Positions 1 through 64,000 of a stretch of 64,000 nt of DNA are shown one piece after another. The notes under the pieces were generated by a model. That model had not been told where the DNA came from. It did no database searches and saw only the letters and a program-made list of their open reading frames with translations. The stretch is from an uncultured bacterium (lineage in GTDB: Bacteria; Patescibacteriota; Saccharimonadia; UBA4664). Positions within the stretch are counted from its first letter, which is position 1. Every line of letters begins with the position of its first letter. The stretch lies in contig CAVRET010000002.1 of NCBI GenBank assembly GCA_963720265.1, forward strand, positions 878,069-942,068, read 5' to 3'. Made by a program: the position numbers and the translations under genes.

Positions 1-3000
1 GTACTCAAGTGTGATAATCTTTCCGTTTACCGGCTCAATAAAATCGATGGTGCCCGTGTCGACACTGAACTTGCCCCAGTTCCGCGAGTTTTCTACCAGT
101 ATCTTGTAGAAGATCAATTGGTTCCGGTATTGCCAGCTCTTAAGCGCCTTATATTTGTCACTTTGCTTCCAGGCCTCAAATCCGGACCCAGTCTTAAAAT
201 CGATCACGTTGATAGTCGTTTTGCTAACTTGCGTCATTTTATCGATTTTGCCCGTGAGTCGGGCCTCGCCCACTACGACTCCCTCTTTGCGGAAATCCTG
301 CTCAATATCATCGGTTGTTTTGAATGTTGCGTACTTTTCGCTCAAGTATGCACGCAAGGTGTCCTGCCCCTTCTTCAGGAAGCGCTTTTCCTCACTTTCG
401 GACAGCCGGTGTGACAAGAGTTGCTTGCGGTAGACTTCGAGTACTTCATCTTCAGTGAGCTTCTTCCCCTGCTTCAACGCCAGATATGCAATCTGAATGG
501 ATTTATGGACAGCGCTACCCATCGCGCCTGCCGGTGACTCAGCTTGCGGAAAACGCAACATATTGTGTAGCAGGAACGTGCGTGGGCCTTCGTGAGTCAC
601 GTCGAGAAAATTATTCAAGTGCGTTACGCTCAGAGCGTAATCTTCAAGCAAAGGTTGTAGCACCGCTCTATCGTCTTTGCTCTGGGGCAGTGGGTGGTAA
701 CTCTGCCATGAGACTGCCAGCGCTGCGGCGGCGAACGGCTTATCTTCGGCATCCGTTACTTCTTCAAAGTCGATACCTACCGTATCCGTTCGAAGGAACG
801 TAGCTAGCTGTGATTCTTTGCCGCGCTCATCAAAGCGGTGCCCGGTCAGATACAGTGATTGTTTAGTTCGAGTCATTGCAACGAAGAACAGGCGCAACTG
901 GTCGTCAAAGGAGTCACCAGTCGGACCAATGGGCAGATTCTTTGGCAGTCTTATGTTGTTGCGACCATGGCCACTGGCCCATACGTCCTCTTGGCAGTTC
1001 AGGATAAACACGGTTTCAAATTCTAGCCCTTTTGCTTTGTGTGCAGTCATCAAATTCACTGCATTATCCGCACCGACATATGGAGAAGAGTCGATTAGCT
1101 GGATGTCATTCTGCTCAAATAGGTCGATAAATAGTAAGAAATCCTTTAGTGTCAGGTGCTCCGTTCGCCTATACTCACGGAGGCGCGTTCGCAATAACCG
1201 CAGGGAAGATAAGAAAGCAAGATGCTTAGTGCTATGAGCGGTCAACTCTGATGCTGGAAAATAATATGAGCGATATGGGCTCACAAATGCAGTTTTGTCG
1301 GCAGCAGTATGAGTCGGTTCCTCGCCTAGCGCGTCGTCGTCTTCGGTGTCGGCGACATCAGTGGCAACCGATCCAATTAGTCGATCAAGCAAATATTCCA
1401 TGGGCTCATTTGAGGCCAACTGACTTGCCTCAAGCAAGAAATTGGCGATGCTACTTAATTGGGCATTCTTACTTGCGACCAAAGCCTGCATCCAACGGCC
1501 AGGTGCAGGCATGCTAAACGCCTCAATGCTCAACCGCCATAGGTCGAGATGGTCTATTTCCCAGAAAGGATAACTCATGACTTCGGCGAGCATGGCATCA
1601 GCTTCATCGTGGCGGCCAAGTGCTAGCAACTGCACAAGCCTAGCAAGCCCAATGAGCTGCATAATGTGTGGCTCGGTAAGAACATTTGACCGGCGTTCAT
1701 ATGCAACAGGGATGTCTAACGATTGAAGGTGCGGTAACATTTGAGCCAGGTTGCTGTGCTGGCGACCAAGAATGGCAATTTCGCTTGGGTCCTGGCCGGC
1801 ATCTAATAGGCGCTTTGCTTCTTTCGCTACCCATGAATATTCGTGCTCGGAGGTTTCTAGCTGAATAGCCTTGATCGTTGTGGGGCCTTCGCGGTTTGAG
1901 ACCAGATCCTTAACAATATAGTCGTATCGATTTTCAAGCCGATCCTCGGCCTGTGTTATGACTGCGCGGGATGCGTCCAAAATCTGCTGGCCCGATCGGT
2001 AATTTTGAACGAGCGTGATGATTTTTGTGTCGCGCCATGACCGTGCAAAATTGAGCATATTGGATAGTTCCGCACCCTGGAACTTATAGATCCCCTGATC
2101 GTCGTCTCCTACGGCCATTACATCGGGCCGTCCTTCGTGCACAGGGTTGTCAGCCACGAGACTCAGTAGCTGCATTTGCGCGTCGTTTGTATCCTGAAAT
2201 TCATCGACAAGGATGAACTGGTGGCGTTCTTGGATGTTGTAGCGTAACTCATCATTGGCCCGCAGCACGCGTACGGCTTCGAGCACCATATCCGAATAAT
2301 CAAACAATTCACGCCGAGAAAGCTCTAGCTGGTAGCCTCGATAGACTTTTGATATCGACAGAAATGTGTCACACACTTTTTTATCGGCGAATACAAACGA
2401 ACCGATGTTGTCCTTTTCGAGCCATTGGTTTTTCCAGGCCGTGACGGACTTAGTACTGCTATCTTCGGCGGCCATTGCTAAGGCTGCATCAAGTGACTCT
2501 AAGAAAATGCCGGACAGTGTGCGGAAAGGACCGACAGTCACCTCGGCGCGTTCCCGAGTAACACTTTCGGCATACTTCTCAAGTGCAGTCACGGTGGCCG
2601 CGGAGACGCGTGCAGCGAAAATGTCGTACAGGCCCGGTTCGAGTAGTTTCATACACTCCCGATTCTCGCCAATAATCTTATCCAGCCCATCTGGGTCTAA
2701 GCCCGATTTTTTCAAATCGGCAATGATACTTAAGACTGCCCGTAGCCGCGTGTACTTACCATTTAATTTTGAACTTAAAGGATCGTCATAGGGCAGGTTT
2801 GAAAATATAGATTGCAGGATATCGAGCTGCGCTAATTCATCGGTGGGCGCGAAAGTTGCACCCATATAAAAATGCTCTGGGTAACTTGCGATGATCTCGG
2901 TTCCAAAGCTATGAAATGTGTGAATAGCCACTTTGTGTGCGGCCGTACCAATGAGCCGCAAAAGGCGTTCGCGCAGGGCCATGGCAGCCGAGTCTGTAAA

Positions 3001-3186
3001 TGTTAAACACAGAATATTCGACGGTTGCGCGTCGGTTTGACGCAAGATGTTGGCCACTCTCATGGATAGTAATTGGGTCTTGCCGGACCCTGGGCCGGCA
3101 ACCACTAGCAGGGGTCCCTGGATAGTGTCGACCGCCTCGCGCTGCTCGATATTCAGTTTTGCGTATTCAAGGTCAAAATCAGCCAT
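1..3186 (-). CDS. UvrD/PcrA/Rep-family SF1 DNA helicase (possibly AddA/RecB-like given over 1060 aa); 3' end of gene runs off the left edge
   Basis: Absent from the ORF track because no stop lies inside the window. Manual translation of the complement from the ATG at 3186 gives MADFDLEYAKLNIEQREAVDTIQGPLLVVAGPGSGKTQLLS... with Walker A AGPGSGKT and motif Ia CLTFT, both typical of UvrD-like helicases. The frame stays open and protein-like down to position 1. TATAAT sits about 7 nt upstream of the ATG, so the mRNA may be leaderless. Confidence 0.75.
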   Translation of the reverse strand, partial: MADFDLEYAKLNIEQREAVDTIQGPLLVVAGPGSGKTQLLSMRVANILRQTDAQPSNILCLTFTDSAAMALRERLLRLIGTAAHKVAIHTFHSFGTEIIASYPEHFYMGATFAPTDELAQLDILQSIFSNLPYDDPLSSKLNGKYTRLRAVLSIIADLKKSGLDPDGLDKIIGENRECMKLLEPGLYDIFAARVSAATVTALEKYAESVTRERAEVTVGPFRTLSGIFLESLDAALAMAAEDSSTKSVTAWKNQWLEKDNIGSFVFADKKVCDTFLSISKVYRGYQLELSRRELFDYSDMVLEAVRVLRANDELRYNIQERHQFILVDEFQDTNDAQMQLLSLVADNPVHEGRPDVMAVGDDDQGIYKFQGAELSNMLNFARSWRDTKIITLVQNYRSGQQILDASRAVITQAEDRLENRYDYIVKDLVSNREGPTTIKAIQLETSEHEYSWVAKEAKRLLDAGQDPSEIAILGRQHSNLAQMLPHLQSLDIPVAYERRSNVLTEPHIMQLIGLARLVQLLALGRHDEADAMLAEVMSYPFWEIDHLDLWRLSIEAFSMPAPGRWMQALVASKNAQLSSIANFLLEASQLASNEPMEYLLDRLIGSVATDVADTEDDDALGEEPTHTAADKTAFVSPYRSYYFPASELTAHSTKHLAFLSSLRLLRTRLREYRRTEHLTLKDFLLFIDLFEQNDIQLIDSSPYVGADNAVNLMTAHKAKGLEFETVFILNCQEDVWASGHGRNNIRLPKNLPIGPTGDSFDDQLRLFFVAMTRTKQSLYLTGHRFDERGKESQLATFLRTDTVGIDFEEVTDAEDKPFAAAALAVSWQSYHPLPQSKDDRAVLQPLLEDYALSVTHLNNFLDVTHEGPRTFLLHNMLRFPQAESPAGAMGSAVHKSIQIAYLALKQGKKLTEDEVLEVYRKQLLSHRLSESEEKRFLKKGQDTLRAYLSEKYATFKTTDDIEQDFRKEGVVVGEARLTGKIDKMTQVSKTTINVIDFKTGSGFEAWKQSDKYKALKSWQYRNQLIFYKILVENSRNWGKFSVDTGTIDFIEPVNGKIITLEY

Positions 3187-3243
3187 GGAGCCTATTATAC
3201 GGGACAATCTCTAAATCTGGCATACTAGCAAAGTAGCCGACCA

Positions 3244-4656
3244 TTAATACGCGGCTTCAGCTGGATAGATGCTCTCATACCATAGTTGTAGGTCTTCCAT
3301 GAGGTGGCGGGCCTTGGGCTGCCCCTCAGTCCATATCCGTTCAACTTCAAGATTGAATTCTTCTGTATCGTTTAAGATACGCTTGGAGCGGTAAGTCTCC
3401 CAGATCTCGCGCTCTTGTGTCGATAAGGTATCTGGATAATTTCGAGCCTTATAGCGTATGAATAATTCTGGCAAGCGGGGGTCCGTAAAGTTTGGCGCTA
3501 GACTCACCAGCTGTTCATGGGAAGCCGCCCTGACGGTTGTGGCAGAATTGTCGCTGATAAAGCCCCCATATAGATCGGCGTCCACGTCGTTTGGCGAGAT
3601 GAATTCATGGCCGTCATAGTCGTAAGCCGCGCTGATTCTTGCGCCAAAATCGCTGCTCCTCAGTAGCTGCCGGTACTGTTCAATCTGATCGATGTCGAGA
3701 CTCAACCGCTCACTGATCATGGAGTCCATAACCGAAATTGGTGCCACAGCAGGGCATTTATTTAGAGCCAGCTCCTTTACAGGTACGCGGGCTTGGCCGT
3801 TTGCATCTAATTCTTCGCGTTTTGCGAAAATATTCTTGTTCAGTTGTTCAGTTGTCATATTGAGAAATGGTGACGGATCAATGCGCAGATCAAACACTAT
3901 ATAGCTGTCTTTGCGTTGCCCCGTCGAAATAATTTCAGCAACACTAGTAAACAAGTGCTGCTTACCATACATACGCGTGGTGTAGACGAACGGAACCGGC
4001 GATGACGGTTTAATAACTTGCGCGACTTTAGCTTTGGTGCGCAGCTGGAGCAGGTAGTCGAACAATCTGGGCTGCTTTTCCATCATCAGCTTTGCAAAGG
4101 CAATCAAGGCATTTACGTCACCCAATGCTGAGTGAGCTTCGTCGTGCTGGATGTCATTGGCCCTTGCTAGTGCCTCGAGCGTGAAGATAGCTCTACCATC
4201 TTCATCGACTGGCCAATTGATGCCATCAGGGCGTAGTGCACAAGTCATTCTGGCTACATCCAGCAGATCCCAGCGCGATCTTGCATCTTTCCATGCCCAT
4301 TCGTAAGCGTCGTAGAAGCTACGGTAAAGCAAGAAACGGATGAAATTGTCATCAAAGCGAATATTGTTGAACCCAACCATTATTGTTCCCGGCGTTAAGA
4401 CATCATTCATCAATAGCCGGACGAGGTCAACTTCGCTGATGCCGTCAGCTAATGTCTGCTGTGGAGTAATCGAGGTCGTAAGAATAGCCTGCGGAGCCGG
4501 CAGAACATCATCTGCTAATTTGACCAGGACGCTGGTTGGCTGCCCAATGGGCTGTAAATCCAAAGTTGCGCGCTGACCGGCAAATTGCATTATTCGGTGC
4601 TTGCGTGGATCAAGCCCCGATGTTTCGAGGTCATAAAAGTAAAAAGTCTCACTCAT
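3244..4656 (-). CDS. sbcB: exodeoxyribonuclease I (DEDDh 3'-5' ssDNA exonuclease)
   Basis: The ORF-track protein contains FYDLETSGLDP (DEDD Exo I motif), HSALGDV (H-x4-D Exo III motif) and is about 470 aa, as ExoI is. The likely true start is the internal Met MSETFYFYDLE at 4656, which has GGAAG upstream; the track start at 4695 is an upstream alternative. Confidence 0.75.
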   Translation of the reverse strand: MSETFYFYDLETSGLDPRKHRIMQFAGQRATLDLQPIGQPTSVLVKLADDVLPAPQAILTTSITPQQTLADGISEVDLVRLLMNDVLTPGTIMVGFNNIRFDDNFIRFLLYRSFYDAYEWAWKDARSRWDLLDVARMTCALRPDGINWPVDEDGRAIFTLEALARANDIQHDEAHSALGDVNALIAFAKLMMEKQPRLFDYLLQLRTKAKVAQVIKPSSPVPFVYTTRMYGKQHLFTSVAEIISTGQRKDSYIVFDLRIDPSPFLNMTTEQLNKNIFAKREELDANGQARVPVKELALNKCPAVAPISVMDSMISERLSLDIDQIEQYRQLLRSSDFGARISAAYDYDGHEFISPNDVDADLYGGFISDNSATTVRAASHEQLVSLAPNFTDPRLPELFIRYKARNYPDTLSTQEREIWETYRSKRILNDTEEFNLEVERIWTEGQPKARHLMEDLQLWYESIYPAEAAY

Positions 4657-4804
4657 GAGACTTCCATTATATTCCATGCGCGAGATTCGCCCCAAGCGCC
4701 GTACCCTTTGGTTGGCTTACACCCTCAAAGCGGGCGCTTCGACAAATTTGGGTAATTGAGTTCAAACGAACGAGCGGGGCCTATTTGGAGCCCCGCTCTC
4801 GCGT

Positions 4805-5056
4805 TTAGTTGGTTAAGCGGGTTACCCGTATGTTCAGGGGTGGTGCCTGAAGTGCGTCATTTAACCAAACTACTACACGCTCATCTTCACCTTTTACCTG
4901 CCAGAGACAGATATCTTCTACGTCTTTGCCCTCTGGACCTAGGTATGCCCGGCCATCTCTCCAATTAGATATCATTGCCAATCCATCGGGGGTCTTTATG
5001 ATCCACTCTGCGTCTGATTTATCCTGGTCTCCGTTGGTCGTAGGAGGACCGAACAC
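4805..5056 (-). CDS. hypothetical protein (83 aa)
   Basis: ORF track only. Composition is protein-like, but it overlaps a plus-strand ORF and I recognised no motif. Confidence 0.25.
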   Translation of the reverse strand: MFGPPTTNGDQDKSDAEWIIKTPDGLAMISNWRDGRAYLGPEGKDVEDICLWQVKGEDERVVVWLNDALQAPPLNIRVTRLTN

Positions 5057-5592
5057 AGCAACTAGGTAGTCATAGCTGACAGCGAAGGCGGCACGATATT
5101 TCGTGAAGTAGGCTCGTTCAACCGTGAGCTCAAATACAATGATCCACGATATTCTACCTTGGCGGTTTATTTTATAGGCGGGCTGCGGCTTTATTTTTTG
5201 AAACAGGACTTTATCCCTTCTTCTTATTGATATGGCACCAGAGGTGATACCAGAGATCTAATCGTGATGAAAGCTTGAGGGGGATGGCGTCGAGAAAACA
5301 TTAAAAAAGAACAGGCACTGTGCTCGTTCTATAATCTGATATGTCTATTTAATTGGTCCCCGCGTTCTGTGATCCCGAAAATGCTACAGGTCTACTATCT
5401 CGTTGCTGTCTTTTGGACCTCGCGGGCGCGGAGTACGGTATGGCTGCGGTCCGCTGCCAATTGCGCTCGAAGGTGACTCGACCGCCACGGCAACGCCTAC
5501 ATCTATTAACTCTTGCGCACGATCGGTATCTCTAACATACCTACGATCGCCCGGATTAAATTGCTTATACCCTTGGGCAAACTCAATATACT

Positions 5593-5901
5593 TCACGGTT
5601 TTTCGCTTTTCTGTAGTTCCTGAACAGCCTCTTCGAGCCATGCCATAGCAGTATTGTCGTCTAGAACAAGCTCGCGCTGATGATCCCGCAAATCTGCAAT
5701 ATGAGTCTGTAACATTAGCTTTACAGCCTCAGTTAGCTCATTTGATTCATAATTGTATCGGCCAACCAACTCCAACTCTTCGAGGTCATCGCGATCGTAC
5801 CGGATGTCGGGTCGACCTCCGCCGGGTACGCCATTTTTGTGCACCCAATATCTGACTGAGATGGATTTCGTTGCTTGATCTGGAAATATCCCAAAATCCA
5901 T
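5593..5901 (-). CDS. hypothetical protein (102 aa)
   Basis: ORF track. The acidic sequence is protein-like, the RBS is weak, and it sits in a region of low coding density (4.7-6.5 kb). Confidence 0.3.
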   Translation of the reverse strand: MDFGIFPDQATKSISVRYWVHKNGVPGGGRPDIRYDRDDLEELELVGRYNYESNELTEAVKLMLQTHIADLRDHQRELVLDDNTAMAWLEEAVQELQKSEKP

Positions 5902-6240
5902 TGAGATCGTTTCACCGTCAAGTAATACTTGCTCGTACGTGTACTCCTCCTTGTCCGGGATAGGAGTTATATCTTACCACCATTTGAAAGTTGCTGCTCA
6001 TGCTTGAATGTGACTATACGCCAAACGCCAAAACGGGCTTTATTAGAGCCCGTTTTGGTCTGGATAGTCTTTGAGCTGGACAAGTGCCTGCACGTACTCA
6101 AAGCGTGGATTTCCACCTCACACACATATGACTATCTAAGTTGGTTGTAACATTAGCCCAATACATATTCAAGATGGTTATGTATAACACGTGGCAAAGC
6201 TCGCGTTAAAATAGGTCACAGGTGATCTATAGGAGGAAAA

Positions 6241-6402
6241 ATGGCCGACGACAAAGTAACTTTATACTGTAAGAGTGACACGTGTAAGAGTGGTGGCGAG
6301 TTTACAATTACAAAAGAGGAACAAGATTACTATGAGCAACGGATCGGTCAGCTTCCCCGCTATTGTCCAACTTGTTCGAAAGAGCGAAAGAAGGCTGCCT
6401 AA
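6241..6402 (+). CDS. small zinc-ribbon protein (53 aa, below the 60-aa ORF-track cutoff)
   Basis: Strong RBS TAGGAGGAAAA directly before the ATG at 6241. Translation is MADDKVTLYCKSDTCKSGGEFTITKEEQDYYEQRIGQLPRYCPTCSKERKKAA, with two Cys pairs (C10/C15 and C42/C45). A GCTGCCT-aag-AGGCAGC hairpin overlaps the stop. Confidence 0.4.
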   Translation: MADDKVTLYCKSDTCKSGGEFTITKEEQDYYEQRIGQLPRYCPTCSKERKKAA

Positions 6403-6471
6403 GAGGCAGCGACTTAGTCTGACGAGAATAGCCATTTTTGAGTCCGATGTAAAAAATTGGACCTAGTAGCA

Positions 6472-7149
6472 TTATCGTTTGGTTTTGTGTCGCCACCAGA
6501 ATGTAGAAGGAGAATAAGGTACTGTAAGCTGCGGCGATTTGTTGACGATTGCCACTAGACCAGTACTTCGCGCCCCTAGCCCGTCGATCTGGGCGAGCGT
6601 ATCGGCAACATTGTCATAATTGACTTGCAGGAGACGCTTTTCCATTCGTAGAACGTTGATGCCCATTCGGGCATACTCTAATTGATCGCGTTTCTCCAGT
6701 AGCAGGCCCAGGTCATCTTCGTCAGGATGACCTTCTTCCAGCTCACTGACGCCGTCTGTAAGCTTTGTGAGGGCGTCACTAAGTTGGTCCTGCAGCAGCT
6801 CTTGGTATTCTTTGCTGCGGTACTGCTCGCTAGCTAGCATGAATCCGTCAATTTCGGCAACTTTATCCTTGATCTCATCCAGAGTTAGTACGCCAGATTC
6901 TGCCGTGGCCTCTCCGAACTCAATGTTCGTCCCGCGTGGAGTTTCATCCAAGCGCTCTGAAAGATCGTATGCCTGTGCCCACAAACTGATAAGAAGTACG
7001 AGGTTTGGAGGAGCCTCTTCTTCCAGATCTTTGCACCAATACATCATCCTTGCAGCTTCGACTTCAGCCATAGTGGTCGCGATTGAAGCTGTAAGCCACT
7101 GTTGTTTTAAGGGAGCATTGAAGTTATCGGCTCGCTCGTTTTGAGGCAT
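6472..7149 (-). CDS. hypothetical acidic, coiled-coil-like protein (225 aa); last gene of the helicase operon
   Basis: ORF track. Its start overlaps the upstream gene's stop (TAATG at 7149), indicating translational coupling. Confidence 0.5.
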   Translation of the reverse strand: MPQNERADNFNAPLKQQWLTASIATTMAEVEAARMMYWCKDLEEEAPPNLVLLISLWAQAYDLSERLDETPRGTNIEFGEATAESGVLTLDEIKDKVAEIDGFMLASEQYRSKEYQELLQDQLSDALTKLTDGVSELEEGHPDEDDLGLLLEKRDQLEYARMGINVLRMEKRLLQVNYDNVADTLAQIDGLGARSTGLVAIVNKSPQLTVPYSPSTFWWRHKTKR

Positions 7150-7601
7150 TAGCTAGTTTCTCGCTGCAAAACTTCAGGGAATGGCTTATGCGGGTCATAG
7201 TCGTCAGGTAACTGGATGGGCTCATCATCGCTGCTAAGGTAGTATTTGTTTGCCAGTTCGTAAAACTGAGGCAATAATGCCCAGATCATTTCGAGACTAG
7301 CGACGAATCTTTTCCGGAATTCTGCGATATTCACTTGTTTTTTGGCCAAGTAATCTAGGGCGTTGGCTATGTTTTGATAACGATCTCCTGAGTGTATTTC
7401 ATTATTTTTAGCTCCGTAGGTTGCGTCCCAACCATCTGAGTAAAACTCACTTACCAAATCAGCCGCACCAAAGTTGCGACTGCGCTGTACTGTTTCCTCC
7501 AACATGGCAGCCATTGCTTCGAGGCTGCCCAAATATTCCTCTACTACCCCCGGTGTATAGACATCTTTATCTGGTTTCGAAGCTCGCGTCTCTTCACTCA
7601 T
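7149..7601 (-). CDS. hypothetical protein (150 aa)
   Basis: ORF track. Only 8 nt separate it from the upstream gene's stop. No domain recognised. Confidence 0.5.
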   Translation of the reverse strand: MSEETRASKPDKDVYTPGVVEEYLGSLEAMAAMLEETVQRSRNFGAADLVSEFYSDGWDATYGAKNNEIHSGDRYQNIANALDYLAKKQVNIAEFRKRFVASLEMIWALLPQFYELANKYYLSSDDEPIQLPDDYDPHKPFPEVLQRETS

Positions 7602-7609
7602 AGTACTTA

Positions 7610-8551
7610 TTATTGTATAACATTAGTCACCCAACTTGCACTGGCCATCTTGCCCCCGACGTAAGCCATCCCGCGATCGGCTTCATAGACGGTTCGGATG
7701 CTCGGAGGGCTGAACTTATCGTTCAAAATAACTACAAGTTGGCTGCTTATCTCATATTTGATGAGTCTTCCGGAAGTCGAGTCGCGGAACTCCGCTACTT
7801 GGCTTGGATCGAGAGAGCTGGCGATAGGTTTGGCTAGCTGGATCATTTGCTTAAGCTTTTCCGCATCGCTTCCCTGAATATGCAGATCGTCAGCATGATT
7901 TATGATATGGTGGCCGCTGCTTTCCAGATGGCGCCAGGTGTTATCGGGTTGTTGGAAGTACCAGCTGGGATCTGCGCGAATTTCCAGGGGAGTAAGTCCG
8001 GCTACAGCACTCACGGACTGGAGGTGCTTAGCTCCTAAGGCTGGGTCTGACGACCCAAATCTAGGTTTGGGGTCAGATGCCGCAATCGCATTAGTCCAGC
8101 CATTAAAATATTTGGTGGCACGCGCAACGCTTCTAGGCGAAGGGTGCCCTGACCCATTAGCTTGAGGTTTATCAAGCAAATATGCTCTTGGATGTTGCGC
8201 CCTGCCGGTATAATACTTGCCAATCATGTCGGTGGCTTTTGTTTTTATATTGGTTCTCGCAGCATCTGATTTATTTTTCTCACATGGCGCACACAGGGCT
8301 GGCTCGATCCATTCCCCAATTTTTTTGTGATGCATGATTATGCTATTGCGCGAAAATTGTTGAGACCGCCCGCAGTTTCGACAGATGACTTGCACGCTGG
8401 ATTGGCCTTTGCGCCAGGCTATACAGGCCTTGCATGCAAGCGGCATGCTCAGGCCCCTCATCTCGTAGTACCCGACCTCTCCCTCATCAAGTTCAATGTT
8501 CCCATCCCCTTCGCAGTACGCCTGGCGGCAGGTGTCGCTGTAAGCGGCCAT
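7610..8551 (-). CDS. double zinc-ribbon protein (313 aa); C-terminal half unknown, possible degenerate HNH-like His cluster
   Basis: N-terminal Cys pairs are C-x4-C, CKAC, CRNC and CAPC. The ATG lies 1 nt after the helicase stop (cTAGcATG). A later GHHIINHADDLH His/Asn cluster is weak HNH-like evidence only. Confidence 0.55.
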   Translation of the reverse strand: MAAYSDTCRQAYCEGDGNIELDEGEVGYYEMRGLSMPLACKACIAWRKGQSSVQVICRNCGRSQQFSRNSIIMHHKKIGEWIEPALCAPCEKNKSDAARTNIKTKATDMIGKYYTGRAQHPRAYLLDKPQANGSGHPSPRSVARATKYFNGWTNAIAASDPKPRFGSSDPALGAKHLQSVSAVAGLTPLEIRADPSWYFQQPDNTWRHLESSGHHIINHADDLHIQGSDAEKLKQMIQLAKPIASSLDPSQVAEFRDSTSGRLIKYEISSQLVVILNDKFSPPSIRTVYEADRGMAYVGGKMASASWVTNVIQ

Positions 8552-8552
8552 G

Positions 8553-11500
8553 CTAGTTCAGCTCTTCGGGCTTATGCAAATGAATCAGCGACCATTTCTC
8601 GCCTTCGTCCGCGTCGTCACCAAGATAGGGTACGGCGATTGCGCTCAGAATCATTCCGTCGGCCAATTTGAGGGGCGTACCACCCTGCTTTAGATGCCCT
8701 CTACGACCGCCTTTTTCTTCTGTATCCTCACCCCAGTTGTAAAGCTCGTTATTGGTATCATTTTGAGCTTTTGAGATTCTGATTAAGATACGAGTTGTAT
8801 CTGCTGCAAGCTCCCGACAGAATTGGGCCTCCTCATGATCCGCTAGAGTCGGCAGGAAATACGTTAATAGGGATAGTTCTTCGTCTAGTTCGCACGTTTC
8901 GTGAATTAGTTGGTAATCGGCCCGGTGTTGCTTATTGATATATTTAATGGTTGCTTCGATGGCATTAAGAGATGATCGAATATTTGGCCCAAATAGACCC
9001 ATCGAAGCAGCCTCCTGGTCTAGTGCTTTCGACTGCGCATAGTATTCGAGTTCAGAGAGGTTGCCAAACAGATTGTCGCTAAACTCATTGGCGAAATAGC
9101 ACATGATCCTATAGAGCGACACCAACTCACTTTCCCTAGAGAGTGTGATTGCGTGCTTATGCGCTAGCAACACCGCTTGACTTTCGCCCGTCTCTGTCTC
9201 CACACATGTGTACCCTTCCTGGCCCAGAGAGGTCTTTAGAAGTTCCACCTGTTGCTCGTCGACGAAAAATGGTCGCTCGGTAGCGAGTTCCAGGCTGCCT
9301 CCTACACAAAAATCAGAATGTCGCTCTTGTACGTCCTTTAATCCTGTGCGAAATAAGGCCGCTAGAACAAGAAAGAACCCAAACTTATGGTCGTTGCGCT
9401 CTAATAGGGCTTCCTCGAGCCCGGCTGCGTAGCCAACGTCGGTCATTCCAATCCATGGTTGGCACATCTGCCCGCGCTCCGACAAACCGGTTCTATCTGT
9501 TAGCCCCATTTCTGTGAGGCGTCGCCGCTGTGCGAGGAATTCTTCCACGCGCGCTCTTGAGAGGTGCACCCGCGACGGAAGATTAAGGCGTGAGAGTTCT
9601 AGCTCGGGGTCTTCCCACTTTTGCTCAAAGCTGTAAAGTGCTAATGGCTCAAGTGAAGCGGTCTTGAAGGGCAGCTTGATCGGCTCGTTCTTCATGCCTT
9701 CGCTGTTGAGCTCTGCGTCCGAATAAGTAGAGAAGAATGCATCTTGCTCATTCGTGATATAGCCAATGCCTGATCTCACCCTACCTACCCGCCCTACCCG
9801 TTGATAGAGAGAGTTTACGTTGAGCGGTGCTAATCTTGGGAGCACCTCATCAGCAACCACTATATTCTCGAAAGCGCTACCCATCGTAACTACAAAGTCT
9901 AAGCTGGGAAAGGTGACGCCCATCTCAACCACATTTGTAGAAATAATGACGTATTTTGATTTTTCACTCTCAATTTGCTCCATTCTGTGTTCGAAGTCTG
10001 CTTTCAAGGTAGGGTCGCGGTTTATAGCACTTGCAAGCTTCACTACTCGGACAACTATGGCCTCTTTGTTGAGTGAACCTTCAATGAGGCCAGCAATACG
10101 ATTAATATCGCTCGTCTCCGAGGCGTAGCTGTTGGCAATAATTAGCATCCCTTGCGCTGTGTCGTTGCTACCAAGTACTGCTTTCTTCACCTCTTCGCTG
10201 TAGGGGTATGAGGTATCGGGGAAATACTTAGAGTTAGGGTCCGGTTGGACCAACGTGCCTTTCACCAAGTCGACGATGCAATCCATCATTGGCTGCTTCA
10301 TATTGTGAAGCCAGATCTTGTGGCTCTGCTTATTGGCCAGTATAAGATTTTGTACTGCTAGCATGTCCTTGATGCCACGCGTTTCGACAGTTGCCGACAT
10401 GTAATCTACTGGTATATCTCGATTCCTGCATAGAGCGATGGCCAACTCTACTTCAGAATTCTGACCGATTGTTATGTGAGCTTCATCGATGATAATTCTA
10501 TCAGCACCCGGCACTAGGTTGTTGTTCTTGGCCATTTGCGCAAACACGCCAGTAGTAATGAATTTTATGGGAGCGTCTGGATTACGAGACTTTGCGGATG
10601 TTGCGCATCCGAATATTTCCGCTGATCTCGAAGGGTTAAGTTGAGAGCTTTTTTGTGTCTTCAAAAAATCTTCGAATGAATCGTTCATATGATCCATTTC
10701 ATTGGTGGCGATAGGAATTGTGGGCTCTACGACGAATACTCGAGGTAAGTCGGTGCATTCTGAACCATCATCACGACCTTGGTAGTACTTCTCGCACATG
10801 CGAAGGAAGACGTGCACAGGTGCTGCTACAGTCTTGCCCAAGCCAGTTGCGGCCACAAGGAAAAAAGGCTCTTCTTTAATCTGGGACAGGTAATTTGCGA
10901 TGCCTAACGGCCGTGGGTAAGTCAGAATATGTCCGAGGAACTCCACTATCAGTGAGACATCATACTTGGTAGACCCGCCCCGATAGCCTCGAACAAGCAG
11001 ACTAATTTTTGGGATATTGTAAGAAATGGCGGATGTGCGCTCGTTGGAACTTGAAACAGGGGCTTTTACATGCTGGGGTACTGCACCATCTTGCACAGTC
11101 GTGCCGCTTGACTCCTGGCTCGATGGAAGTTTTTTGACGTTGGCCTGAGGCTTTGAAGCTGGTGCCGCACCGGCTATGTCAGGTTTAATGTGCGCCTCCG
11201 AAATAGATAGTCGGATTTGCTTACCAGCCGCTTCGCTAGCCATTTGCTCCAATCTAGACCGACTTAGTTCATAGGCGAAATGTTTCGGGCCAGAAGCGGT
11301 TGCTGTAATGAATGGCAGATTAATTACATACTTCTCAGCATCGGCTAACAGGACCCTTGCCTCTTCTGCTGCATCTCGCATTCGCTGCTGAGCGGCTTTA
11401 TCAAGCGATAAGTCTATGCCTTGTTCTCTTTTAAATTCACCTATCAAGTAGCTTGCAAGTACAAGGCGATAGTCACTCTCGGCGAGCCGAATGCTGTGGT

Positions 11501-11813
11501 CAATTATGGCTACACGGTCGGAACGACTGTCCGAGTTTTGTGCGGGGTGGTTGGCTGCTTTAATATCGTCGGCAACGGCGATACGCCTTATGCCTATAGC
11601 CTGCCATTTCCATTTATGATTCTGCGGGGCGCGAGAATCAAGCTCAGGGTGCTCCTTGAGCCTAAAAATGACAACCTCGCCAGCTTCGAGTGGGGATTTG
11701 ATATATACGAGAGATTCGGCATCAAACCATATTTCGCAGTCAATTTCTCCACCAATTTTAATGAAGCCCGGTGAGTTTTGAGTACTTCTTTGAAGAACCT
11801 GTCCTGCGTACAC
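8553..11813 (-). CDS. large DEAH-type SF2 RNA/DNA helicase (1086 aa), HrpA/HrpB- or NS3-like core with about 320-aa N-terminal and about 400-aa C-terminal extensions
   Basis: Motif I VAATGLGKT, motif II IIIDEAHI, motif III SAT and motif VI QRVGRVGR are all present. The start is GTG preceded by GGGGAGG. It is followed by three translationally coupled genes. Confidence 0.7.
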   Translation of the reverse strand: MYAGQVLQRSTQNSPGFIKIGGEIDCEIWFDAESLVYIKSPLEAGEVVIFRLKEHPELDSRAPQNHKWKWQAIGIRRIAVADDIKAANHPAQNSDSRSDRVAIIDHSIRLAESDYRLVLASYLIGEFKREQGIDLSLDKAAQQRMRDAAEEARVLLADAEKYVINLPFITATASGPKHFAYELSRSRLEQMASEAAGKQIRLSISEAHIKPDIAGAAPASKPQANVKKLPSSQESSGTTVQDGAVPQHVKAPVSSSNERTSAISYNIPKISLLVRGYRGGSTKYDVSLIVEFLGHILTYPRPLGIANYLSQIKEEPFFLVAATGLGKTVAAPVHVFLRMCEKYYQGRDDGSECTDLPRVFVVEPTIPIATNEMDHMNDSFEDFLKTQKSSQLNPSRSAEIFGCATSAKSRNPDAPIKFITTGVFAQMAKNNNLVPGADRIIIDEAHITIGQNSEVELAIALCRNRDIPVDYMSATVETRGIKDMLAVQNLILANKQSHKIWLHNMKQPMMDCIVDLVKGTLVQPDPNSKYFPDTSYPYSEEVKKAVLGSNDTAQGMLIIANSYASETSDINRIAGLIEGSLNKEAIVVRVVKLASAINRDPTLKADFEHRMEQIESEKSKYVIISTNVVEMGVTFPSLDFVVTMGSAFENIVVADEVLPRLAPLNVNSLYQRVGRVGRVRSGIGYITNEQDAFFSTYSDAELNSEGMKNEPIKLPFKTASLEPLALYSFEQKWEDPELELSRLNLPSRVHLSRARVEEFLAQRRRLTEMGLTDRTGLSERGQMCQPWIGMTDVGYAAGLEEALLERNDHKFGFFLVLAALFRTGLKDVQERHSDFCVGGSLELATERPFFVDEQQVELLKTSLGQEGYTCVETETGESQAVLLAHKHAITLSRESELVSLYRIMCYFANEFSDNLFGNLSELEYYAQSKALDQEAASMGLFGPNIRSSLNAIEATIKYINKQHRADYQLIHETCELDEELSLLTYFLPTLADHEEAQFCRELAADTTRILIRISKAQNDTNNELYNWGEDTEEKGGRRGHLKQGGTPLKLADGMILSAIAVPYLGDDADEGEKWSLIHLHKPEELN

Positions 11814-11962
11814 CTTTAACAGCCTCCCCTGGATTTACGCCGTGTCTGAAGACGGGAATTACTTGATAGCGATTACCATTATTGTTACCAGCTTAGTGGA
11901 CATGTCGGAACGCCTCAATAAGCTTTAGAGATCTAGTATTGCGGCACACGTTGGTCTGTCAT

Positions 11963-12187
11963 TTACAGACCTTTTAGTAGTTCGCTCGGATCTACCTTGA
12001 GCGCTTTCGCGATCTTCAGGATCTTATCAACGTTCAAATTTCGCTCGCCGCGCTCGAGTTGCCCCATGTAGCTGGCAGATATTCCAATTTTCCAGGCGAG
12101 TTCTTCTTGCGACATTTCGCGCTGTTCGCGGTAGCGCCGGATCTTCTGGCCAATCTTTTTGTGGCCGCGTGAGAGTTCTTCATTCAT
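11963..12187 (-). CDS. XRE-family helix-turn-helix transcriptional regulator (74 aa)
   Basis: Sequence ...REMSQEELAWKIGISASYMGQLERGERNLNVDKILKIAKALKV is a classic XRE/Cro-C1 HTH. It sits 149 nt upstream of the helicase on the same strand. Confidence 0.7.
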   Translation of the reverse strand: MNEELSRGHKKIGQKIRRYREQREMSQEELAWKIGISASYMGQLERGERNLNVDKILKIAKALKVDPSELLKGL

Positions 12188-12314
12188 TACTCCTTATGAA
12201 TAGATGGAACAACGCATATAGACCAGTTACTATGTGCGCTATTGCCTCTTATGGTTGTATCCGTTATAAATGCACATAGTTACTAAACTTTAGCTGTATA
12301 GAGGAGGCCGACCC
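12188..12314. promoter_or_regulatory. divergent promoter/operator region with inverted repeat AGTTACTATGTGC ... GCACATAGTTACT
   Basis: Two copies of an approximately 13-nt element in inverted orientation are spaced about 37 bp apart, between the XRE gene and the divergent 12315 gene. This is a plausible XRE operator. Confidence 0.35.
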
Positions 12315-13049
12315 ATGCCGGATATTCGTCCCCCACATCAACAAAGCCCGCCAGTGGCCAGCCCGCCGCCATCAAGCTACGGAGATGTGACGAGGTCATG
12401 GTGGAAGTCACTTACTCGCCTGCAACGCAACCGCCTTATTGGCCTCGGGGTCCTGGTGGTACTGATTGGTGGTGGCCTTGTAGCCGGCCACTATAATCGC
12501 AGTTCCGGGACCACAAGCAACGCACCCATAGTAGCGGCCAACGGCACCACCAGTATTGGTAAGGGTACAGTATTTGCCTACAACGGTATTACCTACACGG
12601 TCCAATTCGCTGGTGTAGATTTAGAAGGTCAAAGCACTCAATCGGCAACTGGCATGCAAATTGAATACTTCTTTACCATCAAGTCTCAACCTGCCAATCT
12701 GAATCGTACGCCCGATACGTTTTACATTGATGCCGCGATACCCAAAGCAGAAGCACCGGATTGTGGCGTCAGCCCGACACCAATCCCGGCAGATTCTCTT
12801 GTGCAGGAAATTAACTACTTCGTGCCCGTCCCGCAGAAAGCTGGCTGGTGTGAGTGGTTCCAAGGCCTGAATGACCAAAGCAACTCGACCGCGTCTGCGG
12901 ATGACCCGAACGTACCGGATTACTCGCCAACGCCACAGGAAATTCAGTTAAACGAACTTAATGCACCCCTCAATCGCACGAAGGTAGTGCTTGTTATCCG
13001 GCCCAGTAGTGGCGGTAGCCAGTGGATCGTGCCGTATCCCAGCAATTAA
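12315..13049 (+). CDS. membrane-anchored/secreted hypothetical protein (244 aa), Pro-rich N-terminus with one TM segment
   Basis: RBS GGAGG precedes the ATG. The hydrophobic stretch LIGLGVLVVLIGGGLVAG is a TM segment. Confidence 0.55.
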   Translation: MPDIRPPHQQSPPVASPPPSSYGDVTRSWWKSLTRLQRNRLIGLGVLVVLIGGGLVAGHYNRSSGTTSNAPIVAANGTTSIGKGTVFAYNGITYTVQFAGVDLEGQSTQSATGMQIEYFFTIKSQPANLNRTPDTFYIDAAIPKAEAPDCGVSPTPIPADSLVQEINYFVPVPQKAGWCEWFQGLNDQSNSTASADDPNVPDYSPTPQEIQLNELNAPLNRTKVVLVIRPSSGGSQWIVPYPSN

Positions 13050-14500
13050 AAGCTGTGCGGTCGATAGTCAGTGTAGGCTACGAGCTCACTGCTAAAGGCG
13101 CGAGGAACGGCGGGCGGGATTGTGGCTGCCAGAGTCTCATTGGCGTCCCTAACAGCCTCCGTCACCATCCCCCGATGCGCCTCAAATAGAGCATTCCGCT
13201 GGTGCACCGCACGGCTCTGCTGTTGAACCTGATCGCGCGCGCGACGGTAATGCGCTCTGTCCCCGAAATATTCGACGACCAGCGGAACGTCGTGGATCAA
13301 AATGGCTACGATAACTATCGCCATGAGTACGACAAATGGGTACTGCTGGATTAATACCGATATCACGCCAACTACCAGGAAGAACACCGCCATCTGCAGT
13401 CGCCGTCCCAGCATCGTGGCAAGCACCGGTTCTCGGGGAGGGGTCGGCAGGGCAACGGGATTTTTAAGACATGCACTGGCTTCGTCCCGCATATTCGACA
13501 AGCTCATCTGCATACGACGGCGGTAGATGGCCAGGTTGAGTACATTCGTTCGCGGCCCTGGCGCTCGCTTGGGCGGCGTCGGCTTCTCGCGCGTCATCGG
13601 CACGCCGGCTTGGTGGCACGCGTCGTAGAGATTGTCCCACGAAGTATTGAGTGCCCGAGCCTGGGTCACGAGCGTTCGACAGGACTCCTGGGTGGCTTCG
13701 TCAATTCGATCTAATTCCATAGACTCGGCGGCGATTACCAGCTCCGCGTCGATGAGAAAGGCTTTAGCCAGCTCCCGCTCAGCCACCTCTCGCTGCTGCG
13801 GTCCGTTGGCGTACTTCATGAGTGGCAACGCAACGTCGGGACAGTCGCGGGATATGGCGCGCCGCAGTACTTCCCAACCGGCGCGTTCGTTGCCGATTTG
13901 CGCGTAGCACCGGGCGGATAAGATGGCGGCCTCAGCGCTCAAGGCTGGGTTAGCGTCAGCAAACAAAGCGCTATCGGCAAACGCCGCCGCTGCTACATCG
14001 GGCTGATCGTTACTGGCATACAGAAAGCCCAGGGCGTGCCAGGCCACAAAGTCCGTCGGATTGAGGGCGACAGCATGTTTGAGGTGCTGGACAGCCAGTA
14101 GCAACTTATCTTTGGACGCAAGATACAGGCCCTTTTCGCGCCTGGCGGCGGCCCTGGCATCATCCCAGTTTGAGAGGATCTGCACGATTTGATCAAGCTG
14201 GGCTGAGATCTGTAGGAGCTGGCGAAGCGTCAGCACGAAGCCGACGTGTGTGATCGCAACTAAATTGCCCAGGTTGAGGGCAATGTGCCTACGGTCGGTT
14301 GCGGCTTCGGTCTCAAGTTGGGTAATCGCTCTTAGTCCAGCATCCACCCTATCGTCCATGCGGGCGATGTTACGACCGACATATTTGGTCGTGCGCCGGA
14401 GCTCAGTGAGATCCACGTGCTGCCGCGCGGCAATAGACCGCATAGTTTTTTCGTAACTGGCGGTTTGACGCTGAATCGTTTGTTCGACGGCACTAGACAT
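13046..14500 (-). CDS. TPR-like repeat protein with C-terminal transmembrane segments (484 aa)
   Basis: Ala/Leu-rich helical repeats (AWHALGFLYASNDQPDVAAAAF...) and the C-terminal hydrophobic run MAVFFLVVGVISVLIQQYPFVVLMAIVIVAILI. Confidence 0.5.
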   Translation of the reverse strand: MSSAVEQTIQRQTASYEKTMRSIAARQHVDLTELRRTTKYVGRNIARMDDRVDAGLRAITQLETEAATDRRHIALNLGNLVAITHVGFVLTLRQLLQISAQLDQIVQILSNWDDARAAARREKGLYLASKDKLLLAVQHLKHAVALNPTDFVAWHALGFLYASNDQPDVAAAAFADSALFADANPALSAEAAILSARCYAQIGNERAGWEVLRRAISRDCPDVALPLMKYANGPQQREVAERELAKAFLIDAELVIAAESMELDRIDEATQESCRTLVTQARALNTSWDNLYDACHQAGVPMTREKPTPPKRAPGPRTNVLNLAIYRRRMQMSLSNMRDEASACLKNPVALPTPPREPVLATMLGRRLQMAVFFLVVGVISVLIQQYPFVVLMAIVIVAILIHDVPLVVEYFGDRAHYRRARDQVQQQSRAVHQRNALFEAHRGMVTEAVRDANETLAATIPPAVPRAFSSELVAYTDYRPHSF

Positions 14501-14661
14501 ACTGTCTTGTTTATTTCCTCACAAACTTGGTAATCGGATAGAATTACACAAACTTTCTGTCGTGTCAATGTTTTTTGCTTTTCCAGGGCCATTTTTCAGG
14601 TTTGAAGCCTGTCATGCTTGACTGATGTAATTTTACAGCGCTATGCTCTTAGCCATCCGCT

Positions 14662-14853
14662 GTGAATTTACAGCATTTAACCGAAAGGGGGTCAGGTATG
14701 ACGAAAAAAATCAAAGTGAAGGTGGTACGGCGCGAGCCGATCGACGCCGAAAAGCTCGCCTCAGCGCTGGTAGAAATCGCCATTAGGGTGGTTAAGAAGC
14801 CGAGCGAAACGACGAGCAAGGACTCGGCTAACGGGACAACTGACCATGAATGA
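14662..14853 (+). CDS. small hypothetical protein (63 aa; probable Met start MTKKIKVKV at 14698 after GGGGG RBS)
   Basis: ORF track. First of three overlapping, translationally coupled genes that lead into the TraD-like gene. Confidence 0.35.
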   Translation: MNLQHLTERGSGMTKKIKVKVVRREPIDAEKLASALVEIAIRVVKKPSETTSKDSANGTTDHE

Positions 14854-15004
14854 TCATATTCGGGCGAGAATTGCGCGCGGCAGGTTGCCGGAGATCAAGC
14901 AGATTGGTTCGGATCGGCCGGATGTTCCAGCGATTCTGTCGCTTAACAAGAGCCGACACCGCAAGCCACGCGACGCACGGCGAGTGAGGCGGTCCGATGT
15001 TTAA
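14846..15004 (+). CDS. small Arg-rich basic protein (52 aa), not in the ORF track
   Basis: Its ATG overlaps the previous stop (ATGAATGA) and its TAA overlaps the TraD-like ATG at 14997. Translation is MNDHIRARIARGRLPEIKQIGSDRPDVPAILSLNKSRHRKPRDARRVRRSDV. Confidence 0.25.
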   Translation: MNDHIRARIARGRLPEIKQIGSDRPDVPAILSLNKSRHRKPRDARRVRRSDV

Positions 15005-17303
15005 CGCGCTTGCCGAACTACTGCTGTTAGGTGCTACCGGCGTCGTGGCCGTCCGGTGCGTGGAGCAATATCGCATCGAGATGCACCGCCTGGCCTACGA
15101 GTTATATTTTCCGCATGGGCTGAAGCCTGACGCTGTCGCTGACTACATGCGGATCGTAGCCCATATGTTGCCTCGGCCAAAATTTCGCATCCTTGCGCAC
15201 ACGTCGTTTGTGCTTGAGACCCGCGCATCTCACGAGGGCATTCGGCACGTGGTGCACCTGCCTGAAACTTATGCTGGAACGCTTCTGGCGCAATTACACG
15301 CGGTTGTTCCGGGCGTTCGAGCCGTACAACTTCACTCAGCAGGCAGAACCGTGCAACCCCTGGTAACTCGTGAGTTGCGACTGACGAACCGGCTCTACCC
15401 GCTGAATGTCGACCATGCCAATGCCGCAACCCTGGCCATGCTGGCTAGTCTGCAGCCGCTAGAGCGCGGTGAATCGGTTGTCGTCCAGATGGTTATGGCC
15501 CCGGTCACGTCTCCGAGCCTGCCCCGGCAGCGTTCGCCCAAGCCGTATCAGATCCCCCTGCCCTGGTGGTCGCGTATGTTGTTTGACGTTGTAACTTCAA
15601 ACCCGCTGACGCCGGATCAACGGGCGGCGGCCGAGCTAAAGCTAGCCGAGCCGGCCTTTAGTGGCACGCTGCGGATCGGAGCACAAGCTCGCACGCGACG
15701 CCGCAGTCGCCACCTGGTGCGGTGCCAAATCGCACCACTGCAAATTTTGAGCACCCAGCAAGCCCGGTTCGTTCGCCGCCGCGTGCCAAGCGTCGTTGCG
15801 ACGTGGGCATTTGAACGGGCGTTCCTGCCGATCGTGCTATTTCCGGTCACGCTCAATGCGGTCGAGCTGGCCAGTCTGTCAACCTGGCCGATCCTATCAC
15901 CGGTTCTCCCCGGACTTAGGATCGGAGCCAGCAGACTGGTGCCACCGCCGGTTGCTATTCCGGTTTCCGGTCACGTCTTAGGCGAAGCGAATTATCCCGG
16001 CACGACCAGACCGGTGGCGGTCAGTGTGAGCGCCAGCTTGCGACACACCTACGTCATTGGCCCGACCGGCAGCGGGAAATCTACGCTCCTCATCAACTTG
16101 GCCGTCCAGGACATGGCGGCCGGACGAGGTCTGGCGGTGTTCGATCCCAAGGGTGACCTCATTGAGGACTTACTGGCGCGCGTACCGAGACATCGGCTGG
16201 GTGACGTCGTCGTGATTGACCCGACCGACCCAACTCGCGCCGTTGGCCTCAACTTACTCGATCACAGCGCGTCAATCAGTAGCGAACTAGCGGTTGACCA
16301 GATTGTGGGGACGTTCAAGCGACTGTTTGTCGGGTTCTGGGGACCGCGCACCGACGACGTCCTGCGCTCGTGCCTCCTGACACTGGCCCACCACCCCGAT
16401 ACCACGCTGGTTGATGTGCCGCTACTGCTGCAGGATTCGAAATATCGGGATCGACTGGTCGACGCCATCGACGATCCGGTTGGACTGGCACCATTTTGGA
16501 AATGGTACAAAGCCTTAAGCGACAAAGAGCGTAGTCAAGTGGTCGGGCCGGTGCTGAACAAATTGCGGGCGTTACTGCTGCGTAAGGCCGTCCGTGACAT
16601 TGTGGGACAACCCCAGTCCACTATCCGCATGAGCGAGATTATCGCCCAGAACAAGATTCTGCTTGTGAGTTTGCCAAAAGGCCTACTGGGTGAGGATACC
16701 AGCTCGTTACTGGGCTCACTGTTGGTGATGAATTTGTACCAGGCGGCAACACAACGCGCCAGCTTGCCGGTCGAACAGCGCACCCCGTTTTTCTGCTATA
16801 TCGACGAATTTCAGGACTATCTGAACCTGCCTCAAGGAGTTGAAACGATCCTGGCCCAGGCGCGAGGGTTCGGATTTGCCCTGGTTATGGCGCATCAGCA
16901 CCTGGCTCAGTTGTCCAAAGAAGTCCGCGACGGCGTGCTGGCCAATGCCCGCACCAAGGTGGTGTTCCAGACGGCCGCCAGTGACGCTCGGACGCTGGCG
17001 GACGAATTCGAGCCTCACATTACGGCGAGCGACTTACAGAACCTCGAACCACATCAGGCGTTTGCAATGGTGGCATTGAACAACCAGCCAGCGGCGGTTA
17101 CCAGTATCGCGACCGCTCCGCCGCCACCACCGTCAAGCGATCCGCAGCGGATAAAGGCCATGTCGGCGGCCAAGTACGGAACGAGCCGCTACGACATTGA
17201 GCAATTCATGCGCTCACGCCATGTGGCCGACTATGCCACCGCCCCGGATCAGTCAACGGGGACCGACGTTGAATCTACCGAAGGGTTTACCGATGGTTTG
17301 TAG
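14997..17303 (+). CDS. TraD/TraG/VirD4-like type IV coupling protein family P-loop ATPase (FtsK/HerA superfamily), 768 aa
   Basis: Walker A VIGPTGSGKSTLLINL and Walker B FFCYIDEFQDY are present, along with a C-terminal acidic tail. A paralog lies at 40808..43432. Confidence 0.7.
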   Translation: MFNALAELLLLGATGVVAVRCVEQYRIEMHRLAYELYFPHGLKPDAVADYMRIVAHMLPRPKFRILAHTSFVLETRASHEGIRHVVHLPETYAGTLLAQLHAVVPGVRAVQLHSAGRTVQPLVTRELRLTNRLYPLNVDHANAATLAMLASLQPLERGESVVVQMVMAPVTSPSLPRQRSPKPYQIPLPWWSRMLFDVVTSNPLTPDQRAAAELKLAEPAFSGTLRIGAQARTRRRSRHLVRCQIAPLQILSTQQARFVRRRVPSVVATWAFERAFLPIVLFPVTLNAVELASLSTWPILSPVLPGLRIGASRLVPPPVAIPVSGHVLGEANYPGTTRPVAVSVSASLRHTYVIGPTGSGKSTLLINLAVQDMAAGRGLAVFDPKGDLIEDLLARVPRHRLGDVVVIDPTDPTRAVGLNLLDHSASISSELAVDQIVGTFKRLFVGFWGPRTDDVLRSCLLTLAHHPDTTLVDVPLLLQDSKYRDRLVDAIDDPVGLAPFWKWYKALSDKERSQVVGPVLNKLRALLLRKAVRDIVGQPQSTIRMSEIIAQNKILLVSLPKGLLGEDTSSLLGSLLVMNLYQAATQRASLPVEQRTPFFCYIDEFQDYLNLPQGVETILAQARGFGFALVMAHQHLAQLSKEVRDGVLANARTKVVFQTAASDARTLADEFEPHITASDLQNLEPHQAFAMVALNNQPAAVTSIATAPPPPPSSDPQRIKAMSAAKYGTSRYDIEQFMRSRHVADYATAPDQSTGTDVESTEGFTDGL

Positions 17304-18179
17304 ATGCGCTCGCATCTTCAGGCTTTGGGGCAACCTTCATCACAGATTAAGACAGGTGACTCTCTTAGTACTAAGGCATGTGCAATGACGCAGCTTCAGC
17401 GGCACAGCCGTGATGACCTGCTAACGACGGCCAAGCGCTTAACGGACCGTGACCGCGCCATTGTGGCAACGCTGGCAAGCGTGCGCCTGGCAACTGCCGA
17501 GCATATTCGACAACTCCACTTTGCGACTGGTTCACCAATTTCAACTGGCCGGGACTGCCGACGAGTCCTCAACCGCTTAATCGGGCTCGGGGTGGTGAGC
17601 GTGCTCGACCAGGGACAGCGTCGCAGTAATGGTGGCCGATGGCCTCACTACTACCGACTCGGCTCTGTCGGACAACGCTTGGTCTGGCCGGAGCGTAGGC
17701 GCTATCCCCAAATTCTGCCGATGGGCAGTCAGTTTCGCGCCCATATCCTGGCCCTGACGGATCTGTATGTGGCAATTCATGTCGCCGCTAGTTCCGGGGC
17801 GGTTGAGATCCGCAGATGCCAAACCGAACCGCGATGCTGGCGGAGAACATCGGCGCTACGATCCGGGACATTAAAGCCCGATATGTATTTACTCTTGGGT
17901 CGCCAGCGCGTAATCCAGGCTACGTTCATCGAAATGGATATGGCGACCGAGCCGCCCGTGCGGATTCGCGCCAAACTTAACCAGTATTACGACTACTGGG
18001 CCAGCGGCCGCGAACAGGAGCGCACTAAGCTATTTCCGCGGGTGCTGTTTCTGGTTCCCAACCAGACGCGTCTAACGCAAATCCAGCAAATAATTAGCGA
18101 CCAACCCAAGTACATGCAGGCCCTGTTCACGGCTGCCCTGCAAGCAGACGCCATACCAACCTTAATTGGAGGACTTTAG
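17304..18179 (+). CDS. replication-relaxation family protein (winged-helix), 291 aa
   Basis: The N-terminal wHTH LTDRDRAIVATLASVRLATAEHIRQL...RRVLNRLIGLGVV resembles the Replic_Relax family, and a paralog sits at 39958..40713 in the same position relative to a TraD-like gene. The ATG at 17304 is coupled to the TraD stop (TAGATG). An alternative start is at 17385 (MTQLQRH). Confidence 0.5.
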   Translation: MRSHLQALGQPSSQIKTGDSLSTKACAMTQLQRHSRDDLLTTAKRLTDRDRAIVATLASVRLATAEHIRQLHFATGSPISTGRDCRRVLNRLIGLGVVSVLDQGQRRSNGGRWPHYYRLGSVGQRLVWPERRRYPQILPMGSQFRAHILALTDLYVAIHVAASSGAVEIRRCQTEPRCWRRTSALRSGTLKPDMYLLLGRQRVIQATFIEMDMATEPPVRIRAKLNQYYDYWASGREQERTKLFPRVLFLVPNQTRLTQIQQIISDQPKYMQALFTAALQADAIPTLIGGL

Positions 18180-18182
18180 CCT

Positions 18183-19187
18183 ATGACCCAACTACCACGA
18201 AACGAAATCTTACTTGGTGACGCCGCAATGCGTCTGAAAGAATTGCCCGACGCCTCGATTGACTGTGTAATCACCTCCCCGCCCTATTACCGCTTGCGCG
18301 ATTATGGCGTCAACCGCCAGATCGGGGCCGAACCCGGCGTCACGGGCTGGGTTGAGGCCTTACGCGCCGTATTCCGCGAACTTGTCCGCGTCCTGAAGCC
18401 AACCGGCTCGGTGTGGCTCAACTTAGGAGATACCTATTCGGGCAAAGTCGCCGAGGGCGCACCCGCCTATTCCCTACTGCTTGGACCTGAGCGATTGCTG
18501 TTTGCCCTGGCCCAAGACGGCTGGATTGTGCGTAATAAGGTGATTTGGGACAAGACAAGAACCACGCCGCACCCGACCAAAGACCGGCTCACGCCCGCCT
18601 ATGAGGTCATTTACTACCTGGTACGCTCCCGGCCGTATCACTTTGATCTGGACGCGATTCGGGACACTCACTTACCAAAGACACTAGAGCGAGCAATCGC
18701 GGCGTTCCCAGAGCTCCAAAACGTGCCAAAGACCCAACTGCTCGGTCGTAATCCTGGCGATGTGTGGCGGTTTGCACCCAGCGTCTATGCCGGGGCGCAT
18801 TTCGCGACCTTTCCGCCAGAACTGGTCAGGCGTCCGCTGCTGGCGACGTGCCCAGAGAAGATCTGTACCGCCTGTAAGCGGCCGTGGCGGCGCATGGTTA
18901 CACCACTGTATGTCCCAACCTCGCGCTCGATTGGCGCGATCCGGCGGGCGCAAATGAACTATCCGATGCAGGATGTGATCTACATCCCGGGCGAGCTGCT
19001 ACCAGATTGTTTGTGTAATGCCCCGACCGTGCCCGGTGTGGTATTGGATCCATTCTTCGGCAGTGGCACCGTCGGCGCGGTCGCCCGCAAATTAGGTCGG
19101 GACTACATCGGCATTGAGCTCAACCCGGAGTACATCCAGCTTGCTAAGGACCGAATCAAAGCCGCTGGGGATCACGCCAATGCTTGA
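18183..19187 (+). CDS. beta-class N6-adenine/N4-cytosine DNA methyltransferase (334 aa), apparently orphan
   Basis: Motif IV CVITSPPY (D/S-PPY) is N-terminal and motif I DPFFGSGT is C-terminal, as in ParB-type/N4-N6 methyltransferases. No adjacent endonuclease gene. Confidence 0.75.
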   Translation: MTQLPRNEILLGDAAMRLKELPDASIDCVITSPPYYRLRDYGVNRQIGAEPGVTGWVEALRAVFRELVRVLKPTGSVWLNLGDTYSGKVAEGAPAYSLLLGPERLLFALAQDGWIVRNKVIWDKTRTTPHPTKDRLTPAYEVIYYLVRSRPYHFDLDAIRDTHLPKTLERAIAAFPELQNVPKTQLLGRNPGDVWRFAPSVYAGAHFATFPPELVRRPLLATCPEKICTACKRPWRRMVTPLYVPTSRSIGAIRRAQMNYPMQDVIYIPGELLPDCLCNAPTVPGVVLDPFFGSGTVGAVARKLGRDYIGIELNPEYIQLAKDRIKAAGDHANA

Positions 19188-19265
19188 TGTTTTGAGCAAT
19201 ACCTGTTGTAAACTTACAGCGATAGGTATACAATGCAAATCCAGCAATGAACTCAGGGAGATTCA

Positions 19266-19631
19266 ATGGCACCAGTTAGTCGCACTGAACTGGGCAACTA
19301 CATTCGAGAAGCGCGCGAGCGTAAGGGTATTTCCGCACGCGAACTTGGTCGGCGAACCGATATTGATTCGGCCGCTATTTCGCGTATGGAGCGCGGTGAG
19401 ACGGTTCCACGGTATGCAGTTGACCGGCTTGCACGCATTGCGGACGAGCTGGGGCTTGATAGCTACAACTTGTATGAAATGGCTGGCTACCCGATGTCTA
19501 GCAACCTGCCAGATCTTCCAGCTTACCTTAAAGCGAAGTACAAGTTGCCGGAAGGTGCTGTCGACGACATGGCCGAATATCTTAAGATTTTGGAAGCAGA
19601 GTATAAGGTTAAGCCGGACACCGAAGACTAA
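19266..19631 (+). CDS. XRE-family HTH regulator (121 aa)
   Basis: GISARELGRRTDIDSAAISRMERGE is an XRE-type HTH. The overlapping ORF 19114..19758 was rejected. Confidence 0.65.
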   Translation: MAPVSRTELGNYIREARERKGISARELGRRTDIDSAAISRMERGETVPRYAVDRLARIADELGLDSYNLYEMAGYPMSSNLPDLPAYLKAKYKLPEGAVDDMAEYLKILEAEYKVKPDTED

Positions 19632-19754
19632 GCAGTTTGCACATTTGAGGATATTGAATCGGGCACGCATGCCCGATTTTTGCGTTAGAAAGGCCTCAGT
19701 GATCCGTCGGAAGCGTGGTATCCTCCCTCCTCAATTAAGTGAGGAGAAGTGCGT

Positions 19755-21419
19755 ATGAAGAAAGCCGTTATTTATTTGAGAGTATCGACCCCGAGCCAAG
19801 GCAATACGGATCGCGACCCCGAGGGCCTATCGATCCCAGCTCAGCGCGAAGCCTGTGTTCTGAAAGCCGAGAGCCTAGGCGCTGAGGTTGTCGAGGAGTT
19901 TAAAGATCAGGGCGAATCGGCCAAGTCGGCCGATCGCGAGGAATTGCAGCGCATGATGAAATTCCTGCGTGAGCATAACGACATTGACTATATGATCGTA
20001 CATAAGCTTGACCGCTTTATCCGCCACCGAGATGATGATGTATTTCTTGGAATTGAACTGCGCAAGCTCGGCGTAAAGTTCATATCTTGTAGTGAGAATA
20101 TCGATGAGACGCCCTCGGGCAAGCTCATGCACGGCATGCTCGCAAGCTTTGCCGAGTACTATTCAAACAATCTCGCCTTGGAGGTCAAAAAGGGCATGGA
20201 TCAGAAGGCTAAGGTCGGCGGGACGCCCACCCGCGCTCCATTGGGTTATCTGAACGTGCCTGAAGTTATCGGCCAGCGGGTAATCCACTCTGTTGCTATC
20301 GACAAGGAGCGGGCTCCACTGATCCGCGAGGCATTTGAGCTATACGCTACCGGCGAATATTCGATTATCGAGTTGTGCGACCTGTTGAGCATGAAAGGTC
20401 TGCGCTCGCGAGCCGGTAAAAAAGCCATCTCACGGCCGATTACCTGGAGTACCCTCGGCAAGATCTTAAATATGCCCTACTACACCGGCGACATTGTATA
20501 TAAAGGCGTGAGGTATGAAGGTCGGCATACGCCACTGATTTCCAAAGAGTTGTTTGAGCAAGTGCAACAAGTATTGAAATCACGCGTTAATGGCGAGAAA
20601 CAGCGTGTGCATACGCATTACCTCAAAAGCAGTGTGTATTGCATGCGGTGCGGTGCTCCATTGCGTATCACGGCCGCCAAGAGCGCATATTTGTATTACT
20701 TCTGCTCAGCACGACCAAAGCGCCATAAGTGCGATCTGCCCTACGTTGAAGCCGGGCGCATCGAGGAAAGCTTGCTCAATTGTTACCGCACAGTGCAGCT
20801 CACTGATAAGGAGGTGGATGAGATTCGTGCGCAAGTCGCAATTAATCTGCAGAAAGGTCGTCATTCGGCCGAAGTCGATGCAAAACGGCAGACTTCACGC
20901 CTCAACGAACTAAAAGCAGAGCGAGCGAAGCTCATGCAGGCCTACTACGCCAATGCGATCCCGCTCGATGTGCTCACTACCGAGCAAACACGTATCAATC
21001 GGGATATTCAGGAGGCCGAATCAATCCTTGCAAAGGGCACGACGAAATTTGAGGAGTTGAGTGAGATTTTTGAAAAGGCAATCTGGCTATTACAAGACTG
21101 CTACACGACCTATGAGCAAGTGCCAGATAAGATCCGCCGCATGATGAATCAGGCGTTGTTCTCGCACGTGTACGTCGATCAAGAATCTGATACCGGGATA
21201 ACGAAAACACGGGCTGTGGACCTCTCAGAGCCGTTTGGAGTCATCATGGCGCTCACGAACCGTCCTGTGCAGCCACTAAGTAAATTAGCCTTGCCTGAAC
21301 CAAAAACAAGGCCTCGTGGCCTTGTTTTAAGCAATTCGGCTCTTTATAAAGCCGAAGGTTCTGAACATAAACTTTTGGTGGGCAATGAGGGGCTCGAACC
21401 CCCGACCTCCTCGGTGTAA
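19755..21419 (+). CDS. large serine recombinase/integrase
   Basis: Resolvase catalytic domain (AVIYLRVSTPSQ), recombinase domain and Cys zinc ribbon (CMRCGAPL...C...C). The ATG at 19755 follows a GAGGAG RBS, and the track start at 19749 is a GTG inside that RBS. The 3' end overlaps tRNA-Val on the opposite strand. Confidence 0.8.
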   Translation: MKKAVIYLRVSTPSQGNTDRDPEGLSIPAQREACVLKAESLGAEVVEEFKDQGESAKSADREELQRMMKFLREHNDIDYMIVHKLDRFIRHRDDDVFLGIELRKLGVKFISCSENIDETPSGKLMHGMLASFAEYYSNNLALEVKKGMDQKAKVGGTPTRAPLGYLNVPEVIGQRVIHSVAIDKERAPLIREAFELYATGEYSIIELCDLLSMKGLRSRAGKKAISRPITWSTLGKILNMPYYTGDIVYKGVRYEGRHTPLISKELFEQVQQVLKSRVNGEKQRVHTHYLKSSVYCMRCGAPLRITAAKSAYLYYFCSARPKRHKCDLPYVEAGRIEESLLNCYRTVQLTDKEVDEIRAQVAINLQKGRHSAEVDAKRQTSRLNELKAERAKLMQAYYANAIPLDVLTTEQTRINRDIQEAESILAKGTTKFEELSEIFEKAIWLLQDCYTTYEQVPDKIRRMMNQALFSHVYVDQESDTGITKTRAVDLSEPFGVIMALTNRPVQPLSKLALPEPKTRPRGLVLSNSALYKAEGSEHKLLVGNEGLEPPTSSV

Positions 21420-21452
21420 ACGAGGCGCTCTAGCCAGCTGAGCTAATTGCCC
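21376..21452 (-). tRNA. tRNA-Val (anticodon TAC)
   Basis: The complement reads GGGCAATTAGCTCAGCTGGCTAGAGCGCCTCGTTTACACCGAGGAGGTCGGGGGTTCGAGCCCCTCATTGCCCACCA. It has a 7-bp acceptor stem, D-arm AGCTCAGCTGG, anticodon loop TTTACAC, T-arm GGTTCGAGCC and an encoded CCA. Confidence 0.8.
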
Positions 21453-21514
21453 GGGTGGGACTGGAGGACATTATACGGTATTGTCCGCAGAGTGTGGAAA
21501 TCAGTATTTGCATT

Positions 21515-22801
21515 TTACGATCTTTGGACGGCTGTGCGGTTTTCCGGCGGAGTTTGGAGCATAATTCGGAACCGATCCGGCCGCGGCTGACCGTGTTCGT
21601 CAAAGCCTTGCATGTGAGTCGCGACAAATTGTATTCGTGGGTCGATGTCAGTACCCGAAATGCGCGAACTCACTCGATTGCGCTCTGAACGAAATTCATG
21701 TGGTTCAGCCTCGGACACATTGGCCCCCAGGAGCCACTGCAGTTCGCTCATGAGCAGTGCGATCCTAGGATCCTCGGTGGGTAAATGGGGCTCGGCACTT
21801 CCTCCAGGCCTCTTTTGATAATGAATCGGGCCCTCGTACAGAACAACCTGGCTGAGCGACTGCTCGCCGCGGCGCGGTGCAGCAAATCTAACCGCCCTTC
21901 CAATAGCAAGTGTCAGACTCTCTTCTATCCCCGCATTTGACTGGTCTTCTAATGTCGGTACCGGATGCCGCATCGCGTGGTCGGCCCTGATGTCGAGGCG
22001 CTCGCGCAGGACCGCTGCATTTTGGACGGCGTTTCTTATGCCGTCGCTATAGGTTTCTTGAGGTGATGGGACTGCGACCGCCATATCAGCGAAGAGTTGG
22101 GTTGTGGCATTGGCGGCGGGGGCTTCAGGCCACTCAGGGGTGCGTCTTGAATTCTCTGATCCGACCATAACCGTTCCTTGGTCACGAGCCGCTTCAAAGT
22201 CACGTGTCTCCGCACGTGTCTGGTCAAACGTCATTTCGATTTTTCGGCGTTGTGGGTCATTTGAATTGAGCTGCTGGTATATGATGCCCACCCCATCAAT
22301 ATCGGTTGCATATTCTTGCGGATTTTCCGTTGGGGCGGTACCAAGCAGGCGTTCCAATTCCGTATTGATGACAAGTGCCTGTTCCGGTGTGCAGTCCTCG
22401 CCGTTGAAGAGTAAGACCCTTTGCCCGGCGAATTTAGGGGCGTCGAGGAGCACTTCCACTGCCCTGCCGAGCGCTGCGCTAATTTCGTACCGGACTTTAT
22501 CATCTGCCGCGAGCCCTTGGCTCAGCTCGTTGCCACCCTGAAGGAATGATGGTTCGGAAGCACGATCCATGAGATGCGCTGCTAGGGTCATTGCCTCAAT
22601 GCCGACGTTCTCAGACTGTGCCTGCTTCCTCAGTGCTTGGACACGTGCCGCAATAGTATGCGCGACGCCTTCGTAAAACTCGCTTACCAGGACAGGCCGA
22701 CGCTCTGAGAGGTCACGTAGCTCGTGACGATTGAATGTATCGCCTGGTCTTGGGTTCGCCGGATCTCTATATCCCGGCGCTTCGGCGCTGTGGGTGCTCA
22801 T
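21515..22801 (-). CDS. hypothetical protein (428 aa)
   Basis: ORF track. Protein-like sequence, no motif recognised. Confidence 0.45.
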   Translation of the reverse strand: MSTHSAEAPGYRDPANPRPGDTFNRHELRDLSERRPVLVSEFYEGVAHTIAARVQALRKQAQSENVGIEAMTLAAHLMDRASEPSFLQGGNELSQGLAADDKVRYEISAALGRAVEVLLDAPKFAGQRVLLFNGEDCTPEQALVINTELERLLGTAPTENPQEYATDIDGVGIIYQQLNSNDPQRRKIEMTFDQTRAETRDFEAARDQGTVMVGSENSRRTPEWPEAPAANATTQLFADMAVAVPSPQETYSDGIRNAVQNAAVLRERLDIRADHAMRHPVPTLEDQSNAGIEESLTLAIGRAVRFAAPRRGEQSLSQVVLYEGPIHYQKRPGGSAEPHLPTEDPRIALLMSELQWLLGANVSEAEPHEFRSERNRVSSRISGTDIDPRIQFVATHMQGFDEHGQPRPDRFRIMLQTPPENRTAVQRS

Positions 22802-23015
22802 AGTAAGTTCCTTGCTGTGATCATCCTTAGCATAAACGATTACCCTTTACGTAGCTACAACCCGGTCGCAGATAGCATGGGCGGAATTGTGTGCATTATG
22901 CTAGCCTCAACAACTCCCGGGCCGGTACCCACGGTCGGGGGTAGGTTGTCCCATAAAAAGGGCCGCCATTGAGCCGTTGGTTATGGTAGTCTAGAAGCAT
23001 AATTAAGGTTGCCCC

Positions 23016-23411
23016 ATGTCAAAAATTCTGATCGTGGATGATGATCCGCAAATGTACAGACTTTACCAAAGGACCTTTGACATGGAAGGGTTCACGACTG
23101 AGGTGGCCGATGACGGCCGGACTGGGGTTGAACGGGTGAGAGATTTCCGTCCGGACGTGATTTTGCTCGACATTATGATGAAGAACATGAACGGCCTGGA
23201 AGTGCTTCAGACCCTGAAAGCCAGCCCTACCGCGCGGGACATTCCAGTGATTGTGCTGAGCAATATTTCAGATATGAGAATTGTGAACGAAGCCAAGGCC
23301 AAGGGTGCTATACAATTCGTGGTTAAAAGCGAGACCGAGCCGGCTACCATGGTGGCGGTTGTGAAAGACGTACTATCGAATACCGGCTCCGCTGGGGCGA
23401 GCTACATTTAA
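23016..23411 (+). CDS. stand-alone response-regulator receiver (CheY-like REC domain only)
   Basis: ILIVDDDPQ (acidic pocket), ILLDIMM (phospho-acceptor Asp) and VIVLSN. Confidence 0.75.
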   Translation: MSKILIVDDDPQMYRLYQRTFDMEGFTTEVADDGRTGVERVRDFRPDVILLDIMMKNMNGLEVLQTLKASPTARDIPVIVLSNISDMRIVNEAKAKGAIQFVVKSETEPATMVAVVKDVLSNTGSAGASYI

Positions 23412-23425
23412 GACCACCGGCGGCA

Positions 23426-24688
23426 ATGACTGACACCAATTACAATGAGCTTCTGCGGCACCAGCTGGATGAAGCCGGGGTGGAGATCTCAGACCTGCCG
23501 GCGCCGGTCGCGATGTTACTTAGCTCGGTTGCCAAATCCTATGCTCGCATGCAAACCGAGCAGGCTGAAAACCAGAAAACGATTAAGCTGCGGACCGACC
23601 AGTTAATCGCGTCGGTGTCCCAGGCTTATTCATTCTTGGACAGCCTGCATATGGGCCTCGTCATGTGCGACATCAACCCCGAGGTAGTGCTCACCAACTC
23701 CGCTATGCGGGGCATGCTGAACGGCCAATCAGGCAAGAAGTCGGCCTGGACGCTGGCGGAGATGGAGCTGGCGTTAGGACCAAAGCAGCCGTTGCGGGAA
23801 CAGGTCCAAAAGTGCCTCGAGCAAGGCACAACCATGGAGCTTAGGGAAGTGCCGTGCGGGGAGCTGGTTTTGAGGATGCTGATCGCGCCGATGGCAAACC
23901 AGGTTAACGGCGCGCAACAACAATTTGGAGCAATTATTCTGGCGGAAGATATCACGGAGCAGGTTGTAATGATGCGCTCGAAGGATGAGTTTTTCTTTAT
24001 TGCCTCGCACGAGCTGCGTACGCCGCTGACGGCTATTCGCGGCAATTCGTCGTTGATCATTACCAAAAGGGATAAGCTCAAAGCCACCGAAGTGGCGGAG
24101 ATGATGCAGGATATTCACGATTCGTCGGTGCGGCTGATTGAAATTGTGAACGACTTTTTGGACGTTTCGGCGCTTGAACAAGGCAAGATTGAGATGCGGC
24201 CGGCTAATTTTAAACTTGGCCAAGTGGTGGACGAGGTGTTGCGAGACCTCGGCAGTGTGGCCGGCGCTAAGGGCGACCGGCTGGTAGCTGATCCGAGTTT
24301 GGCATCACTGCCGGCCGTGACGGCTGACGAGCAGCGCATCAAGCAAGTCATCTACAATCTGGTCGGCAATGCCATCAAGTTTACCGATCGGGGGCAGGTG
24401 ATAGTAAGCGGCAAGGCTGAAGGCCAGATGGTGCGCTGCTTTGTCAAAGACACGGGGCTGGGCATGTCTGACGATAGCCACCGCCTGCTGTTTCGCAAAT
24501 TTCAGCAAGCAGGCACGAGTCTCCTCACTCGGGATGCCACGAAGGGCACGGGGTTGGGCCTATATATTTCCAAACTGATTGTCGAATTATCGGGCGGGTC
24601 GATTAAGCTGGAAGAGTCGAAGCCGGGTGAAGGCAGCACGTTTTCGTTTTTGCTGCCGGCGACTGTGCTAGGCTTAAACAATAATTAG
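23426..24688 (+). CDS. sensor histidine kinase, cytoplasmic (no TM segment)
   Basis: H-box HELRTPLTAIRG, N-box NLVGNAIKFT, and G boxes DTGLGM and GTGLGLYISK. The N-terminal approximately 190 aa may be a PAS/sensor domain. Confidence 0.75.
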   Translation: MTDTNYNELLRHQLDEAGVEISDLPAPVAMLLSSVAKSYARMQTEQAENQKTIKLRTDQLIASVSQAYSFLDSLHMGLVMCDINPEVVLTNSAMRGMLNGQSGKKSAWTLAEMELALGPKQPLREQVQKCLEQGTTMELREVPCGELVLRMLIAPMANQVNGAQQQFGAIILAEDITEQVVMMRSKDEFFFIASHELRTPLTAIRGNSSLIITKRDKLKATEVAEMMQDIHDSSVRLIEIVNDFLDVSALEQGKIEMRPANFKLGQVVDEVLRDLGSVAGAKGDRLVADPSLASLPAVTADEQRIKQVIYNLVGNAIKFTDRGQVIVSGKAEGQMVRCFVKDTGLGMSDDSHRLLFRKFQQAGTSLLTRDATKGTGLGLYISKLIVELSGGSIKLEESKPGEGSTFSFLLPATVLGLNNN

Positions 24689-24698
24689 GGGCTTGGGC

Positions 24699-25103
24699 AT
24701 GCAAAAAATTCTCATTATTGATGACGATCCGCAGATGTACCGGCTATACAAAACGATTTTCGCAATGGAGAACTTCGAGGTTGAGGTGGCAGAAGACGGA
24801 CAGGCCGGTCTGGACAAGGTGAAGACGTTTCAGCCTAATGTGATTTTGCTCGATATTATGATGAAAACGATGAACGGTCTCGATGTGCTGACGGCCCTGA
24901 AGGCCGACACTGCCGTGAGCCATATTCCGGTCGTGGTACTTAGTAATGTTTCGGATACGGTGGTGATTAACCAGGCCAAGGCCAAGGGTGCTGTGCAGTT
25001 TGTAGTCAAAAGCAACACCGAGCCCGGCGATATGGTGGCCTTGGTGCGGTCGGTGCTGGCGAAAGCGCACGCGGCTGATGCTGGGCCGGCCCCGAGCGCT
25101 TAG
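24699..25103 (+). CDS. stand-alone response-regulator receiver, paralog of 23016..23411
   Basis: MQKILIIDDDPQMYRLYK is nearly identical in pattern to the first REC protein. The ATG at 24699 follows AGGGG. Confidence 0.75.
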   Translation: MQKILIIDDDPQMYRLYKTIFAMENFEVEVAEDGQAGLDKVKTFQPNVILLDIMMKTMNGLDVLTALKADTAVSHIPVVVLSNVSDTVVINQAKAKGAVQFVVKSNTEPGDMVALVRSVLAKAHAADAGPAPSA

Positions 25104-25187
25104 GCCAAGAAATAATTATTGCAAAGAAACGCGTCCAAAATAGACAACTATTTGTTGGCGATAATGGAACTGGTTTTTGGAAGCTCC

Positions 25188-25225
25188 GGCCGGCCCCAGG
25201 TTTTCGTGTGAACCTGGGGCCGGCC
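25188..25225. terminator. GC-rich perfect hairpin (15-bp stem GGCCGGCCCCAGGTT / AACCTGGGGCCGGCC, loop TTCGTGTG) between convergent genes
   Basis: Read directly from the sequence. There is no clear U-tract on either side, so this may be a bidirectional terminator or an RNA-stability element. Confidence 0.35.
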
Positions 25226-25275
25226 AAACGGGCTGTACACGACATGGCGGCCGTATACTCTGATGCCTCCGGTCG

Positions 25276-25537
25276 TTAGTCGTCGGTGAGCGCGCGCCTG
25301 CGACGGGCGGGGCCCGGGTACAGTGGCCCATCGGACGCGCCCGCTGGTCCAGATCCGGCGCCCTGCGCTGCACCGGATGTCGCTCCGGCCGGCGCGCTGG
25401 CAGCTGTGCCCTTAGCCGGTGTCCCTGCAGCCGGGGCACCAGTCCCGGGTAGGGGGCGGCCGAGCATCTCCTCGGCAGGCTGGGGCCGGGCACTCGGGTC
25501 CTGACCGGCCGGAGGCTGGTCTTTGTCGTCAGGCATG
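25276..25537 (-). CDS. small Pro/Ala/Gly-rich intrinsically disordered protein (about 87 aa from the Met at 25537)
   Basis: GGAGGG RBS then ATG (MPDDKDQPPAGQDPSARPQ...). It overlaps the stop of the upstream 500-aa gene. Confidence 0.3.
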
Positions 25538-27031
25538 AAGCCCTCCTTGTTGGTCGCATGCAGCCAGCAGCTGCATGACACGGGGATGGAGGAGATTTGG
25601 CGATGTGGCTCGCAAGGCTTCCTCCCGTTGCCTAAGCCTATCTTCGACGTCCGGGGCCTGCATTCCCACGTGCGCGTACAAGTGTGAGTTATACCACATG
25701 GCTTGACTGTCACTGTAACGCACAAGCTCGGCACCGATGTCCACCGGCTCGTCGTAGAAGCATCTTACGTTATTCAAGACACCTACGGCGATACGAGTGG
25801 CAGCGCTCTGGATTTCCAGGGCGGGATGCGGCATCTGAAGCGCAAGATTGTCTTGTTCGTCTGAGACGCGTTGGTACCACTGCCGAAACACAAAGTGCAC
25901 CAGCCGCCCAACGATAAACTCGGCAAACTCCGGCTCCTGATCGAGTCGAGCCCAGAGATCGTCTGCGGACTCGGATGAAGGTTCGACGCGTAGGCCCTTC
26001 TCCACCAGCTCCGCAGTCGTCAGCTTGCCGACGTCTGTGCTCAGAAACTCAAGCGCTCCTCCTGCTCGGCAATTGCGTTTGAACGTCGTAGCGGCACTGC
26101 ACAGACTAGAGCCCGAAAACGCCTGCTCTCCCAGACGTGCGAGCAGGCGGTCGGTGACGCGGGTGAGGGCGTCCCACTCGCGGTTCCAGCGAGCAATAGG
26201 TTCCGCCAGCACTGAAATTTGGAGATTTGCAACCGCATGGGGCGGCGCGGTGCTGAGTTTTTCAACCACCGCCTCTACAGCCTGCTGGTCGCGCTCCAGG
26301 GCCATGATGGCCTCGAAATAGACGTCCAGCAGCACCCACTGCCCATCTGAGAGCTGTACAATGAGAGCCGGATGGAAACTATAATCGGCGATCTCAGCCA
26401 AGGCTTCTTTGATTTCTCTCAGCTCAGACCGCATGCCTCCGAGCCGGGTTTGCTTAGCAAAGACCGGGATTTTTTGTTCTAGATACTTTATTGTCTGCGA
26501 TCTGAACTGGGTGTCCAGCGCGTAGATTTCGTAGTATCTAGGGCGCAGGACCAGCGCAACCCAGTGCGGCGCACCCGCTGTGGCCGCAAAGCCCGCGAGC
26601 ATTGTAGCCATGCCCAAACAACTTGGTATGACTGGACCAGTCCGCCAGCGCCCGAACTGCTTGGGCAATGCGTCTTGGTAGACCTGCTCGTGGCCGTAGT
26701 TAACTTTGCGGTCCCGGACCTTGTACCATTGATAGGAGCGGAGCGTACGCCCGACTTCCCGGAGTACTTCGAGCTGCCGGTAGGGGTCATAGCGCCGCCA
26801 GTGCTTAGCGTGCGTCTTAAGGCTCCGAGGCAGTGAATCCGCGGCTGCTGTGATGAGGGATTCACCGAGCAGCTGGACGTGGGCGGCCGTGTTGGGCTGG
26901 GCGTGGTTCGCGAAGCTTGCTAGAAGCTCGTTAAAGCGCTCGGTTGCTTCGACGTCGGTGACGTCGATGTCGCAGCCCAATTTGTACGTCAAAGCCATGA
27001 GCTCGGCCATGCCAAGACCCACAATTCCCAC
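25529..27031 (-). CDS. hypothetical protein (500 aa), possible transglutaminase-like Cys-His-Asp peptidase core
   Basis: VIPSCLGMATMLAGF followed by HWVALVL and YALD resembles the transglutaminase-like catalytic arrangement. This is weak, motif-only evidence. Confidence 0.45.
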   Translation of the reverse strand: MGIVGLGMAELMALTYKLGCDIDVTDVEATERFNELLASFANHAQPNTAAHVQLLGESLITAAADSLPRSLKTHAKHWRRYDPYRQLEVLREVGRTLRSYQWYKVRDRKVNYGHEQVYQDALPKQFGRWRTGPVIPSCLGMATMLAGFAATAGAPHWVALVLRPRYYEIYALDTQFRSQTIKYLEQKIPVFAKQTRLGGMRSELREIKEALAEIADYSFHPALIVQLSDGQWVLLDVYFEAIMALERDQQAVEAVVEKLSTAPPHAVANLQISVLAEPIARWNREWDALTRVTDRLLARLGEQAFSGSSLCSAATTFKRNCRAGGALEFLSTDVGKLTTAELVEKGLRVEPSSESADDLWARLDQEPEFAEFIVGRLVHFVFRQWYQRVSDEQDNLALQMPHPALEIQSAATRIAVGVLNNVRCFYDEPVDIGAELVRYSDSQAMWYNSHLYAHVGMQAPDVEDRLRQREEALRATSPNLLHPRVMQLLAACDQQGGLHA

Positions 27032-27163
27032 CTCGATCCTGTTCTGTTAAGGGGCTTGCCATATTTTGCAATATATCTGTGCTATTTTCAAGTATTAACA
27101 TCCTTTTGAGCCCGAAAGAGCAATGCACTTCACAGGCCTTCTGTGGCACTTGTTTTTGTTAGG

Positions 27164-27265
27164 ACGCTATTGGTTTGTTGAATAATTCCATGGTGCCCCT
27201 GAGTGGTCTCCAGTCGAACACCTTTTAGGATGGTTTGATAGGATTATGTCAGCTTTTGCGTAAAT
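27164..27265. repeat. approximately 100-bp direct repeat, copy A (overlaps last codons of the PIN gene)
   Basis: ACGCTATTGGTTTGTTGAATAATTCCATGGTGCCCCTGAGTGGTCTCCAGTCGAACACCTTTTAGGATGGTTTGATAGGATTATGTCAGCTTTT is about 86% identical to copy B at 28067..28170. Confidence 0.6.
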
Positions 27266-27636
27266 TCGTTTGGCGACATTATCTGAGTATTTTTGTGAGC
27301 CTTAAGAGTAAGGAGGTCGTTGTCTGCAGTTACGAGATAATCCACTCTGCCCTCTATTGCTGCGGCTAGTACATAATCGTCGAGTGGATCGCGAGAGATG
27401 TGCTCGACGATTTTGGGGACCACAACTTCAGACAGCTTTCCTAGGGCGTTACTGGTCACTTTGGCTTTTTGACTCGTGAAGCCAAATTTTGTCCGGAGAA
27501 CAGCCTCGAGTTCGGCCAGGATGTAATCTGACGTTACGTGAACGTTTGCCGGGGTCTCCAACAGATTTCTAAACCGAGCGAGCTCTTCTCTCCTTGTCAT
27601 AGTGGCCAGAACGTTTGTATCGTACAGAAACCGCAT
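27244..27636 (-). CDS. PIN-domain ribonuclease toxin (VapC-like)
   Basis: MRFLYDTNVL... opens with the N-terminal PIN acidic residue, and later TADNDLL provides another. It lies immediately downstream of an RHH antitoxin gene. Confidence 0.7.
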   Translation of the reverse strand: MRFLYDTNVLATMTRREELARFRNLLETPANVHVTSDYILAELEAVLRTKFGFTSQKAKVTSNALGKLSEVVVPKIVEHISRDPLDDYVLAAAIEGRVDYLVTADNDLLTLKAHKNTQIMSPNEFTQKLT

Positions 27637-27643
27637 TCGCTGC

Positions 27644-27928
27644 TCAGCTCGAACTTTCGGGCGACAAGTATTCGCGGCGAACTTCTTTTACTGCCCGCAC
27701 GAAATCATCATCCGTGACGTAGCCACGTTCGGCGGCGGCCACACCAGCATCCGCCATCATTGCCTCGAGAACTGCCCAGTCTTGCTGAACTGATTGCTCA
27801 GATTTTAGCTTCTTCACCACCGCTTGGCGAATGTATTCGCTCCTGTTTGTGTATTCAGCCCTGGCCACTTTATCAACCTGGCTTACTAGCTCCTCTGGAA
27901 GGGAAATATTAATTGTTTGACTCGGCAT
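27644..27928 (-). CDS. ribbon-helix-helix (CopG/VapB-like) antitoxin
   Basis: MPSQTINISLPEELVSQVDKVARAEY is an RHH beta-strand plus helix. The track start at 27949 is upstream, and the Met at 27928 is the likely start. Confidence 0.55.
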   Translation of the reverse strand: MPSQTINISLPEELVSQVDKVARAEYTNRSEYIRQAVVKKLKSEQSVQQDWAVLEAMMADAGVAAAERGYVTDDDFVRAVKEVRREYLSPESSS

Positions 27929-28066
27929 ATGTATCTGCTCCACATACATGATATATACATATATTGTATATATTGGCTACACTGCGGTCAAGAAATTACG
28001 CGTTGGTGTGCAGTACAAAAACACAATGGTTTGAACATAGCGTTGAACATAGCGTTTTTGTATTAA

Positions 28067-28170
28067 ACGCTATAGATTTGTTGAATAATTCCTCTGGTGC
28101 CCCTGAGTGGTCTCCAGTCGAACACCTTTTACAGTGGCTTGATGGCCTTATGTCAACTTTTCGAGGGGAA
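28067..28170. repeat. approximately 100-bp direct repeat, copy B (preceded by tandem TTGAACATAGCG x2)
   Basis: ACGCTATAGATTTGTTGAATAATTCCTCTGGTGCCCCTGAGTGGTCTCCAGTCGAACACCTTTTACAGTGGCTTGATGGCCTTATGTCAACTTTT. Confidence 0.6.
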
Positions 28171-28190
28171 AGTTGATGTTTACGCCGGGT

Positions 28191-28406
28191 TTACAGTTCC
28201 AGCGACTTAATGCCGAGGGCCTTCATAATGCGTTGGAGTTTCTCAAAGGATGGGTTTTCCTCGCCGCGCTCGATGCGGGCGTAGTAGTTAGTATTGAGGT
28301 CGGCGGCGGAAGCGACTGCGGCCTGGGTCAGGCCGGCCTGTTCACGGGCCTTCCTGAGCTTTTCGCCGAGCTCTTTGCGTGGGTTTTCTTGATCTTTTGT
28401 AGCCAT
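28191..28406 (-). CDS. XRE-family HTH regulator
   Basis: LGEKLRKAREQAGLTQAAVASAADLNTNYYARIERGE. It is divergent from the Mrr-type gene, and the Met at 28406 (MATKDQ) is the likely start. Confidence 0.6.
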   Translation of the reverse strand: MATKDQENPRKELGEKLRKAREQAGLTQAAVASAADLNTNYYARIERGEENPSFEKLQRIMKALGIKSLEL

Positions 28407-28443
28407 ATATGGATAACTATACCATTTCAGGGGGATTGTCGGC

Positions 28444-28971
28444 ATGCTTAGGCGGTATAGGCGCCGATCCAGGAGCGATGCTTGGGCAATTCTTGGTGTC
28501 CTGGTGCTGGCTTCACTTTATCACAAGGGCTATTTGCGTGACTTCGATCAGCTCCTGTTTCTGGCCGTCAAAGTCGGCGCAGTAGTTTGTACCCTTGTGG
28601 CTATAGTTTGGCTGCTTCGGCGACGGCAAGCCAAGAAGAGCTCTGGGAAGATGGACGGCTTGGCATTTGAACGCCATGTGGCGTCACTGCTTCCCGGACT
28701 TGGTTTTACCAACATTAGACTTACAGAGCGATATGACCTTGGAATCGATATTATCGCTGTGAAGGGCGGCGTGACGTGGGGCATTCAGGTTAAGTATTAC
28801 CGCGGGCTCGTGAAGGCCTCGGCCGTGCGCCAGGTCGTGACCGCACTGAATTACTATGGCTGCCAGCGAGCTATGGTGGTGACCAATAGCAAATTTAGCC
28901 GACCAGCCGAAAAGCTGGCATTAAGTAATGACTGTGCGCTAGTGGACGGCAAGGAATTGGCTCGTTGGTAG
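28444..28971 (+). CDS. membrane-anchored restriction-endonuclease-domain protein (2 TM + Mrr_cat-type PD-(D/E)XK)
   Basis: Two hydrophobic segments, then FERHVASLL...DLGIDIIAVKGG...IQVKYY, which matches the Mrr catalytic-domain pattern (D..(E/Q)VK). Confidence 0.6.
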   Translation: MLRRYRRRSRSDAWAILGVLVLASLYHKGYLRDFDQLLFLAVKVGAVVCTLVAIVWLLRRRQAKKSSGKMDGLAFERHVASLLPGLGFTNIRLTERYDLGIDIIAVKGGVTWGIQVKYYRGLVKASAVRQVVTALNYYGCQRAMVVTNSKFSRPAEKLALSNDCALVDGKELARW

Positions 28972-29044
28972 TGGACGAAACCAACGGCTTGCCCTGGAGG
29001 CCCGCATCCGCGACTATATCTTTAACATAAGTGGAGAGGGTGCG

Positions 29045-29692
29045 ATGAATGTGTTAAGAAGCCGTTTTGGGCGGGGGCTTGCGGCGGTAATGGCCGTGAC
29101 ATTAACCTCAGCATTTAGTTTTAGCAGTGCGAATGCAGCCAGTGGGCTAGAAAACGGAGGGTTTGAGCAGGCGACAAGCTACGGCTCAACAACCGATTTC
29201 GGGCCGGGCTGGTCGTATATTCAGACTCAGTATTCATATGGCACAGGCCATCTAACGCTTGACCCGTATCCGGGGTGTCATGGGGGCAGCAAGTGCGCGT
29301 CTGTAATTTCCGGTGAGACTGAAAACAATACCGGCTCGATAATTCAGGCGGTAACGCTTGCGAACGGGACGTACAATTTCACGCTGTCGGGCTGGACATG
29401 GCAGTATGACAGCGACAATGCGAACAATGCCGCCTGGGTACGAGGTGACCTCTACACAGAGCCGAGCGACCACATTGTGGGCGATCCGGGTTGGTTTGGC
29501 GCCGTGGGATCTGATTCACACAGCTACAACGGGGGCAGCTGGGTCCACCTAACCAACACGTTCAACAACGTAGCGGTGAACGGCGGCAGCGTGTCGCTGG
29601 TCGTAACGCAGCGCGCCAACGGCTACGGCAACACCGGCCACGGCGCGGCGTTGTCGGATGATTGGTCACTTAAAGTTAAGAAGGTGAAGTAG
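29045..29692 (+). CDS. secreted protein with CBM4_9-like carbohydrate-binding domain
   Basis: Signal peptide (MNVLRSRFGRGLAAVMAVTLTSAFSFSSANA) and motifs NGGFE, YNFTLSGW and DDWSL. It is paralogous to three internal domains of the giant protein at 55296+. Confidence 0.5.
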   Translation: MNVLRSRFGRGLAAVMAVTLTSAFSFSSANAASGLENGGFEQATSYGSTTDFGPGWSYIQTQYSYGTGHLTLDPYPGCHGGSKCASVISGETENNTGSIIQAVTLANGTYNFTLSGWTWQYDSDNANNAAWVRGDLYTEPSDHIVGDPGWFGAVGSDSHSYNGGSWVHLTNTFNNVAVNGGSVSLVVTQRANGYGNTGHGAALSDDWSLKVKKVK

Positions 29693-30500
29693 TCATCGCT
29701 TCCAGCCCTTGCCGTGCGTCCGAGTATGCGCAATATTCGCAGGCCTCGGCTGGTTTGGGTGCTTTTGCAGAGGCAATGGCTCTTTGAGCCTTAATTAGCG
29801 CCGGCTCCACCCACGAATCGTCGGCCTCATACGGAATTAGCTCAATATTGAACTCCAGCTTGGCATCGAATCTGTCGAGGTCGGTGCGGCCGTTGCAGTA
29901 GACGAAGTAGCCGGTGGGGCTGACGTCGTGGCCGAGGCGGCGGAAGATCCATTGGTAGACCTCCATCTGGCGCTTGTAGGACGCCTTCCAATGGTCGTTG
30001 AGGGTGATCTCCTTAGTAGTGCTGGTGGCTTTGTAGTCGGCGATGATGAGCCGTCCGTCCACGCGGAGCAGCCAAATGTCGTCGATGATGCCCTTCACCA
30101 AAAAACCCGTGGGCTCGTGCAGGTAGGCCGCGCCGCCGGACGGGGTTTTGCGCCACTCGTCGAGCTCGGCGTGTGTGAACGGGATAGCACCTACGCCGTA
30201 CTTCGCGAACAACGGGTGCACCGTGCCGGCCGTGCGATGGATGTCGAACTCCTTTTTGAGCAGTGTGTCGACGGCGGAATTGAGAGTGAAGGCCGGGATG
30301 CTCGGACGGCGCAGGCCCAGCCGCCGGTCGAGGTAGAAGCAACGCGGGCAGCGCACGAAGTCTTCGAGCTTGGACCGGCTGAGCGTGAACGGCTTGTTTC
30401 CGGGACCGGGCGCGTTGGCGGCGGGGTCATACAGGCCGCGGGTGCGGATGGGCGCGAAAGGCGGCGGGGCGTTAGTCGGTTGATTCTGCTGGCTTGGCAT
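29676..30500 (-). CDS. Cas4/RecB-like PD-(D/E)XK nuclease with four Fe-S-type cysteines (DUF83-like)
   Basis: N-terminal CPRC, core IIDDIWLL...IADYKAT (D...DxK) and C-terminal CEYC. The start is probably the Met at 30500 (MPSQQNQ), and the ORF overlaps the upstream gene by about 29 nt. Confidence 0.5.
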   Translation of the reverse strand: MPSQQNQPTNAPPPFAPIRTRGLYDPAANAPGPGNKPFTLSRSKLEDFVRCPRCFYLDRRLGLRRPSIPAFTLNSAVDTLLKKEFDIHRTAGTVHPLFAKYGVGAIPFTHAELDEWRKTPSGGAAYLHEPTGFLVKGIIDDIWLLRVDGRLIIADYKATSTTKEITLNDHWKASYKRQMEVYQWIFRRLGHDVSPTGYFVYCNGRTDLDRFDAKLEFNIELIPYEADDSWVEPALIKAQRAIASAKAPKPAEACEYCAYSDARQGLEAMTTSPS

Positions 30501-31113
30501 GCCGATCCCGATAAAGTTTAGGCTTGATATACAACGTACTGCAGAGTGCTTCAGCCAGTTCGATAACGTTCTGCGCATCCTCTTCTGTAACCTCTACCTT
30601 GTCTTCTGCGTCTCCCGGATGTGCACCTGCATTTCCCACCACTCTTACCTCGTGCGCCCAATCTTTCAACTCGGTGGTTATGATTCGCTGCTCGTGGAGC
30701 CAATCAATCTGTCGCGCCAAGTCATTTTTTAGGCTCTTCGTTTTTTCACCGTCCTTAACCTCTCTGGTGGCTGGCGCTCCCCGTTCCAGGCAGATGTTTT
30801 GCACTGCGCGCCTTGCCATCGTGGCCGCAGCGCGGAATGCACCTACCGAGACGCAAAGCAGAGATTCCTCGAGGTCTTTCTTGATTGGAGCTGGGACGCT
30901 GTCGTCCACGGCTCTCGGCAATGAGGTGGGGTAAGTGCGCACAATTGAGCCGGACGGGATGGCCCGGACGACCAGCAGGCATTGAGAGCAATTGTTGCAC
31001 TCGCCTATCTCGTAAAGGAATGATTCCCCATTTGTGGGCTGGTATCTCGCCCGCTCGGATATGCTGGTGTGTCTTTCACAGCTTGGGCAGTAAATTGATT
31101 TGTGGTCTGCCAT
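30472..31113 (-). CDS. DUF4145-domain protein with N-terminal zinc ribbon
   Basis: CPSCERH...CNNCSQC is followed by VRVVGNAGAHPGD, the DUF4145 hallmark. AGGAG lies 6 nt before the ATG at 31113, and the track's earlier MRGARM start is the RBS read in frame. Confidence 0.55.
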   Translation of the reverse strand: MADHKSIYCPSCERHTSISERARYQPTNGESFLYEIGECNNCSQCLLVVRAIPSGSIVRTYPTSLPRAVDDSVPAPIKKDLEESLLCVSVGAFRAAATMARRAVQNICLERGAPATREVKDGEKTKSLKNDLARQIDWLHEQRIITTELKDWAHEVRVVGNAGAHPGDAEDKVEVTEEDAQNVIELAEALCSTLYIKPKLYRDRHAKPAESTD

Positions 31114-31209
31114 ACGTGCTCCTCTCATCCCCGGCTTGCGGCCGTCGTTATTGTAGGTGGCTCCGCTGCGGCGTCGGCAATATCGCCGGCCCCGCAGCGA
31201 GTCCCGGAC

Positions 31210-31368
31210 CTACACGTATTGCCAGACACAACCGCGCGGGTGGTGGTCACCCCAGTGGTCGCATGGCGCGAATTTGGTGCCTTTTTTCACCCTGTCGCGC
31301 GTACCTGGGTACTGCAGGCATTGGACGATGCCGTCGCGCGGCACCGTGTCGCCAGGCTTGTAAGTCAT
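31210..31368 (-). CDS. small Cys/His-containing protein (52 aa), not in the ORF track
   Basis: GGAGGG lies 5 nt before the ATG at 31368. Translation is MTYKPGDTVPRDGIVQCLQYPGTRDRVKKGTKFAPCDHWGDHHPRGCVWQYV. The plus-strand ORFs here are Ala/Arg-rich antisense artefacts. Confidence 0.3.
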   Translation of the reverse strand: MTYKPGDTVPRDGIVQCLQYPGTRDRVKKGTKFAPCDHWGDHHPRGCVWQYV

Positions 31369-31608
31369 GGCGCCCTCCTACTTTGCGCTGCCCCGCGTAA
31401 ATAATGTACGATGGATGGGCAGTTCCATTCTCGGCCTGCGCAGACTGCCGGTTCACGCCGGCGGTTTTTGTCTACGGGTTTTATTATTGAGCCGTAGAAC
31501 TTTATCGTCAAGTTTTTTTCTAAATACTGTTTGTATGCTTCGGTTTGTGCTCTAAGACTAATTACTTAGAGATTGCATATCTTGCTCACTTGTGCTATCG
31601 TGTGATTT

Positions 31609-31869
31609 ATGGACGATAAGAATACCGCATATAATAAAGCGGACTATACCCCAGAGGCTAAGAGGGCTCGCTTTCTTCGGGTTGCTGAGCGCCGCACGAA
31701 CATGATTATCAACGACATTAGGCTGATCGCAAATACTAGCAATAAGACGCTGTACCAATATACTGAGGCTGATATAGATAAAATTTTTGACGTCATCAAT
31801 GAGAAGCTGGCTGAAGCAAAGATGAAATTTACGGCTTCAAAGAAGTCGGAGCCGTTCCGGCTGGAGTGA
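31609..31869 (+). CDS. hypothetical protein (86 aa)
   Basis: ORF track. Its stop overlaps the next gene's start, and it is AT-rich. Confidence 0.4.
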   Translation: MDDKNTAYNKADYTPEAKRARFLRVAERRTNMIINDIRLIANTSNKTLYQYTEADIDKIFDVINEKLAEAKMKFTASKKSEPFRLE

Positions 31870-32342
31870 GCATGGCGAATAATAAGCTACATGGAGACGA
31901 CGGCGAGAAGGAGGTGGTTTCGCTGATCCCCTGCCCCAACTGTTCGAAACCGCTAATGCTACTTCCACCGAACTATCCTCTATATGATGTTCAATGCACC
32001 GGGTGCTCGTTTCGGGCCCAGGTAAAGACAAACCACTCGAGGCCGAAAGACGTAATCTTCGGGGCCGGCTGGGACATCATGGAGAAGGTCTTAAAGTCTG
32101 GTTACTTAGTACCCCCGCTCATCGCAAACTTTAAATGGCAGGAGAAAGGGGCGGAATATCAGACTGTGCTCTTCTACCCTTTCGTAGCGAAGAAGAATTT
32201 ATTCACCTACTCACTTCCAGAAACTGCGCGGCGCGCAAACTACCGTATGTTCCGGTATGTTGGCCTCCGGGATTTGCCACACTTTGTGCTATATTCCGGC
32301 AATGGGGCGACCACTGATGTTGAGGCTGATCAGGCAGGTTAG
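31866..32342 (+). CDS. zinc-ribbon protein (158 aa), unknown function
   Basis: CPNC...CTGC ribbon. It precedes the Type IIG gene in the same orientation. Confidence 0.45.
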   Translation: MSMANNKLHGDDGEKEVVSLIPCPNCSKPLMLLPPNYPLYDVQCTGCSFRAQVKTNHSRPKDVIFGAGWDIMEKVLKSGYLVPPLIANFKWQEKGAEYQTVLFYPFVAKKNLFTYSLPETARRANYRMFRYVGLRDLPHFVLYSGNGATTDVEADQAG

Positions 32343-32487
32343 GCTGTAGCGGCTTCTACTGTCGGTTCCCTTTTGCGCAGTTTATGCATTGCGCACAGTG
32401 TGAAGAGGATGGGTCGACGCTAAGTGAAACCATATACGCTAACTTTCAAGCGTTTTAGATGGCTTACGTTTCAGATACAATAAGCTC

Positions 32488-35460
32488 ATGCCTAGAGCAA
32501 CCTCCACCGACTTAGAGCAGCTAGTGGCGAATTTTGCTGCTAACGAATCCGCATATTGCGGCGCGGGTTCAACTTATAATGAGTCGGAGGCAAGATCGGA
32601 TTTTATCAATCCACTGTTTGAGGCTCTTGGCTGGGATGTGACCAATCGTCGTGGTTTGGCCCGTCCGTTGCGTGAGGTAATTCTTGAAGCCAATGTACGG
32701 GTTAATGAAGCAACGAAGAAACCCGATTATGAGTTCAGACACAACGGTTACCGTAAGTTTTTTGTTGAAGCGAAAAAGCCGTCAGTAGACATATCTTCCG
32801 ACCCAGCGCCTGCGCTTCAGTTGCGTCGCTATGGCTGGAGCGCCGGCTTGGCAGTTTCGGTACTCACTAATTTCAGACAATTCTACGTTTACGATTGCAC
32901 GGTTCAACCACTGGAAGGCGACAATCCGCGCGTTGCGCTTCTGGCAACGTTTGATTATCACGAGTTTGTTTCAAAGTTCGATGAGCTGAAAGGCCTAGTT
33001 TCTCACGAGCTTGTAACATCCGGTGACTTTGACTCCAAGTTTGCCGAGTTAATCTCAAAAGCCCGGGGTGATCAAGCCTTTGATAAGTTCTTTCTCGACC
33101 AAACCGAGAAATGGCGACTACTTCTGGCCAACGATATTCACAAACACGACTCAAGCCTGCCAGCGCATGAGGTGGATAGATTAACCCAGTTATTTTTAAA
33201 TCGAATTGTGTTTCTTCGCATTTGCGAAGATCGAAATCTGGAAGAATACGAAACTCTAAAAAACATCCCCGCTGCGGAGGCAGTTCCGAGGTTAATGGAT
33301 CTGTTCAAACACGCTGATAGTAAATATGACTCTGGGCTATTTGAATTGCTTAAGGGGAAGCTGACGCCGTCGGTCCTTCTGTCCAATGAGGTGATTATGG
33401 CAATAGTTGGAGATCTCTATTACCCAAAAAGTCCTTACTCCTTCAGTGTTGTAAGCCCAGCCATTTTAGGGTCCATTTATGAGAGGTTTATCGCGCGCGC
33501 AATAACTATCGAAAACGGCAAAGCCCAGGCGGTTGAGAAGCCGGAGGTTCGTGAGTCAAACGGCGTGTTTCCAACTCCCGAGTACATAGTGCGGACAATT
33601 GTTGAGGATACCTTTGCCTTAAAGGGAGATGTGCTTGAGGCAAAGGTACTTGATCCCGCTGCCGGGTCCGGTGTTTTTATTACCGAGGCATTTGACAAAC
33701 TACTCCAGGCGCACCTGGATAATTACGTAAAGGCGGGCGAAGAGGCAAAGCTTAGGCATGATGACAACGGTGACTGGTACCTTTCACTGGATACTAAAAA
33801 AAATATCCTCATAAGCCAGATCTTTGGGGTGGATATTGACCACCAAGCCGTTGAAGTTGCGAAGTTTAGTCTTTATTTAAAGTTGCTGGAAGACGTTCCT
33901 AGTGGAGAAATTGCCGCAGTGATGGCGAGGGGTGAAAATGCACTTCCGCATCTAGAGAACAATATTAAACCGGGAAATTCGCTAATTGATAGCCGATCCT
34001 ATTTTCAATTCCACGATATCGGTCAGATACAACCTGGAGAGTTGGACAAGATATCGCCGTTTGATTGGGGGGAGCAGTTTCAGCCCGTAATGGACAGCGG
34101 CGGCTTCGATGTAGTTGTTGCCAACCCTCCATACATTCGCATACAGAACATAGTGCATTATTCGCCCTTAGAAGCTGAATTCTACACTAGCGATGCGAGC
34201 CCTTACGTGTCATCGCATGGCGGAAACTTTGATAAATACCAGCTTTTTGTTGAACGAGGATACCAATTACTGAATGGGGAGGGAATTCTTGCGTATATTG
34301 TCCCCCATAAGTTTGCAACCAATGCGGCCGGTCGACCTTTAAGGAGACTGATATCGAAAGCTAATGCATTGGCAGAATTTGTTCATTTTGGATCGCTCCA
34401 ATTGTTCCCTGGTCAGGCTACAACTTACACATGTCTGCTATTTATATCTCGAAAGCAGCGGGAATCCTTTCAATTCGAAAGAGTTGACTCCTTGCAAGAA
34501 TGGCAGTCAGGCGATAGAAGTTCTGAAACTTTGAGCTCCGATAGTATCTCAGAAGAGCCGTGGACATTTTTGTCTCATGACGATAAGGAGCTTTTCAACA
34601 AGATCGAGGGCGAGAACCCAGGGAGGCTCGGAACGAGTGCTGCAAAGATCTTTGTTCCGCTTCAAACGAGCGCTGATAACATTTACATCGTTACTCCTTT
34701 GCGTGCAGAGAATGGTAAGCTTATGTTCCGCGATAAGGATGGTCGGGAGTGGACTGTCGAGGAATCAATCACCAGGCCAGCCATTCTCGATATTGACGAC
34801 TTCGACTCGCTCCGCGGTCTAGCGCCGAACAAGATTATGATCTTCCCGTATGCTATGGAAGGCGGCCAAAATCGCCCGATTCCCGAAGCGGTAATGAAAA
34901 GCAGATTCCCCTTAGCCTATAAATACTTGTTGGCATTCAAGGCTAAGTTGAGCAGCCGATCCATGCAAGGAAGTGGGCCGTGGTACCGCTTTGGTAGATC
35001 ACAAAACCTAAATTTGTTCAGTGCAGGCACAAGCGGCAAGTTAATCATTAAAAATCCTGCGCTTAGAGCGACAGTGGCCCTAGATACAGCCGATATTCAT
35101 TTCACCGGCGGCGGGAATGGGCCCTATTATGGCGTCCTCCCAAACGAAGGCGTGCCTATTTATTTCGTGCATGCCTTACTGAATAGTGAGCTTTTTGACC
35201 GATGGGTAAAGGCCAGAAGTAGCGTTTTTAGAGGGGGGTACTACTCGTACGGCAAGCAGTTTATTGAGAACTTTCCTGTTATTGACTTGGTGAAAAATTC
35301 TGCTCAAGTTAATGAGATAGCCTTGGCATGGAAGGGGGTGCTTGATTCGCCACCTGCCGATCCTGAGCGAAGAAAGCAACTACTTTTGCGTGTTAACGAG
35401 AAAATAAACAGTCTGTACGGCATAGCAACGGAGGGGGAAATGAATGGTAGTAGCAGCTGA
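32488..35460 (+). CDS. Type IIG restriction-modification enzyme (fused PD-ExK endonuclease + gamma-class N6-adenine methyltransferase + target-recognition domain), Eco57I/MmeI-like
   Basis: N-terminal KPDYEF...FVEAKKP is a PD-ExK nuclease motif, motif I is VLDPAAGSGVF, motif IV is VVANPPYIRIQ, and the protein is 990 aa. It overlaps a second methyltransferase gene downstream. Confidence 0.75.
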   Translation: MPRATSTDLEQLVANFAANESAYCGAGSTYNESEARSDFINPLFEALGWDVTNRRGLARPLREVILEANVRVNEATKKPDYEFRHNGYRKFFVEAKKPSVDISSDPAPALQLRRYGWSAGLAVSVLTNFRQFYVYDCTVQPLEGDNPRVALLATFDYHEFVSKFDELKGLVSHELVTSGDFDSKFAELISKARGDQAFDKFFLDQTEKWRLLLANDIHKHDSSLPAHEVDRLTQLFLNRIVFLRICEDRNLEEYETLKNIPAAEAVPRLMDLFKHADSKYDSGLFELLKGKLTPSVLLSNEVIMAIVGDLYYPKSPYSFSVVSPAILGSIYERFIARAITIENGKAQAVEKPEVRESNGVFPTPEYIVRTIVEDTFALKGDVLEAKVLDPAAGSGVFITEAFDKLLQAHLDNYVKAGEEAKLRHDDNGDWYLSLDTKKNILISQIFGVDIDHQAVEVAKFSLYLKLLEDVPSGEIAAVMARGENALPHLENNIKPGNSLIDSRSYFQFHDIGQIQPGELDKISPFDWGEQFQPVMDSGGFDVVVANPPYIRIQNIVHYSPLEAEFYTSDASPYVSSHGGNFDKYQLFVERGYQLLNGEGILAYIVPHKFATNAAGRPLRRLISKANALAEFVHFGSLQLFPGQATTYTCLLFISRKQRESFQFERVDSLQEWQSGDRSSETLSSDSISEEPWTFLSHDDKELFNKIEGENPGRLGTSAAKIFVPLQTSADNIYIVTPLRAENGKLMFRDKDGREWTVEESITRPAILDIDDFDSLRGLAPNKIMIFPYAMEGGQNRPIPEAVMKSRFPLAYKYLLAFKAKLSSRSMQGSGPWYRFGRSQNLNLFSAGTSGKLIIKNPALRATVALDTADIHFTGGGNGPYYGVLPNEGVPIYFVHALLNSELFDRWVKARSSVFRGGYYSYGKQFIENFPVIDLVKNSAQVNEIALAWKGVLDSPPADPERRKQLLLRVNEKINSLYGIATEGEMNGSSS

Positions 35461-37099
35461 AGAGGCCGACAAGCAGAAACTTAGAGGCGGTTATTACACA
35501 CCTCAACCCATAGCGCGATTTCTGGTAGATTGGGCGTTGAATGGAGGCGAATCCGTGCCCCGCGTTTTAGAGCCAAGTATGGGTGATGGTGCCTTTGTGA
35601 TAGAACTCGCTAGAGCTTTGAGAGATCGAGGTGTTAAGGCGGGACAAATTGGCCCCACTATACACGGCGTCGAGTTATTCCCCGAAGAGATCGAGACTGC
35701 AAAGCAAAGACTCGAAGGGAGTGCCTTTGATTCCAGCTCCTTCAGTTTTTACTCTGGCGACTTTTTTGAAACTTCCAGGACGTATTTGGAAAATCAGAAA
35801 TTTGATATCGTCCTTGGCAACCCTCCATTCATTAGGTACCAAAGTTTTCCAGACGCGCAACGTGACGAAGCGATGTCGCAGCTGTCGGCACTGGGTTTTA
35901 AGCTCAATAAGCTTACGAACGCTTGGCTGTTCTTCTTGCTGAGGAGCATCACCATGATGAAGGACAAAAGCCGTTTAGCAATGGTCATTCCTGCTGAACT
36001 TCTTCAGGTAAAGTACGCTGCCGAAGCGCGAGAATTTATTGCGGAGCATTTTAGTTCAGTTACCGTCGTAACATTTAAGAGTCTGGTCTTCGATGGCATT
36101 CAACAAGAGGTAGTACTTCTGCTGGCCGAGAAAAATCCTGCATCGCCATCTCATGGAATCGACGTAGTTGAAATTGAAAACCTAGTCGCCTTAAAGAATT
36201 TTAAACATGCACTTAAAGATCCGGGGCACCTTAAGCCGATAGAACATCAGACCGACAAGTGGACGCAATACTTCCTGAGTAAAGAGGAGATCCTTCTTTT
36301 ACGGAAGATTAGGGCATTGCAAGGACTTACAGAAATGCGGCAGCTTGCTTCGGTCGACGTGGGTATCGTTACTGGCAACAACAAATTTTTCGTAGTGAGC
36401 CAAGATCAGGCTGAACAACACAATATTCTCAATAGTACGGTGCCTCTGGTCGGAAAGAGCGCAAGCCTGATGGGACTAGATTTCGGTAAAGATAAGTGGA
36501 AGGAGTTAGCCACGCTTGGACTTCCCTCACACCTGCTATTCCTAAAGGATTCTGACCCTGTAGGTGAAAGAGTTAGCGAATACCTTGATCTCGGTATTCA
36601 AGCTGAAGTTCACAAAGGCTACAAATGCAGAATACGTAAGAACTGGTACGTTGTGCCATCAACATGGATTTCTGATGCTTTCCTTCTAAGACAAATCCAC
36701 GGCTTCCCGAAGCTTATCCTAAACTCCGCCGGAGCGGCTTGCACAGATACAATACACAGGGTTCGCTTCGCAGAACACGTAAATCCCAACGCCATGGCAG
36801 TTAGTTTCTTTAATTCACTGACATTCGCAATGTCTGAGGTTATCGGGCGCAGCTACGGCGGCGGGGTGCTAGAGCTCGAGCCGAATGAGGCAGAGGAACT
36901 GTTGATACCATACATGGAAGGCTCAGGCGGCCTGTTTCAGAAGATAGACGGGCTGGTGCGAGCCAGCAAGATCGAAGAGGCTCTCGACATTGTGGATGCC
37001 GCAGTGCTGAGCGCGGGGATAGGGCTAGAGCGAGACGACCTCACCCGAATGAGAGGAATCTGGAGAAAGCTTTCCGCAAGACGTATCGGCAGAAGGTGA
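35444..37099 (+). CDS. N6-adenine DNA methyltransferase (companion methylase of the Type IIG system)
   Basis: Motif I EPSMGDGAFV and motif IV LGNPPFIRYQ. Its start overlaps the Type IIG gene's stop by 17 nt. The arrangement matches Eco57I plus M.Eco57I. Confidence 0.7.
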   Translation: MVVAAEEADKQKLRGGYYTPQPIARFLVDWALNGGESVPRVLEPSMGDGAFVIELARALRDRGVKAGQIGPTIHGVELFPEEIETAKQRLEGSAFDSSSFSFYSGDFFETSRTYLENQKFDIVLGNPPFIRYQSFPDAQRDEAMSQLSALGFKLNKLTNAWLFFLLRSITMMKDKSRLAMVIPAELLQVKYAAEAREFIAEHFSSVTVVTFKSLVFDGIQQEVVLLLAEKNPASPSHGIDVVEIENLVALKNFKHALKDPGHLKPIEHQTDKWTQYFLSKEEILLLRKIRALQGLTEMRQLASVDVGIVTGNNKFFVVSQDQAEQHNILNSTVPLVGKSASLMGLDFGKDKWKELATLGLPSHLLFLKDSDPVGERVSEYLDLGIQAEVHKGYKCRIRKNWYVVPSTWISDAFLLRQIHGFPKLILNSAGAACTDTIHRVRFAEHVNPNAMAVSFFNSLTFAMSEVIGRSYGGGVLELEPNEAEELLIPYMEGSGGLFQKIDGLVRASKIEEALDIVDAAVLSAGIGLERDDLTRMRGIWRKLSARRIGRR

Positions 37100-37108
37100 A
37101 CAGACCGA

Positions 37109-37447
37109 CTAGGATTTCCGAACCTGACCTTTTCGCAACCTCTTCACTAAGTGGTTTACTTCGGCAACGTTAACTTCTGTTGTCTTCCATCCTTGGGGGG
37201 TCAGCTCCCAGCGAGCAGTGCCTGTGGATTTAATCAAACCATACATTCGCAGATATGTCCTTGCCCAGGAGGCGCGGTAGGATAGCTTTGTTGCCTTATC
37301 CTTGTGAATCTCTTGCCGCTGAGCCTCAGTTAGGCCCATTAGATCAGCTATTTCAGCGTTAATCTCGGCGTTGACGCCAGAACCACCAAGCTCCTTAAGT
37401 GATTGGATGGTGGGGTTGAACATCTCAAAATATTGGGGCACTGCCAT
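37109..37447 (-). CDS. stand-alone Mrr_N-like winged-helix protein (112 aa)
   Basis: MAVPQYFEMFNPTIQSLKELGGSGVNAEINAEIADLMGLTEAQRQEIHKDKATKLSYRASWARTYLRMYGLIKSTGTARWELTPQGW follows the Mrr N-terminal domain pattern (conserved W-A-RTYL...GLI...G.W.LT..G). Confidence 0.55.
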   Translation of the reverse strand: MAVPQYFEMFNPTIQSLKELGGSGVNAEINAEIADLMGLTEAQRQEIHKDKATKLSYRASWARTYLRMYGLIKSTGTARWELTPQGWKTTEVNVAEVNHLVKRLRKGQVRKS

Positions 37448-37544
37448 CTGGAGTATTCGTTACAAGCGTTATTATGCATGCGCATGCAAAATTGAGCAAA
37501 CACGAAGTCACCAGGAAGAGCAGTGCGATTGCGTCATAAGTGGT

Positions 37545-38393
37545 TTACTGAGACGAAGCTAATCTGCTCGTTGCACGTGCCTCCATCTTGTCTCCGGTTA
37601 TTTCGGATGTATAGTACCGACCACTAAGCAAGTTCAAAACACCATCAAGAGATTTGGTAGTGTTTACGACCAATTTCCCACTTGTATTCGTTTCGACGCC
37701 ACACTCAGGATATCGCGTAGCGTATTGCCGTATTTTTTCTTGGGTTTCTTCGTCGTCTAGGTTAATTGATTCGTCTGCGAGAATTGCAGCGATACGGCGA
37801 GAGGCCCTCATACCGATTCGGCCTATGTCTAAGCCGTTGCTGTCAAATAGGCTATAGTTGGCAAATTTCTCCTTGTCCTCTCTTGTGGCTTCTTTGAAAA
37901 AGTCTTCGATCCCAGCAAATAATGTCCTGATTTTTGAGAAGTTTCTAAAATATAGTCGGCCATTCCCGTCATAATATGTATCTACTAAACCCGTGAACTC
38001 TATGGCATGTTCCTCTTTGTCCATCTTAGGGGTGCCACTAAAGTTCAAGAAACGCTTGTTTTCAATCCGGTATTTTCCTGTGATCTTCGTGAAGAGTATC
38101 TCATTATCACGGATTAGGAACACAACGTCGACTTCGTTATAGTCCTGCCGGCTAACTCGATTTTGGTCACCACTGCTCTCGGCGCTTTCGTAGTACGGGC
38201 CCATCATACTATTCTGCTGCTCGGTATCTAAGTCTACGTAATACCATTCATCTGCCTCAAGTCCCTGCTCCGGATCGAAGTTACGCAACCTAGTGAGGTC
38301 CTCCGGAGCTCGGTAAAAATTCAACTCGCTTATGTCATTGGCGTCGCTGAAAACAACTTTGAAGCTTTTAGATTTTAGCTTAGCAAGAAACAT
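37545..38393 (-). CDS. hypothetical cytoplasmic protein (282 aa); candidate KwaB-like partner
   Basis: ORF track. AT-rich. It starts 4 nt after the upstream 4-TM gene. No motif recognised. Confidence 0.45.
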   Translation of the reverse strand: MFLAKLKSKSFKVVFSDANDISELNFYRAPEDLTRLRNFDPEQGLEADEWYYVDLDTEQQNSMMGPYYESAESSGDQNRVSRQDYNEVDVVFLIRDNEILFTKITGKYRIENKRFLNFSGTPKMDKEEHAIEFTGLVDTYYDGNGRLYFRNFSKIRTLFAGIEDFFKEATREDKEKFANYSLFDSNGLDIGRIGMRASRRIAAILADESINLDDEETQEKIRQYATRYPECGVETNTSGKLVVNTTKSLDGVLNLLSGRYYTSEITGDKMEARATSRLASSQ

Positions 38394-38397
38394 TGCA

Positions 38398-38970
38398 CTA
38401 TTTTACCTCCAGGAAGGTGTATTCATTGATTCGGCGAAGCCCATTGAACTGCTGAGATTGCTTTAAATCTTGCCGTTTCGTTATCAATGTAAATGTGTTC
38501 TCCTGAGCAGTTTTAGCCTCATAGAACCTGAAGCCAAACAGAATCCAGATTGGGTTAAAATAAAACACTCTTTCGAAGTAGCCCCACAGAATGAGCAGGA
38601 CGGCGAGGACTACGAATGATTGTGCAATTTTGTCGTCCTTTAGACCGAGTGCAATTACGAAAAGTCCAATATATGTGGGCATTGCTGTACTTTCGATGGG
38701 TTTTATCTCCCGAACATCGAGCGTGTCGCCAGATTTGAATACGCTCGAGGCAATTTTCAGTGTAACCCAGGAAAATATAACGAAGATTACTGTTAGAAAA
38801 ACGATTTTGGCAACATAGCCCTCCCAGTTTGCCTGAAAACTGGGAGGCAATGACGCATAAGGGACATCAAACGGAGTCACAATCAGAAAAAAATAAATCA
38901 CGCCGAGGAACGAGCTCAAGGTGAGCAGGCGTTTTGTTAGCAATTCGATTAGAGCAAGTACAGTGCTCAC
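38398..38970 (-). CDS. 4-TM small membrane protein (190 aa); candidate KwaA-like
   Basis: Four hydrophobic segments (LGVIYFFLIVTP, IVFLTVIFVIFSWVTL, YIGLFVIALGL and FVVLAVLLILWGYF) are followed by a cytoplasmic tail. Confidence 0.5.
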   Translation of the reverse strand: MSTVLALIELLTKRLLTLSSFLGVIYFFLIVTPFDVPYASLPPSFQANWEGYVAKIVFLTVIFVIFSWVTLKIASSVFKSGDTLDVREIKPIESTAMPTYIGLFVIALGLKDDKIAQSFVVLAVLLILWGYFERVFYFNPIWILFGFRFYEAKTAQENTFTLITKRQDLKQSQQFNGLRRINEYTFLEVK

Positions 38971-39190
38971 CCCACCCTGCCCCTCTGCCTTGGTTCGATA
39001 TGCTTCTTCATTTCGCTACTATAAGGCATTTACCTCTCCCCTGTCTTCCCATCGTAAGGACAGCTCTGGGGCCATCAATGTCGTTCTGCCGTGGGGAGCT
39101 CCACATTGACGGCCAGCCCGCGCTGTCCTTGCCCTTGGGCCAGGGCGAGAGGTCGACTCGGCCGGAGTTAATAAGAAAGGAGTGTGTGAT

Positions 39191-39511
39191 ATGGAGACTC
39201 AAACAGAGCAACGGAAGATGATCGCGGAGTTAAATGATGCGTTTCGGCGCGGAGGGTTTGGTGTGACGGTGACGCAAGGAGTGAGGGCAATTGAGGACTT
39301 GCCGGGGTTGATGCGGGCGGTGAGGGCGTTTGATACGTTTACCGAGGATAACGATCCGTACGGTGAACACGATTTCGGCAGCATCGTTTGGCATGACGAG
39401 ACGGTGCTGTGGAAGGTAGATTACTACGACCGGGCGCTGAAAGGGGGTGAGAATCCGCTGTCACGGCATTGCCGGCGGGTGCTGACGGTGATGTTGGCCG
39501 AAGAGTATTAG
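39191..39511 (+). CDS. DUF3768-like protein (107 aa)
   Basis: AAAGGAG lies 8 nt before the ATG at 39191. The motif FDTFTEDNDPYGEHDFG matches my recollection of the DUF3768 conserved core found on conjugative plasmids and ICEs. Confidence 0.45.
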   Translation: METQTEQRKMIAELNDAFRRGGFGVTVTQGVRAIEDLPGLMRAVRAFDTFTEDNDPYGEHDFGSIVWHDETVLWKVDYYDRALKGGENPLSRHCRRVLTVMLAEEY

Positions 39512-39526
39512 AGAAGGGCCCGGAGC

Positions 39527-39961
39527 TTACGAGGCTTCCGGGCCTTTTTCTTGGGTCGAAGGAAATTCCGCTATGCCGCCGCCGCCTTGCGCGACCAATA
39601 GCCTATTTGAACCCTCAAACGTCCACGCTTCGTAGCCTGAGGAAGAAATGTATATCTCGAGCTCATTCTTGTTGCCAAACGTGATTCTAACGTCACCAAG
39701 GGCCTCAATGATTGCAGTCGTCACTTTACCGCCAAGCAGCTTTTTTGCATCAACCGCTGCGTCAATTGGCTCAGGCATACCAAACTTCTGGCTATGATCC
39801 ATGTCGCAGAGCAATACTTGTCCATTGCCAGTTATGCGCCAAAACGATGCAACCCTAAATTGGTTTCCAGAATCAAACTTGAAAATCCAATCGCGCGTCT
39901 GCTCGCCGTATGTTATTACCTCCAGACTGGATCCGATAATTTCCGAGATTAGGCTCTTCAT
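39527..39961 (-). CDS. hypothetical protein (144 aa)
   Basis: ORF track. It overlaps the upstream gene's stop (39958..39961). Confidence 0.4.
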   Translation of the reverse strand: MKSLISEIIGSSLEVITYGEQTRDWIFKFDSGNQFRVASFWRITGNGQVLLCDMDHSQKFGMPEPIDAAVDAKKLLGGKVTTAIIEALGDVRITFGNKNELEIYISSSGYEAWTFEGSNRLLVAQGGGGIAEFPSTQEKGPEAS

Positions 39962-40713
39962 TGGCTAATTGTAGCAAATGCCGGGACCAACTGGCCGAGG
40001 GCTACCACCTTGAAATGGATGTCGTCCTCGAACGTATTCTCAAGCTCAGCGGCGGCAAATCGCTGGAGGCGACGGCGCAAGTTGTCGGATTCGCAGATCA
40101 GTAGCACGGTTGGCAGTTTGGTGTGGGTGGCCGCCTCCCACTCCCCTTCTTCGGCGTACTCAATGTACTCTTGGATGCGCTTTTTGTGCTGGAAGCTGGG
40201 AGTGGCCTCGAGGCAGATCTCGAGGAAGTACTGCCTTTCCTGGTTGCCCTTGCCGATACGGGAATAGGCGTCCGGGCGGGATTCGGGGAAGTCCTCATAA
40301 TGGTAGAGCTCTGCCTTGGTGAAGAATTCCAGTCGGTCACCGAAACGCCGTTCGAGCTCAACGTTAGCGTCCCCGGCCATCAGGCAGCGGCGGATGAAGG
40401 GCTCCTGGGCGTCTTTATCCTTGTACATGTTGTGCAGGACGGACTTGCTGACATCCGGGTCGAATTGTTTGAGGGCCTTCATGCCGGCCGGCAGCAGGTA
40501 GTACGAAGCGGGAAGTCCAGCAAGCCTTTGGGATCCGTCGTAGTTGCGGCCGATAAGACCTTTCTCAACTAACGAGTTTAGTCTTGGCTGGACATTGCTG
40601 ATGTGTTTGATCCCTAAGGCTTGCTGGACGTGTTTGGTACTGATGAACCGGAATCGGTAGATTAGGGTGAGGATTGTTTGTTGTTGTTTTGTGAGTGGTT
40701 GTGTTTTGTTCAT
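39958..40713 (-). CDS. replication-relaxation family protein (251 aa), paralog of 17304..18179
   Basis: LTKQQQTILTLIYRFRFISTKHVQQALGIKHISNVQPRLNSLVEKGLIG aligns with the N-terminus of the element-1 protein. Confidence 0.5.
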   Translation of the reverse strand: MNKTQPLTKQQQTILTLIYRFRFISTKHVQQALGIKHISNVQPRLNSLVEKGLIGRNYDGSQRLAGLPASYYLLPAGMKALKQFDPDVSKSVLHNMYKDKDAQEPFIRRCLMAGDANVELERRFGDRLEFFTKAELYHYEDFPESRPDAYSRIGKGNQERQYFLEICLEATPSFQHKKRIQEYIEYAEEGEWEAATHTKLPTVLLICESDNLRRRLQRFAAAELENTFEDDIHFKVVALGQLVPAFATISQ

Positions 40714-40807
40714 AGCGAATGCGCATATACGTAAGTATATAGGAGGGAGACTGTTTTGGTGCCTTCACATCTGGCGCAGGATAGCATAAAAGCATAAACC
40801 GATTTAT

Positions 40808-43432
40808 TCACTTGGCCACCTTGTGCTTCTTCTGCGGCCGGCGGTCTTCGGGTTTGCGGTCCGGGTCTTTTTCGGCCGGTTTGTCCTTGGGCTGCGAGGA
40901 TGGCTGACTAGTTGATGGGGGTGCCGGCTTGCGGCTGTAGTGCTCACGCGAGTAATCGACTACGCGCCGCGCCACTGAGTCACTCCCCTCTTCCGGCGGC
41001 AGGATAGTTTCGCCCGAGAATGGTTCCTGGGTCTTGATACCGGCGATGCGCATGTAGAAGTTGTACGCCGGGAGGTTTGCGATCTCGCCGGCATCGATGT
41101 AGGGCGCGAAGAACGGCAGCAGGAGCTTCTCGTCGGCCGGGTTGCCGGTACGGAAGCAGACGAGCGTGCCGACGTTGGCCAGGATGACCTGTACCATGAG
41201 CTGGTCTTTTTGCTGGGAGGTGGATTGCTCGGCCAGAGTCATGTATAGGCGGTACTTTCTGGCTTCGGATAGCATTTGGACAAACGAGGCGGTGGCGAAA
41301 TTCTGGAACTCGTCAACATACAGATAGAATGGCCGGCGGTCTTCTTGAAGAATTCGGGCGCGGCGGAGTGCTGCCATTTGCAGTTTGGCCAATACAGTTA
41401 TTCCGAAAAGCTCGGAAGTATCTTCACCTAGCAAGCCTTTGGAGAAGTTGCAGACCAGGACTTTGCCGGAATTCATGATGTCGTCGAAGTCGATGGTGGA
41501 TTTGGGCTGTTCGAGGATGCGCTTGGCGGAGGCCGAGAACAAGAAGCGGCCGATCTTGGCGGTGATGCCGGCGGCCATCTTGACTCGCTGGAAGTTGCCG
41601 GCCTTGCCTAGCTCGTTTTGCCAGAAGTTTTTAAGGTCTTTATCTTGGAGCTTGGAGACGACTTGCTTGCGGTACCTGGGATCGTTCAGGAGGTCAAAGA
41701 CCGTGAACAGGGTTGCGCCCTGCTGGGTTAGCGCCGTCTGGACGGCGTTTCGGAGCACATATTCAATCCGGTGGCCGCCTTCGTCTTCTTCCGAGAAGAT
41801 TTTGCGGAATACGGATATGGTCGCTTCCGTCACCAGGTCCTTTTCGCGCAAGAGTTCATCGTCCGTTAAGCCCTCCCGCAGCTCAAGTAGATTGAGGCCG
41901 ATAGGGTGGCCGAGGTCGTCGGGGCTGAAATATATAACGTCTTTTACTCGCTCTTCCGGGATATGGCTGATGAGCGTTTCCGCCGCATCGCCGTGCGGGT
42001 CGATGAACGCAAAGCCCTTCCCCTTATGAGCATCCTGAATCATGGCCCCAAGCATCAAGGTGGTTTTACCGTTACCGGTACCGCCGATGATGTAGGCATG
42101 CCGCTCGCGATCTTTGGCGGTGAGGCCAATTTCGGTGGCGGTTCCATGATGGTGGTTAACCCCTATCGGTATGACGAATTCGTTGGCATCGGCATACTGC
42201 TTAAGGAGGAGAGGCGCGGGAAGCGTTCTGCTATGTGACTTAACCAAATTTTCGGTCTGAGAGCTATCGGCATACGGGAAGTGGTAAAGGTCTCCCATTT
42301 CTGACGCCGCCAGCACGCTAGAACGCCACATTAGAATTGACGGCAGACGGTGCCGGAATTTGAACAAACTGTATCTTTGCCAAAGTCTGCGGGGAAATGT
42401 CCGACCAACTCCAAGGCTCTGGTAACCCGGCATCCTCAGCGGGGCCAGTGACGCGTAGAGCGCGGCGATCTTCTTGTACCGGCTGTACTGGCTCGATGCG
42501 GCAACATAGCCCCTGATATCTGCCCGAAAAAGATCATGCCCTAGCTTTTCAAGCATCCTGTCGTGTATGCGCTGCTGGGCGGCAGTTCTTTCGTCGTTGG
42601 CTGCTGATTTCTGGCTGGGACGAGGTGATGGAAGGTCCATACCCGCTACCGCTGCGATCAGGCCTACAATGAAGGCTAGGAATAGAAATGCAGCTAGCAG
42701 TGCCAAGCCAACGGCAACTAGCACAATGAGCAGCGTAGTAGCGAGGAAGTAACGCCTGAACTTATGCTCTAGGAGCGGGCTCGATCCTCTGAGCAGCTTT
42801 TTATGAACCTTACGGGCCTCCCGGCCGAAGTACGGCGTGAGCACCACCTGAAGCGCCACGGTCTCGCCTGGTTCTAGTTTGGTCATGGCGCCGGCGATGT
42901 AAGCTATTGGGTCATGCTGGCCGAGCGAGTCTTGGGCGTTCAGTGGGTGCGCAAAGTGACGATTTTGGCTGTACTCGAGCACCCGGACATACGGCGCAGC
43001 CTGATCCGATACGCTGTACGGAGGCTCTTTTACCACCTGAAAGCGTGCGTTGGGGAGGTAGGCTGCCAAGCTCTGCTGCAATACAGCAATGTCTGCCTGG
43101 TGAACTTGAATCAAGTAACGGATGCCGTGCTCTCGGGTGGACAGTACTTCAAGTGAGACTATCTGGCTGCGATTCAAGAGTCGGTCGCGCCAGGATCGCC
43201 ACGAAGTGATGCTATGCAGTACGGCGAACAAGTGTTTCGTTGCAAGCGGGCTTTTATCTGAGAAGGCCGGCGGCGTAACTTCGAGGAAGACTAGATTTCG
43301 CTGAAGATTGCGCCGGAGATTGAGTAGGCGGATCGCTAGGTCGAGCAGGATGAAGAATACAAGCAAAACGACCGCCACCAGTAGCCAGTGGCGCAAGAGT
43401 AGCTCTCGCAAAAGCTCGATATTCCGCTGCAT
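40808..43432 (-). CDS. TraD/TraG/VirD4-like coupling-protein family P-loop ATPase with N-terminal TM segments (874 aa)
   Basis: N-terminal hydrophobic helices, Walker A YIIGGTGNGKTT and Walker B FYLYVDEFQNF. It is paralogous to 14997..17303. Confidence 0.7.
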   Translation of the reverse strand: MQRNIELLRELLLRHWLLVAVVLLVFFILLDLAIRLLNLRRNLQRNLVFLEVTPPAFSDKSPLATKHLFAVLHSITSWRSWRDRLLNRSQIVSLEVLSTREHGIRYLIQVHQADIAVLQQSLAAYLPNARFQVVKEPPYSVSDQAAPYVRVLEYSQNRHFAHPLNAQDSLGQHDPIAYIAGAMTKLEPGETVALQVVLTPYFGREARKVHKKLLRGSSPLLEHKFRRYFLATTLLIVLVAVGLALLAAFLFLAFIVGLIAAVAGMDLPSPRPSQKSAANDERTAAQQRIHDRMLEKLGHDLFRADIRGYVAASSQYSRYKKIAALYASLAPLRMPGYQSLGVGRTFPRRLWQRYSLFKFRHRLPSILMWRSSVLAASEMGDLYHFPYADSSQTENLVKSHSRTLPAPLLLKQYADANEFVIPIGVNHHHGTATEIGLTAKDRERHAYIIGGTGNGKTTLMLGAMIQDAHKGKGFAFIDPHGDAAETLISHIPEERVKDVIYFSPDDLGHPIGLNLLELREGLTDDELLREKDLVTEATISVFRKIFSEEDEGGHRIEYVLRNAVQTALTQQGATLFTVFDLLNDPRYRKQVVSKLQDKDLKNFWQNELGKAGNFQRVKMAAGITAKIGRFLFSASAKRILEQPKSTIDFDDIMNSGKVLVCNFSKGLLGEDTSELFGITVLAKLQMAALRRARILQEDRRPFYLYVDEFQNFATASFVQMLSEARKYRLYMTLAEQSTSQQKDQLMVQVILANVGTLVCFRTGNPADEKLLLPFFAPYIDAGEIANLPAYNFYMRIAGIKTQEPFSGETILPPEEGSDSVARRVVDYSREHYSRKPAPPSTSQPSSQPKDKPAEKDPDRKPEDRRPQKKHKVAK

Positions 43433-43530
43433 AATCGCAAAATCACCTTACAGATTTGTAGCACAATGCTAACGGATAGCGAACGCGACGACAAATATTA
43501 AAACTCACACCATGTATCCAGACACGAAGA

Positions 43531-43552
43531 TGGACCCTGGTTTCCCAGGGTC
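43531..43552. terminator. perfect hairpin GGACCCTGG-tttc-CCAGGGTCC between the 162-aa gene and the TraD-like gene
   Basis: Read directly from the sequence. On the minus-strand transcript it is followed by a moderately U-rich stretch. Confidence 0.4.
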
Positions 43553-43595
43553 CACTCGCTAGTGCTTGTTCCTTCTGTCCCTCCTGCCGCGGGGG

Positions 43596-44084
43596 CTAGG
43601 CCGCCTTGGTCGTGATGGCCGTCGCATCCCGGAAGATGAGGTCGTGGCACTCCGGGAAGTTGAAGCTCGACGGCCGGTCGTCGCGCATCATCCGGTAGAG
43701 CCGCTCCACCATCTCGGGCCAGTGCGGGAAGGCCCGCATGTACCGGGCAACCTCTTCGGCGAAGGGGTTGGAGGTGTGGCCGCTGTGCAGCATGACCAGG
43801 ACGGCGTTCGACGAGTAGCGGTGCGCGGCGGCCTGGGCGGCCGCGATGCCGGTGTAGCGCCGGCTGATGCGGCCCCGGGGGCCAACGTAGAGGTAAACGC
43901 CCCAATACTCGTCCAGCAGGGCGTTGATGATGGGGCGGGCGGCGCGGTAGTCGAACTCGCGCAGGCTCTTGCCGTGCTTGGTCATCAGGATCTTGAGGAT
44001 CTGCAGCCAGACATCGCGGCGGCCGTGCTGGATGACGGCCGGGCGGGCGATGTCGGAAGTGATCCATTCCGGGCTGTCGGCCAT
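43596..44084 (-). CDS. hypothetical protein (162 aa), markedly high GC (mid 60s %)
   Basis: The minus-strand reading is protein-like (MADSPEWITSDIARPAVIQHGRRDVWLQILK...). The overlapping plus-strand and alternative-frame ORFs look like GC-rich artefacts. Confidence 0.4.
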   Translation of the reverse strand: MADSPEWITSDIARPAVIQHGRRDVWLQILKILMTKHGKSLREFDYRAARPIINALLDEYWGVYLYVGPRGRISRRYTGIAAAQAAAHRYSSNAVLVMLHSGHTSNPFAEEVARYMRAFPHWPEMVERLYRMMRDDRPSSFNFPECHDLIFRDATAITTKAA

Positions 44085-44391
44085 GGAGATCTCCTGTTTC
44101 TGCCGGGTCGAAGGGGTCGGGTTGTAAAGCGTTCTAGCAATGAGAATTACTAACTTCTCAGGAGTTAATTATAGCATAAATTGCCGCTTTACACAAGTCT
44201 CGGAGCAGGCTGGGCTTCGATGACTGAGTTTTTACGCGCGTTTTTTTTGATTGTAGAGCCATTTCTTGATTGGATAGCCACAATACTAAACCGAGGTGGG
44301 CATAGGAGACACTTGTGCCTACTGATTTTGTGACATCTGAGCAAATGCGATCATTCCAGTATATTTATGGCTCGCCCGCATCAACATACAC

Positions 44392-45825
44392 CTAAGGGGT
44401 TTTGACCCTTCGCTCAATCAGTAAGCCAATGCCTGATACCCTGAGGTGTAGGCCCAGGTTTGACATAATTACGCGCTTTTCTCCTGGCGAGCTGTTGATG
44501 TACAGTCGCACGATTGGGTTGGGCGCTTCAATCTCGGGCCTTGTGGTACCGTTAATGCCCTCGGCCTCATGAAGCCTTTGGAGCCGCTCTGCGAGTTGAG
44601 CCAACTGAGATTCGAGCTCTTGGGCCTTGCCCGCATAGCGGTCTTGGCTAATCTCTCCAGCCAGTTTCTCTTCGTAAAGCCTTTCTTGCATACGTTTGGT
44701 ACGTTGAACTTGGGCGTTAATGGATTCAACCACTTTTGCCCGGTACGCACCGACTGTCTCGGCCGGCCGGCTTTTTTCTATCGCCTGCTTGAGACCTGTG
44801 ATCACGGCTCCGTTTGAGTCATGGATCTTCTCAAGTAGGTCAATAACCTTTTGCTCAACCCGGTCTTCGCGCAAGCCCTTCCCACTACAAGCTGCCTTTG
44901 TGCGCTGGCAGTATCCATAATAGCGCCCTTTTTGCTTTTCCCAGCTAACCAGCCCGCCACAAGAGTCGCATCGAACCATGCCCTTAAAGACAGGGTCGTG
45001 TTTCCTGGACCTACTGAGGGACTTGCGGTGTAGTTTTGCCTGCACCTGATCAAATAGCTCTTGGCTTATGATTGGTTCCTGCGCGCCGGGATATTCCTTG
45101 CCATCGAGCCGGTTGATTCCGATGTAGAACGGGTTGCCCAACATCTTGGCCACAGCACTCTTTACATGCGGATGCCCATGCTTGGTAACAATGCCCATCG
45201 CGGCCATCTCCAATGTAATGGATTGGACGCTGTGATTGGGCGTCATGTATAGCTCGAATACACGCTGGACAAGGGCCATGGTTGCAGGATTGGGCACGTG
45301 AATGCGCTTGCCGGCTTCGGTGATGGTCATGTACCCCGGCGGCGGCGGAGCGGGCAGCCAACCTTGCGCAAGTTTTTCGGCCCATCCCTTCATGACTTCT
45401 TCCCGGAGATTGTCCGTGTACTTCTTGGCCAGGGCCAGATTGATACTCCACATAAACTTGGTGTCGGATCGAGACTTCTTTTGTAGGACTTGTCCCTCCT
45501 TTACCAGATGCAACGTGCGGCGCTCATCGCTTTCGAGCCAATCATCGATGCGAGCGGCGTCGCGGAGGTTGCGGGTAAGGCGGTCGGTTTTTTCTACCAC
45601 CAGGTGGAGGACTCTGTCCTTTGTAATTACCTTCAGCATCTCCTGGAACACGGTGCGTCGCAGTTGTTTGGAAGCGGTTTCAGTGATGCGGAATTCCCGA
45701 ACCACTGTAAGCTCTTTGGCGGCGCAATAGTCGCGAAGGAGTTTGATTTGTGAATCAAGGGAGTAGCCTTCGTCTTCTTGTGACTTACTCGAAACCCTAG
45801 CCAGAATGATGGCTTTTGTCTGCAT
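44392..45825 (-). CDS. large serine recombinase
   Basis: AIILARVSSKSQ catalytic motif and a C-terminal zinc ribbon (CDSCGG...YCQRTKAAC), 477 aa. Confidence 0.8.
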   Translation of the reverse strand: MQTKAIILARVSSKSQEDEGYSLDSQIKLLRDYCAAKELTVVREFRITETASKQLRRTVFQEMLKVITKDRVLHLVVEKTDRLTRNLRDAARIDDWLESDERRTLHLVKEGQVLQKKSRSDTKFMWSINLALAKKYTDNLREEVMKGWAEKLAQGWLPAPPPPGYMTITEAGKRIHVPNPATMALVQRVFELYMTPNHSVQSITLEMAAMGIVTKHGHPHVKSAVAKMLGNPFYIGINRLDGKEYPGAQEPIISQELFDQVQAKLHRKSLSRSRKHDPVFKGMVRCDSCGGLVSWEKQKGRYYGYCQRTKAACSGKGLREDRVEQKVIDLLEKIHDSNGAVITGLKQAIEKSRPAETVGAYRAKVVESINAQVQRTKRMQERLYEEKLAGEISQDRYAGKAQELESQLAQLAERLQRLHEAEGINGTTRPEIEAPNPIVRLYINSSPGEKRVIMSNLGLHLRVSGIGLLIERRVKTP

Positions 45826-45908
45826 GTATCCCTCCTATGTGGGTTATATTTTGTCTTTGACACTATCAATATTTGGATATATTATCAATATATGGATAGC
45901 TCGGAGGG

Positions 45909-46235
45909 ATGAGCATGTTACAGCAACAGATGGAGCTACTGCCCACAGCGGGGACCGCATTAGCGTTAGTGCCGCCCGTCAGCGACAAGGCCCCGGCTCC
46001 GGTCGTCAAGGACCGCTCGCTTGAAGGCGCGATGATGCGAATTTTTCCTAAGAGTCAGGATGAAGCGCGACTGGAGCAGGCCCGCCGGATTATGGGCGAC
46101 GAGATTAATGCGCTTAGTGATGCGGAGCTGACCGAGCACTTGGCGCAGTTCCAGTACTTAATCGACCAGTGGCTTGATGAATTCGAGCGGCAAGCATTCG
46201 AGGGCCGGACGCTGCGGCAGATGATTGGGGGCTGA
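45909..46235 (+). CDS. hypothetical protein (108 aa) preceding the second recombinase
   Basis: ORF track. Its stop overlaps the recombinase start region. Confidence 0.35.
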   Translation: MSMLQQQMELLPTAGTALALVPPVSDKAPAPVVKDRSLEGAMMRIFPKSQDEARLEQARRIMGDEINALSDAELTEHLAQFQYLIDQWLDEFERQAFEGRTLRQMIGG

Positions 46236-46236
46236 C

Positions 46237-47871
46237 ATGGGTGGGCTTGCAGTGAAATCGGTGGTTCCGGAAACACGGCAAGCAGTACTGTATTTGCGCG
46301 TTTCGACCGAAGAGCAGGTCGAGAATTATTCCCTTGAGACGCAGGCTGAAATCTGCAAACGGGAGGCCGATCGGCGCGGACTTGAGATTGCCCAAGTCTT
46401 TCGAGAGGAGGGCCGATCGGCCAAAACCATGAAGGATAGGCCGGCACTTATTCAGCTTTTGGAGTTCTGCAGAAGGCACAAGCGTGAGGTTAATTCCGTT
46501 ATCGTTTACCGCTTGGATCGTATTTCGCGGCAGACGGCGGACTACCTGGCAATTCGCAAGAAACTGGCGGATTACGAAATTACTATCATTTCGGCCACGG
46601 AACCGACCGGCGACACTCCAACTGAGAAGTTCGTCGAGACACTATTGGCCGGCTTTGCTCAGATGGACAACGACGTCCGCAGCGAGCGAACTAAAAACGG
46701 GTTGCGGGCTAGGTTCCTGGCTGGACTACACAATGCGACTGCCCCGATGGGGTACAGGGCGCAAAACGGATATGTGGTGAAAGACCCCGAAACGTTTGAA
46801 AACATAAGGGCCGCTTGGGAGCTGATGGCGACCGGGACCAAGAGTTTGGGTGAGATTATTCAGTTTCTCAATGAGGCTGGCGTCCGGAACCGGCGCAAAG
46901 ATTATGGGGAGCGTACCTTGCGAAAGCAGACAGTCAGCAAGATGTTCCGGAACAAGTTTTACGCCGGCAAAGTTGTGTCGCGAAAGCACGGGCTTGAGGC
47001 ACAGGGGCAGCACGTACCGATGATTACCGAGGAGCTGTTTTACAAGGTGCAGGCCATACTGGACGGTCGGCTGACGGCATCCCCCGATCTTAGCCACCGC
47101 GTTCAGGACAAAGAGGACTTTCCGCTTCGCCGCGTCATTAAATGCTCAATTTGCTTGGAGCCCTTTACCGGCGCATGGAGCAAGGGTCGGCTGCGGCGGT
47201 ACGGGTACTACTTCTGCCACAAACGCTGTTATATGGGCAAGTCGGTGCCAGTTGATTTGGCCGAGGAGCACTTGGCCAAGCTGCTGACAAGTATCAGCCT
47301 AAAGTCCGAAACCATTGACCTGATCATGGACCGGATTCGCAAGCGCTACCAGGAGCGGTTAGCCCCGATCCTGAGGCTGCGAGACCAGGCCGACGCCGAG
47401 ATTAAGCGGCTCAAGGAGCTGCGGCAGGCCCTAATCACAAAGAACTTAACCGGCGTCTATTCCGACGACGTCTACAAGGAGCAGAATGCCATGCTTGAGG
47501 ACCAGCTAAAGACTGTCTACGAGGCTAAGAATGAAACAACGCTCGAGAAATACAAGCTCGAGGATATAAGCGCATTCATGCACGCCAAGTTCGAGGATTG
47601 GAACAAAACGTACCAGAAAGCGAGTCTGGAGCAGAAAAAAATTTTGCTGTGTTCGACATTCCCGGAAGGCATGATGTGGCAGTATCCAGGCTTGTCGAAC
47701 ACCAAAATAAGCCCTTTCTATAGGGCTTTTCTGGACGTTGAACAGGGGGATAAATTCTCTGGTGCGCGAGAGAGGAGTCGAACCTCCACGCCTTGCGGCA
47801 CTTGCCCCTCAGACAAGCGTGTCTACCATTCCACCACTCGCGCGGGTGGTAACCGGACAACTATAGCATAA
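46237..47871 (+). CDS. large serine recombinase/integrase; 3' end antisense across tRNA-Leu
   Basis: AVLYLRVSTEEQ and a C-terminal zinc ribbon (CSICLEPF...FCHKRC). The ATG at 46237 is the likely start, and the track start at 46225 is TTG. The last approximately 37 codons lie opposite the tRNA. Confidence 0.75.
   Translation: MGGLAVKSVVPETRQAVLYLRVSTEEQVENYSLETQAEICKREADRRGLEIAQVFREEGRSAKTMKDRPALIQLLEFCRRHKREVNSVIVYRLDRISRQTADYLAIRKKLADYEITIISATEPTGDTPTEKFVETLLAGFAQMDNDVRSERTKNGLRARFLAGLHNATAPMGYRAQNGYVVKDPETFENIRAAWELMATGTKSLGEIIQFLNEAGVRNRRKDYGERTLRKQTVSKMFRNKFYAGKVVSRKHGLEAQGQHVPMITEELFYKVQAILDGRLTASPDLSHRVQDKEDFPLRRVIKCSICLEPFTGAWSKGRLRRYGYYFCHKRCYMGKSVPVDLAEEHLAKLLTSISLKSETIDLIMDRIRKRYQERLAPILRLRDQADAEIKRLKELRQALITKNLTGVYSDDVYKEQNAMLEDQLKTVYEAKNETTLEKYKLEDISAFMHAKFEDWNKTYQKASLEQKKILLCSTFPEGMMWQYPGLSNTKISPFYRAFLDVEQGDKFSGARERSRTSTPCGTCPSDKRVYHSTTRAGGNRTTIA
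47760..47843 (-). tRNA. tRNA-Leu (anticodon GAG), long variable arm
   Basis: The complement reads GCGCGAGTGGTGGAATGGTAGACACGCTTGTCTGAGGGGCAAGTGCCGCAAGGCGTGGAGGTTCGACTCCTCTCTCGCGCACCA. It has acceptor stem GCGCGAG/CTCGCGC, anticodon loop CTGAGGG (GAG), an approximately 13-nt variable arm, T-loop TTCGACT and an encoded CCA. Confidence 0.75.
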
Positions 47872-47892
47872 CCATGGCCGCGGCACTAGGCG

Positions 47893-48234
47893 CTACGACA
47901 CTATGTAGGCGACCCATAGGCAAATTAAGCCCAGGAACATGGTGAACGGCCAGAGAAAGTAGACGTTGATGTTGTAATAGACTGGGTCGGGGCGGCGCCA
48001 AAACGCCTCGCCTTTGGATTTCTTGTGATTTTTGAGATACAACTCCCAGATGCGATCGCGGTTGACTTCAACTAATGCGCCGGCTACAAGGAGCGTTGTG
48101 CCAATGCCCACCAGACCAAAGACCGGCCGGCCCTGGCCGAGCAAGGCAAAGATCGCCAGTAGGAGTAAAAACAGTCCGGGCGCAAACCGCGGCGGCGGGA
48201 CTTTGTGGCGAATGAACAAACTTGAGATTAGCAT
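47893..48234 (-). CDS. small membrane protein (113 aa, 3 hydrophobic segments)
   Basis: ORF track, with hydrophobic stretches. Confidence 0.4.
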   Translation of the reverse strand: MLISSLFIRHKVPPPRFAPGLFLLLLAIFALLGQGRPVFGLVGIGTTLLVAGALVEVNRDRIWELYLKNHKKSKGEAFWRRPDPVYYNINVYFLWPFTMFLGLICLWVAYIVS

Positions 48235-48258
48235 GATGCCTCCTTAACTATTAATTCG

Positions 48259-49887
48259 CTACGAACTCGGTGGATAATCGGCGAAGCGGGCGGCAGAATA
48301 GTCGCCGCGCAAGTGGGACCGGGCGTAACTGTCGGTGGCGCCGGTTTTGACGAGCGGGCTAAACAGGCCGTGGGGATCAAAGACGGTTTTTACCTCGGCC
48401 TGCACGGCTGCCAGTTCGTCGCCGTAGACTCCGGCCAGCAGCGGGCCGTGCAGCAGGCCGTCGCCGGCACCGCCCGTGGGTGTGCCGCCAAGTGAGACGA
48501 CCATGTCGGTGAATTCGCGGCCAAGGTTGAGCAGCTTGTCGACGTCCCGTTTGCGGCCAAGATCAAGGACTGGGTGCAGGCTCACCTGGCCGTCACCAGC
48601 CGCGCCGGATAATGGGGTAGCAAGATCGTATTTGGTTAGTAATTTGGCGGTTTTATCGAGAGCCATAGTCCACTTGGCCGGTGGCACAAAAGCGTCATCC
48701 GCTAGCGGCAACGCCGGCTTGGAACCGGCGACAGGCCAAACCGTTTCGCCAACTGAGCGGCGAATTTTCCACCACTGCACTTGCTCAAGCGGATCAACCG
48801 TGGTGTGGGGCTTGCCCCCGCCGCGAGTCAGCAATCGGGCCGCCCGGACGGATTTGAATTTTTGCGCCAGCTGCGACACATCATCGAATTCAACTAAGAA
48901 GAAGAGCCGCGGGGTGTGATCTTTAATGAGGTCGGCGAGATAGCCGGGGTGATGCTCCCGGAGCTCGTCAAGCCAGGCCCGGTCGACGAATTCAAGCGTG
49001 CTGGGGCCGAGCTCGCGCAATTTGGTCAAGGTGCTGTCGGCGTGGTCGAGTGAATCACAACCGCCCGCCACGAGCGTCGTGCGGGAATGAAACGGTGCGG
49101 TCGCGAGTGTTACCTCAGTGATGAGGCCGAGCGTACCTTCGGAGCCGATAATAATTTGGCTGAGGTCAAAGGCGGCACCGGCGTTGCGCACAGCACTCAG
49201 CGCATAGCCACAAGCGTTGCGCGTGGCAGACGGTGCATGCGCGGCGATGAGCAGGCCGTTGTCGGATAGTAGATTTGAGAGTTTGCGGTAGACCTCACCT
49301 TCGAAGGTGGCGAGGCCACGCTTACGGCTGAGTTCGCGGGTAGTTAACTTCCTGGTCGTAACCACCGAGCCGTCGGCCAGCACCACTTTGAGGTTTTTAA
49401 CAAAATGGCGGAGGCCGCCATATTTGAGCGCCTTAGGACCGGCCGCACCGGTGGCCACGGCCCCGCCCACCGTAGTGTGGCGGCCAAGCCCATGGGCCGG
49501 CGGTAACCAGCGACCGTGTGTGACTAATACTTGTTGCAAGGCATGGAGGCTCATACCGGGCTGAACGGTGACGGCGCTTGGTTCAAGCCTAAGGAGCTTG
49601 TCCATGTGGCCTGGAAACACTACCCCAACCCCCTCGCCGAGCGCCCCGCCTGTGGTGCCGGCGCCAAATCCACGCGCAGTCAGGCTTAGAGGCTTGCCGG
49701 AAGCCGTGCGGTCGCGCGCAAACTCGACCAGGCGGCGCACGTCGGCGGTATTGGCCGGATAGGCGACGGCCGTTGGTGTAACCTCAAAAATGCTGGCATC
49801 AGTTGAGAAATACTCAAGCGTGGCCGGATCGTCGGTAACTGATCCGAGCAAGCCGCTCGCCAACTCTTTGAGATAGGCCTTCTTCAT
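48259..49887 (-). CDS. FAD-linked oxidase (GlcD/D-lactate dehydrogenase family; FAD_binding_4 + FAD-oxidase C-terminal)
   Basis: YSTDASIFEVTP...AVAYPANTADV...TARGFGAGTTGGAL...TVQPGMSLHALQQVL...HTTVGGAVATGAAG follows the PCMH-type FAD-binding pattern. Confidence 0.75.
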   Translation of the reverse strand: MKKAYLKELASGLLGSVTDDPATLEYFSTDASIFEVTPTAVAYPANTADVRRLVEFARDRTASGKPLSLTARGFGAGTTGGALGEGVGVVFPGHMDKLLRLEPSAVTVQPGMSLHALQQVLVTHGRWLPPAHGLGRHTTVGGAVATGAAGPKALKYGGLRHFVKNLKVVLADGSVVTTRKLTTRELSRKRGLATFEGEVYRKLSNLLSDNGLLIAAHAPSATRNACGYALSAVRNAGAAFDLSQIIIGSEGTLGLITEVTLATAPFHSRTTLVAGGCDSLDHADSTLTKLRELGPSTLEFVDRAWLDELREHHPGYLADLIKDHTPRLFFLVEFDDVSQLAQKFKSVRAARLLTRGGGKPHTTVDPLEQVQWWKIRRSVGETVWPVAGSKPALPLADDAFVPPAKWTMALDKTAKLLTKYDLATPLSGAAGDGQVSLHPVLDLGRKRDVDKLLNLGREFTDMVVSLGGTPTGGAGDGLLHGPLLAGVYGDELAAVQAEVKTVFDPHGLFSPLVKTGATDSYARSHLRGDYSAARFADYPPSS

Positions 49888-49994
49888 GGCCTCATAATAC
49901 GGTCAAATGGGTAAAATTACAAAGCGCTTGGCTTAGCGCGGGCGGGACGCCGGGTATTTGATACCTACCCGGCGTCCCGCCATTGTTGTGGTCC

Positions 49995-50375
49995 TCACGA
50001 CCCGTCGGTGGCCGCCGCAGTCAGCACATAGACTGACTCAACCAGGCTCCCCGATTCCAGGACGTGTAGGGTGCGGCCCATCAGGCCAATGTAGACATCC
50101 GGCCCGATATCGCTGGCGCGGCAGACCATGATGTAGCCGAGGCGGCGGTTGGGGTCGTGAAACGTCAGCGTGAGGAAACCCTGACCGTCGCCTACGAGCT
50201 TTACGAAACTCAGCCCGGCGAACCAGGTTTGGATTGCGACGGTTGAGCTCGCTAGCTCAGATTGTATGCGGCGCATTGCATCGGCAATCGCTTCCTCGAC
50301 TGATCCGGGGCTCGCACTGCCTGCGGCTCCGGGCGCTGGTGGATCCGGTGTCATTTGCCTATCCGCCCTTCTCAC
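49995..50375 (-). CDS. hypothetical protein (126 aa)
   Basis: ORF track. Confidence 0.35.
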   Translation of the reverse strand: MRRADRQMTPDPPAPGAAGSASPGSVEEAIADAMRRIQSELASSTVAIQTWFAGLSFVKLVGDGQGFLTLTFHDPNRRLGYIMVCRASDIGPDVYIGLMGRTLHVLESGSLVESVYVLTAAATDGS

Positions 50376-50415
50376 TCATAACGTGGGTTATGCTTAGCTG
50401 GTTATAGCATTATTA

Positions 50416-50444
50416 TTGACAAAATGTCAATCAGTGTGTATTGT
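50416..50444 (+). promoter_or_regulatory. sigma70-like promoter (TTGACA - 17 bp - TATTGT) with palindrome TTGACAAAATGTCAA overlapping the -35
   Basis: Read directly from the sequence. It lies about 150 nt upstream of the RecA-like gene start, which has a GGAGGTG RBS. Confidence 0.3.
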
Positions 50445-50590
50445 AATAGCGAAGACAGGCGGAGCCAATATTGAGGTGTGATAGCCTCAGGTTTTGTTTG
50501 TCATCGTTCGACACAATTTGGCAATCCAACCCACCGACGGGTTCGGCGGGTTTGTAGCCCGTAGCCATCGACATCAGGAGGTGTTGTTTC

Positions 50591-51541
50591 ATGTCGGACT
50601 CCGCGGACGATGGCCTTGCCGCCTTCGAGCCCGTGGCGCACGCCGTGAATCAGCGTCGCGCAAACAGCAAGAAGAGCGGTCGAATCGGCCGCGCTTCGGA
50701 CCTGCCCCCAGACGACGAGATACTGCAGGTCGGCATCCCGTGGCTTGCCAGTATCACCGGCGGCGGGATCGTGATGGGCAAAGTGGTCCTCGCCTACGGC
50801 GAAGAGCAGTGCGGCAAGACCGACGACGCGCTCAGAGCCTGCAAGCAGGTCATTGATGATGGCGGGACCGCGGTTATCTACCCGACCGAGCCGCTCAGCC
50901 TGGCGCACATCAAGGCCGTGGGCATCAAGCCGCACGACCTGCTGATAGTCGTGGCCGACAACGGCGACGATGCCCTTGAGACGATCACGGACTACCTGGA
51001 GGACTGCTTCAAGGAGCGTGGACGCGGACCCGAGCTGGTCGTCATCGACTCGGTGACGGCTATGCGAAGCCGCAAGGAGGCCACAACACACCGCGCCGCC
51101 AATGGCGCAATCACCCGTGGCTTCAATGCCTGGCTGCGCCTTCTCGAAGACGACCTTCCGAAGTACAAGACGTGTCTCTGGGTTATCAGCCAGTTGCGCA
51201 CGATTCCGCGCGGCGACGACGCCGAGAACGTTTACACCGGCGGACGCATGCTGGTTCACGCCGCCTGGCTGAAGGTTCGCTACCGCAAGGTGTGCGAAAT
51301 CTTCGACCCGAAGACTGTGGACGCAGCTGATCCTGAACCGATCGGCCGGGTCGTCGGGATCGTCGTGGAGAAGCTCAAGGGCGTGCGGATGCGAAGCAGC
51401 ACCAGGTTCACGCTGACGTATAACCGTGACGAAAGTGTGGCTCAGGTATCAGCAGGTGACGAACAGTCTGAGGCTGATGGACCCGCCCAGCCGGACGAAC
51501 GGCTCAACGGCCACCATCGTGGTCAGCCCGTTTCGGTCTAG
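50591..51541 (+). CDS. RecA-superfamily (KaiC/RadA/RecA-like) ATPase, non-canonical (316 aa)
   Basis: P-loop VLAYGEEQCGKTD and a Walker B-like hydrophobic strand ELVVIDSVTAM. It is not a canonical RecA (no GPESSGKTT). Confidence 0.55.
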   Translation: MSDSADDGLAAFEPVAHAVNQRRANSKKSGRIGRASDLPPDDEILQVGIPWLASITGGGIVMGKVVLAYGEEQCGKTDDALRACKQVIDDGGTAVIYPTEPLSLAHIKAVGIKPHDLLIVVADNGDDALETITDYLEDCFKERGRGPELVVIDSVTAMRSRKEATTHRAANGAITRGFNAWLRLLEDDLPKYKTCLWVISQLRTIPRGDDAENVYTGGRMLVHAAWLKVRYRKVCEIFDPKTVDAADPEPIGRVVGIVVEKLKGVRMRSSTRFTLTYNRDESVAQVSAGDEQSEADGPAQPDERLNGHHRGQPVSV

Positions 51542-51806
51542 CCGACCGACCGGGGAGGAGTCCAGCAACTACAATAAGAGGTGAGAAACAGAGGTGAGAT
51601 CGCGGCTACCGGATCCTGAAGTTCAGGACACCGGGGCCGCTGTCTCGTTTTTATTAGGCCTTGTATGACAAAAACGAGCCTTTCGGCTCGCTTTGCGGAT
51701 AGTCACATGTTGGTGAAGTGATACCTGCAAGTACCCACAAACAAATAAGAATATCCTAAATGTTCCACCCACACTCTTTCGACTACCTGGTACGTTTTTA
51801 TCACGG

Positions 51807-51815
51807 TGGTATGAT
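51807..51815 (+). promoter_or_regulatory. extended -10 element TGGTATGAT upstream of the G1 peptidase gene
   Basis: TGnTATGAT lies about 45 nt before the start codon. No clear -35. Confidence 0.25.
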
Positions 51816-51860
51816 AGTGGCAAGAGTAAAATTCTTGGCACCACAAAATTTGGTGCAGTC

Positions 51861-52889
51861 ATGCGAAAAAAGTCGAAAAGAAAAACCAGATCAATAGTTC
51901 GATCAAGACTCGCGGCCGTCGTGGTGATTGGCGGCGGGCTTTTGTTGGCGAGCCAGGTGCGGGCCGATCTTGCCACGCGCTCGAGCATGTTGGCTCGTGG
52001 CTCGGATGTAACCCTTATGGGGCCAACGGCCGACAAAGCGCCGAGTGCTGCCCCGACTGCCACGCCGGCCCCTAAAACAACGCCTGCGCCAAGCCGCGTA
52101 CCGGTGGCAACGCCGCATGTGAGAACCATTGTAAAAACGGTGCCGGCCGTCAAGACGTCACCCCATAGCAGTGTAAATAACCTGGTGCCGGTGGCGGAAG
52201 TGCCAGTTCCCAGCACGACTCCCACCCCCGGCCCCACAAGTACACCCGCTCCCCCACCGACGTACGCTTACACGTCGTCAAACTGGTCTGGGTATTTGGC
52301 TTCGGCCGGCACGTTTACCGGCGTGAGCGGAGGCTGGTCGGTGCCACAAGTTTCCGGCAACGGCCACTCCACCTCGGCTGATGCGACCTGGGTTGGCATT
52401 GGCGGGGTGACATCGTCGGATTTGATTCAGGTGGGCACGCAGGATTCGGTTTCTAGCCGCGGGCAAGTGAGCTCCGAAGCATTTTATGAGATGTTGCCGG
52501 CAGTGTCGACTCCGGTGCCGGGTATGACGGTGACGCCGGGCGACGTCATGAGCGCGAACATTACCCAGGTATCATCTGGGCAGTGGAAAATTAGCATCAC
52601 GGACGTGACCCAGAGCGAATCATACAACATTACGGTGTCGTATTCGTCGTCGCTGTCAACGGCCGAGTGGATTGAGGAAGATCCGAGCTATGCGGCTGGG
52701 CGCCAGATTCCGTTTGATGATTTTGGCTCGGTGAACTTTACCGGCGCGACTATGATTGAAAATGGCGGCGCTCAAACGCTCACCGGCGCCGGCGCGCAGG
52801 CTATTATTATGCAGATTCCGACCGGCAATACCGTGGCTTCGCCGTCGGGTATATCGGGGGACGGTGAAGGCTTTACGGTTAGCGGCTAA
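51861..52889 (+). CDS. secreted peptidase G1 (eqolisin / scytalidoglutamic peptidase) family protein with Pro/Thr-rich linker
   Basis: N-terminal TM/signal segment, YTSSNWSGY...GVSGGWSVP, Q-containing WVGIGG...LIQVGTQ and AFYEMLP (catalytic Gln/Glu context of the G1 family). Confidence 0.65.
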   Translation: MRKKSKRKTRSIVRSRLAAVVVIGGGLLLASQVRADLATRSSMLARGSDVTLMGPTADKAPSAAPTATPAPKTTPAPSRVPVATPHVRTIVKTVPAVKTSPHSSVNNLVPVAEVPVPSTTPTPGPTSTPAPPPTYAYTSSNWSGYLASAGTFTGVSGGWSVPQVSGNGHSTSADATWVGIGGVTSSDLIQVGTQDSVSSRGQVSSEAFYEMLPAVSTPVPGMTVTPGDVMSANITQVSSGQWKISITDVTQSESYNITVSYSSSLSTAEWIEEDPSYAAGRQIPFDDFGSVNFTGATMIENGGAQTLTGAGAQAIIMQIPTGNTVASPSGISGDGEGFTVSG

Positions 52890-53923
52890 TTGCCACTGGA
52901 TTTGTCGGCCAGGTTGCTTACCGCCTGGGTGAAAGCGGTGAGCGTACTCGAAGGCTCGAGCGCTTTGAGCTGTGCGACTGCTGCATTGCCGAGTGATAGT
53001 TGATCGTTGCTAAACGCGGTGGCGGGAGCAACAACATTCGCGCCGTCAGCGGCAATGACACTGGCGCTTTTTCCGTGCGCAGCATCGCTGGCAGTCTGCG
53101 CAAGGGCGGCGTTTGAACTGCTCACCAGGGTTCGTAAATCGCTCAGCAGTTGTTGGTCGGGCCCAGTTTGCATCTTTAGACTGGCGGCCTGCTTGCCGGT
53201 CGTGCTCATGAGCGTCATATATTGTCCGATCTCAACCGAGAGCGAGGCTGATGGCTGGCGTTCGGCGGATTGAATGGCTTGCTGGGAGTTGGTGAGGTTA
53301 ATAAGCAACGGGCCGAGGACTTTGTAGTCGTTGTAAGTACCTTGGGCAAAATCGATGTAGGCCGGCCATTTGTTTTGCAAGGTCGCGAAGGTGCTCTTGA
53401 TAGTAGCATTTTTGAGCACTGGCGAGTCTTTGAGGAGCTGATACTGTTTGTTTGCATCAGTCATGTCGCTCGAAAGAGCCATGCTGGCAGTATTAAACTC
53501 GGGTACTGAGGTGGCGGAAGTCATACTCGAAACATCCGCGGCAACATCCGTGACATCAAGACCCAGCTCAGAGGCGGAATTATTGGCTGCCAGCATATCC
53601 CAGCTGCTGATTGAATAGTGAGCGACAACTGCGACTACGATGACCGTGAGGACGACGGTGAGAACAGCGCCACCTAAAATGATAAGTTGCTGGTTTTTCG
53701 GTAGGGCGCGATATGTAGTAGTCGGCTGCGTGCGTGGCGGTAACTGTGTGGCTGCGGGAACGATTGGCTGCGACACAACGGCATTGAGTGACGGCGGCGG
53801 GGATGATTGGGGCGCAGCCGGTGCCGGCGGCGGCGTTGGAGGCGGCGTTGGCGACGCCGGTACAGCCGGTGTAGTCACCGGGGCCGGTGTTGGCGCAGGT
53901 TGGGTGCCCGGTGGCTGTTCCAT
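52886..53923 (-). CDS. Pro-rich, membrane-anchored hypothetical protein (345 aa)
   Basis: N-terminal PTPAP repeats, one TM segment (LIILGGAVLTVVLTVIVVAVVA), then a Ser/Ala-rich extracellular domain. Confidence 0.5.
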   Translation of the reverse strand: MEQPPGTQPAPTPAPVTTPAVPASPTPPPTPPPAPAAPQSSPPPSLNAVVSQPIVPAATQLPPRTQPTTTYRALPKNQQLIILGGAVLTVVLTVIVVAVVAHYSISSWDMLAANNSASELGLDVTDVAADVSSMTSATSVPEFNTASMALSSDMTDANKQYQLLKDSPVLKNATIKSTFATLQNKWPAYIDFAQGTYNDYKVLGPLLINLTNSQQAIQSAERQPSASLSVEIGQYMTLMSTTGKQAASLKMQTGPDQQLLSDLRTLVSSSNAALAQTASDAAHGKSASVIAADGANVVAPATAFSNDQLSLGNAAVAQLKALEPSSTLTAFTQAVSNLADKSSGN

Positions 53924-54040
53924 AGTGCTTATGGTAACGGTTCTCGTTGACGAAATCTAGTTTATGCGTAATGGACCGGCGGCTCGTAATTGTGAAATAT
54001 GCCCCTTGAGAAAGCCCGGTCGTGTTGCCATAGTGAGGGC

Positions 54041-55279
54041 ATGGATAAGCGTGCGTTTGCAAAACTGCTTGTAGCTTCGGCTGCGATCGGCCTGATCGTA
54101 GGCGTGGTTTCGGACCTGTTTATCCGAGCGATCCAGGTTGTGAGCCGCCTTGTATGGAAGAGCTCGCTGGCCGTAGCACATCATCAAGTACTGGCCGTAG
54201 TTATGGGCGTGCTGGGTGGGGTCATTATGGGCCTGTGCGTGAAATATTTTGGCACTAACGACGACGGAGTTGGCTTCGAGGCGGTCATGAGCTCGGTCGT
54301 GCACGACGGCGCGGTTGGCGCCAAGCAGCTAAAACGAGTGGTACTGAATGCCTACGTCGGCCTTGTGACCGGGGCCAGTATCGGCCCGGAAGCGCCACTC
54401 ATTACGCTTGGCGCATGGTGTGGTGAGTTTTTGGCCAAGGCGCTTAAGGTAAGTCGTCAGCAAGTCATGGCGTTTATTACGATTGCACTGGGCGGATCAA
54501 TGGGCGTGCTGGTGGATTCGCCGGTGGCCGGACCGATTTTGTTTGCTGAGCGGCCGCCGACCAAGGATACGCCGACTAATCAGGTGCTGGTGTTTGCCAG
54601 TATGATCGCGGCTAGCGTGGGTTTTGCGATTTACTACCTGCTCGGGGCCGCACTGTTGAAAGGCACTGAGTTGGTGCCGGCGTACAACGGATTCCGGCCG
54701 GTGGATTTGCTGTATGGACTCGTCATTGGGCTTGTGGGGCTGGCGATTGGCGCGGCTGTGAAATGGTTGATTTTTGCGGTGCGGGGCGTCTTGCGGCAGT
54801 ATGTTCCGAGCCCAATTGGGCGGGGGCTGGTGGCCGGGTTGATTTTGGGCGTGGCCGGCGCAATTTGGCCGCTCGTGATGTTCGACGGCAGCGCTCAGCT
54901 CAACCAGCTGGTGACACATATGGGCATGTATTCGGTGGGCGCGCTCATCGTGCTGGCGGTCGTGCGCATCGTGTGCACGGGAGTGGCGCTGGGCGCAGGG
55001 TACCAGGGCGGTAATATTTTTCCTACCATTTTTATTTGTGGCGCGGTTGGGCTGGCTATTCACGGCCTATTTGGGTTTGTGCCGGCGGCGGTCGCGATGG
55101 TGGCTTGCATGGCGAGCGCCATGTACGAAGCCGTGCCGCTGCCGCTGTTTACCATCTTTTTGTTCACAGAAATTTCGAGCTTTAACCTCGTGCCGGTGAT
55201 GGCCATGTCACTGGTGGCGGCGTACGTGGTGCAGATTTTGCGCGGCCAAATTTCATTACCGCAGGGACGCACCTCCTAG
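54041..55279 (+). CDS. ClC-family chloride channel / H+-Cl- antiporter
   Basis: About 10 hydrophobic helices, GASIGPEAP (GxEGP-like motif with gating Glu) and GGNIFPTIF (GxFxP). TGAGGG RBS lies before the ATG at 54041. Confidence 0.6.
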   Translation: MDKRAFAKLLVASAAIGLIVGVVSDLFIRAIQVVSRLVWKSSLAVAHHQVLAVVMGVLGGVIMGLCVKYFGTNDDGVGFEAVMSSVVHDGAVGAKQLKRVVLNAYVGLVTGASIGPEAPLITLGAWCGEFLAKALKVSRQQVMAFITIALGGSMGVLVDSPVAGPILFAERPPTKDTPTNQVLVFASMIAASVGFAIYYLLGAALLKGTELVPAYNGFRPVDLLYGLVIGLVGLAIGAAVKWLIFAVRGVLRQYVPSPIGRGLVAGLILGVAGAIWPLVMFDGSAQLNQLVTHMGMYSVGALIVLAVVRIVCTGVALGAGYQGGNIFPTIFICGAVGLAIHGLFGFVPAAVAMVACMASAMYEAVPLPLFTIFLFTEISSFNLVPVMAMSLVAAYVVQILRGQISLPQGRTS

Positions 55280-55295
55280 ACCGGTCGCCTGCGGT

Positions 55296-58200
55296 CTACT
55301 GAATGACTTGGTAGTACCATTTGTAGGTCTTGGTGGCCGGGAGGCTACTGGTTAGTGCGTCAATGTCAAACCCAGTTGCCGAAACAGTGTCACTGTCGAC
55401 GTAGGTCGAAAGTGTAGCGGCATCGGCGTCAGCCGGAGTTAGGGTAACGTGCGGGGCGGCCGTAAAGGGTTTGGCAAATGCAAGCGAGGCAAGTTTTGCA
55501 GTTATGTCGCAGCCCGCGCCTGACGTAACCGTGATAAGGCCAGCTGTATCGGTGCCGGAAATGGTAACGGTAGCGCACGAGGCATCGCTCGTTGCGGACG
55601 GGGCGTTTCCGCCGGTCGTTATGTGCCCGTTGACGGTCAGGTTGGCGGCAGTCAACGTGCCGGTTACCGTCAGGTTGGCAATTTCGGCCGTGCCCGTCAC
55701 GGTCAGATCGGTTAGTGTGGCCATGCCGGAGACGTTCAGTGAGCTGAAGGCGGCAGCGTCGCCGTCGAGCACGGCACTGCCCTCGGCCGGCTGGGTCGTA
55801 CTTGAACCATCCGGATCGTAATAGCCGATGTTCAAATAAACATCTACTGATCCGACGCCTGTACCTGAGTAGCTGGTCATCGCGGTCCCGATTGACATAC
55901 CAGGCCCAGTCTGGAGCTCGGCGACTCCGCTTTGGGTTGAATAGGTCAGCCGATCACCGACGTTAATCGGGCCGTTGGCGGTTGATACGCTAACCGGCAC
56001 CTGACCAACCAGGCTGACAAGCGCGGTAGCACCGGGGTCTTTGGCGTTATAGATCCTGGAGTTACCGACGTATCCCGGCGAAGTTGATACTACTCCGACC
56101 AGCATTTGTGCACTGCCTGCGCCACAAGGGTCAACTTTTCCGGTTGCACTATCAAGGCAAACCGGCTCGCCCGGCTGCAGTTGCCCGTTTGTGACTTGCT
56201 CGAAGTACTCGGCATAGTCGCCGAGACCGCCGGCGATGGTGCCGTAGGCTGTAATTGAATAGCCGGAAGAAGAATCTTCGCCAACCTCAAGTGTGGCGGT
56301 CGTGCCGCCGGCATAGGCCGTGACATTGTTGGTGCTGACGGCTAGGGCGGTAACGCTTGATGCGTCGTCGACCTGAAGTGCAGTGGCTGAATCACTGAAG
56401 GTCTGGACCGTGGCGCCGGTGTTGGCTACGGTGACGCCGGTCTGGCCACCCTGGAGGTTGACGATGGTGCCGGCAGATGAGCCGCCGCTCGTGGCATCGC
56501 CGCCAATGTCCACGAGCTGGTCGGAAGTTGAAGTGCTATCGATTTCGACGTCGTCGTCGTTGTAATCTGTGCCGACCGCACCAATATTCACATTGTTTTG
56601 GTTTACGGTACCAAGTGAGATGATCCCGCTGTCCACCGCCTGTAGTGAAATGCCATCGCCGCCGCCATAGATGGTGGTGTAGCCGCCCTCGTTCTCGTTG
56701 CCAACGGTGACGTCCTGGGCGTTGGTGGTGCCGATGTGAATGTAAGGCGCTGAGACATACCCAAGGTCGGTGACAGTGATGTCGTCAATGTAATCGGTGG
56801 TGCCACCGCCAGAGCCAGTAAAGTTCAAGTAGGCATTGGTCGATCCGGGCGGAGCCGTGATATTGCCGGTCAGCTCGGTCCAGCCGGTGGTCGTGTCGGT
56901 GACGCTATCCCAATTACCGCCACCGACGCCGGGGCCATCCCAGGTAATATTACCGTTGACCGTTTCGGCTGTGGTGCCCCGAACCCAAGCCGTGAAGGCG
57001 TAGTCATGGCCGGCGGTAACGCTGATGTTGGCGTAACCTTCTTGAATACCCCAGGACCCGGCGGTCTCAGCCACTGCCAAGCTGTGCGTGGGGCTGTGAG
57101 CCTCGGCGGTTGATAGGCTTAACGGCGAGCAGCTGAACCAGCAGGTGAACGTGGCGGTGGTGCCAGTTTCAAAGTCGTCGTCTTCGATTTGGGTGCCGGA
57201 TTGCACGTTGGTGCCGTTATCGATCGTGATATTGCCGGAGGCGGTCGTTGATGAATTGCCGGTGGTGATGGCGACGGAGCCGGTCGTGCCCGAACCCGCG
57301 CCGGTGCCAATTGTTACACCGCCGGTGCCGGCCTGAACGGCCGTGGCCGAGGCGCCGTCGGTGGAGCCGGCGGTAACGGTTTGAGCCGCGCCGGTAGATG
57401 TGCCGACATTAATGGTGCTGGCAAGGGCCGTGGTGCCGGTGGCGCCGACGTTGACATTGGCGCCTGAGGTGTCGACTTGCAGTAGGTTCGCGCCGCCTGA
57501 GTTTTGGACCAAGAAGGCGGTTGTGGAATCGTTACCCGAGGTGGGCTCAACTTCTTCCGTGCCGGCGACCAGGAGGTTGACGTTTTGGCCCGTGCTCCAG
57601 CCGCTGGTGCCGGCGACGGTAACACCGATGCGCAAGGTGGAGTCGGTGGTGTTACTGTTCGGGCCAATGCCCCAGGTACCAGAACTATCCCATTGGCCGA
57701 CGACGAGGGCGTTGCCGGTGGATTGACTAGAAACGTCGTTGAGGTAGAGATACGCCGGGTTGGTGGTGCCGTCGATGTTGGAGCCAACCGTGAGCTCAGA
57801 CTGACTGCTGACGACGCCGTTTGCTGTATCGACGTTAAAGAGCGTGCTGCCGGAAGCATTTTGGATCTGGAAAGCCCCGGTGGAGTTGCTTGTGCCTTGA
57901 ATCACAACCGGCGAGGTGACATCGCCGTTTAACTGAGTTGAGCCGTTAATATTGAGAGAGCTTACGGAAGCCGTGATGATCATGGCCACGGCATCTGATA
58001 CGGCCGAGGTGGTAGTGGCGGTGGGGCTATAACTTGTGCCGGCGGCCATAGTTGGATCGTAGGCAATGACGTTGGTTCCGACACTGGTCACTTTGTAGCT
58101 AAATCCGCTGGTACTGCCGGCCGAGCCGGTACCGCCCGTGTAACCGTAGCCCCAATACAGGCCGCCGGTTTCTGGTGCCTTGAGGGTTGGATACGTCATG

Positions 58201-61200
58201 GTTGTTGACGCTACGTTTGTGATGCTGCCCTGCGCTGCGACAAACCAGTTGGTGTTTGCGCCAAGGCCTGAGGTAAACTCCTGGGCTGCGAGCTCACAGT
58301 TAATGCCCGGCGTGGTCCGATACGTTACGGTAATGGCCGAGGCGCCGGTCGTGGTGACGGTGCCTTCCCAGATTTCTTCGTGCAGATTGCCGTCGTGACG
58401 AGTCACCACATGCCACTGGCTGACGCCGCCGCCCGAGACTGAGGCCACATAGACGTTATCCTTAATCGCCAGTGCCATGAGGTTGCCAACGGTGTGCGGC
58501 GCAACACTGAGCGTCGTGAGACTTGAGGCTTGGTTGTCCCATTCCTGGACGGCGCTTGGTGCGGCCGAATTCCCCACGCCCACGATAGAGTTTGATGTGT
58601 CGGCGTTTAAGACGCTGGCTCCGTTGGTGTTTTGCACCTGGAAAGCGGTAGTGGAGTTGCCGGCCGTTGACGACTTTACCAGCGCATTGCCGTTGATTGT
58701 CGTCAGGTTGTTGGCGGCGGCGTTGCCGATCGTCACGCCGGTGGCGTTGGTTCCCGCAATTATCAGCCCGGTGCTGGCCGTAGTGTCGATGGCGGATTTT
58801 ACTTTTACGACGTCGCCACTGGTATCGACTGCGAGTTCGTCTACTCCGGCCGAATTCTGAACTTGGAAGGCTGTGTTAGATGTGTTCTGGACATAGGCAC
58901 TACCCGCGTTTGTGACCTGGAAGCCGATTGCCTGGATCCGGTAATTTGAGTTTCCCGTGATTGGCTGCGAAGCGTTAAGGGTGAGGCTCGTACCGCTGCC
59001 AACCGCCGTAATGATGCCGCTTTGGCCGTCACCAAAAATCATCTGCATGCCTATCATGGCGCTCGTCCAGGTGGTGCCGAGACCGGTGACGGTAGTCCCG
59101 GCTGAGAGTACCTCAGCCTGTCCGGTGCTGTAATAGACTGGACTGACACTGAACGTATTGAGCGGGATGGTCGTGCCGATGCCGACATTGACTGCATTGG
59201 CTCCCTGTCCGCCGAGAACAAGACTGTTGTTGGCCTGGACTTGGGCTTCGTAGCCAATCGCGGTCGAACCCTGGATTGACCCAGGCGTATCGAACCCATC
59301 CGAGTCAATTCCGGCCGTCTCATAGCCAAGAGCGGTGTCATCTTCGCTGCCGCTGGTCATGTCGTATGGAGTTAGTGCCCAGGCGCCGACTGCCGTGTTG
59401 TCGTTTGAGTTGCTGTAATACAGCGAGTAGCTGCCGATTGCAGTGTTAGAAATGCCGTCTATTGAGTTATTTGCTGAGTTATTGCCCAAAGCCGTATCGA
59501 AATCAGCGGTAGAGTTGTCCAGGTTCTGCAGGCTGCCGTTTCCGACCGCCGTATCGTATGATCCCGCATGATTGGCGTGTAAGGTGTACATGCCGAGCCC
59601 GGTATTGTATGAGCCGGTTGTGTTGTCTGCAAGGGACCCGTTGCCAAAGGCGCTATTTTGGAAGCCTTGTGTCGAACCGACGTTAAGCGCGTTATTGGCG
59701 CCAGCGCCGTCACCAACGAATGAATTGTAGCCGCCGCTGCCGCCGGATCTGACCTCAATGGCCGGGGTGCCGTCTGAGTTATCAACCACTAGGCCGGGAG
59801 CCGTGTTGCTGGCAGTGGCGATTACCACCTTGGCATTGGTAGTGTCGACCGTGAGCTCAGCAACACCAGATGTGTTCTGCACCTGGAATGCGGTAGTGGA
59901 ATCGGTAGTCGTCTTAATAATATCCGAGGGTGCTGTGCTGCTACCCGTAATGGTCTGACTAATGCCGTCACCTCGCAGTGTCAGTGGTTCGGTGCCGGCG
60001 CTATCACCCACGGTAACAATGCTATCGGTATCGGTGCCGACGTTGAGATTGCTGCCGGCGGCCGTAACGATATCAATGCCGCCGGCACCGCCTTGCAGAG
60101 TCGTAGTACCAGCCTCGTTGCCGTTGCCGATGAGCACGGCGGCCGCGTTGGTGGAGCCGAGCAGCACGGCGGGTGTCGATGTGCCACCGCTGACCACGAC
60201 GTCATCCAGATAGGTTGTAACAAAGCCACCATCATTGCCGTAGATGCTCAAAGTTTCACCAGTCGCACCAGCCGGTGCCACGGCAGATCCCGTAATCTCG
60301 GTCCAGCCGGTGGTCGAGTCCGTGACAGCGCCAATGGTTTGGAAGCCACCAGATCCACCGACCCACGTAACTCCGAGGGTAAGCAATTCGGCACTTGTGC
60401 CCCGCACCCAGGCCGAGAAATTGTACAGCTGACCGGCCGTAACGGCGTTACCGGGATAGTCGGTGGTGGCGGCCCAAGTGCTACCTGCGCCGTGATCCAT
60501 GGCCAGGCTGTGTGTACCGCCGTGAGCTTGAGCCGTTGACTGGGTAACCGTCGCGTTATAGTAATAGCCCCAGTTGTTGGTACCGGATTCAAAAGTGTCA
60601 TTTTCTACGTTGGACCCGCTCGATATCGCCCCGCTGCCGGCATCGATGGAAATGCTGCCCGCCGTGCCACTTGCAGAGTTGCCGGTTTGGATGATGATGG
60701 AGCCCGTATTGCCGGTGGCCGCGCCAGTGTTTATCGCCACGTTGCCCGTTCCACCTTCGATGGTAGTGGCAGATGCTCCATCCCCGCTGCCAAGGTTGGT
60801 GGTCTTGGCAGCACTGCCACCGCTGTAGCTATTGATGTTGACCGTGCTGGCTTCGTCGTTGAAGACCGCGCCAAGGTTCAGCGTGTTAGCCGCGACTGAG
60901 TTGGCGACGTTGATGGTGCCGCCGCTCGACGCCAGAATGTCCACGGCTTGCGAGGTGCCGCCGCCCTGGAGGGTGGTTGTACCAAGCTGATTGGCATTTC
61001 CAACGGTAATGGTCTGGGCGTTGGACGTGCCAATGTCAAGCGCCGGCGCACCTGCATTGGTCGTGGCGGTTATATCATCGAGGTAGGTCGTGGAACTGCC
61101 GTTGCCGTCGCCGCTATTGTAGAACTGGAAGTAGGCGTAGTTATAGCCACCGGACGGCGCCACGCCCGAACCGGTCATTTCCGTCCAGCCGATGGTGGTG

Positions 61201-64000
61201 TCGGTGACCGTTGAGAGCGTGACGCTGCCAACTACCCCGCCCCATTGCACGATTCCTTGAATAGCCTGCGGCAGGCTGCCGGCTCGCACCCAAGCTGTGA
61301 AATTGTACTGCTCGCCGGGGGTAATGGCAAAATTAGTTGATTGGATCCCCCAGTAGCCGCCGTCAGTAGCACTTTCGGTTACCGCCAGGGAGCACGAGCC
61401 GCCATGGGCCTGGGCGCTGGAACCGACGATTGAACTTGCACCGCCTCCCCAGGGGCCAAAGTTGGTAGTAACTGACGAGCATGGGCTGTCTTCGAATGTG
61501 TCGTCCAGGGCGCTCGAGCCGGAGTTGAAGGCGCCGGCGCCGTTGTCGATCAAGATGTTGCCGGAGGTGCCGCTGGCCGCGCCGGTCTCGAGAATTATAG
61601 AGCCGCTGTCGCCCGAAGCATTCCCGCCAGTCTGGATAGCGATGCCGCCGGTGCCGCCTTGGATGTTGGTGGTGCTCGTATCGTCCGTAGAGCCGAGGTT
61701 GAGCGTTTGGGCCGCACCGGTGGAGGTGCCGACATTGATAGTACTGGCCAAGGCCGTGGTGCCGGTGGCGCCGACGTTGACATTGTCGCCTGCAGTATCG
61801 ACGGTCAGTAGATCGTTGCTGCTGGCATCTTGGACCTGGAAGGCGGTGGTGGAGTTATTGGCGTTTTCGAAGGTGGTTGCACCGGTCGCGGTTAGGTTGC
61901 CCAGGGGGTCGATCGCGACGTCCGCCACGCTGCCGGTGGTGTAGGTAGCGTAGATGCTGGCGTTGAGACCGGTAATCGCCCCGCCGCCCGGCCAGGTGGC
62001 CGGGAAGCCATTGTCCGGGCCACTGTGGAAGGCGTACGAGGTGTTGTTGGCGTCCGAGGCGCCGGCCCCGGTATAGAAGTTGACGCCGGTGCCGCCGCTG
62101 GCGTTGAACACCAGCCAGTAGGTCGTACTCGGCGCCAAGGTCGCTGTAATCGGCAGCGTGTACCAGCCGCCGCCGCCCGAGCCGAAAGTGCCGACGCCCG
62201 ACGAGGCGATGTAACTGCCGGGGGCGCCGCCTGAGTCTGCGTAGATGGCGTACGCGTACTGATCGCCCGAACTCGGGGAACTGAAGTAGACCGACATTGA
62301 TGCGATCGTGCCGCCGGCGCCGGTCGTGAACTTAGAGCCCGACAGACAGGTGCCGGCGCAGCCGCCCGTGTTGTTGCCGGTGCCGGCATAGCCGAACGCC
62401 GAGCCGCTCAATGGGGTCTGGCCGATGGTGATGTTGCCGGTTGAAAGTACGTTGACGTTGCCGGTGCCGCCCTGAATTGTGGTCGCCGATGCCCCGTCGT
62501 TTGAGCCGACGTTGACGGTCTGGGCCGCACCGGTGGAGGTGCCGACGTTGATAGTACTGGCCAGCGCCGTGGATCCCGTAGAGCCGACGTTAACATTGTC
62601 GCCTGAGGTGTCGATACCGAGCAGATTGGCCCCAGCCGCATTCTGCACCTGGAAGGCGGTGGAGGAATTGGCCGAGTTCTCAAAGGTGGCGGCACCATTG
62701 GCGCCATTGATACTTGCCACAGTGCCGAGCGTATTAGGCGTTGAGCTGGACGAGCCGCTCGGTTGGGCCACCTGGAAGTTGATGTTGCCGCCGTCGCCAG
62801 TGCCGGTGCCAATACCGCCCGCGATGGCGATGTTCGCACCCGCCACATTCGAGCCCGAGCCGCCGGTAGCGTGAATGGTGATGCTTTGTGGGGCGATATC
62901 GGTGATGCCGGAGCCAATGTAGGCGTCTTGGATAAAGGAGCCATCTGACTGCGAGCCCCCGATGACCAGCTGGTTGTAGGCCGTAGCAGAGGAGTCTTCG
63001 CCAATGGCAATACTTTCGTCGATGGCCGAAGCATTCGCACCCAGGGCAACTGATTTCTGGTTGGCAGTGGAATAAGAGCCAATGGCTGTGCCCTGCCAGG
63101 CACTTAAACTACTGGTACCGACTGAGACCGCACCGGAGTTGGCAGCCACGGCACCCGTGCCTAGCGCTGTAGTGTCGCACCAGCCGGCAACTGCACTGTA
63201 GCCAATGGCGGTTTCGTCACTGCACGGGCCAAGTGTGGCGTCCAGTCCAAAGGCTTCGCCGTTAGCTTCGCCCTGGGGATTGGAGATGAACGAAGTCGTA
63301 TTGTACTCCGGCTGGGGGGCGCCGAGAGATGAGTCAGGAGCGTTATCGGTGTAGGTGGTGGTCGTGTTGTCGTTGATCGTAGTAAGTAGATAGCCAGTAT
63401 ACGGCCAGGGTGGATTGCCCGGGGACCGGTAGATCCGGCGACCAATTACGCCCGCTGGGCCAATCGGGATATTGGTGAGGGCAACTTGTTGACTGGCTGG
63501 CGTGACGGAGGTTGCGTTGGGCCCAACCGTAGTTTCACCGCTTTGGGTTAGGTAGCTCACATAGTAGTAATAAGTGCCGTTAAGTACGCCGGATCCGGTG
63601 GTATTGGCGGTGACTGCGGTGTTGGGCGGGGCTATGCCCGATACATCAACACCGCCGTAATTGACGTTGAGGTTGCCATTGGTCACCTGCGCGTTGCCAC
63701 CGGAGACTTCAAGGAGCTGCGAGGGCGTAGCAGTGCCGATGCCGACACGGTTGTCGGTCGTATCCGCCACCAGCAGGTTGGATGTGCCGGCAGCGTCTTG
63801 TATCTGGAATGCGTTCGTCGAGTCGGAAGCGTTCTGGAAACTGGCATTGCCGCTCACGTCCAGGGTATGGGTCGGATTTTCATTATCAATGCCAACGTCT
63901 CCTGAAGGTGCCAGATCTAGCGTGTCCGTGAGACTGTCGGCCGTAGTGTTTGCGACCGGGTTGAGTGGTACGCCGATGTCGGCCCAGTCAGCGCCACTTA
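55296..64000 (-). CDS. giant repetitive surface/adhesin-like protein (over 2900 aa; N-terminus beyond the right edge) with three CBM4_9-like domains and about 10 copies of a T(A/T)AFQ(V/I)Q(N/D)A(A/S)G repeat
   Basis: The frame is open from 55296 to position 64000; the track start at 63857 is only the first GTG. Repeats read ...STTAFQVQNAAG...VDTSGDNVNVGATGTTALASTINVGTSTGAAQT... CBM-like blocks read FE...AHGG.HSLA...YNF.AWVRG...YLDD. Confidence 0.75.
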   Translation of the reverse strand, partial: SGADWADIGVPLNPVANTTADSLTDTLDLAPSGDVGIDNENPTHTLDVSGNASFQNASDSTNAFQIQDAAGTSNLLVADTTDNRVGIGTATPSQLLEVSGGNAQVTNGNLNVNYGGVDVSGIAPPNTAVTANTTGSGVLNGTYYYYVSYLTQSGETTVGPNATSVTPASQQVALTNIPIGPAGVIGRRIYRSPGNPPWPYTGYLLTTINDNTTTTYTDNAPDSSLGAPQPEYNTTSFISNPQGEANGEAFGLDATLGPCSDETAIGYSAVAGWCDTTALGTGAVAANSGAVSVGTSSLSAWQGTAIGSYSTANQKSVALGANASAIDESIAIGEDSSATAYNQLVIGGSQSDGSFIQDAYIGSGITDIAPQSITIHATGGSGSNVAGANIAIAGGIGTGTGDGGNINFQVAQPSGSSSSTPNTLGTVASINGANGAATFENSANSSTAFQVQNAAGANLLGIDTSGDNVNVGSTGSTALASTINVGTSTGAAQTVNVGSNDGASATTIQGGTGNVNVLSTGNITIGQTPLSGSAFGYAGTGNNTGGCAGTCLSGSKFTTGAGGTIASMSVYFSSPSSGDQYAYAIYADSGGAPGSYIASSGVGTFGSGGGGWYTLPITATLAPSTTYWLVFNASGGTGVNFYTGAGASDANNTSYAFHSGPDNGFPATWPGGGAITGLNASIYATYTTGSVADVAIDPLGNLTATGATTFENANNSTTAFQVQDASSNDLLTVDTAGDNVNVGATGTTALASTINVGTSTGAAQTLNLGSTDDTSTTNIQGGTGGIAIQTGGNASGDSGSIILETGAASGTSGNILIDNGAGAFNSGSSALDDTFEDSPCSSVTTNFGPWGGGASSIVGSSAQAHGGSCSLAVTESATDGGYWGIQSTNFAITPGEQYNFTAWVRAGSLPQAIQGIVQWGGVVGSVTLSTVTDTTIGWTEMTGSGVAPSGGYNYAYFQFYNSGDGNGSSTTYLDDITATTNAGAPALDIGTSNAQTITVGNANQLGTTTLQGGGTSQAVDILASSGGTINVANSVAANTLNLGAVFNDEASTVNINSYSGGSAAKTTNLGSGDGASATTIEGGTGNVAINTGAATGNTGSIIIQTGNSASGTAGSISIDAGSGAISSGSNVENDTFESGTNNWGYYYNATVTQSTAQAHGGTHSLAMDHGAGSTWAATTDYPGNAVTAGQLYNFSAWVRGTSAELLTLGVTWVGGSGGFQTIGAVTDSTTGWTEITGSAVAPAGATGETLSIYGNDGGFVTTYLDDVVVSGGTSTPAVLLGSTNAAAVLIGNGNEAGTTTLQGGAGGIDIVTAAGSNLNVGTDTDSIVTVGDSAGTEPLTLRGDGISQTITGSSTAPSDIIKTTTDSTTAFQVQNTSGVAELTVDTTNAKVVIATASNTAPGLVVDNSDGTPAIEVRSGGSGGYNSFVGDGAGANNALNVGSTQGFQNSAFGNGSLADNTTGSYNTGLGMYTLHANHAGSYDTAVGNGSLQNLDNSTADFDTALGNNSANNSIDGISNTAIGSYSLYYSNSNDNTAVGAWALTPYDMTSGSEDDTALGYETAGIDSDGFDTPGSIQGSTAIGYEAQVQANNSLVLGGQGANAVNVGIGTTIPLNTFSVSPVYYSTGQAEVLSAGTTVTGLGTTWTSAMIGMQMIFGDGQSGIITAVGSGTSLTLNASQPITGNSNYRIQAIGFQVTNAGSAYVQNTSNTAFQVQNSAGVDELAVDTSGDVVKVKSAIDTTASTGLIIAGTNATGVTIGNAAANNLTTINGNALVKSSTAGNSTTAFQVQNTNGASVLNADTSNSIVGVGNSAAPSAVQEWDNQASSLTTLSVAPHTVGNLMALAIKDNVYVASVSGGGVSQWHVVTRHDGNLHEEIWEGTVTTTGASAITVTYRTTPGINCELAAQEFTSGLGANTNWFVAAQGSITNVASTTMTYPTLKAPETGGLYWGYGYTGGTGSAGSTSGFSYKVTSVGTNVIAYDPTMAAGTSYSPTATTTSAVSDAVAMIITASVSSLNINGSTQLNGDVTSPVVIQGTSNSTGAFQIQNASGSTLFNVDTANGVVSSQSELTVGSNIDGTTNPAYLYLNDVSSQSTGNALVVGQWDSSGTWGIGPNSNTTDSTLRIGVTVAGTSGWSTGQNVNLLVAGTEEVEPTSGNDSTTAFLVQNSGGANLLQVDTSGANVNVGATGTTALASTINVGTSTGAAQTVTAGSTDGASATAVQAGTGGVTIGTGAGSGTTGSVAITTGNSSTTASGNITIDNGTNVQSGTQIEDDDFETGTTATFTCWFSCSPLSLSTAEAHSPTHSLAVAETAGSWGIQEGYANISVTAGHDYAFTAWVRGTTAETVNGNITWDGPGVGGGNWDSVTDTTTGWTELTGNITAPPGSTNAYLNFTGSGGGTTDYIDDITVTDLGYVSAPYIHIGTTNAQDVTVGNENEGGYTTIYGGGDGISLQAVDSGIISLGTVNQNNVNIGAVGTDYNDDDVEIDSTSTSDQLVDIGGDATSGGSSAGTIVNLQGGQTGVTVANTGATVQTFSDSATALQVDDASSVTALAVSTNNVTAYAGGTTATLEVGEDSSSGYSITAYGTIAGGLGDYAEYFEQVTNGQLQPGEPVCLDSATGKVDPCGAGSAQMLVGVVSTSPGYVGNSRIYNAKDPGATALVSLVGQVPVSVSTANGPINVGDRLTYSTQSGVAELQTGPGMSIGTAMTSYSGTGVGSVDVYLNIGYYDPDGSSTTQPAEGSAVLDGDAAAFSSLNVSGMATLTDLTVTGTAEIANLTVTGTLTAANLTVNGHITTGGNAPSATSDASCATVTISGTDTAGLITVTSGAGCDITAKLASLAFAKPFTAAPHVTLTPADADAATLSTYVDSDTVSATGFDIDALTSSLPATKTYKWYYQVIQ

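Follow-up and report, generated by a model that had tools for sequence, protein, structure and literature searches.

The window analysed here is a 64,000-nt stretch of contig CAVRET010000002.1, from an uncultured bacterium of the Saccharimonadia. Five minus-strand ORFs were present as described in an earlier sequence-only reading (Table 1), and direct inspection of the sequence confirmed their coupled junctions. The helicase gene, which has a GTG start with a GGGGAGG Shine-Dalgarno sequence ahead of it, ends one nucleotide before the gene of a 313-aa zinc protein (TAG-c-ATG), which is followed after 8 nt by the gene of a 150-aa protein (TAA, 8 nt, ATG), and this in turn overlaps the gene of a 225-aa protein as TAATG. 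Convergent on the end of this cassette lies the gene of a 53-aa protein that matched PF13451 (24.9 bits against a cut-off of 24) and the HMM of the N-terminal zinc region of the 313-aa protein (E 7e-10); it is a paralogue of the first zinc module of that protein. No small stand-alone counterpart of it was found in any other locus.

Table 1. Features of the helicase locus and of the neighbouring mobile element (positions in the window)
Feature	Coordinates	Strand	Basis or remark
Stand-alone treble-clef Zn protein, 53 aa	6241..6402	+	PF13451, N-terminal Zn HMM
Acidic FWW(R) partner protein, 225 aa	6472..7149	-	Homologues in 20 other loci
Accessory acidic protein, 150 aa	7149..7601	-	Homologues in L001, L005, L031 only
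Zn-finger RNase candidate, 313 aa	7610..8551	-	
DEAH/RHA-fold SF2 helicase, 1086 aa	8553..11813	-	Pfam, profile search, AF2, Foldseek
Captured Hsp70/DnaK fragment, helicase aa 110-198	11220..11486	-	Pfam, NCBIfam, identity to DnaK
XRE/HTH_3 regulator, 74 aa	11963..12187	-	HTH_3, PADLOC 'control protein' models
13-nt inverted repeat, candidate operator	12225..12284	.	Sequence read directly
Integrative mobilizable element backbone	14997..21452	+	Pfam, NCBIfam, tRNA prediction
T4CP	14997-17303	+	Element backbone
MobC-type (Replic_Relax) relaxase	17304-18179	+	Element backbone
N6/N4 DNA methylase	18183-19187	+	Element backbone
Large serine recombinase	19749-21419	+	Abuts tRNA-Val
tRNA-Val	21376-21452	-	tRNA prediction

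The helicase consists of a conserved core (aa ~262-1086; nt 8553-11030) preceded by a lineage-specific extension of 261 aa. Pfam matched DEAD and Helicase_C, and the previously recognised motifs GLGKT (aa 324-328), DEAH (443-446), SAT (473-475) and QRxGRxGR (671-678; QRVGRVGR in the window) were unchanged in 20 homologues. Profile searches yielded DEAH/RHA and NS3 helicases as the best PDB matches, at only 30-40 bits, and no match to Pfam HA2 or OB_NTP_bind was found in the C-terminal region. The core was modelled by AF2 with a pLDDT of 80-95, and Foldseek aligned the protein over 750-900 columns with Prp43, Prp2, DHX15, DHX36 and DHX37 (E 1e-20 to 1e-22; TM(target) ~0.6), at 12-16% sequence identity to these eukaryotic DEAH/RHA helicases. 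The predicted structure has the complete DEAH/RHA architecture, including the C-terminal domains and a beta-hairpin before motif VI. The earlier view that this is not a housekeeping HrpA or HrpB was borne out by scores of 20-29 bits against NCBIfam cut-offs of 546-1400. Some 90 homologues, mostly of ~780 aa, were present among 5.8 billion clusters, and their N-terminal extensions vary, most having none and two carrying TPR arrays. The window extension comprises a beta-rich segment and subdomain IIB of the DnaK nucleotide-binding domain (aa 110-198; Pfam HSP70 E 3.8e-15; NCBIfam DnaK models E 2e-21), with 54% identity to DnaK aa 221-309 (E 1e-29). This captured fragment is an oddity of the window helicase alone, whose identical record was the only one of the listed homologues with HSP70 among its precomputed Pfam domains.

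The four Cys pairs noted earlier in the 313-aa protein are real: in a 46-sequence alignment C8, C40, C43, C57, C60, C87 and C90 were invariant and position 13 was Cys or His. Rather than the 'degenerate HNH' that had been suggested, however, the protein begins with two tandem treble-clef zinc modules (aa 1-95; nt 8267-8551), which a basic linker of low confidence (aa ~100-170) separates from a C-terminal colicin-D-like BECR domain (aa ~195-310; nt 7610-7969). Colicin D occupied Foldseek ranks 1-4 for this last domain (prob 0.98-0.99), and its closest folds were all secreted or TA-type toxins. The order of its predicted elements (pre-alpha 212-217, alpha 229-245, beta 1-4 252-290) equals the 'Colicin-like' BECR topology, in which the active site consists of a pre-alpha helix His and beta-4 residues and the targets are mostly tRNAs (bioRxiv 10.64898/2026.08.28.747851). 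H215 was kept in 45 of the 46 aligned sequences and T/S287 in all 46. A profile of the domain retrieved neither colicin D nor any other BECR sequence from the PDB, and the protein had no Pfam toxin match; we propose it as a putative RNase at the level of fold only. The family is basic (median pI ~9.1), ~270-320 aa long, and counts 68 representatives among 1.84 billion.

The proteins encoded downstream are acidic (pI 4.5-5.9 over both families, and 4.5 for either window protein). The C terminus of the 225-aa protein carries the motif FWW(R), which is invariant (aa 217-220; nt 6490-6501), and homologues of the protein, of 215-330 aa, are encoded immediately 3′ of the zinc protein gene in 20 other loci; no database family or PDB relative was found for it. 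The 150-aa protein has a conserved C-terminal P-x-DYDP-x-KPFP motif; it matched nothing in Pfam, NCBIfam, PHROGs or PADLOC, and its gene is limited to one subclade (the window, L001 with two copies, L005 and L031). The co-occurrence of partners across phyla held for the zinc and FWW(R) proteins but not for the 150-aa gene.

The conserved unit is a trio of DEAH/RHA-fold helicase, zinc protein and acidic FWW(R) protein. The zinc protein adjoined the helicase in 27 of the 28 loci with sufficient flanking sequence; the complete co-directional trio was present in 21 loci (Actinomycetota, Patescibacteria and the window genome), in every one of which the FWW(R) protein follows. The same gene order is repeated in over 20 independent loci, which far exceeds what chance would give. 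The pairwise distance matrices of the three proteins are correlated (Mantel r 0.71-0.83, p <= 5e-4), and this speaks for joint inheritance, as does a single 342-aa protein of L035 in which a BECR domain is fused to an FWW(R) domain. The FWW(R) protein was missing from four convergent-type loci (L019, L022, L025 and L036); with this and the L035 fusion, a simple toxin-immunity relation is not established. The trio is rare, patchy and uncatalogued, and its members are found together again in distant bacteria. The earlier remark that no described system fits was upheld by a PADLOC run, and Pfam, NCBIfam and PHROGs have no model for the system either; 2.9 million viral contigs and the PLSDB plasmids yielded no relative.

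The sequence-only reading had placed the XRE gene at the head of a five-gene operon, a candidate defence or nucleic-acid-surveillance system that it likened to Hachiman, DISARM and Druantia and whose zinc protein it took as possibly HNH-like. The layout and tight gene coupling are real, and the XRE protein, which matched HTH_3 (E 2.4e-16), also matched PADLOC models (E 1e-18) for the 'control proteins' that accompany R-M and defence genes. However, no XRE gene was found at the equivalent position in other loci, and it is a local addition outside the conserved module. The 149 nt between it and the start of the helicase contain a promoter-like site and a hairpin that covers the XRE stop codon, so that XRE need not be co-transcribed with the other four genes. 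With a subclade-specific 150-aa gene, a zinc protein that is not HNH-like and no match to the PADLOC models for HamA/HamB, DrmA/B/C or DruE, such an anti-phage operon is already contradicted on gene content and is very improbable. The inverted repeat reported in the divergent intergenic region between the XRE and 244-aa genes does exist, with 13-nt arms (AGTTACTATGTGC / GCACATAGTTACT; 12225-12237 and 12272-12284) that are 92% complementary and 34 nt apart; it is a candidate XRE operator.

The window trio lies inside a ~16-kb integrative mobilizable element that adjoins tRNA-Val. PF13814 is the MobC relaxase family (PMC5357655). Homologues of the element's T4CP and relaxase also adjoin the trio in four actinobacterial genomes (L007, L014, L023 and L030), two of which (L014 and L030) have a serine recombinase there as well, and thus accompany it in five of the seven non-Patescibacteria loci. 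This association was ascertained from the helicase side only and says nothing about the frequency of the trio among such elements. It might in turn indicate that the trio is a transfer or establishment factor, which, expressed in the donor or soon after entry into a new host, would cleave host RNAs, blunt host defences or exclude competing elements, like BECR effectors carried by phages and conjugative elements. BECR effectors are indeed documented in phages (PBECRs) and conflict systems (bioRxiv 10.64898/2026.08.28.747851). The trio keeps its place beside T4CP and relaxase genes in these five loci although the relative orientation differs among them; in L023 the order T4CP-relaxase-helicase-Zn-FWW(R) occupies a single strand, and the window element also carries an orphan DNA methylase. 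Orphan DNA methylases are commonly taken as anti-restriction devices. Still, related pairs of T4CP and replication-relaxation genes lie without the trio in a complete T4SS cluster on an Embleya plasmid, the helicase has no relative in PLSDB, and conjugation genes are missing from the surroundings of most trios (Patescibacteria, Kribbella L028, L013). We consider a role in transfer or establishment quite unlikely.

Patescibacterial copies lie among housekeeping genes (RuvX/YceG/RpoBC in L033, pilins/SerRS in L031, Ddl/Ldh in L001), with no mobile-element hallmarks found, and the trio is directly followed by hrcA-grpE-dnaK-dnaJ in L002 and by groES-groEL in L001. These surroundings, together with the J-domain protein adjacent to the trio in L030 and the DnaK fragment of the window helicase, would fit a cellular RNA-processing or quality-control complex, possibly of the stress or heat-shock response, in which a dedicated endoribonuclease acts on structured RNA (tRNA, rRNA or stalled translation complexes) that the helicase has remodelled, as a benign accessory function at times acquired by mobile elements. 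The L035 fusion likewise points to a stable holoenzyme more than to a toxin with its antidote, and known defence genes were not enriched in the neighbourhoods: among 66 uncharacterised neighbour proteins from 10 loci, the only clear defence match was one R-M pair, a single match to the candidate model PDC-M05A being left unassigned. However, the extreme rarity and patchiness of the family are unlike a housekeeping function, five of seven non-Patescibacteria loci are on mobilizable elements, the nearest folds are all toxins, and chaperone links are missing in more than 15 other loci. Such a complex is therefore an unlikely explanation.

The idea of a conflict system is instead strengthened by the toxin-type RNase fold of one partner, and the location of the module on a mobile element also supports it. 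Its rarity and patchiness, the contrast of a basic RNase with acidic partners and a HindVP R-M system next to one locus point the same way, whereas the missing enrichment of defence genes, the housekeeping surroundings of the Patescibacterial copies and the lack of relatives among the viral contigs and PLSDB plasmids count against it. We put at about 50% the probability that the trio is a helicase-gated, RNA-directed RNase conflict module, carried on mobile DNA for defence or element addiction. The zinc protein would be its effector: the two treble-clef modules may hold RNA, and a basic flexible linker would join them to the BECR endoribonuclease domain, with His215 (pre-alpha helix) and Thr/Ser287 (strand beta-4) as the putative active site and tRNA or other structured RNA as likely target. 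The helicase, presumably a 3′→5′ RNA translocase, could act as an NTP-driven sensor or gate that licenses the RNase on detecting foreign or aberrant RNA, or feeds the RNase its RNA, with the variable N-terminal extensions as candidate sensors or adaptors. The FWW(R) protein may bind the RNase and restrain or couple it, a role that the acidic 150-aa protein might share in the window subclade. RNA cleavage would then arrest translation, so that either phage infection is aborted or cells from which the element is lost die. XRE and its putative operator would add a lineage-specific layer of transcriptional control to a module that, in the window genome, is cargo of the mobilizable element.

Several known systems resemble parts of this module. 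With the toxins of the BECR tRNase toxin-immunity pairs colicin D/ImmD and CdiA-CT/CdiI, the C-terminal domain of the 313-aa protein shares fold and topology (pre-alpha, alpha, four-stranded sheet), including a conserved His at the catalytic-His position of colicin-like BECR enzymes. Colicin D and ImmD pair a basic RNase with an acidic partner, and the window module likewise has a basic nuclease gene followed by an acidic partner gene. However, the 313-aa protein has no detectable sequence similarity to colicin D and CdiA-CT, carries cytoplasmic treble-clef modules in place of a secretion or translocation domain, and has an obligate linkage to a helicase; in contrast to ImmD and CdiI, the acidic partner is large (215-330 aa), its FWW(R) tail is invariant, and in some loci it is either missing or joined to the RNase domain in one protein.

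The window helicase shares DEAH/RHA-type architecture and motifs with Prp43/DHX15, Prp2, DHX36, DHX37 and HrpA/HrpB, and its small partners with short conserved motifs may be analogous to those of G-patch-regulated helicases; it scores far below the equivalog cut-offs of HrpA and HrpB and, unlike a housekeeping helicase, is rare, patchy and mobile. In Hachiman (HamA nuclease, HamB helicase) and Mokosh (RNA helicase, PLD nuclease), which are often mobile, a nuclease effector is genetically coupled to a helicase of SF2 or RNA type, a general logic that the trio shares. Their PADLOC models matched no protein of the window module, and the trio differs in having a BECR RNase with zinc fingers instead of a DUF1837 or PLD nuclease, a helicase of DEAH/RHA type, and FWW(R) as third component. 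The latent anticodon nucleases PrrC and RloC are tRNA-cleaving enzymes, kept inactive by a partner and regulated by an NTPase, that arrest translation on infection. The mode of action proposed for the trio would be similar, with tRNA as a presumed substrate, although the nuclease folds are unrelated (HEPN-type domains in PrrC and RloC) and the NTPase is a separate helicase instead of an ABC-type domain. Taken together, the trio is a candidate for a new module of conflict or defence that would target RNA.

The five minus-strand ORFs that a sequence-only reading had grouped into an XRE-led candidate defence or surveillance operon were all present where it had placed them, and their tight junctions could be read as TAG-c-ATG, TAA followed by 8 nt and ATG, and TAATG along the four genes starting with the helicase. 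The inverted repeat noted in the divergent promoter was recovered as well. Between the XRE gene and the helicase gene lie 149 nt, in which a promoter-like site and a hairpin spanning the stop codon of XRE were recognised, and XRE may therefore be a separate transcription unit.

Features of the cassette, of its carrying element and of selected homologous loci (L numbers; positions are those of the window unless a locus is named)
Feature	Position	Strand	Basis or context
sbcB (exodeoxyribonuclease I)	3244-4695		left of the element
Mobilizable element	~4700-21452		~16 kb
53-aa Zn protein	6241-6402	plus	converges on cassette end
Terminator-like hairpin	6394-6410		between 53-aa Zn gene and cassette (converging genes)
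225-aa FWW(R) protein	6472-7149	minus	ORF call
150-aa protein	7149-7601	minus	ORF call
Cys-rich Zn protein, 313 aa	7610-8551	minus	ORF call
Helicase, 1086 aa	8553-11813	minus	ORF call
DnaK-like fragment (helicase aa 110-198)	11220-11486	minus	inside N-terminal extension
XRE	11963-12187	minus	ORF call
13-nt inverted repeat	12225-12237 / 12272-12284		XRE/244-aa ORF divergent intergenic region; 92% complementary
244-aa Pro/Ser-rich protein	12315-13049	plus	one predicted hydrophobic helix
484-aa protein	13046-14500	minus	weak TPR matches, hydrophobic C-terminal segment
VirD4/TrwB-type coupling protein (T4CP)	14997-17303		right of cassette
Replic_Relax, MobC-type relaxase	17304-18179		right of cassette
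Orphan N6/N4 DNA methylase			right of cassette, part of element
Large serine recombinase	19749-21419		abuts tRNA-Val; ORF overlaps tRNA 3' side by 44 nt
2853-aa ORF	55296-63857	minus	fills right end of window
groES-groEL	L001 15795-17743		directly after trio
hrcA-grpE-dnaK-dnaJ	L002 15076-20033		directly after trio
~380-aa protein	L007 14894-15997		1-2 kb downstream of trio
~380-aa protein	L023 15263-16390		1-2 kb downstream of trio
~380-aa protein	L028 15106-16254		1-2 kb downstream of trio
J-domain protein, 362 aa	L030 14110-15198		after trio, convergent; C-terminal membrane segment
Zn-module protein, 655 aa	L035 5934-7901		long uncharacterised C-terminal part
BECR-FWW(R) fusion, 342 aa	L035 8588-9616		

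Clear relatives of the helicase, ~90 in number, 33-44% identical and mostly about 780 aa long, were found in Actinomycetota (Kribbella, Lentzea, Amycolatopsis, Streptomyces, Nocardia), in Patescibacteria (Saccharimonadia, Woesebacteria, Uhrbacteria, Berkelbacteria, SR1) and in metagenomes. A word-index homologue search with the 313-aa and 225-aa proteins returned the query alone; partner homologues were recovered by searching the ORFs of 30 or more retrieved helicase loci with local iterative HMMs and by an exhaustive representative search. A homologue of the 313-aa protein adjoined the helicase in 27 of the 28 loci with enough flanking sequence, and a homologue of the 225-aa protein directly followed the Zn protein in all 21 co-directional loci, so that co-occurrence in other genomes was borne out for these three genes. 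Moreover, when the 17 loci that allow it were compared in pairs, the protein distances of the three core families correlated strongly with one another (Mantel r 0.71-0.83, p <= 5e-4). Homologues of the 150-aa protein occurred in three loci only (L001, with two copies, L005 and L031), and the XRE gene showed no conservation with the cassette across loci. The conserved unit is therefore a trio of helicase, Zn protein and FWW(R) protein rather than the proposed five-gene operon, and the original Hachiman/DISARM-like reading, for all the compactness of the layout in the window, is now very improbable.

A second architecture was seen in four loci of Patescibacteria/SR1 (L019, L022, L025 and L036), in which the Zn-RNase gene is convergent to the helicase gene and no FWW(R) gene was detectable. 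The Zn-RNase protein measures 431-446 aa, with an extra N-terminus of ~140 aa, in three of them, and the L025 ORF measures 243 aa. UGA recoding probably plays a part in the SR1 loci, as the helicase of L025 breaks up into many ORFs when translated with table 11. An actinobacterial protein of ~380 aa without Pfam match, encoded downstream of the trio in L007, L023 and L028, is a possible further partner confined to this lineage; these three loci also have an Lsr2-like gene in common.

The helicase itself matched generic DEAD and Helicase_C models only in Pfam, and the motifs picked out by eye (GLGKT, DEAH, SAT and QRxGRxGR) proved invariant across 20 aligned homologues. A profile of the family retrieved DEAH/RHA and flaviviral NS3 helicases from the PDB at just 30-40 bits. 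Following AlphaFold modelling of the core (aa 262-1086, pLDDT mostly 80-95), Foldseek aligned 750-900 columns with Prp43, Prp2, DHX15, DHX8, DHX36, DHX29 and DHX37/Dhr1 (E 1e-20 to 1e-22, TM(target) ~0.6). The DEAH/RHA class is defined by motifs I, II (DEAH), III (SAT) and VI (QRxGRxGR), and by a RecA1-RecA2 pair with winged-helix, helical-bundle and OB domains on its C-terminal side; in activity, its members are RNA-dependent NTPases that unwind RNA 3'->5'. Judged by the length of the Foldseek alignments, the predicted structure follows this entire architecture and not the two RecA domains alone, which places the helicase in the DEAH/RHA structural class as a distant, separate clade.

HrpA and HrpB, in turn, are housekeeping, syntenic chromosomal genes that are usually monocistronic. 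The helicase scored 28.6 bits against NCBIfam HrpB (TIGR01970, cut-off 546) and 20.5 bits against HrpA (TIGR01967, cut-off 723), both matches spanning motif V-VI only, so that scores of 20-29 bits stand against equivalog cut-offs of 546-1400. It occurs patchily in several phyla, almost always has the Zn protein as its neighbour and is frequently carried by mobilizable elements. With scores this far under the cut-offs, a patchy occurrence and no conserved synteny, an HrpA/HrpB orthologue was rejected, in keeping with what the sequence-only reading had supposed. PADLOC yielded weak generic matches only (SngC 6e-5, Cas3 4e-4, BrxH 1.5e-3). The N-terminal extensions vary, being absent from most homologues, consisting of TPR arrays in two of them (P0081 and P0083), and forming a unique stretch of 261 aa in the window's helicase. 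A cold-shock/OB-like N-terminus, suspected by eye, found no support in Pfam, and the model has low confidence in that part.

The four Cys pairs reported for the 313-aa protein were present and form two zinc sites. PF13451 (zf_Tbcl, 'probable treble clef') was matched by 26 of 46 homologues (best E 4e-14), among the precomputed matches by the L033 orthologue, and gave no match at E <= 0.1 in the window's own protein. The AlphaFold model (mean pLDDT 84.7, both domains above 90) has a Zn region at the N-terminus, then a disordered linker of basic character, and at the C-terminus an alpha/beta domain, for which Foldseek placed four colicin D entries on top (prob 0.98-0.99). In the 'Colicin-like' BECR topology, a pre-alpha helix precedes alpha-beta1-beta2-beta3-beta4, the active site combines a His of the pre-alpha helix with beta-4 residues, and characterised members cut mostly tRNAs (bioRxiv 10.64898/2026.08.28.747851). 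The predicted C-terminal domain shows this topology, with a pre-alpha helix at 212-217, the alpha helix at 229-245 and four strands at 252-290, and can be assigned to it at the level of fold. H215, located in the predicted pre-alpha helix, is present in 45 of 46 homologues, and position 287, in the predicted beta-4, is Thr or Ser in all 46; K/R265 (41 of 46) and W307 (40/41) are conserved as well. H215 is thus a candidate catalytic residue that may correspond to H611 of colicin D, and T287 may correspond to S677.

Given this modelled fold, we infer that the 313-aa protein is an RNase. No described toxin family in Pfam was matched by any of the 46 family members, and the C-domain profile matched no BECR chain in the PDB; the profiles of the Zn protein, the C-domain and the FWW(R) family gave chance matches only against PDB sequences (e.g. 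strictosidine synthase, E 0.007). The HNH identity (a 'degenerate HNH') tentatively proposed for this protein was rejected, as its predicted fold is that of a treble-clef Zn protein joined to a BECR domain. A stand-alone treble-clef Zn protein of 53 aa, encoded next to the cassette end, scored 24.9 bits against PF13451 (gathering score 24) and is a paralogue of Zn module 1 in the RNase protein; the other loci yielded no small protein of this stand-alone kind.

As had been noted, the small partners carry no recognisable domain: neither the 225-aa nor the 150-aa protein matched Pfam, PADLOC, NCBIfam, PHROG or PDB sequences. All members of the 225-aa family are acidic (pI 4.5-5.9), and their C-terminal end is made up of an invariant FWW(R) motif and, behind it, a basic tail. 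The 150-aa family, with the C-terminal motif P-x-DYDP-x-KPFP, is acidic too, and the RNase family is basic (median pI ~9.1). In L035, a locus with a TPR-fused helicase of 1539 aa, the BECR and FWW(R) domains are fused in one protein and the Zn modules reside in a separate one, and this fusion argues for physical association of the two parts. In a toxin-immunity or toxin-antitoxin pair, a toxic enzyme is neutralised by what the adjacent gene encodes. The opposite charges and the neighbouring position of the genes would agree with such a pair, but the L035 fusion and the lack of FWW(R) in the four convergent-type loci leave a simple toxin-antidote relation unproven.

The genes to the right of the cassette point to a mobile setting. 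Integrative mobilizable elements carry their own integrase, a relaxase and optionally a coupling protein, and no mating-pore (T4SS) genes. Since a serine recombinase, a relaxase and a T4CP are present and the stretch 12315-21419 is free of VirB4- or PrgI-like genes, the trio sits in such an element. The Replic_Relax protein is a member of the MobC family of relaxases (PMC5357655). The left boundary lies between sbcB and 6472, and the exodeoxyribonuclease I gene on the left and two-component genes beyond the tRNA look chromosomal. A search of the tRNA-Val against the left flank revealed no att repeat above 9 nt; missing att repeats are expected for a serine recombinase. The 484-aa and 244-aa genes between the cassette and the coupling protein gene are uncharacterised, and no homologues of their products were found in related elements.

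Starting from the helicase, the trio was also met beside homologues of the coupling protein and relaxase in Streptomyces sp. R08 (L030), in Amycolatopsis (L007), in Lentzea (L023) and in a Solirubrobacteraceae MAG (L014), and the association is thus ascertained from that side. The element of L014 is near-syntenic to that of the window, and the serine recombinase of the window is shared with L014 and L030. Scanning metagenomes with the T4CP alignment, by way of a generic Walker-A pattern, gave one marginal locus. An Embleya plasmid carries a related coupling-protein/relaxase pair within a complete T4SS cluster that lacks the trio, and no helicase relatives were found in PLSDB plasmids; the trio is therefore read as cargo or accessory of mobilizable elements and not as transfer machinery. 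None were found in IMG/VR viral contigs either. A role as an element establishment or counter-defence factor, with which the carriage itself would agree, is unlikely. In Patescibacteria, the trio lies among housekeeping genes.

The reading with the best support, to which we give a probability of about one half, is that the trio is a helicase-gated RNase conflict module on mobile DNA. The observations are the linkage of the genes, the folds, the conservation of candidate catalytic residues, the charges of the proteins and the carriage by mobile elements; the RNase activity, its RNA target, control by the partners and the biological outcome are conclusions drawn beyond them. In such a module, the Zn-finger BECR protein would be the effector. 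The DEAH/RHA helicase, driven by NTP, would act as a sensor or feed the substrate, its N-terminus being an exchangeable port, and the acidic FWW(R) protein, like the 150-aa protein in the window, might bind as a restrainer or coupler. XRE and the candidate operator would add local transcriptional control, and the outcome could be abortive infection or element addiction. As to nearby defence islands, the 66 uncharacterised neighbours in 10 loci were not enriched in known defence genes: the sole clear match was a HindVP R-M pair beside L036, and one match to PDC-M05A was left without assignment.

Chaperone genes neighbour the trio in three unrelated loci (L001, L002 and L030) and in none of more than 15 others, and may be a coincidence; for the J-domain protein of L030, the other loci offered no counterpart. 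A cellular RNA-processing or stress-linked complex, which such neighbours and the housekeeping surroundings in Patescibacteria would suit better than the mobilizable elements do, is rather unlikely. In the window, aa 110-198 of the helicase are 54% identical to DnaK aa 221-309, subdomain IIB of the nucleotide-binding domain, which is the GrpE-binding face of DnaK. The best matches of this fragment are Chloroflexota DnaK sequences, and judged by this similarity it looks like a captured piece of a dnaK gene; among the helicase relatives listed, no other has HSP70 in its precomputed Pfam domains. DEAH/RHA helicases are a class used by eukaryotes as RNA sensors and remodelers. It is conceivable, if quite unlikely, that the trio is a new prokaryotic RNA-surveillance immune system, in which the helicase would detect invader RNA and unleash a zinc-finger colicin-D-like tRNase. 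Its N-terminus would then be an exchangeable sensor port, here with a decoy DnaK IIB, and might signal that proteins of a phage or plasmid are taking over the Hsp70 machine.

If the trio is active, it would add an RNA-directed system with a motor from the family that eukaryotes use for RNA sensing and remodelling, and would provide a first function for the PF13451-type treble-clef domain. It would also offer a compact helicase-RNase pair for studying how small partner proteins regulate bacterial DEAH/RHA helicases, and mark a module that Actinomycetota have in common with Patescibacteria, as would agree with horizontal exchange between the two. The apparent DnaK-fragment fusion would be a rare, clean case of domain capture from a core chaperone.

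Hachiman, DISARM and Druantia, to which the cassette had been likened, are recognised by HamA (DUF1837) with HamB, by DrmA and DrmB (DUF1998) with DrmC or a methylase, and by DruE, respectively. None of these signature components was matched here by PADLOC, and the three partner proteins had no PADLOC match. The expectation that no catalogued system has this gene content was upheld: no PADLOC v2 model describes the trio, PADLOC v2, Pfam, NCBIfam and PHROG hold no model or family for the system or its three partner proteins, and a literature search for the domain combination found nothing. Among the catalogued systems checked, none joins a DEAH/RHA-type RNA helicase to a BECR (colicin-D-like) RNase. 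Helicase and nuclease modules recur in prokaryotic immunity, and the general design of a helicase with a nuclease on mobile DNA is familiar; what appears undescribed, relative to PADLOC v2 and the literature, is that a DEAH/RHA-type helicase is combined with a treble-clef/BECR RNase and with an FWW(R) protein.

Follow-up and report, generated by a model that had tools for sequence, protein, structure and literature searches.

The described systems closest to the locus reported here are a class of streptococcal integrative mobilizable elements and a mobilizable plasmid. Only two streptococcal examples of IME_Class_8 have been reported, and the serine integrases of streptococcal IMEs insert within genes or intergenic regions, not in tRNA genes (PMC5357655). 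The plasmid CloDF13 brings a coupling protein of its own and depends on its helper for the pore alone (Nunez and de la Cruz 2001, as cited in later papers). The MOBC relaxase family corresponds to PF13814 (PMC5357655, Table 1), and its members combine an N-terminal winged-helix DNA-binding domain with a C-terminal PD-(D/E)XK restriction-endonuclease-like domain (PMC3424549). As for the sites of integration, tyrosine integrases are the enzymes classically associated with tRNA genes, and the insertion of serine recombinases at tRNAs is rare (PMC3218068, PMC4383910, PMC10654092).

Here, we analyse a 64-kb stretch of DNA, referred to as the window and taken from a contig of at least 1.1 Mb, in which the region from ~11.85 kb to 21.38 kb is likely to be an integrative mobilizable element of ~9.5 kb, of the helper-dependent MOBC type and with a tRNA-Val gene as its target. 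Judging from its sequence, the element at tRNA-Val codes for a relaxase, a coupling ATPase and a serine integrase of its own. Its family is apparently large and undescribed, with serine integrases that insert at tRNA 3' tips, and full-text searching of the literature found no description of it.

Organization of the element

The main comparison was made with L002, a 9.9-kb metagenomic relative. The features of the window are as follows.

11826..11860, no strand: doubtful candidate for the left junction (attL), aligning with the L002 attL region
11963..12187, minus strand: HTH (XRE-type) regulator of the left arm, 74 aa (HTH_3, 2.4e-16)
12225..12284, no strand: divergent promoter region with the inverted repeat AGTTACTATGTGC / GCACATAGTTACT, read from the sequence
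12315..13049, plus strand: 244-aa protein with one predicted membrane helix (hydrophobic segment aa 39-60)
13046..14500, minus strand: 484-aa protein with a weak TPR signal (TPR_17, 3.8e-5) and a hydrophobic stretch at aa ~360-410
14618..14680, no strand: putative transfer-operon promoter (TTGACT ... TATGCT) with two operator copies (14622-14639 and 14657-14676)
14698..14853, plus strand: small ORF 1, 51 aa in translation from the likely ATG at 14698 (ORF 14662-14853)
14846..15004, plus strand: small ORF 2, 52 aa in translation, Arg-rich
14997..17303, plus strand: predicted type IV coupling protein (MobB/TraD/VirD4-like ATPase), 768 aa (Pfam, NCBIfam and PDB sequence matches)
17385..18179, plus strand: MOBC-family relaxase (PF13814, 2.5e-32), 264 aa (ORF open from 17304)
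18183..19187, plus strand: orphan N6/N4 DNA methyltransferase (N6_N4_Mtase, 2.5e-43; PADLOC MTase_II, 1.5e-73)
19203..19220, no strand: third operator copy, upstream of the 121-aa regulator gene (exact pattern match)
19266..19631, plus strand: XRE-type regulator, 121 aa (HTH_31, 2.7e-12)
19755..21419, plus strand: large serine recombinase (integrase), 554 aa (Resolvase, Recombinase, Zn_ribbon_recom; ORF open from GTG 19749)
21357..21378, no strand: element-side arm of the right junction, GGTTCTGA (21357-21364), an 11-nt spacer and TGG (the CCA), in the family register
21376..21452, minus strand: tRNA-Val(tac), host gene and integration target (ARAGORN)
39958-47871: second ATPase and PF13814 pair with a recombinase-tRNA junction (element 2)

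Every gene listed in the original prediction was found again on ORF, Pfam, NCBIfam and ARAGORN evidence, and the association of an integrative mobile element with tRNA-Val is borne out. The left limit had been placed at 14600, which is too far to the right: because L002 has three further left-side genes in common with the window (11963-12187, 12315-13049 and 13046-14500), the element extends left to at least 11,963. The claimed lack of type IV secretion channel genes stands, no secretion-channel or mating-pore family matching any of the ORFs scanned in the element or in the rest of the 64-kb window. With an integrase, a relaxase and a coupling protein present and mating-pore genes absent, the region has the gene content that defines an IME. 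Every host and element protein that was looked up is a singleton at 90% identity. The idea that the same module occurs twice in the window holds in so far as element 2 has its own ATPase and PF13814 pair and recombinase-tRNA junction, but the two PF13814 proteins share only 18% identity and the genes stand in a different order; an alignment including the element 2 relaxase was too divergent for use in the locus scan.

The coupling ATPase and the MOBC relaxase

The ATPase exceeds the Pfam cut-offs of three coupling-protein families, TrwB_AAD_bind (1.2e-11, 44.6 bits for a cut-off of 20.5), T4SS-DNA_transf (4.6e-7, 29.5 bits for 20.1) and TraG-D_C (3.9e-5, 24.0 bits for 22), whereas FtsK_SpoIIIE (PF01580) gives no match at E<0.01. 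Against the PDB, the profile of its family prefers TrwB (1.7e-7) and DotL (4.2e-7) to FtsK (4.7e-3) by about four orders of magnitude, so that in the earlier description of a TraD/FtsK-like enzyme the coupling-protein half is retained and the FtsK half is not. The Walker A motif GPTGSGKST and the DEFQ box are invariant in 30 homologues; at least 768 homologues are found at E<=1e-10, and the L002 counterpart is 76% identical. VirD4-type coupling proteins typically possess two N-terminal membrane helices. Here, hydropathy gives a membrane anchor of one hydrophobic helix at aa ~4-22, followed by a conserved domain of ~330 aa that belongs to no known family. At the level of its sequence, the ATPase reads as a type IV coupling protein and not as an FtsK/TraB enzyme.

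The two tiny overlapping ORFs predicted ahead of the ATPase are real genes, as shown by their protein-level conservation in L002. The first ~35 aa of small ORF 1 are near-identical to L002 and the protein resembles that of a 54-aa ORF in L003, while small ORF 2 is conserved in L002 in a frame starting at 7482 that the gene caller missed. The latter overlaps both ORF 1 (ATGAATGA) and the start of the ATPase gene (ATGTTTAA). Neither has a match in Pfam; our guess for small ORF 2 would be a relaxosome accessory.

The original prediction recognised no MOB relaxase. The product of the gene that follows the ATPase matches PF13814 over positions 3-191 of the 191 of the profile, with 112.9 bits for a cut-off of 25.3 (E 2.5e-32), and since PF13814 is the MOBC family (PMC5357655, Table 1), the element does have a relaxase; the annotation "Replication-relaxation protein" is best read as MOBC relaxase. 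The CloDF13 record NC_002119 has broken mob reading frames and ORFs that give no Pfam match, and a clean CloDF13-like plasmid was substituted for it, whose MOBC protein (MOB-suite typing) matches PF13814 from end to end (4.1e-22). Because the direct profile comparison with CloDF13-family MobC by hhalign is weak (E 0.0018, probability 15%), the assignment to the family relies on the Pfam model that both match and on the predicted fold. The AlphaFold2 model (pLDDT 92.5) presents N-terminal helices followed by an alpha-beta-beta-beta-alpha-beta core of restriction-endonuclease-like topology, and the PDB structures that match it best belong to FokI, PaqCI, XisH-like proteins and winged-helix regulators, none of them better than E 5.7e-3 in Foldseek; the relaxase profile had no match among PDB sequences. 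The residues H120, D166 (in KPD), E183 and D185 (in ExD), invariant in 38 homologues, occupy nuclease-core positions on the predicted core strands and are putative catalytic residues.

A translational coupling of the ATPase and relaxase genes had been proposed on the basis of a TAGATG junction. The TAGATG is present, but in all the homologues, as in the public gene call, the relaxase begins at 17385, and the two genes are then separated by 81 nt. The spacers between the two genes show no conservation between the window and L002, and no oriT was identified in the element. No nuclease gene lies beside the methyltransferase gene, homologues of which (42-55% identity) occupy the same position in ~12 family loci and in L002, L003, L076 and L078.

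Regulators, operators and the left arm

The operator pattern CTGTNGTAANNTTACAGC, whose arms form an inverted repeat, has seven matches in the window, a number reached in none of 100 shuffles. L002 carries a different palindrome at both operator positions of the transfer promoter, and its own variant of the palindrome at the place equivalent to the third operator. All three copies thus differ between the window and L002 while their positions are kept, and the triplets covary with the XRE protein, which is 57% identical to its L002 counterpart with differences in the HTH region. We propose that the 121-aa regulator would act as the repressor of the transfer operon and of its own gene.

In the left arm, the 74-aa regulator is 85% identical to the product of L002:4632-4856, and its homologues are found to the left of the ATPase in many family loci. 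The inverted repeat AGTTACTATGTGC / GCACATAGTTACT is also present in L002 and is the probable operator of this regulator. The 244-aa protein has no match in Pfam or PADLOC, and its L002 equivalent is a 236-aa gene at the same position; more generally, PADLOC returned nothing for the proteins of the element without a known family. The 484-aa protein shares 45% identity with L002:5689-7140, and L076, L078 and L080 have genes of 459-481 aa in the same position and on the same strand; as read from these loci, it is encoded by a conserved core gene of its subfamily.

The integrase, its tRNA target and the family

The recombinase contains PF00239 (1.8e-31), PF07508 (3.5e-15) and PF13408 (2.1e-8) as well as the YLRVST serine motif, and is 55% identical to its homologue in L002, 53% to that in L076 and 33-45% to those of the family loci. 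Its ORF overlaps the 3' end of tRNA-Val by 44 nt. Searching for the module in other genomes, as had been suggested, revealed a colinear core at ~55 further loci, mostly from Actinomycetota, and the gene order is the same in L002, L003 and L076-L080. Of 59 recombinase genes, 48 extend into a convergent tRNA gene at its 3' end, and a GGTTCGAA-like motif (6/8 or better), which mirrors the tRNA T-loop, lies exactly 14 nt before the discriminator at 41 of these 48 junctions, compared with 2 of 30 control tRNAs.

The elements of the family occupy the 3' tips of at least nine tRNA types. The recombinases of L025 and L034 are 96% identical, the one lying at tRNA-Val and the other at tRNA-Ala, and those of L005 and L032 (95% identical) are found at two different tRNA-Arg genes, Arg-ACG and Arg-CCT being among the switches. 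In each pair, the DNA identity is 88-98% as far as TGGTGG or TGGTGC, after which the sequences are unrelated. Integrases that are 95-96% identical thus sit at different tRNAs, with the homology ending inside the CCA and 3 nt; the family is therefore mobile, and the right junction of the present copy is placed by analogy with these relatives. The reading of the locus as a fixed ancestral region fails, at the level of the family, on these near-identical integrases in different tRNA genes. The possibility that the tRNA is cargo is ruled out as well, because near-identical elements abut different tRNA genes. L076 has no tRNA at the end of its recombinase gene, and the sequence beyond it may be a tRNA that has degenerated or else an attP still intact.

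On the left side, the attL region of L002 contains a duplicate of the tRNA-Gly 3' tip and then, 20 nt beyond the discriminator position, the sequence TCGCACC, and this geometry recurs at the attL sites of other members. At least nine relatives have attL sites with CGACTCTCGAAAC-like arms, which give element lengths of 10.2-13.8 kb; one att-delimited relative of 10.3 kb has no ORF big enough for a VirB4-type ATPase. In the attL of relatives, the element-side TCGAA is 5-6 bp further from the junction than the tRNA T-loop motif, and a similar attP/attB offset exists in other large serine integrases. The left edge of the L005/L032 homology was considered as an attL and rejected, since it falls inside a gene and represents a mosaic breakpoint. 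In the window, the candidate attL is ~3 nt out of register with that of L002, no repeat of the tRNA-Val tip was found in 1-21300 by local alignment and mismatch search, and a combined repeat-plus-mirror-arm score gave nothing above controls left of the element. No recombination directionality factor was identified in the element.

Alternative interpretations

Could the element be an immobilised remnant, once mobile and now fixed through the decay of its left attachment site? The lack of a detectable tRNA-Val tip copy or mirror arm on the left, the shifted register of the attL-like stretch and a closest relative only 45-85% identical at the protein level speak in this direction. The missing repeat is nevertheless weak evidence of decay, because many family members have no long attL repeat and share just 3 nt with the tRNA at that site. 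Moreover, the eleven genes of the element are all intact and keep their conserved motifs, the right arm is in the family register and the operators are intact, all of which makes such a fixation fairly unlikely. The hypothesis of a phage-derived or satellite element moving by packaging and not by conjugation draws on the MobC-like and coupling-ATPase-like genes of some Bacillus phages, e.g. 0305phi8-36 and SPO1 (PMC3357382), but neither capsid, terminase nor other virion genes were detected in the element and an IMG/VR scan with the relaxase alignment returned no relative, so that we regard it as highly improbable.

The transfer logic of the AICEs, invoked by the original prediction, would make the element autonomous, a TraB/FtsK-type pump of double-stranded DNA moving it alone and the PF13814 protein serving as a replication initiator. 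Several observations fit: the element and its att-delimited relatives are devoid of mating-pore genes, the relatives in general belong mostly to the Actinomycetota, which is the phylum where AICEs are found, the element encodes further membrane proteins, and in the relatives on Bacillus plasmids the partner of PF13814 is annotated FtsK/SpoIIIE; there are also Mycobacterium AICEs that use serine recombinases and reside in a tRNA-Leu gene (Ghinet 2011, PMC3218068). The ATPase, however, matches three coupling-protein families and not FtsK_SpoIIIE, and its profile preference for TrwB and DotL points the same way. RepSA, RepAM and Prim-Pol domains are absent from every ORF of the element, the characterised PF13814 members CloDF13 MobC and pAD1 TraX are treated as relaxases in the literature, and the ATPase-PF13814 gene pair corresponds to the mobB-mobC pair of a helper-dependent plasmid. 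On this evidence, autonomous transfer of the AICE kind is unlikely, and the helper-dependent mobilizable element remains our preferred interpretation.

Model of integration and transfer

In the model that we propose for this mobilizable element, the large serine recombinase would have inserted it at the 3' tip of tRNA-Val, using an attachment site that the 3' end of the integrase gene itself contains. The element-side arm, with its T-loop-like GGTTC(T)GA, would mirror the tRNA T-loop about a centre at the CCA/discriminator/acceptor end, and a crossover presumably situated at this end would leave the tRNA intact. The 121-aa XRE repressor would occupy the two operators of the transfer promoter and the one at its own promoter. 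Once this repression is lifted, the two small proteins, the coupling protein, the MOBC relaxase and the orphan methyltransferase would be made. After excision, the relaxase would nick a putative oriT, and the coupling protein of the element would hand the relaxase-DNA complex over to the mating pore that a co-resident conjugative element provides, in the manner of CloDF13 MobB/MobC; by this analogy, the transfer would proceed via the type IV secretion system of a helper. The methyltransferase would probably protect the incoming DNA from restriction.

We also put forward, more tentatively and as a possibility that falls somewhat short of probable, that the integrase clade uses the universal T-arm and acceptor end of tRNAs as half of attB, with an attP that imitates the T-loop in mirror image and lies within the integrase gene at its 3' end. 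In this T-arm reading, 95-96% identical integrases would hop between tRNA genes (Val to Ala, Arg-ACG to Arg-CCT) because the half-site is common to all tRNAs. No description of an attP that mirrors the T-loop was found in the literature.

Discussion

If confirmed, these observations would explain how a serine integrase makes use of a conserved, harmless and ubiquitous target, and show how target switching happens. The mobilome of Solirubrobacterales, Acidimicrobiia and other Actinomycetota, so far little studied, would gain a set of small (~10 kb) mobilizable elements, and genome engineering would gain candidate integrases with natural landing sites. If the T-arm reading is true, such integrases could be re-targetable, with ready-made landing sites in almost any genome.

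Among the known systems, streptococcal IME_Class_8 (Coluzzi et al. 2017, PMC5357655) offers the same compact succession of a VirD4-type coupling protein, a PF13814/MobC relaxase and a serine integrase, in a comparison of gene layout with the published description. Both lack mating-pore genes and both are classed as integrative mobilizable elements, but the present element has in addition a methyltransferase, two regulators and membrane proteins, and its targets are tRNA 3' tips. In CloDF13, as here, the coupling-protein gene mobB lies immediately upstream of mobC, a PF13814 relaxase gene of ~250 aa; that plasmid, however, has no recombinase, whereas the present element is integrated, and its proteins are very distant, with the hhalign E of 0.0018 for the relaxase and a BLASTP similarity of the ATPase confined to the Walker A region. 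Serine recombinases at tRNA genes are known from phiRSM1 (tRNA-Ser) and from Mycobacterium AICEs (tRNA-Leu) (Ghinet et al. 2011, PMC3218068), which we compare with this recombinase by their published description. The former is a filamentous phage whose enzyme is small and resolvase-like, and the latter possess FtsK-type Tra and Rep proteins; neither has the coupling protein and MOBC module. The AICEs in general resemble the element in being small (~10-17 kb), located at tRNA 3' ends and common in Actinomycetota, but they mostly rely on tyrosine integrases, an FtsK/SpoIIIE TraB pump and RepSA, RepAM or Prim-Pol, none of which is present in the element. What is new with respect to all these systems is the existence of dozens of serine-integrase elements at tRNA 3' tips, with a fixed mirror-symmetric junction and near-identical enzymes in different tRNAs.

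Gene content and extent of the element

Every gene attributed to the element in the original prediction is present, as judged from the ORF table, ARAGORN and Pfam/NCBIfam:

14662/14698-14853, small ORF 1, no Pfam match
14846-15004, small ORF 2, Arg-rich, no Pfam match
14997-17303, 768-aa ATPase (TrwB_AAD_bind, T4SS-DNA_transf, TraG-D_C)
17304-18179 (ORF), PF13814 protein, E 2.5e-32
18183-19187, N6/N4 methyltransferase without a nuclease partner
19266-19631, 121-aa XRE regulator (HTH_31, 2.7e-12)
19749-21419, large serine recombinase with three domains
21376-21452, minus strand, tRNA-Val(tac) (ARAGORN)

The recombinase ORF overlaps the 3' end of the tRNA-Val gene by 44 nt. The G+C content is 58-61% at 15-19 kb, 52-53% at 19-21 kb and 47-51% in the window's first 13 kb. 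The public copy of the locus, L001, has an identical sequence.

The nearest relative, the JGI metagenome contig L002, carries eleven genes as in the window and in the same order.

Proteins shared by the window and L002
74-aa HTH protein, 85% identity
236-aa (L002) and 244-aa (window) protein, shared by position
483/484-aa protein, 45% identity
ATPase, 76% identity
relaxase, 45% identity
XRE regulator, 57% identity
recombinase, 55% identity

Both tiny ORFs are conserved at the protein level in L002, the second in a frame missed by the gene caller. The synteny ends just past the 74-aa HTH gene, so the element extends to at least 11,963 and the left limit first placed at 14,600 was too far right. 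The related loci L003, L076-L081 and others repeat a shared core, made up of a minus-strand gene for a protein of ~460-480 aa, small ORFs, the ATPase and relaxase genes, in most cases the methyltransferase gene, the XRE gene and the recombinase gene; the left-side cargo differs among relatives and includes TIR, NUDIX and DUF2726 proteins. L002 (9885-10004) and the related locus L078 (8618-8737) are among the relatives with a 39-aa ORF, hydrophobic in L002, that separates the ATPase gene from the relaxase gene; the 81-nt spacer of the window is unrelated to it.

Just left of the element, 7610-11813 encodes a protein of 1086 aa, in which an Hsp70-like N-terminus is joined to a DEAD/Helicase_C core and whose PADLOC similarity is weak and to SngC and Cas3 only, and an adjoining 313-aa partner. 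The family element of locus L017 contains homologues of the two side by side at 2169-4669 (34% and 30% identity); the pair could represent a mobile cargo module or be left over from an older tandem element. Giant CBM_4_9 proteins (2853 aa; at least 2480 aa), found at 55296-63857 of the window and 15968-20795 of the L002 contig, suggest that the two hosts are related.

Association with tRNA genes and mobility of the family

Searched with the relaxase alignment, species-representative genomes yielded 70 loci, about 55 of which carry colinear homologues of the window proteins (tblastn), mostly in Solirubrobacterales, Acidimicrobiales and other Actinomycetota, with one in Chloroflexota.

Identity to the window proteins (tblastn)
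ATPase, ~55 loci, 32-46%
relaxase, ~55 loci, 25-38%
methyltransferase, ~12 loci, 42-55%
recombinase, ~55 loci, 31-46%

A convergent tRNA gene (Ser, Ala, Pro, Val, Glu, Leu, Arg, Lys or Met, plus Gly in L002) stands at the 3' end of 48 of 59 recombinase genes, and the recombinase ORF extends into it in 46 of these 48 cases. The motif GGTTCGAA, matched at 6 or more of 8 positions, lies exactly 14 nt upstream of the discriminator base at 41 of the 48 junctions, against 2 of 30 other tRNAs of the same loci in the same register. The T-loop TTCGAA starts 14 nt downstream of the discriminator base, which makes the junction a dyad about the CCA/discriminator boundary. The window conforms to this register, with GGTTCTGA at 21357-21364. 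Two pairs of closely related elements occupy different targets:

L025 and L034, recombinases 96% identical, tRNA-Val(tac) and tRNA-Ala(ggc), DNA 91-98% identical over 1.5 kb, junction TGGTGG
L005 and L032, recombinases 95% identical, tRNA-Arg(acg) and tRNA-Arg(cct), DNA 88-98% identical over 1.5 kb, junction TGGTGC

In both pairs the flanks past the common hexamer are unrelated. Homology that ends at the hexamer beside different tRNA targets shows that the family is mobile and that the tRNA is host DNA; it also places the crossover within CCA, the discriminator and two bases.

In integrated copies the final ~10-15 residues of the recombinase are read from the strand antisense to the tRNA (window 21354-21419; L025, L034, L005, L032), these tails terminate in a T-arm-derived G-[LF]-E-P motif, and the window stop codon lies within the anticodon loop; the tail of the excised form must differ. 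In many elements a G+C-rich hairpin of variable sequence and fixed position directly precedes GGTTCGAA (e.g. L005 and the related loci L004 and L013; window 21303-21355). It stands 20-45 nt ahead of the 3' end of the tRNA, in some elements inside the recombinase coding region, and may serve as a terminator or in recombination. In locus L076 (16400-16470), no tRNA is called by ARAGORN after a recombinase 53% identical; an GGGTTCTGAT arm is followed there by TGGTGCACCTAGCGGGGAGCCTTCGGAAGG, resembling a tRNA 3' end. This segment could represent either an intact attP, carried by a larger replicon, or a target that has degenerated.

Left junctions, of the form CGG-N7-GGGA-CGACTCTCGAAAC or variants, were located in at least 9 relatives, whose elements thus measure 10.2-13.8 kb. 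In these left junctions TCGAA stands 5-6 bp farther from the junction than the tRNA T-loop; a similar attP/attB offset occurs in large serine integrases elsewhere. The candidate attL of L002 matches this geometry. For the window copy no left-junction site of the family form was found, and ~11826-11860 aligns with the L002 attL in a register off by ~3 nt, so that the left end near 11826-11860 is probable; the attL of the window copy may also have decayed.

A second element and neighbouring defence genes

Another element, from a separate subfamily, occupies 39182-47871 of the window, with DUF3768 and DUF6188 genes alongside:

39958-40713, minus strand, PF13814 relaxase
40808-43432, minus strand, 874-aa coupling-protein-like ATPase
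44392-45825, minus strand, first large serine recombinase
46225-47871, plus strand, second large serine recombinase
47760-47843, minus strand, tRNA-Leu(gag), wholly covered by the second recombinase ORF

The GGTTCGAA motif is absent in register from its right arm. A Kiwa pair adjoins it (PADLOC; KwaB 37545-38393, KwaA 38398-38970), and 27244-37099 is a dense defence and toxin-antitoxin stretch:

27244-27949, PIN/RHH pair
28444-28971, Mrr-like nuclease
29676-30578, PD-(D/E)XK nuclease
30472-31128, DUF4145 protein
31866-32342, DpnI-like protein
32488-37099, Eco57I-like restriction-modification pair

Relaxase and coupling protein

The element had been thought to contain no recognisable MOB relaxase. 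This view has to be abandoned, since PF13814 is the MOBC relaxase family of the CONJscan scheme (PMC5357655, Table 1); the family has been placed in the PD-(D/E)XK nuclease fold, with an HTH fusion (PMC3424549). The confident AlphaFold2 model (38 homologues; pLDDT 92.5) predicts helices at the N-terminus and, after them, an alpha-beta-beta-beta-alpha-beta core, on which H120, D166, E183 and D185, invariant in the 38 homologues, are located. The best Foldseek matches in the PDB, all weak (best E 5.7e-3), are FokI, PaqCI, XisH-like proteins, SwaI, BamHI and winged-helix regulators. The TAGATG announced as a translational coupling signal does exist at 17301-17306, but it is probably not one: every homologue, like the public gene call, begins at 17385, most likely the true start.

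The ATPase has at least 768 homologues (~750 aa), the named ones being called coupling or TraG proteins; it possesses a single N-terminal hydrophobic helix, and its Walker A (GPTGSGKST) and DEFQ box are invariant. A profile of 30 sequences ranks TrwB (1.7e-7) and DotL (4.2e-7) above FtsK (4.7e-3), and the Pfam scan of the element ORFs found neither an FtsK_SpoIIIE domain nor a protein of the RepSA, RepAM or Prim-Pol types. The proposed analogy with AICE transfer logic is thus not supported.

Regulation

Three copies of CTGTNGTAANNTTACAGC are present, two over the transfer-operon promoter (14622 and 14657) and the third ahead of the XRE gene (19203); the operator pattern has 7 matches in the window, a number reached by none of 100 shuffles. 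In L002 another palindrome, GTTCCACATGTGGAAC, occupies each of these three places, and the L002 XRE protein differs from that of the window in the HTH region. From this covariation we infer that the 121-aa protein would repress the transfer operon and its own gene. The window and L002 also share a further conserved inverted repeat, which separates the gene of the 74-aa HTH protein from that of the 244-aa protein.

Proposed life cycle and known systems

On the best reading, the element is mobilizable and depends on a helper. Its excision, and its integration at the tRNA tip, would be the work of the serine recombinase; a putative oriT would be nicked by the MOBC relaxase, the coupling protein encoded by the element would dock onto a foreign mating pore, and DNA entering the recipient may be protected by the methyltransferase. 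As predicted, T4SS channel genes are lacking: no mating-pore genes were found in the scanned ORFs of the element or the rest of the window, nor in a 10.3-kb att-delimited relative. An IMG/VR scan with the relaxase alignment found no viral relative.

Insertion of serine recombinases into tRNA genes has been called rare, with phiRSM1 cited, and a group of Mycobacterium AICEs in tRNA-Leu has been reported (Ghinet et al., PMC3218068). The literature searched, in which subscription papers were thinly covered, gave no description of this family or of an attP mirroring the T-loop. On a CloDF13-like plasmid (MOBC by MOB-suite), the 243-aa MobC matches PF13814 end to end (4.1e-22) and the gene of a 653-aa coupling protein lies directly upstream, an arrangement like that of the element; direct profile comparison with CloDF13-family MobC is weak (E 0.0018), so the element relaxase is only distantly related to it. 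The closest named kind is the streptococcal IME_Class_8, in which the genes of a VirD4-type coupling protein, a relaxase of the MobC kind and a serine integrase form a compact array, and this triad is an already known IME class.

Follow-up and report, generated by a model that had tools for sequence, protein, structure and literature searches.

A Saccharimonadia defence cluster as probable cargo of an integrative mobilizable element at a tRNA-Leu gene

An approximately 12-kb cluster in the genome of an ultra-small bacterium, a Saccharimonadia member of the Patescibacteria (CPR) with a 1.1-Mb genome, raises three questions: whether the cluster is a true defence island, which of its genes serve immunity, and whether it lies beside a mobile element or is carried by one. 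The cluster occupies 27164-39000 of the window (the whole stretch of DNA analysed, 64,000 nucleotides) and is 92% coding. We evaluated it by Pfam and PADLOC profile searches, catalytic motifs, composition, element architecture, and comparison with related elements. Gene identities, motifs, composition, element architecture, and the differing cargo of a related element are shown directly; the exact left end, the activity of each module, and the protection of the CPR host by the modules are inferred.

The reading that we favour, with a probability of roughly 0.8, is that this region constitutes the cargo half of a ~20.6-kb integrative mobilizable element (~27.16-47.76 kb) inserted at the tRNA-Leu(gag) 3′ end, and that it stacks independent known immunity modules, which would intervene at different stages of infection. 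A preliminary description had proposed a defence island of about 12 kb with mosaic GC and seven modules. Profile searches reproduced all of its domain calls where it had placed them, and PADLOC profiles for restriction-modification (R-M), Kiwa, and PD-T7-4 were matched. Per-gene profiling confirmed the mosaic, with GC3 of 0.48-0.76 across the dense cluster compared to 0.60-0.78 for core genes.

Known immunity systems in the cluster

Judged by sequence, three modules are bona fide representatives of known systems, encoded by the following genes.

32488..35460, plus strand: Type IIG R-M enzyme, Eco57I type, 990 aa (Eco57I E=3e-38)
35444..37099, plus strand: M.Eco57I-type N6-adenine methyltransferase, 551 aa (M_Eco57I_C E=1e-37, N6_Mtase E=6e-17)
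37545..38393, minus strand: KwaB (DUF4868) of a divergent Kiwa system (PADLOC KwaB E=4e-14)
38398..38970, minus strand: KwaA, multi-pass membrane partner of KwaB (12 PADLOC KwaA models, best E=8e-14)
30472..31128, minus strand (as the RAZR gene, 30472..31113): homologue of RAZR (PD-T7-4) with a Cys4 zinc ribbon and a DUF4145/HEPN RNase domain (DUF4145 E=2e-17)

The Type IIG enzyme also carries HSDR_N, N6_Mtase, and TaqI_C domains, matches the PADLOC profile REase_MTase_IIG with 850 bits, and is 41-44% identical to homologues on plasmids. Its PD-X14-EAK, LDPAAGSG, and NPPY motifs are intact, as are the LEPSMGDG and NPPF motifs of the companion methyltransferase (PADLOC MTase_II, 599 bits), whose gene shares 17 bp with the R gene. 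The Type IIG enzyme, paired with this methyltransferase, would be expected to cut incoming unmethylated DNA.

The segment 37545..38970 had been listed among the unknowns marked as likely immunity genes. It is plain Kiwa, comprising KwaA and KwaB genes that lie 4 bp apart. KwaB scores 23.7 bits in Pfam, under the cut-off of 26.3, and has only 12 homologues at E<=1e-5; a KwaA gene is directly upstream of KwaB in all three sampled relatives. KwaA has hydrophobic segments at residues 13-39, 49-79, and 114-138 and, less clearly, a fourth (three to four in total), and PF28043 is recorded for an identical protein. No solved Kiwa structure was matched by sequence. Kiwa is reported to respond both to phage and to plasmid conjugation (bioRxiv 10.1101/2023.02.26.530102). 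In the mechanism described there, KwaA is a membrane sensor that sets free the DNA-directed effector KwaB once phage or conjugation disturbs the envelope, and the pair encoded here would act likewise.

The role of the DUF4145 zinc-ribbon protein had been called poorly understood, a view that is now outdated because the gene encodes a homologue of RAZR. The PADLOC PD-T7-4 profile is matched over almost its full length (E=3e-9), and the family profile matches PDB 9y9c (24 chains) at E=2e-11. Conserved residues C9, C12, C39, C42, R157, and H165 correspond to a Cys4 site and an R-x7-H motif, and the structural model (pLDDT 89.9) finds HEPN domains as its best folds. RAZR, formerly called PD-T7-4, had its mechanism worked out in 2026 and is triggered by phage portal or ring proteins (PMC13017515). 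By analogy, the zinc ribbon of the homologue may assemble on portals and other ring-shaped proteins of phages, and this assembly would switch on the HEPN RNase and shut down translation (abortive infection).

Accessory genes and the extent of immunity

The remaining open reading frames of the cluster are as follows.

27244..27636, minus strand: PIN-domain toxin, VapC-like (PIN_3 E=8e-12)
27644..27949, minus strand: ribbon-helix-helix (RHH) antitoxin (RHH_1 E=1e-6, HicB_lk_antitox E=3e-6)
28191..28445, minus strand: XRE-family HTH regulator (HTH_3 E=2e-15)
28444..28971, plus strand: membrane-anchored Mrr_cat nuclease, 175 aa (Mrr_cat E=1e-22)
29045..29692, plus strand: secreted 215-aa protein with a signal peptide and many Gly, Ser, Asn, and aromatic residues
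29676..30578, minus strand: RecB/Cas4-like PD-(D/E)XK nuclease (PDDEXK_1 E=6e-16)
31210..31368, minus strand: 52-aa ORF flagged in the preliminary description, unsupported as a gene
31609..31869, plus strand: 86-aa helical protein, family unassigned (no family match)
31866..32342, plus strand: DpnI-domain small protein, 156-158 aa (PF06044, 27.6 bits, cut-off 26.7)
37109..37447, minus strand: stand-alone Mrr_N winged-helix protein, 112 aa (Mrr_N E=1e-18)

On sequence grounds, the PIN/RHH pair, the XRE regulator with the membrane Mrr_cat nuclease, the solitary Mrr_N protein, and the RecB/Cas4-like nuclease are real genes. For the XRE-controlled Mrr_cat, Mrr_N, RecB/Cas4-like, 86-aa, and DpnI-domain genes, which we regard as accessory, we infer an immunity role from position only, and at least the RecB/Cas4-like and DpnI-domain genes may serve functions other than defence.

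The toxin retains visible acidic residues D6, E42, D87, and D105, and the antitoxin gene lies 7 bp upstream of the toxin gene. Located at the outermost end of the element, this pair is probably its addiction module. The XRE regulator probably starts at Met14 (28406); its gene is divergent from the Mrr_cat gene, and the 37-bp gap between them holds the palindrome CCATATATGG at 28403-28412. Of the 317 positions in a Type IV profile of PADLOC, the solitary Mrr_N protein covers only 1-99. Its homologues include many solitary proteins of 98-135 aa as well as multidomain proteins of 280-900 aa, and it was never found downstream of KwaB in relatives (three sampled contexts).

One possibility, which we place somewhat short of even odds, is that only part of the 12 kb is devoted to immunity and that 28.2-32.3 kb holds ordinary captured or recombined Patescibacteria genes among which RAZR alone is a defence gene. 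Composition favours this view: GC3 is a host-like 0.57-0.76 both for the 28.2-31.1 kb segment and for 28.2-32.3 kb as a whole. The Cas4-like gene has a host-like GC3 of 0.76, and a 234-aa homologue (42% identical) in another Patescibacteria genome, L069, has a housekeeping context, with the sugar-metabolism genes G6PD/6PGD on one side and an SIS isomerase on the other. Furthermore, a PDDEXK_1 neighbour is absent from all four sampled RAZR homologues. These results weaken the earlier count of the Cas4-like gene as a module of the defence island. The protein probably starts at Met27 (30500) and has RecB-type motifs (D...DYK...QMEVY) and 2+2 cysteines (CPRC...CEYC), and its Cas4 profile matches are weak (TIGR00372 cas4, 25 bits versus a cut-off of 65). 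An independent gene caller chose antisense ORFs over the HTH and Cas4-like genes, but we retain the strands listed above because the Pfam matches decide against those ORFs.

The secreted 215-aa protein likewise lacks a defence signature, with no Pfam, NCBIfam, or PADLOC match, a host-like GC3 of 0.65, and a poor single-sequence model (pLDDT 46). It was absent from the module count of the preliminary description.

The segment 31609..32342, previously treated as a single unknown with a likely immunity role, comprises two ORFs of 86 and 158 aa. Plasmids of Deinococcus and Rhizobiaceae encode proteins that resemble the 86-aa protein weakly (35-40% identity); there its gene comes first and unrelated hypothetical genes follow. 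The DpnI-domain protein has a Cys4 site and a D...Q-x-K motif, in which the cysteines, D39 (present in 99% of sequences), Q50, and K52 vary little or not at all, and a Gln replaces the catalytic Glu of DpnI. Guilt by association counts for little with this gene, because its family has more than 1730 homologues at ~70% identity in genomes of 29-64% GC, and members in three of three sampled unrelated contexts are solitary among housekeeping rather than defence genes. The 52-aa ORF, also proposed earlier as a likely immunity gene, has no family match and no plasmid tblastn match, and is absent from independent gene calls on L001. Upstream of this ORF, at 31511-31483 (minus strand), is the promoter-like site that scores best in the region.

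Other features speak against so narrow an extent of immunity. Small proteins that combine a membrane segment with Mrr_cat are common on plasmids, and homologues labelled "restriction endonuclease" occur on 73 plasmids, mainly of Bacillaceae. The protein encoded here, with an N-terminal hydrophobic segment at residues 34-60 and a second, weaker one at ~13-26, matches the nuclease parts of the defence-candidate profiles PDC-S02 and ZorD (PADLOC). In addition, genes of this segment are tightly packed, with an overlap of 29 bp onto the RAZR gene.

The mobile element and its cargo

To the right of the Kiwa genes lies an element backbone that ends at a tRNA gene; two direct repeats lie at the opposite side of the cluster.

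27164..27257, no strand: direct repeat copy 1, at what we propose is the left (distal) end, with a degenerate tRNA-3′-end-like core
28067..28161, no strand: direct repeat copy 2, aligning to the tRNA-Leu 3′ end
39182..39511, plus strand: DUF3768 protein, first backbone gene (PF12599 on record for the identical L111 product; GC3 0.67)
39527..39961, minus strand: DUF6188 protein (Pfam E=2e-7)
39958..40713, minus strand: Replic_Relax putative relaxase (PF13814 E=1e-11)
40808..43432, minus strand: T4SS coupling protein, T4CP (TraG-D_C, TrwB_AAD_bind, DUF87)
44392..45825, minus strand: large serine recombinase 2 (Resolvase, Recombinase, Zn_ribbon_recom)
46225..47871, plus strand: large serine recombinase 1, antisense across tRNA-Leu (Resolvase E=1e-32, Recombinase)
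47760..47843, minus strand: tRNA-Leu(gag), integration site and proximal (right) end (ARAGORN, Rfam)

Mating-pore genes are absent from the backbone (39.2-47.9 kb), and the element must therefore borrow a T4SS encoded elsewhere. Relaxases near t4cp have been reported in Patescibacteria (PMC12102498). An orphan N6_N4 methylase is encoded by a sister element located at tRNA-Val.

The most informative relative, L093, holds T4CP (58% identity), KwaA (60%), KwaB (52%), and serine recombinase (53%) in one block. The other island modules are absent from this element, which indicates that the cargo varies. Island genes are also absent from 11 other T4CP relatives and from the site in all 80 loci of Patescibacteria for which the FAD oxidase served as anchor. 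The cargo is thus not conserved among the relatives found. The nearest genomes to that of the host share only ~50% protein identity (best genome matches, Saccharimonadia MAGs at 51-53%), and an empty site was never seen among them; in L002, 8.5 kb of ordinary genes separate the two tRNAs. These last points count against the favoured reading.

It is conceivable, if rather unlikely in our estimate, that the modules mainly serve the element by keeping out rival plasmids or ICEs and securing its retention, with phage defence secondary. Addiction is a classic role of R-M and TA modules. The TA pair at the very end of the element, the reported response of Kiwa to conjugation, its travel with T4CP and recombinase in two elements, and the orphan methylase of the sister element all fit this idea. 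RAZR does not, being triggered by phage proteins and having, to our knowledge, no role against plasmids. The two readings are not exclusive, and sequence cannot separate them.

Element ends and assembly

The preliminary description placed the island next to an integrative element. The association holds, but the cluster is most likely inside the element as cargo. The opposing view, which we consider improbable, is that the island is a chromosomal defence hotspot whose genes accreted beside a smaller element (~39.1-47.8 kb) without being carried by it. A sharp GC shift and a Logan graph branch point do occur at 39.0-39.17 kb, between Kiwa and the backbone, and no att repeat convincingly links 27.2 kb to 47.76 kb. 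The direct repeats (26+67 nt, copies 88-92% identical) yield no clean attL/attR pair, the tRNA-Leu 3′ 25-mer is unique in the window, and the repeat "acceptor" would not pair with this tRNA. Copy 1 matches no Rfam family, and its core is absent from all other fetched loci. Copy 2 gives a 39-column alignment with the tRNA-Leu 3′ end and downstream sequence, at a marginal score that one of 300 shuffles reached.

Against the hotspot, Kiwa in L093 lies between the coupling protein and the homologous recombinase, and its divergence is like that of the backbone proteins. Low GC3 (0.48-0.53 for the TA, R-M, Mrr_N, and Kiwa genes) extends to 27.2 kb, where the tRNA-3′-end-like repeats and the TA pair are found, and core-like genes resume directly left of 27.16 kb. 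Such repeats and TA pairs are typical of element termini.

Synteny also fits carriage within one element. The tRNA-Leu(gag) gene adjoins a conserved 113-aa gene and the FAD oxidase, two genes that are syntenic in the Saccharimonadia relatives L002 and L003. The distance between the FAD oxidase and a histidine kinase/response regulator pair of the same orientation is 6-8 kb in ~10 relatives but 23.6 kb in the window, which fits an insertion of ~16-20 kb.

An assembly chimera joining DNA of different organisms is very hard to credit: an independent Logan assembly (run ERR11523669) does break at each module boundary (28118, 39139-39165, and 47789), but two of its contigs share 27 unique bases where they overlap and match the window at 100% identity, a 37-nt exact repeat accounts for the break at 28118 (L001 ends inside repeat copy 2), the break at 47789 falls in a tRNA common to many genomes, and the source record is a single contig of 1,108,292 bp.

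The cluster is a real defence island and a good instance of a well-known pattern, and it presents no new type of system.

The island as probable defence-rich cargo

The region is most likely defence-rich cargo, carried by an integrative mobilizable element of a CPR bacterium. Each of its main systems is already known, and nothing in it is new in mechanism. At least three recognised defence systems (PADLOC: REase_MTase_IIG plus MTase_II, KwaA plus KwaB, and PD-T7-4) lie within 8.5 kb, which is the clustering of known systems within a few kilobases by which a defence island is recognised. A PIN/RHH pair and three nuclease-fold genes are found alongside, and the coding density of the island is 92%.

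Island features (window coordinates, strand, assignment and basis)
27244-27949, minus: PIN_3 and RHH_1/HicB-like genes (profile searches)
28191-28445, minus: HTH_3 gene, facing the Mrr_cat gene (profile search)
28444-28971, plus: 175-aa Mrr_cat protein with an N-terminal membrane segment (profile search)
29676-30578, minus: PDDEXK_1 protein with weak similarity to Cas4 (profile searches)
30472-31128, minus: Cys4 ribbon followed by DUF4145 (profile searches)
31866-32342, plus: 158-aa DpnI-domain ORF (PF06044, just over threshold)
32488-35460, plus: 990-aa Eco57I-type fused restriction-methylase (HSDR_N, Eco57I/N6_Mtase and TaqI_C; PADLOC, 850 bits)
35444-37099, plus: 551-aa companion methyltransferase (M_Eco57I_C, E = 1e-37; PADLOC, 599 bits)
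37109-37447, minus: 112-aa protein with Mrr_N alone (profile search)
37545-38970, minus: KwaB and KwaA (PADLOC profiles, PF28043 record, gene order and sizes)

The preliminary description, made from the DNA alone, had divided this island into seven modules of mosaic GC content, and every domain that it named was recovered by ORF listing and profile searches. The mosaic composition was likewise borne out by per-gene analysis: GC3 is 0.48-0.53 for the toxin-antitoxin pair, the restriction-modification genes, Mrr_N and Kiwa, compared to 0.57-0.76 for the genes at 28.2-31.1 kb and 0.60-0.78 for the core genes to the right of tRNA-Leu. The earlier map was accurate in its domain calls and omitted one gene, for a 215-aa secreted protein (29045-29692). 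It had also marked three stretches as likely immunity genes. One of these (37545-38970) indeed encodes KwaB and KwaA. The second (31609-32342) is not a single unit but two ORFs, of 86 and 158 aa, and the argument for immunity is weak for the latter. For the third (31210-31368), we found no support for the status of its 52-aa ORF as a gene.

An automatic gene caller run on an identical contig had picked antisense ORFs in place of the HTH and Cas4-like genes. The Pfam matches identify the listed strands of these two genes as the coding ones. When eight other proteins of the window were scanned with PADLOC, only an SbcB-type match and two weak helicase-region matches were returned.

Restriction-modification, RAZR and Kiwa

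The two restriction-modification genes form an Eco57I-type pair, in which one polypeptide (R) combines a nuclease, an N6A methyltransferase and a specificity domain, and a separate M.Eco57I-type companion (M) is encoded by a gene that overlaps the first by 17 bp. The motifs of both proteins are intact (PD-X14-EAK at residue 79, LDPAAGSG at residue 388 and NPPY at residue 546 in R; LEPSMGDG and NPPF in M), and the REase_MTase_IIG match covers positions 8-943 of 1011, near full length. The two-gene layout and the protein sizes are those of Eco57I, as are the order of domains in R (PD-ExK nuclease, gamma-type N6A methyltransferase with NPPY, TaqI_C-like specificity domain) and the presence of M_Eco57I_C in the companion. 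In contrast, identity to the plasmid-borne homologues found is only 41-44%. The genes preceding the pair also differ, since the 86-aa and DpnI-domain genes occupy the place that is held by a CopG-type regulator in the one plasmid homologue inspected.

The DUF4145 protein had been listed among the genes of poorly understood role, a description that no longer applies, given that the protein matches RAZR, whose mechanism has been published (PMC13017515). RAZR, the name given in 2026 to PD-T7-4, consists of a Cys4 zinc finger and a DUF4145/HEPN RNase. As a 24-mer ring, it encircles phage portal or Gp77 rings and cuts ssRNA, which leads to abortive infection, and residues R146 and H154 (E. coli numbering) are essential (PMC13017515). 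The window protein shares with RAZR (PDB 9y9c) an N-terminal Cys4 ribbon, a conserved linker, a C-terminal DUF4145/HEPN domain and an Arg and a His eight positions apart. Specifically, C9, C12, C39 and C42 show little or no variation among 27 aligned homologues and align to CPHC...CSHC of 9y9c. The putative catalytic pair, R157 (nearly invariant) and H165 (invariant in the same 27 homologues), has the spacing of R146 and H154, with RvvGNagAHP of the window protein aligning to RIVGNQAVHP. The AlphaFold model has a pLDDT of 89.9, and its best fold matches are HEPN domains. The family profile matches the 24 chains of 9y9c across both domains with E = 2e-11, a value that marks the window protein as only a remote relative. 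Like RAZR, it is a single-gene system of variable defence or mobile contexts. The four homologue contexts examined contained, respectively, Type I R-M, T4SS/PLD, ImmA/DUF4411 and methylase genes.

Kiwa is a membrane supercomplex that senses membrane changes caused by phage or by conjugation (bioRxiv 10.1101/2023.02.26.530102). As in E. coli Kiwa, a small multi-pass membrane protein gene is followed within 4 bp by a gene for a DUF4868 protein of ~280 aa, and PADLOC matches are in the range of ~1e-13 to 1e-14. For KwaA, 12 PADLOC models match (best E = 8e-14), PF28043 is on record, and the hydropathy profile has three clear segments and one weaker segment, consistent with four transmembrane helices. 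KwaB is matched by PADLOC with E = 4e-14. KwaA lies directly upstream of KwaB in every homologue context sampled. Compared to E. coli Kiwa, however, the pair represents a divergent subfamily with only 12 KwaB homologues at E ≤ 1e-5 and a sub-threshold Pfam KwaB score (23.7 bits against a cut-off of 26.3), and it resides in a host with a CPR cell envelope. Sequence searches returned no solved structures resembling KwaA or KwaB. The neighbouring Mrr_N gene was considered as a third Kiwa component and rejected, given that it is missing downstream of KwaB in all relatives sampled.

Two low-GC (40%) contigs that carry KwaA-KwaB homologues, L095 (2192-4366) and L096 (1581-3728), have a gene for a PDDEXK_1 protein of ~230 aa directly upstream of KwaA-KwaB, with LigD_N and another PDDEXK_1 gene in the vicinity. 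The PDDEXK_1 genes of these contigs have no similarity to the Cas4-like gene of the window by tblastn.

Nuclease-fold, toxin-antitoxin and small genes

The 175-aa protein comprises transmembrane segments and Mrr_cat without Mrr_N, and the 112-aa protein comprises Mrr_N only (positions 1-99 of the 317-position profile). Thus, neither unites Mrr_N and Mrr_cat in one polypeptide as Mrr does, and their genes are 8 kb apart on opposite strands. The transmembrane plus Mrr_cat layout occurs on 73 plasmids, mostly of Bacillaceae, where it is annotated just as "restriction endonuclease." The Mrr_cat gene may be under transcriptional control by XRE, as suggested by the divergent orientation of the XRE gene and by a palindrome within the 37 bp that separate the two.

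For the Mrr_N gene, the stand-alone form appears to be a normal architecture, because many homologues are solitary proteins of 98-135 aa; multidomain homologues are also found. The gene may or may not be the remnant of a truncated Mrr enzyme that was killed by the arrival of N6A methylases. Solitary homologues of ~100-135 aa occur often, and the homologues include no full-length Mrr that is nearly identical.

Based on its RecB motifs and 2+2 cysteines, the Cas4-like protein is a predicted RecB-family nuclease with cysteines and not Cas4. Its assignment as a true Cas4 was rejected because the TIGR00372 score is 25.3 bits against a cut-off of 65, with no cas genes among the scanned ORFs and no CRISPR repeat array in the window. 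The gene overlaps the 3′ end of the RAZR gene, an arrangement that sets the window apart from the four RAZR homologue contexts examined, none of which (0/4) has a PDDEXK_1 neighbour. A conserved two-gene system was therefore rejected, with the partner missing for these four RAZR homologues and for three Cas4-like homologues. The overlap is probably incidental, because GC3 of the Cas4-like gene is host-like (0.76) and, in another Patescibacteria genome (L069), a homologue with 42% identity is flanked by G6PD/6PGD and SIS isomerase genes.

Between the Mrr_cat and Cas4-like genes, the secreted 215-aa protein has a signal peptide, a beta-type composition rich in Gly, Ser, Asn and aromatic residues, and host-like GC3. 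It has no family match, and its single-sequence structure model is poor (pLDDT 46).

The DpnI-domain protein has a large family of relatives: more than 1730 homologues, each ~143 aa long, share 66-76% identity with it. Our literature search found no publications on this family of small proteins. The match covers positions 31-152 of the 183-position profile, and the protein stops after the catalytic-domain fold. DpnI has a D...E-x-K motif and a C-terminal winged helix, whereas the window protein has D...Q-x-K and lacks the winged helix. The Cys4 residues and the D39...Q50-V-K52 motif are invariant or nearly so in the family, with Gln in place of the catalytic Glu in 120 of 120 aligned sequences. 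Family members usually stand alone among housekeeping genes, as judged from three homologues that were checked and that have ordinary surroundings in genomes with GC contents of 29%, 47% and 64%. One is beside a DUF2726 gene, one is flanked by UbiE methyltransferase and YjdM genes, and one is flanked by aldo-keto reductase and acetyltransferase genes. A protein this strongly constrained and widely dispersed offers, by its presence in the island, weak evidence for an immune role.

The adjacent ORF (31609-31869) encodes an 86-aa helical protein with no family match. Weak homologues are found on plasmids of Deinococcus, Neorhizobium, Ensifer and Agrobacterium, where each stands first in a group of hypothetical genes that differs from case to case; methylase or AAA ATPase genes lie close to some of them.

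The PIN/RHH pair is VapBC-like, with a PIN toxin that has acidic active-site residues and an RHH antitoxin gene located upstream across a 7-bp gap. A 94-bp direct repeat (27164-27257 and 28067-28161, 88-92% identical), located at the proposed left end of the element, encloses this pair in a 0.9-kb cassette. On the minus strand, the repeat core terminates in ...TTCGACT...CACCA (GGTGTTCGACTGGAGACCACTCAGGGGCACCA) and resembles a degenerate tRNA 3′ end. When copy 2 was aligned to the 3′ end of tRNA-Leu(gag) and ~10 downstream bases, 39 columns aligned, and the score was equalled by 1 of 300 shuffles, a marginal result. A permissive Rfam scan returned no family for the repeats, and the core is absent from all other fetched loci. 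We infer that the repeats may be decayed att-like copies, although they do not duplicate the tRNA end exactly and their "acceptor" would not pair with this tRNA.

The mobilizable element and its relatives

To the right of the island lie genes for DUF3768, DUF6188, Replic_Relax and a T4SS coupling protein (T4CP), followed by two large serine recombinases, the second of whose ORFs crosses tRNA-Leu(gag) (47760-47843) antisense. Site-specific recombinases are thus found at a defined target, with the tRNA gene flanked by conserved core genes. A relaxase near t4cp, as seen here, is also described in a survey of Patescibacteria T4SS, in which relaxases occur in a minority of genomes and 39 of 109 relaxase genes are near t4cp (PMC12102498). 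The scanned ORFs of 27-48 kb include no VirB4 or other mating-pore components, which makes the element mobilizable rather than self-transmissible.

The site and extent of the insertion were placed by comparison with relatives. The FAD-linked oxidase just beyond tRNA-Leu has its best matches, among 185,579 species genomes, in Candidatus Saccharimonadia MAGs (51-53% identity), with nearly all others in Patescibacteria. Given these matches and a source contig of 1,108,292 bp, the host is most likely an ultra-small member of the Saccharimonadia. A 113-aa gene, this oxidase and tRNA-Leu form a syntenic group in both of the closest relatives. A histidine kinase/response regulator pair is found at 6-8 kb from the oxidase, with unchanged relative orientation, in about ten Saccharibacteria loci; in the window, the distance is 23.6 kb. 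Because of this distance and the GC3 profile, the insertion is placed at ~27.1-47.76 kb. When att repeats linking the left end to the tRNA-Leu junction were sought by blastn-short and k-mer scans, no exact or near-exact pair was recovered, only a marginal match (the tRNA-Leu 25-mer is unique in the window). A whole-window Rfam scan returned two tRNAs and nothing else.

A second block of the same design, 26 kb away (13046-21452), encodes a TPR protein, a T4SS coupling protein (768 aa), Replic_Relax (291 aa), an orphan N6_N4 DNA methylase and a large serine recombinase, the ORF of which terminates within tRNA-Val(tac) at 21.4 kb. In three relatives, tRNA-Leu and tRNA-Val are adjacent, 75-730 bp apart, and in one relative at 53% identity, 8.5 kb of ABC-transporter, LytR and PAS genes lie between them. 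The two elements of the window thus sit at tRNA genes that are close neighbours in those three, more distant relatives.

Two further regions of the window were noted. The low-GC block at 1-12000 (47-50%, GC3 0.42-0.53) may be another defence or mobile region. It encodes a 1086-aa protein with an Hsp70-like ATPase segment and a DEAD/ResIII helicase, followed by three small genes without family matches (7610-8551, 7149-7601 and 6472-7149), and an SbcB-type exonuclease (3244-4695) that matches the PADLOC DRT-associated SbcB profile. The core region contains a giant ORF of 2853 aa (55296-63857, minus strand) with weak similarity (33-36%) to a section of a 1442-aa ORF that neighbours the FAD oxidase in L002, the closest relative.

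Three sequence comparisons suggest that related backbones carry different cargo. Island genes are absent within 10 kb of T4CP in its metagenomic relatives (n = 11, 25-55% identity), and the sampled contexts of the 12 KwaB homologues have KwaA directly upstream but no Mrr_N. The third comparison concerns L093 (below). Island genes are also absent from 80 Patescibacteria loci anchored on the FAD oxidase; the closest relatives of the host reach ~53% protein identity. In a 331-kb JGI contig (L093), homologues of the coupling protein (58%), KwaA (60%), KwaB (52%) and a serine recombinase (53%, compared to 44392-45825) lie within 7 kb. No R-M, Mrr, RAZR, Cas4-like or TA genes are present in this context, which instead contains RadC, HTH, zeta toxin, PLDc_2, DruA and HerA/NurA genes. 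The four shared proteins have diverged to a similar degree, which suggests joint inheritance, and this tie to the coupling protein and recombinase indicates that Kiwa belongs to the element, while the remaining cargo differs. Plasmid records yielded no near-identical DNA, and no viral contigs matched T4CP.

The window sequence is confirmed by two independent Logan contigs from run ERR11523669 (L001 and L111), which are 100% identical to it. One end, at 28118, falls in copy 2 of the 94-bp repeat. Both contigs also end at the junction of Kiwa and backbone (39139-39165), where they share a 27-mer that occurs once in the window, and a further end is at 47789, after 30 nt of tRNA-Leu. At the last two breaks the assembly may branch, for example into strain variants or empty sites, a hint that the modules are not joined in a single way throughout that sample.

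We speculate on two readings that we consider improbable. First, the coupling protein, Kiwa and a serine recombinase would form a core that is conserved across a family of mobilizable elements in Patescibacteria, with Kiwa serving entry exclusion. As a sensor of conjugation and phage, Kiwa would guard an element that relies on a borrowed host T4SS. Second, the 86-aa and DpnI-domain D...Q-x-K proteins would be a non-cutting methyl-adenine reader/regulator pair that tunes the R-M system. If the latter were true, it would assign a first function to the more than 1700 small, nearly invariant proteins of the DpnI-domain family.

CPR bacteria, or Patescibacteria, have tiny genomes and are described as mostly lacking CRISPR and relying on restriction enzymes. 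Here, ~1% of a 1.1-Mb Saccharimonadia genome is a layered set of R-M, Kiwa, RAZR and TA genes that probably arrived on a mobilizable element, which offers a concrete route by which streamlined epibionts gain and lose immunity. Homologues of Kiwa and RAZR that are divergent and come from a very different cell envelope also lend themselves to comparative work. The interest of the region therefore lies in its host lineage, in the travel of Kiwa with the coupling protein and recombinase, and in the unexplained small genes.

Concepts are unchanged by these findings, because defence islands on integrated conjugative and mobilizable elements (PMC10201445) and Patescibacteria R-M islands (PMC12455944) have already been documented. 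As in the former (PMC10201445), unrelated systems are clustered as cargo beside a recombinase, relaxase and T4CP, composition is atypical, and cargo appears to differ between related elements. The window island is distinct in its CPR host, in having two large serine recombinases and a Replic_Relax relaxase with no mating-pore genes of its own, and in the similar element at tRNA-Val. The closest parallel in host type, the genomic island of Patescibacteria nzgw456 with its complete Type I R-M system (PMC12455944), is likewise horizontally acquired and R-M-encoding in a streamlined CPR genome. In contrast to that island, the one described here comprises at least three distinct named systems and a TA pair, with a mobilization and integration backbone attached.
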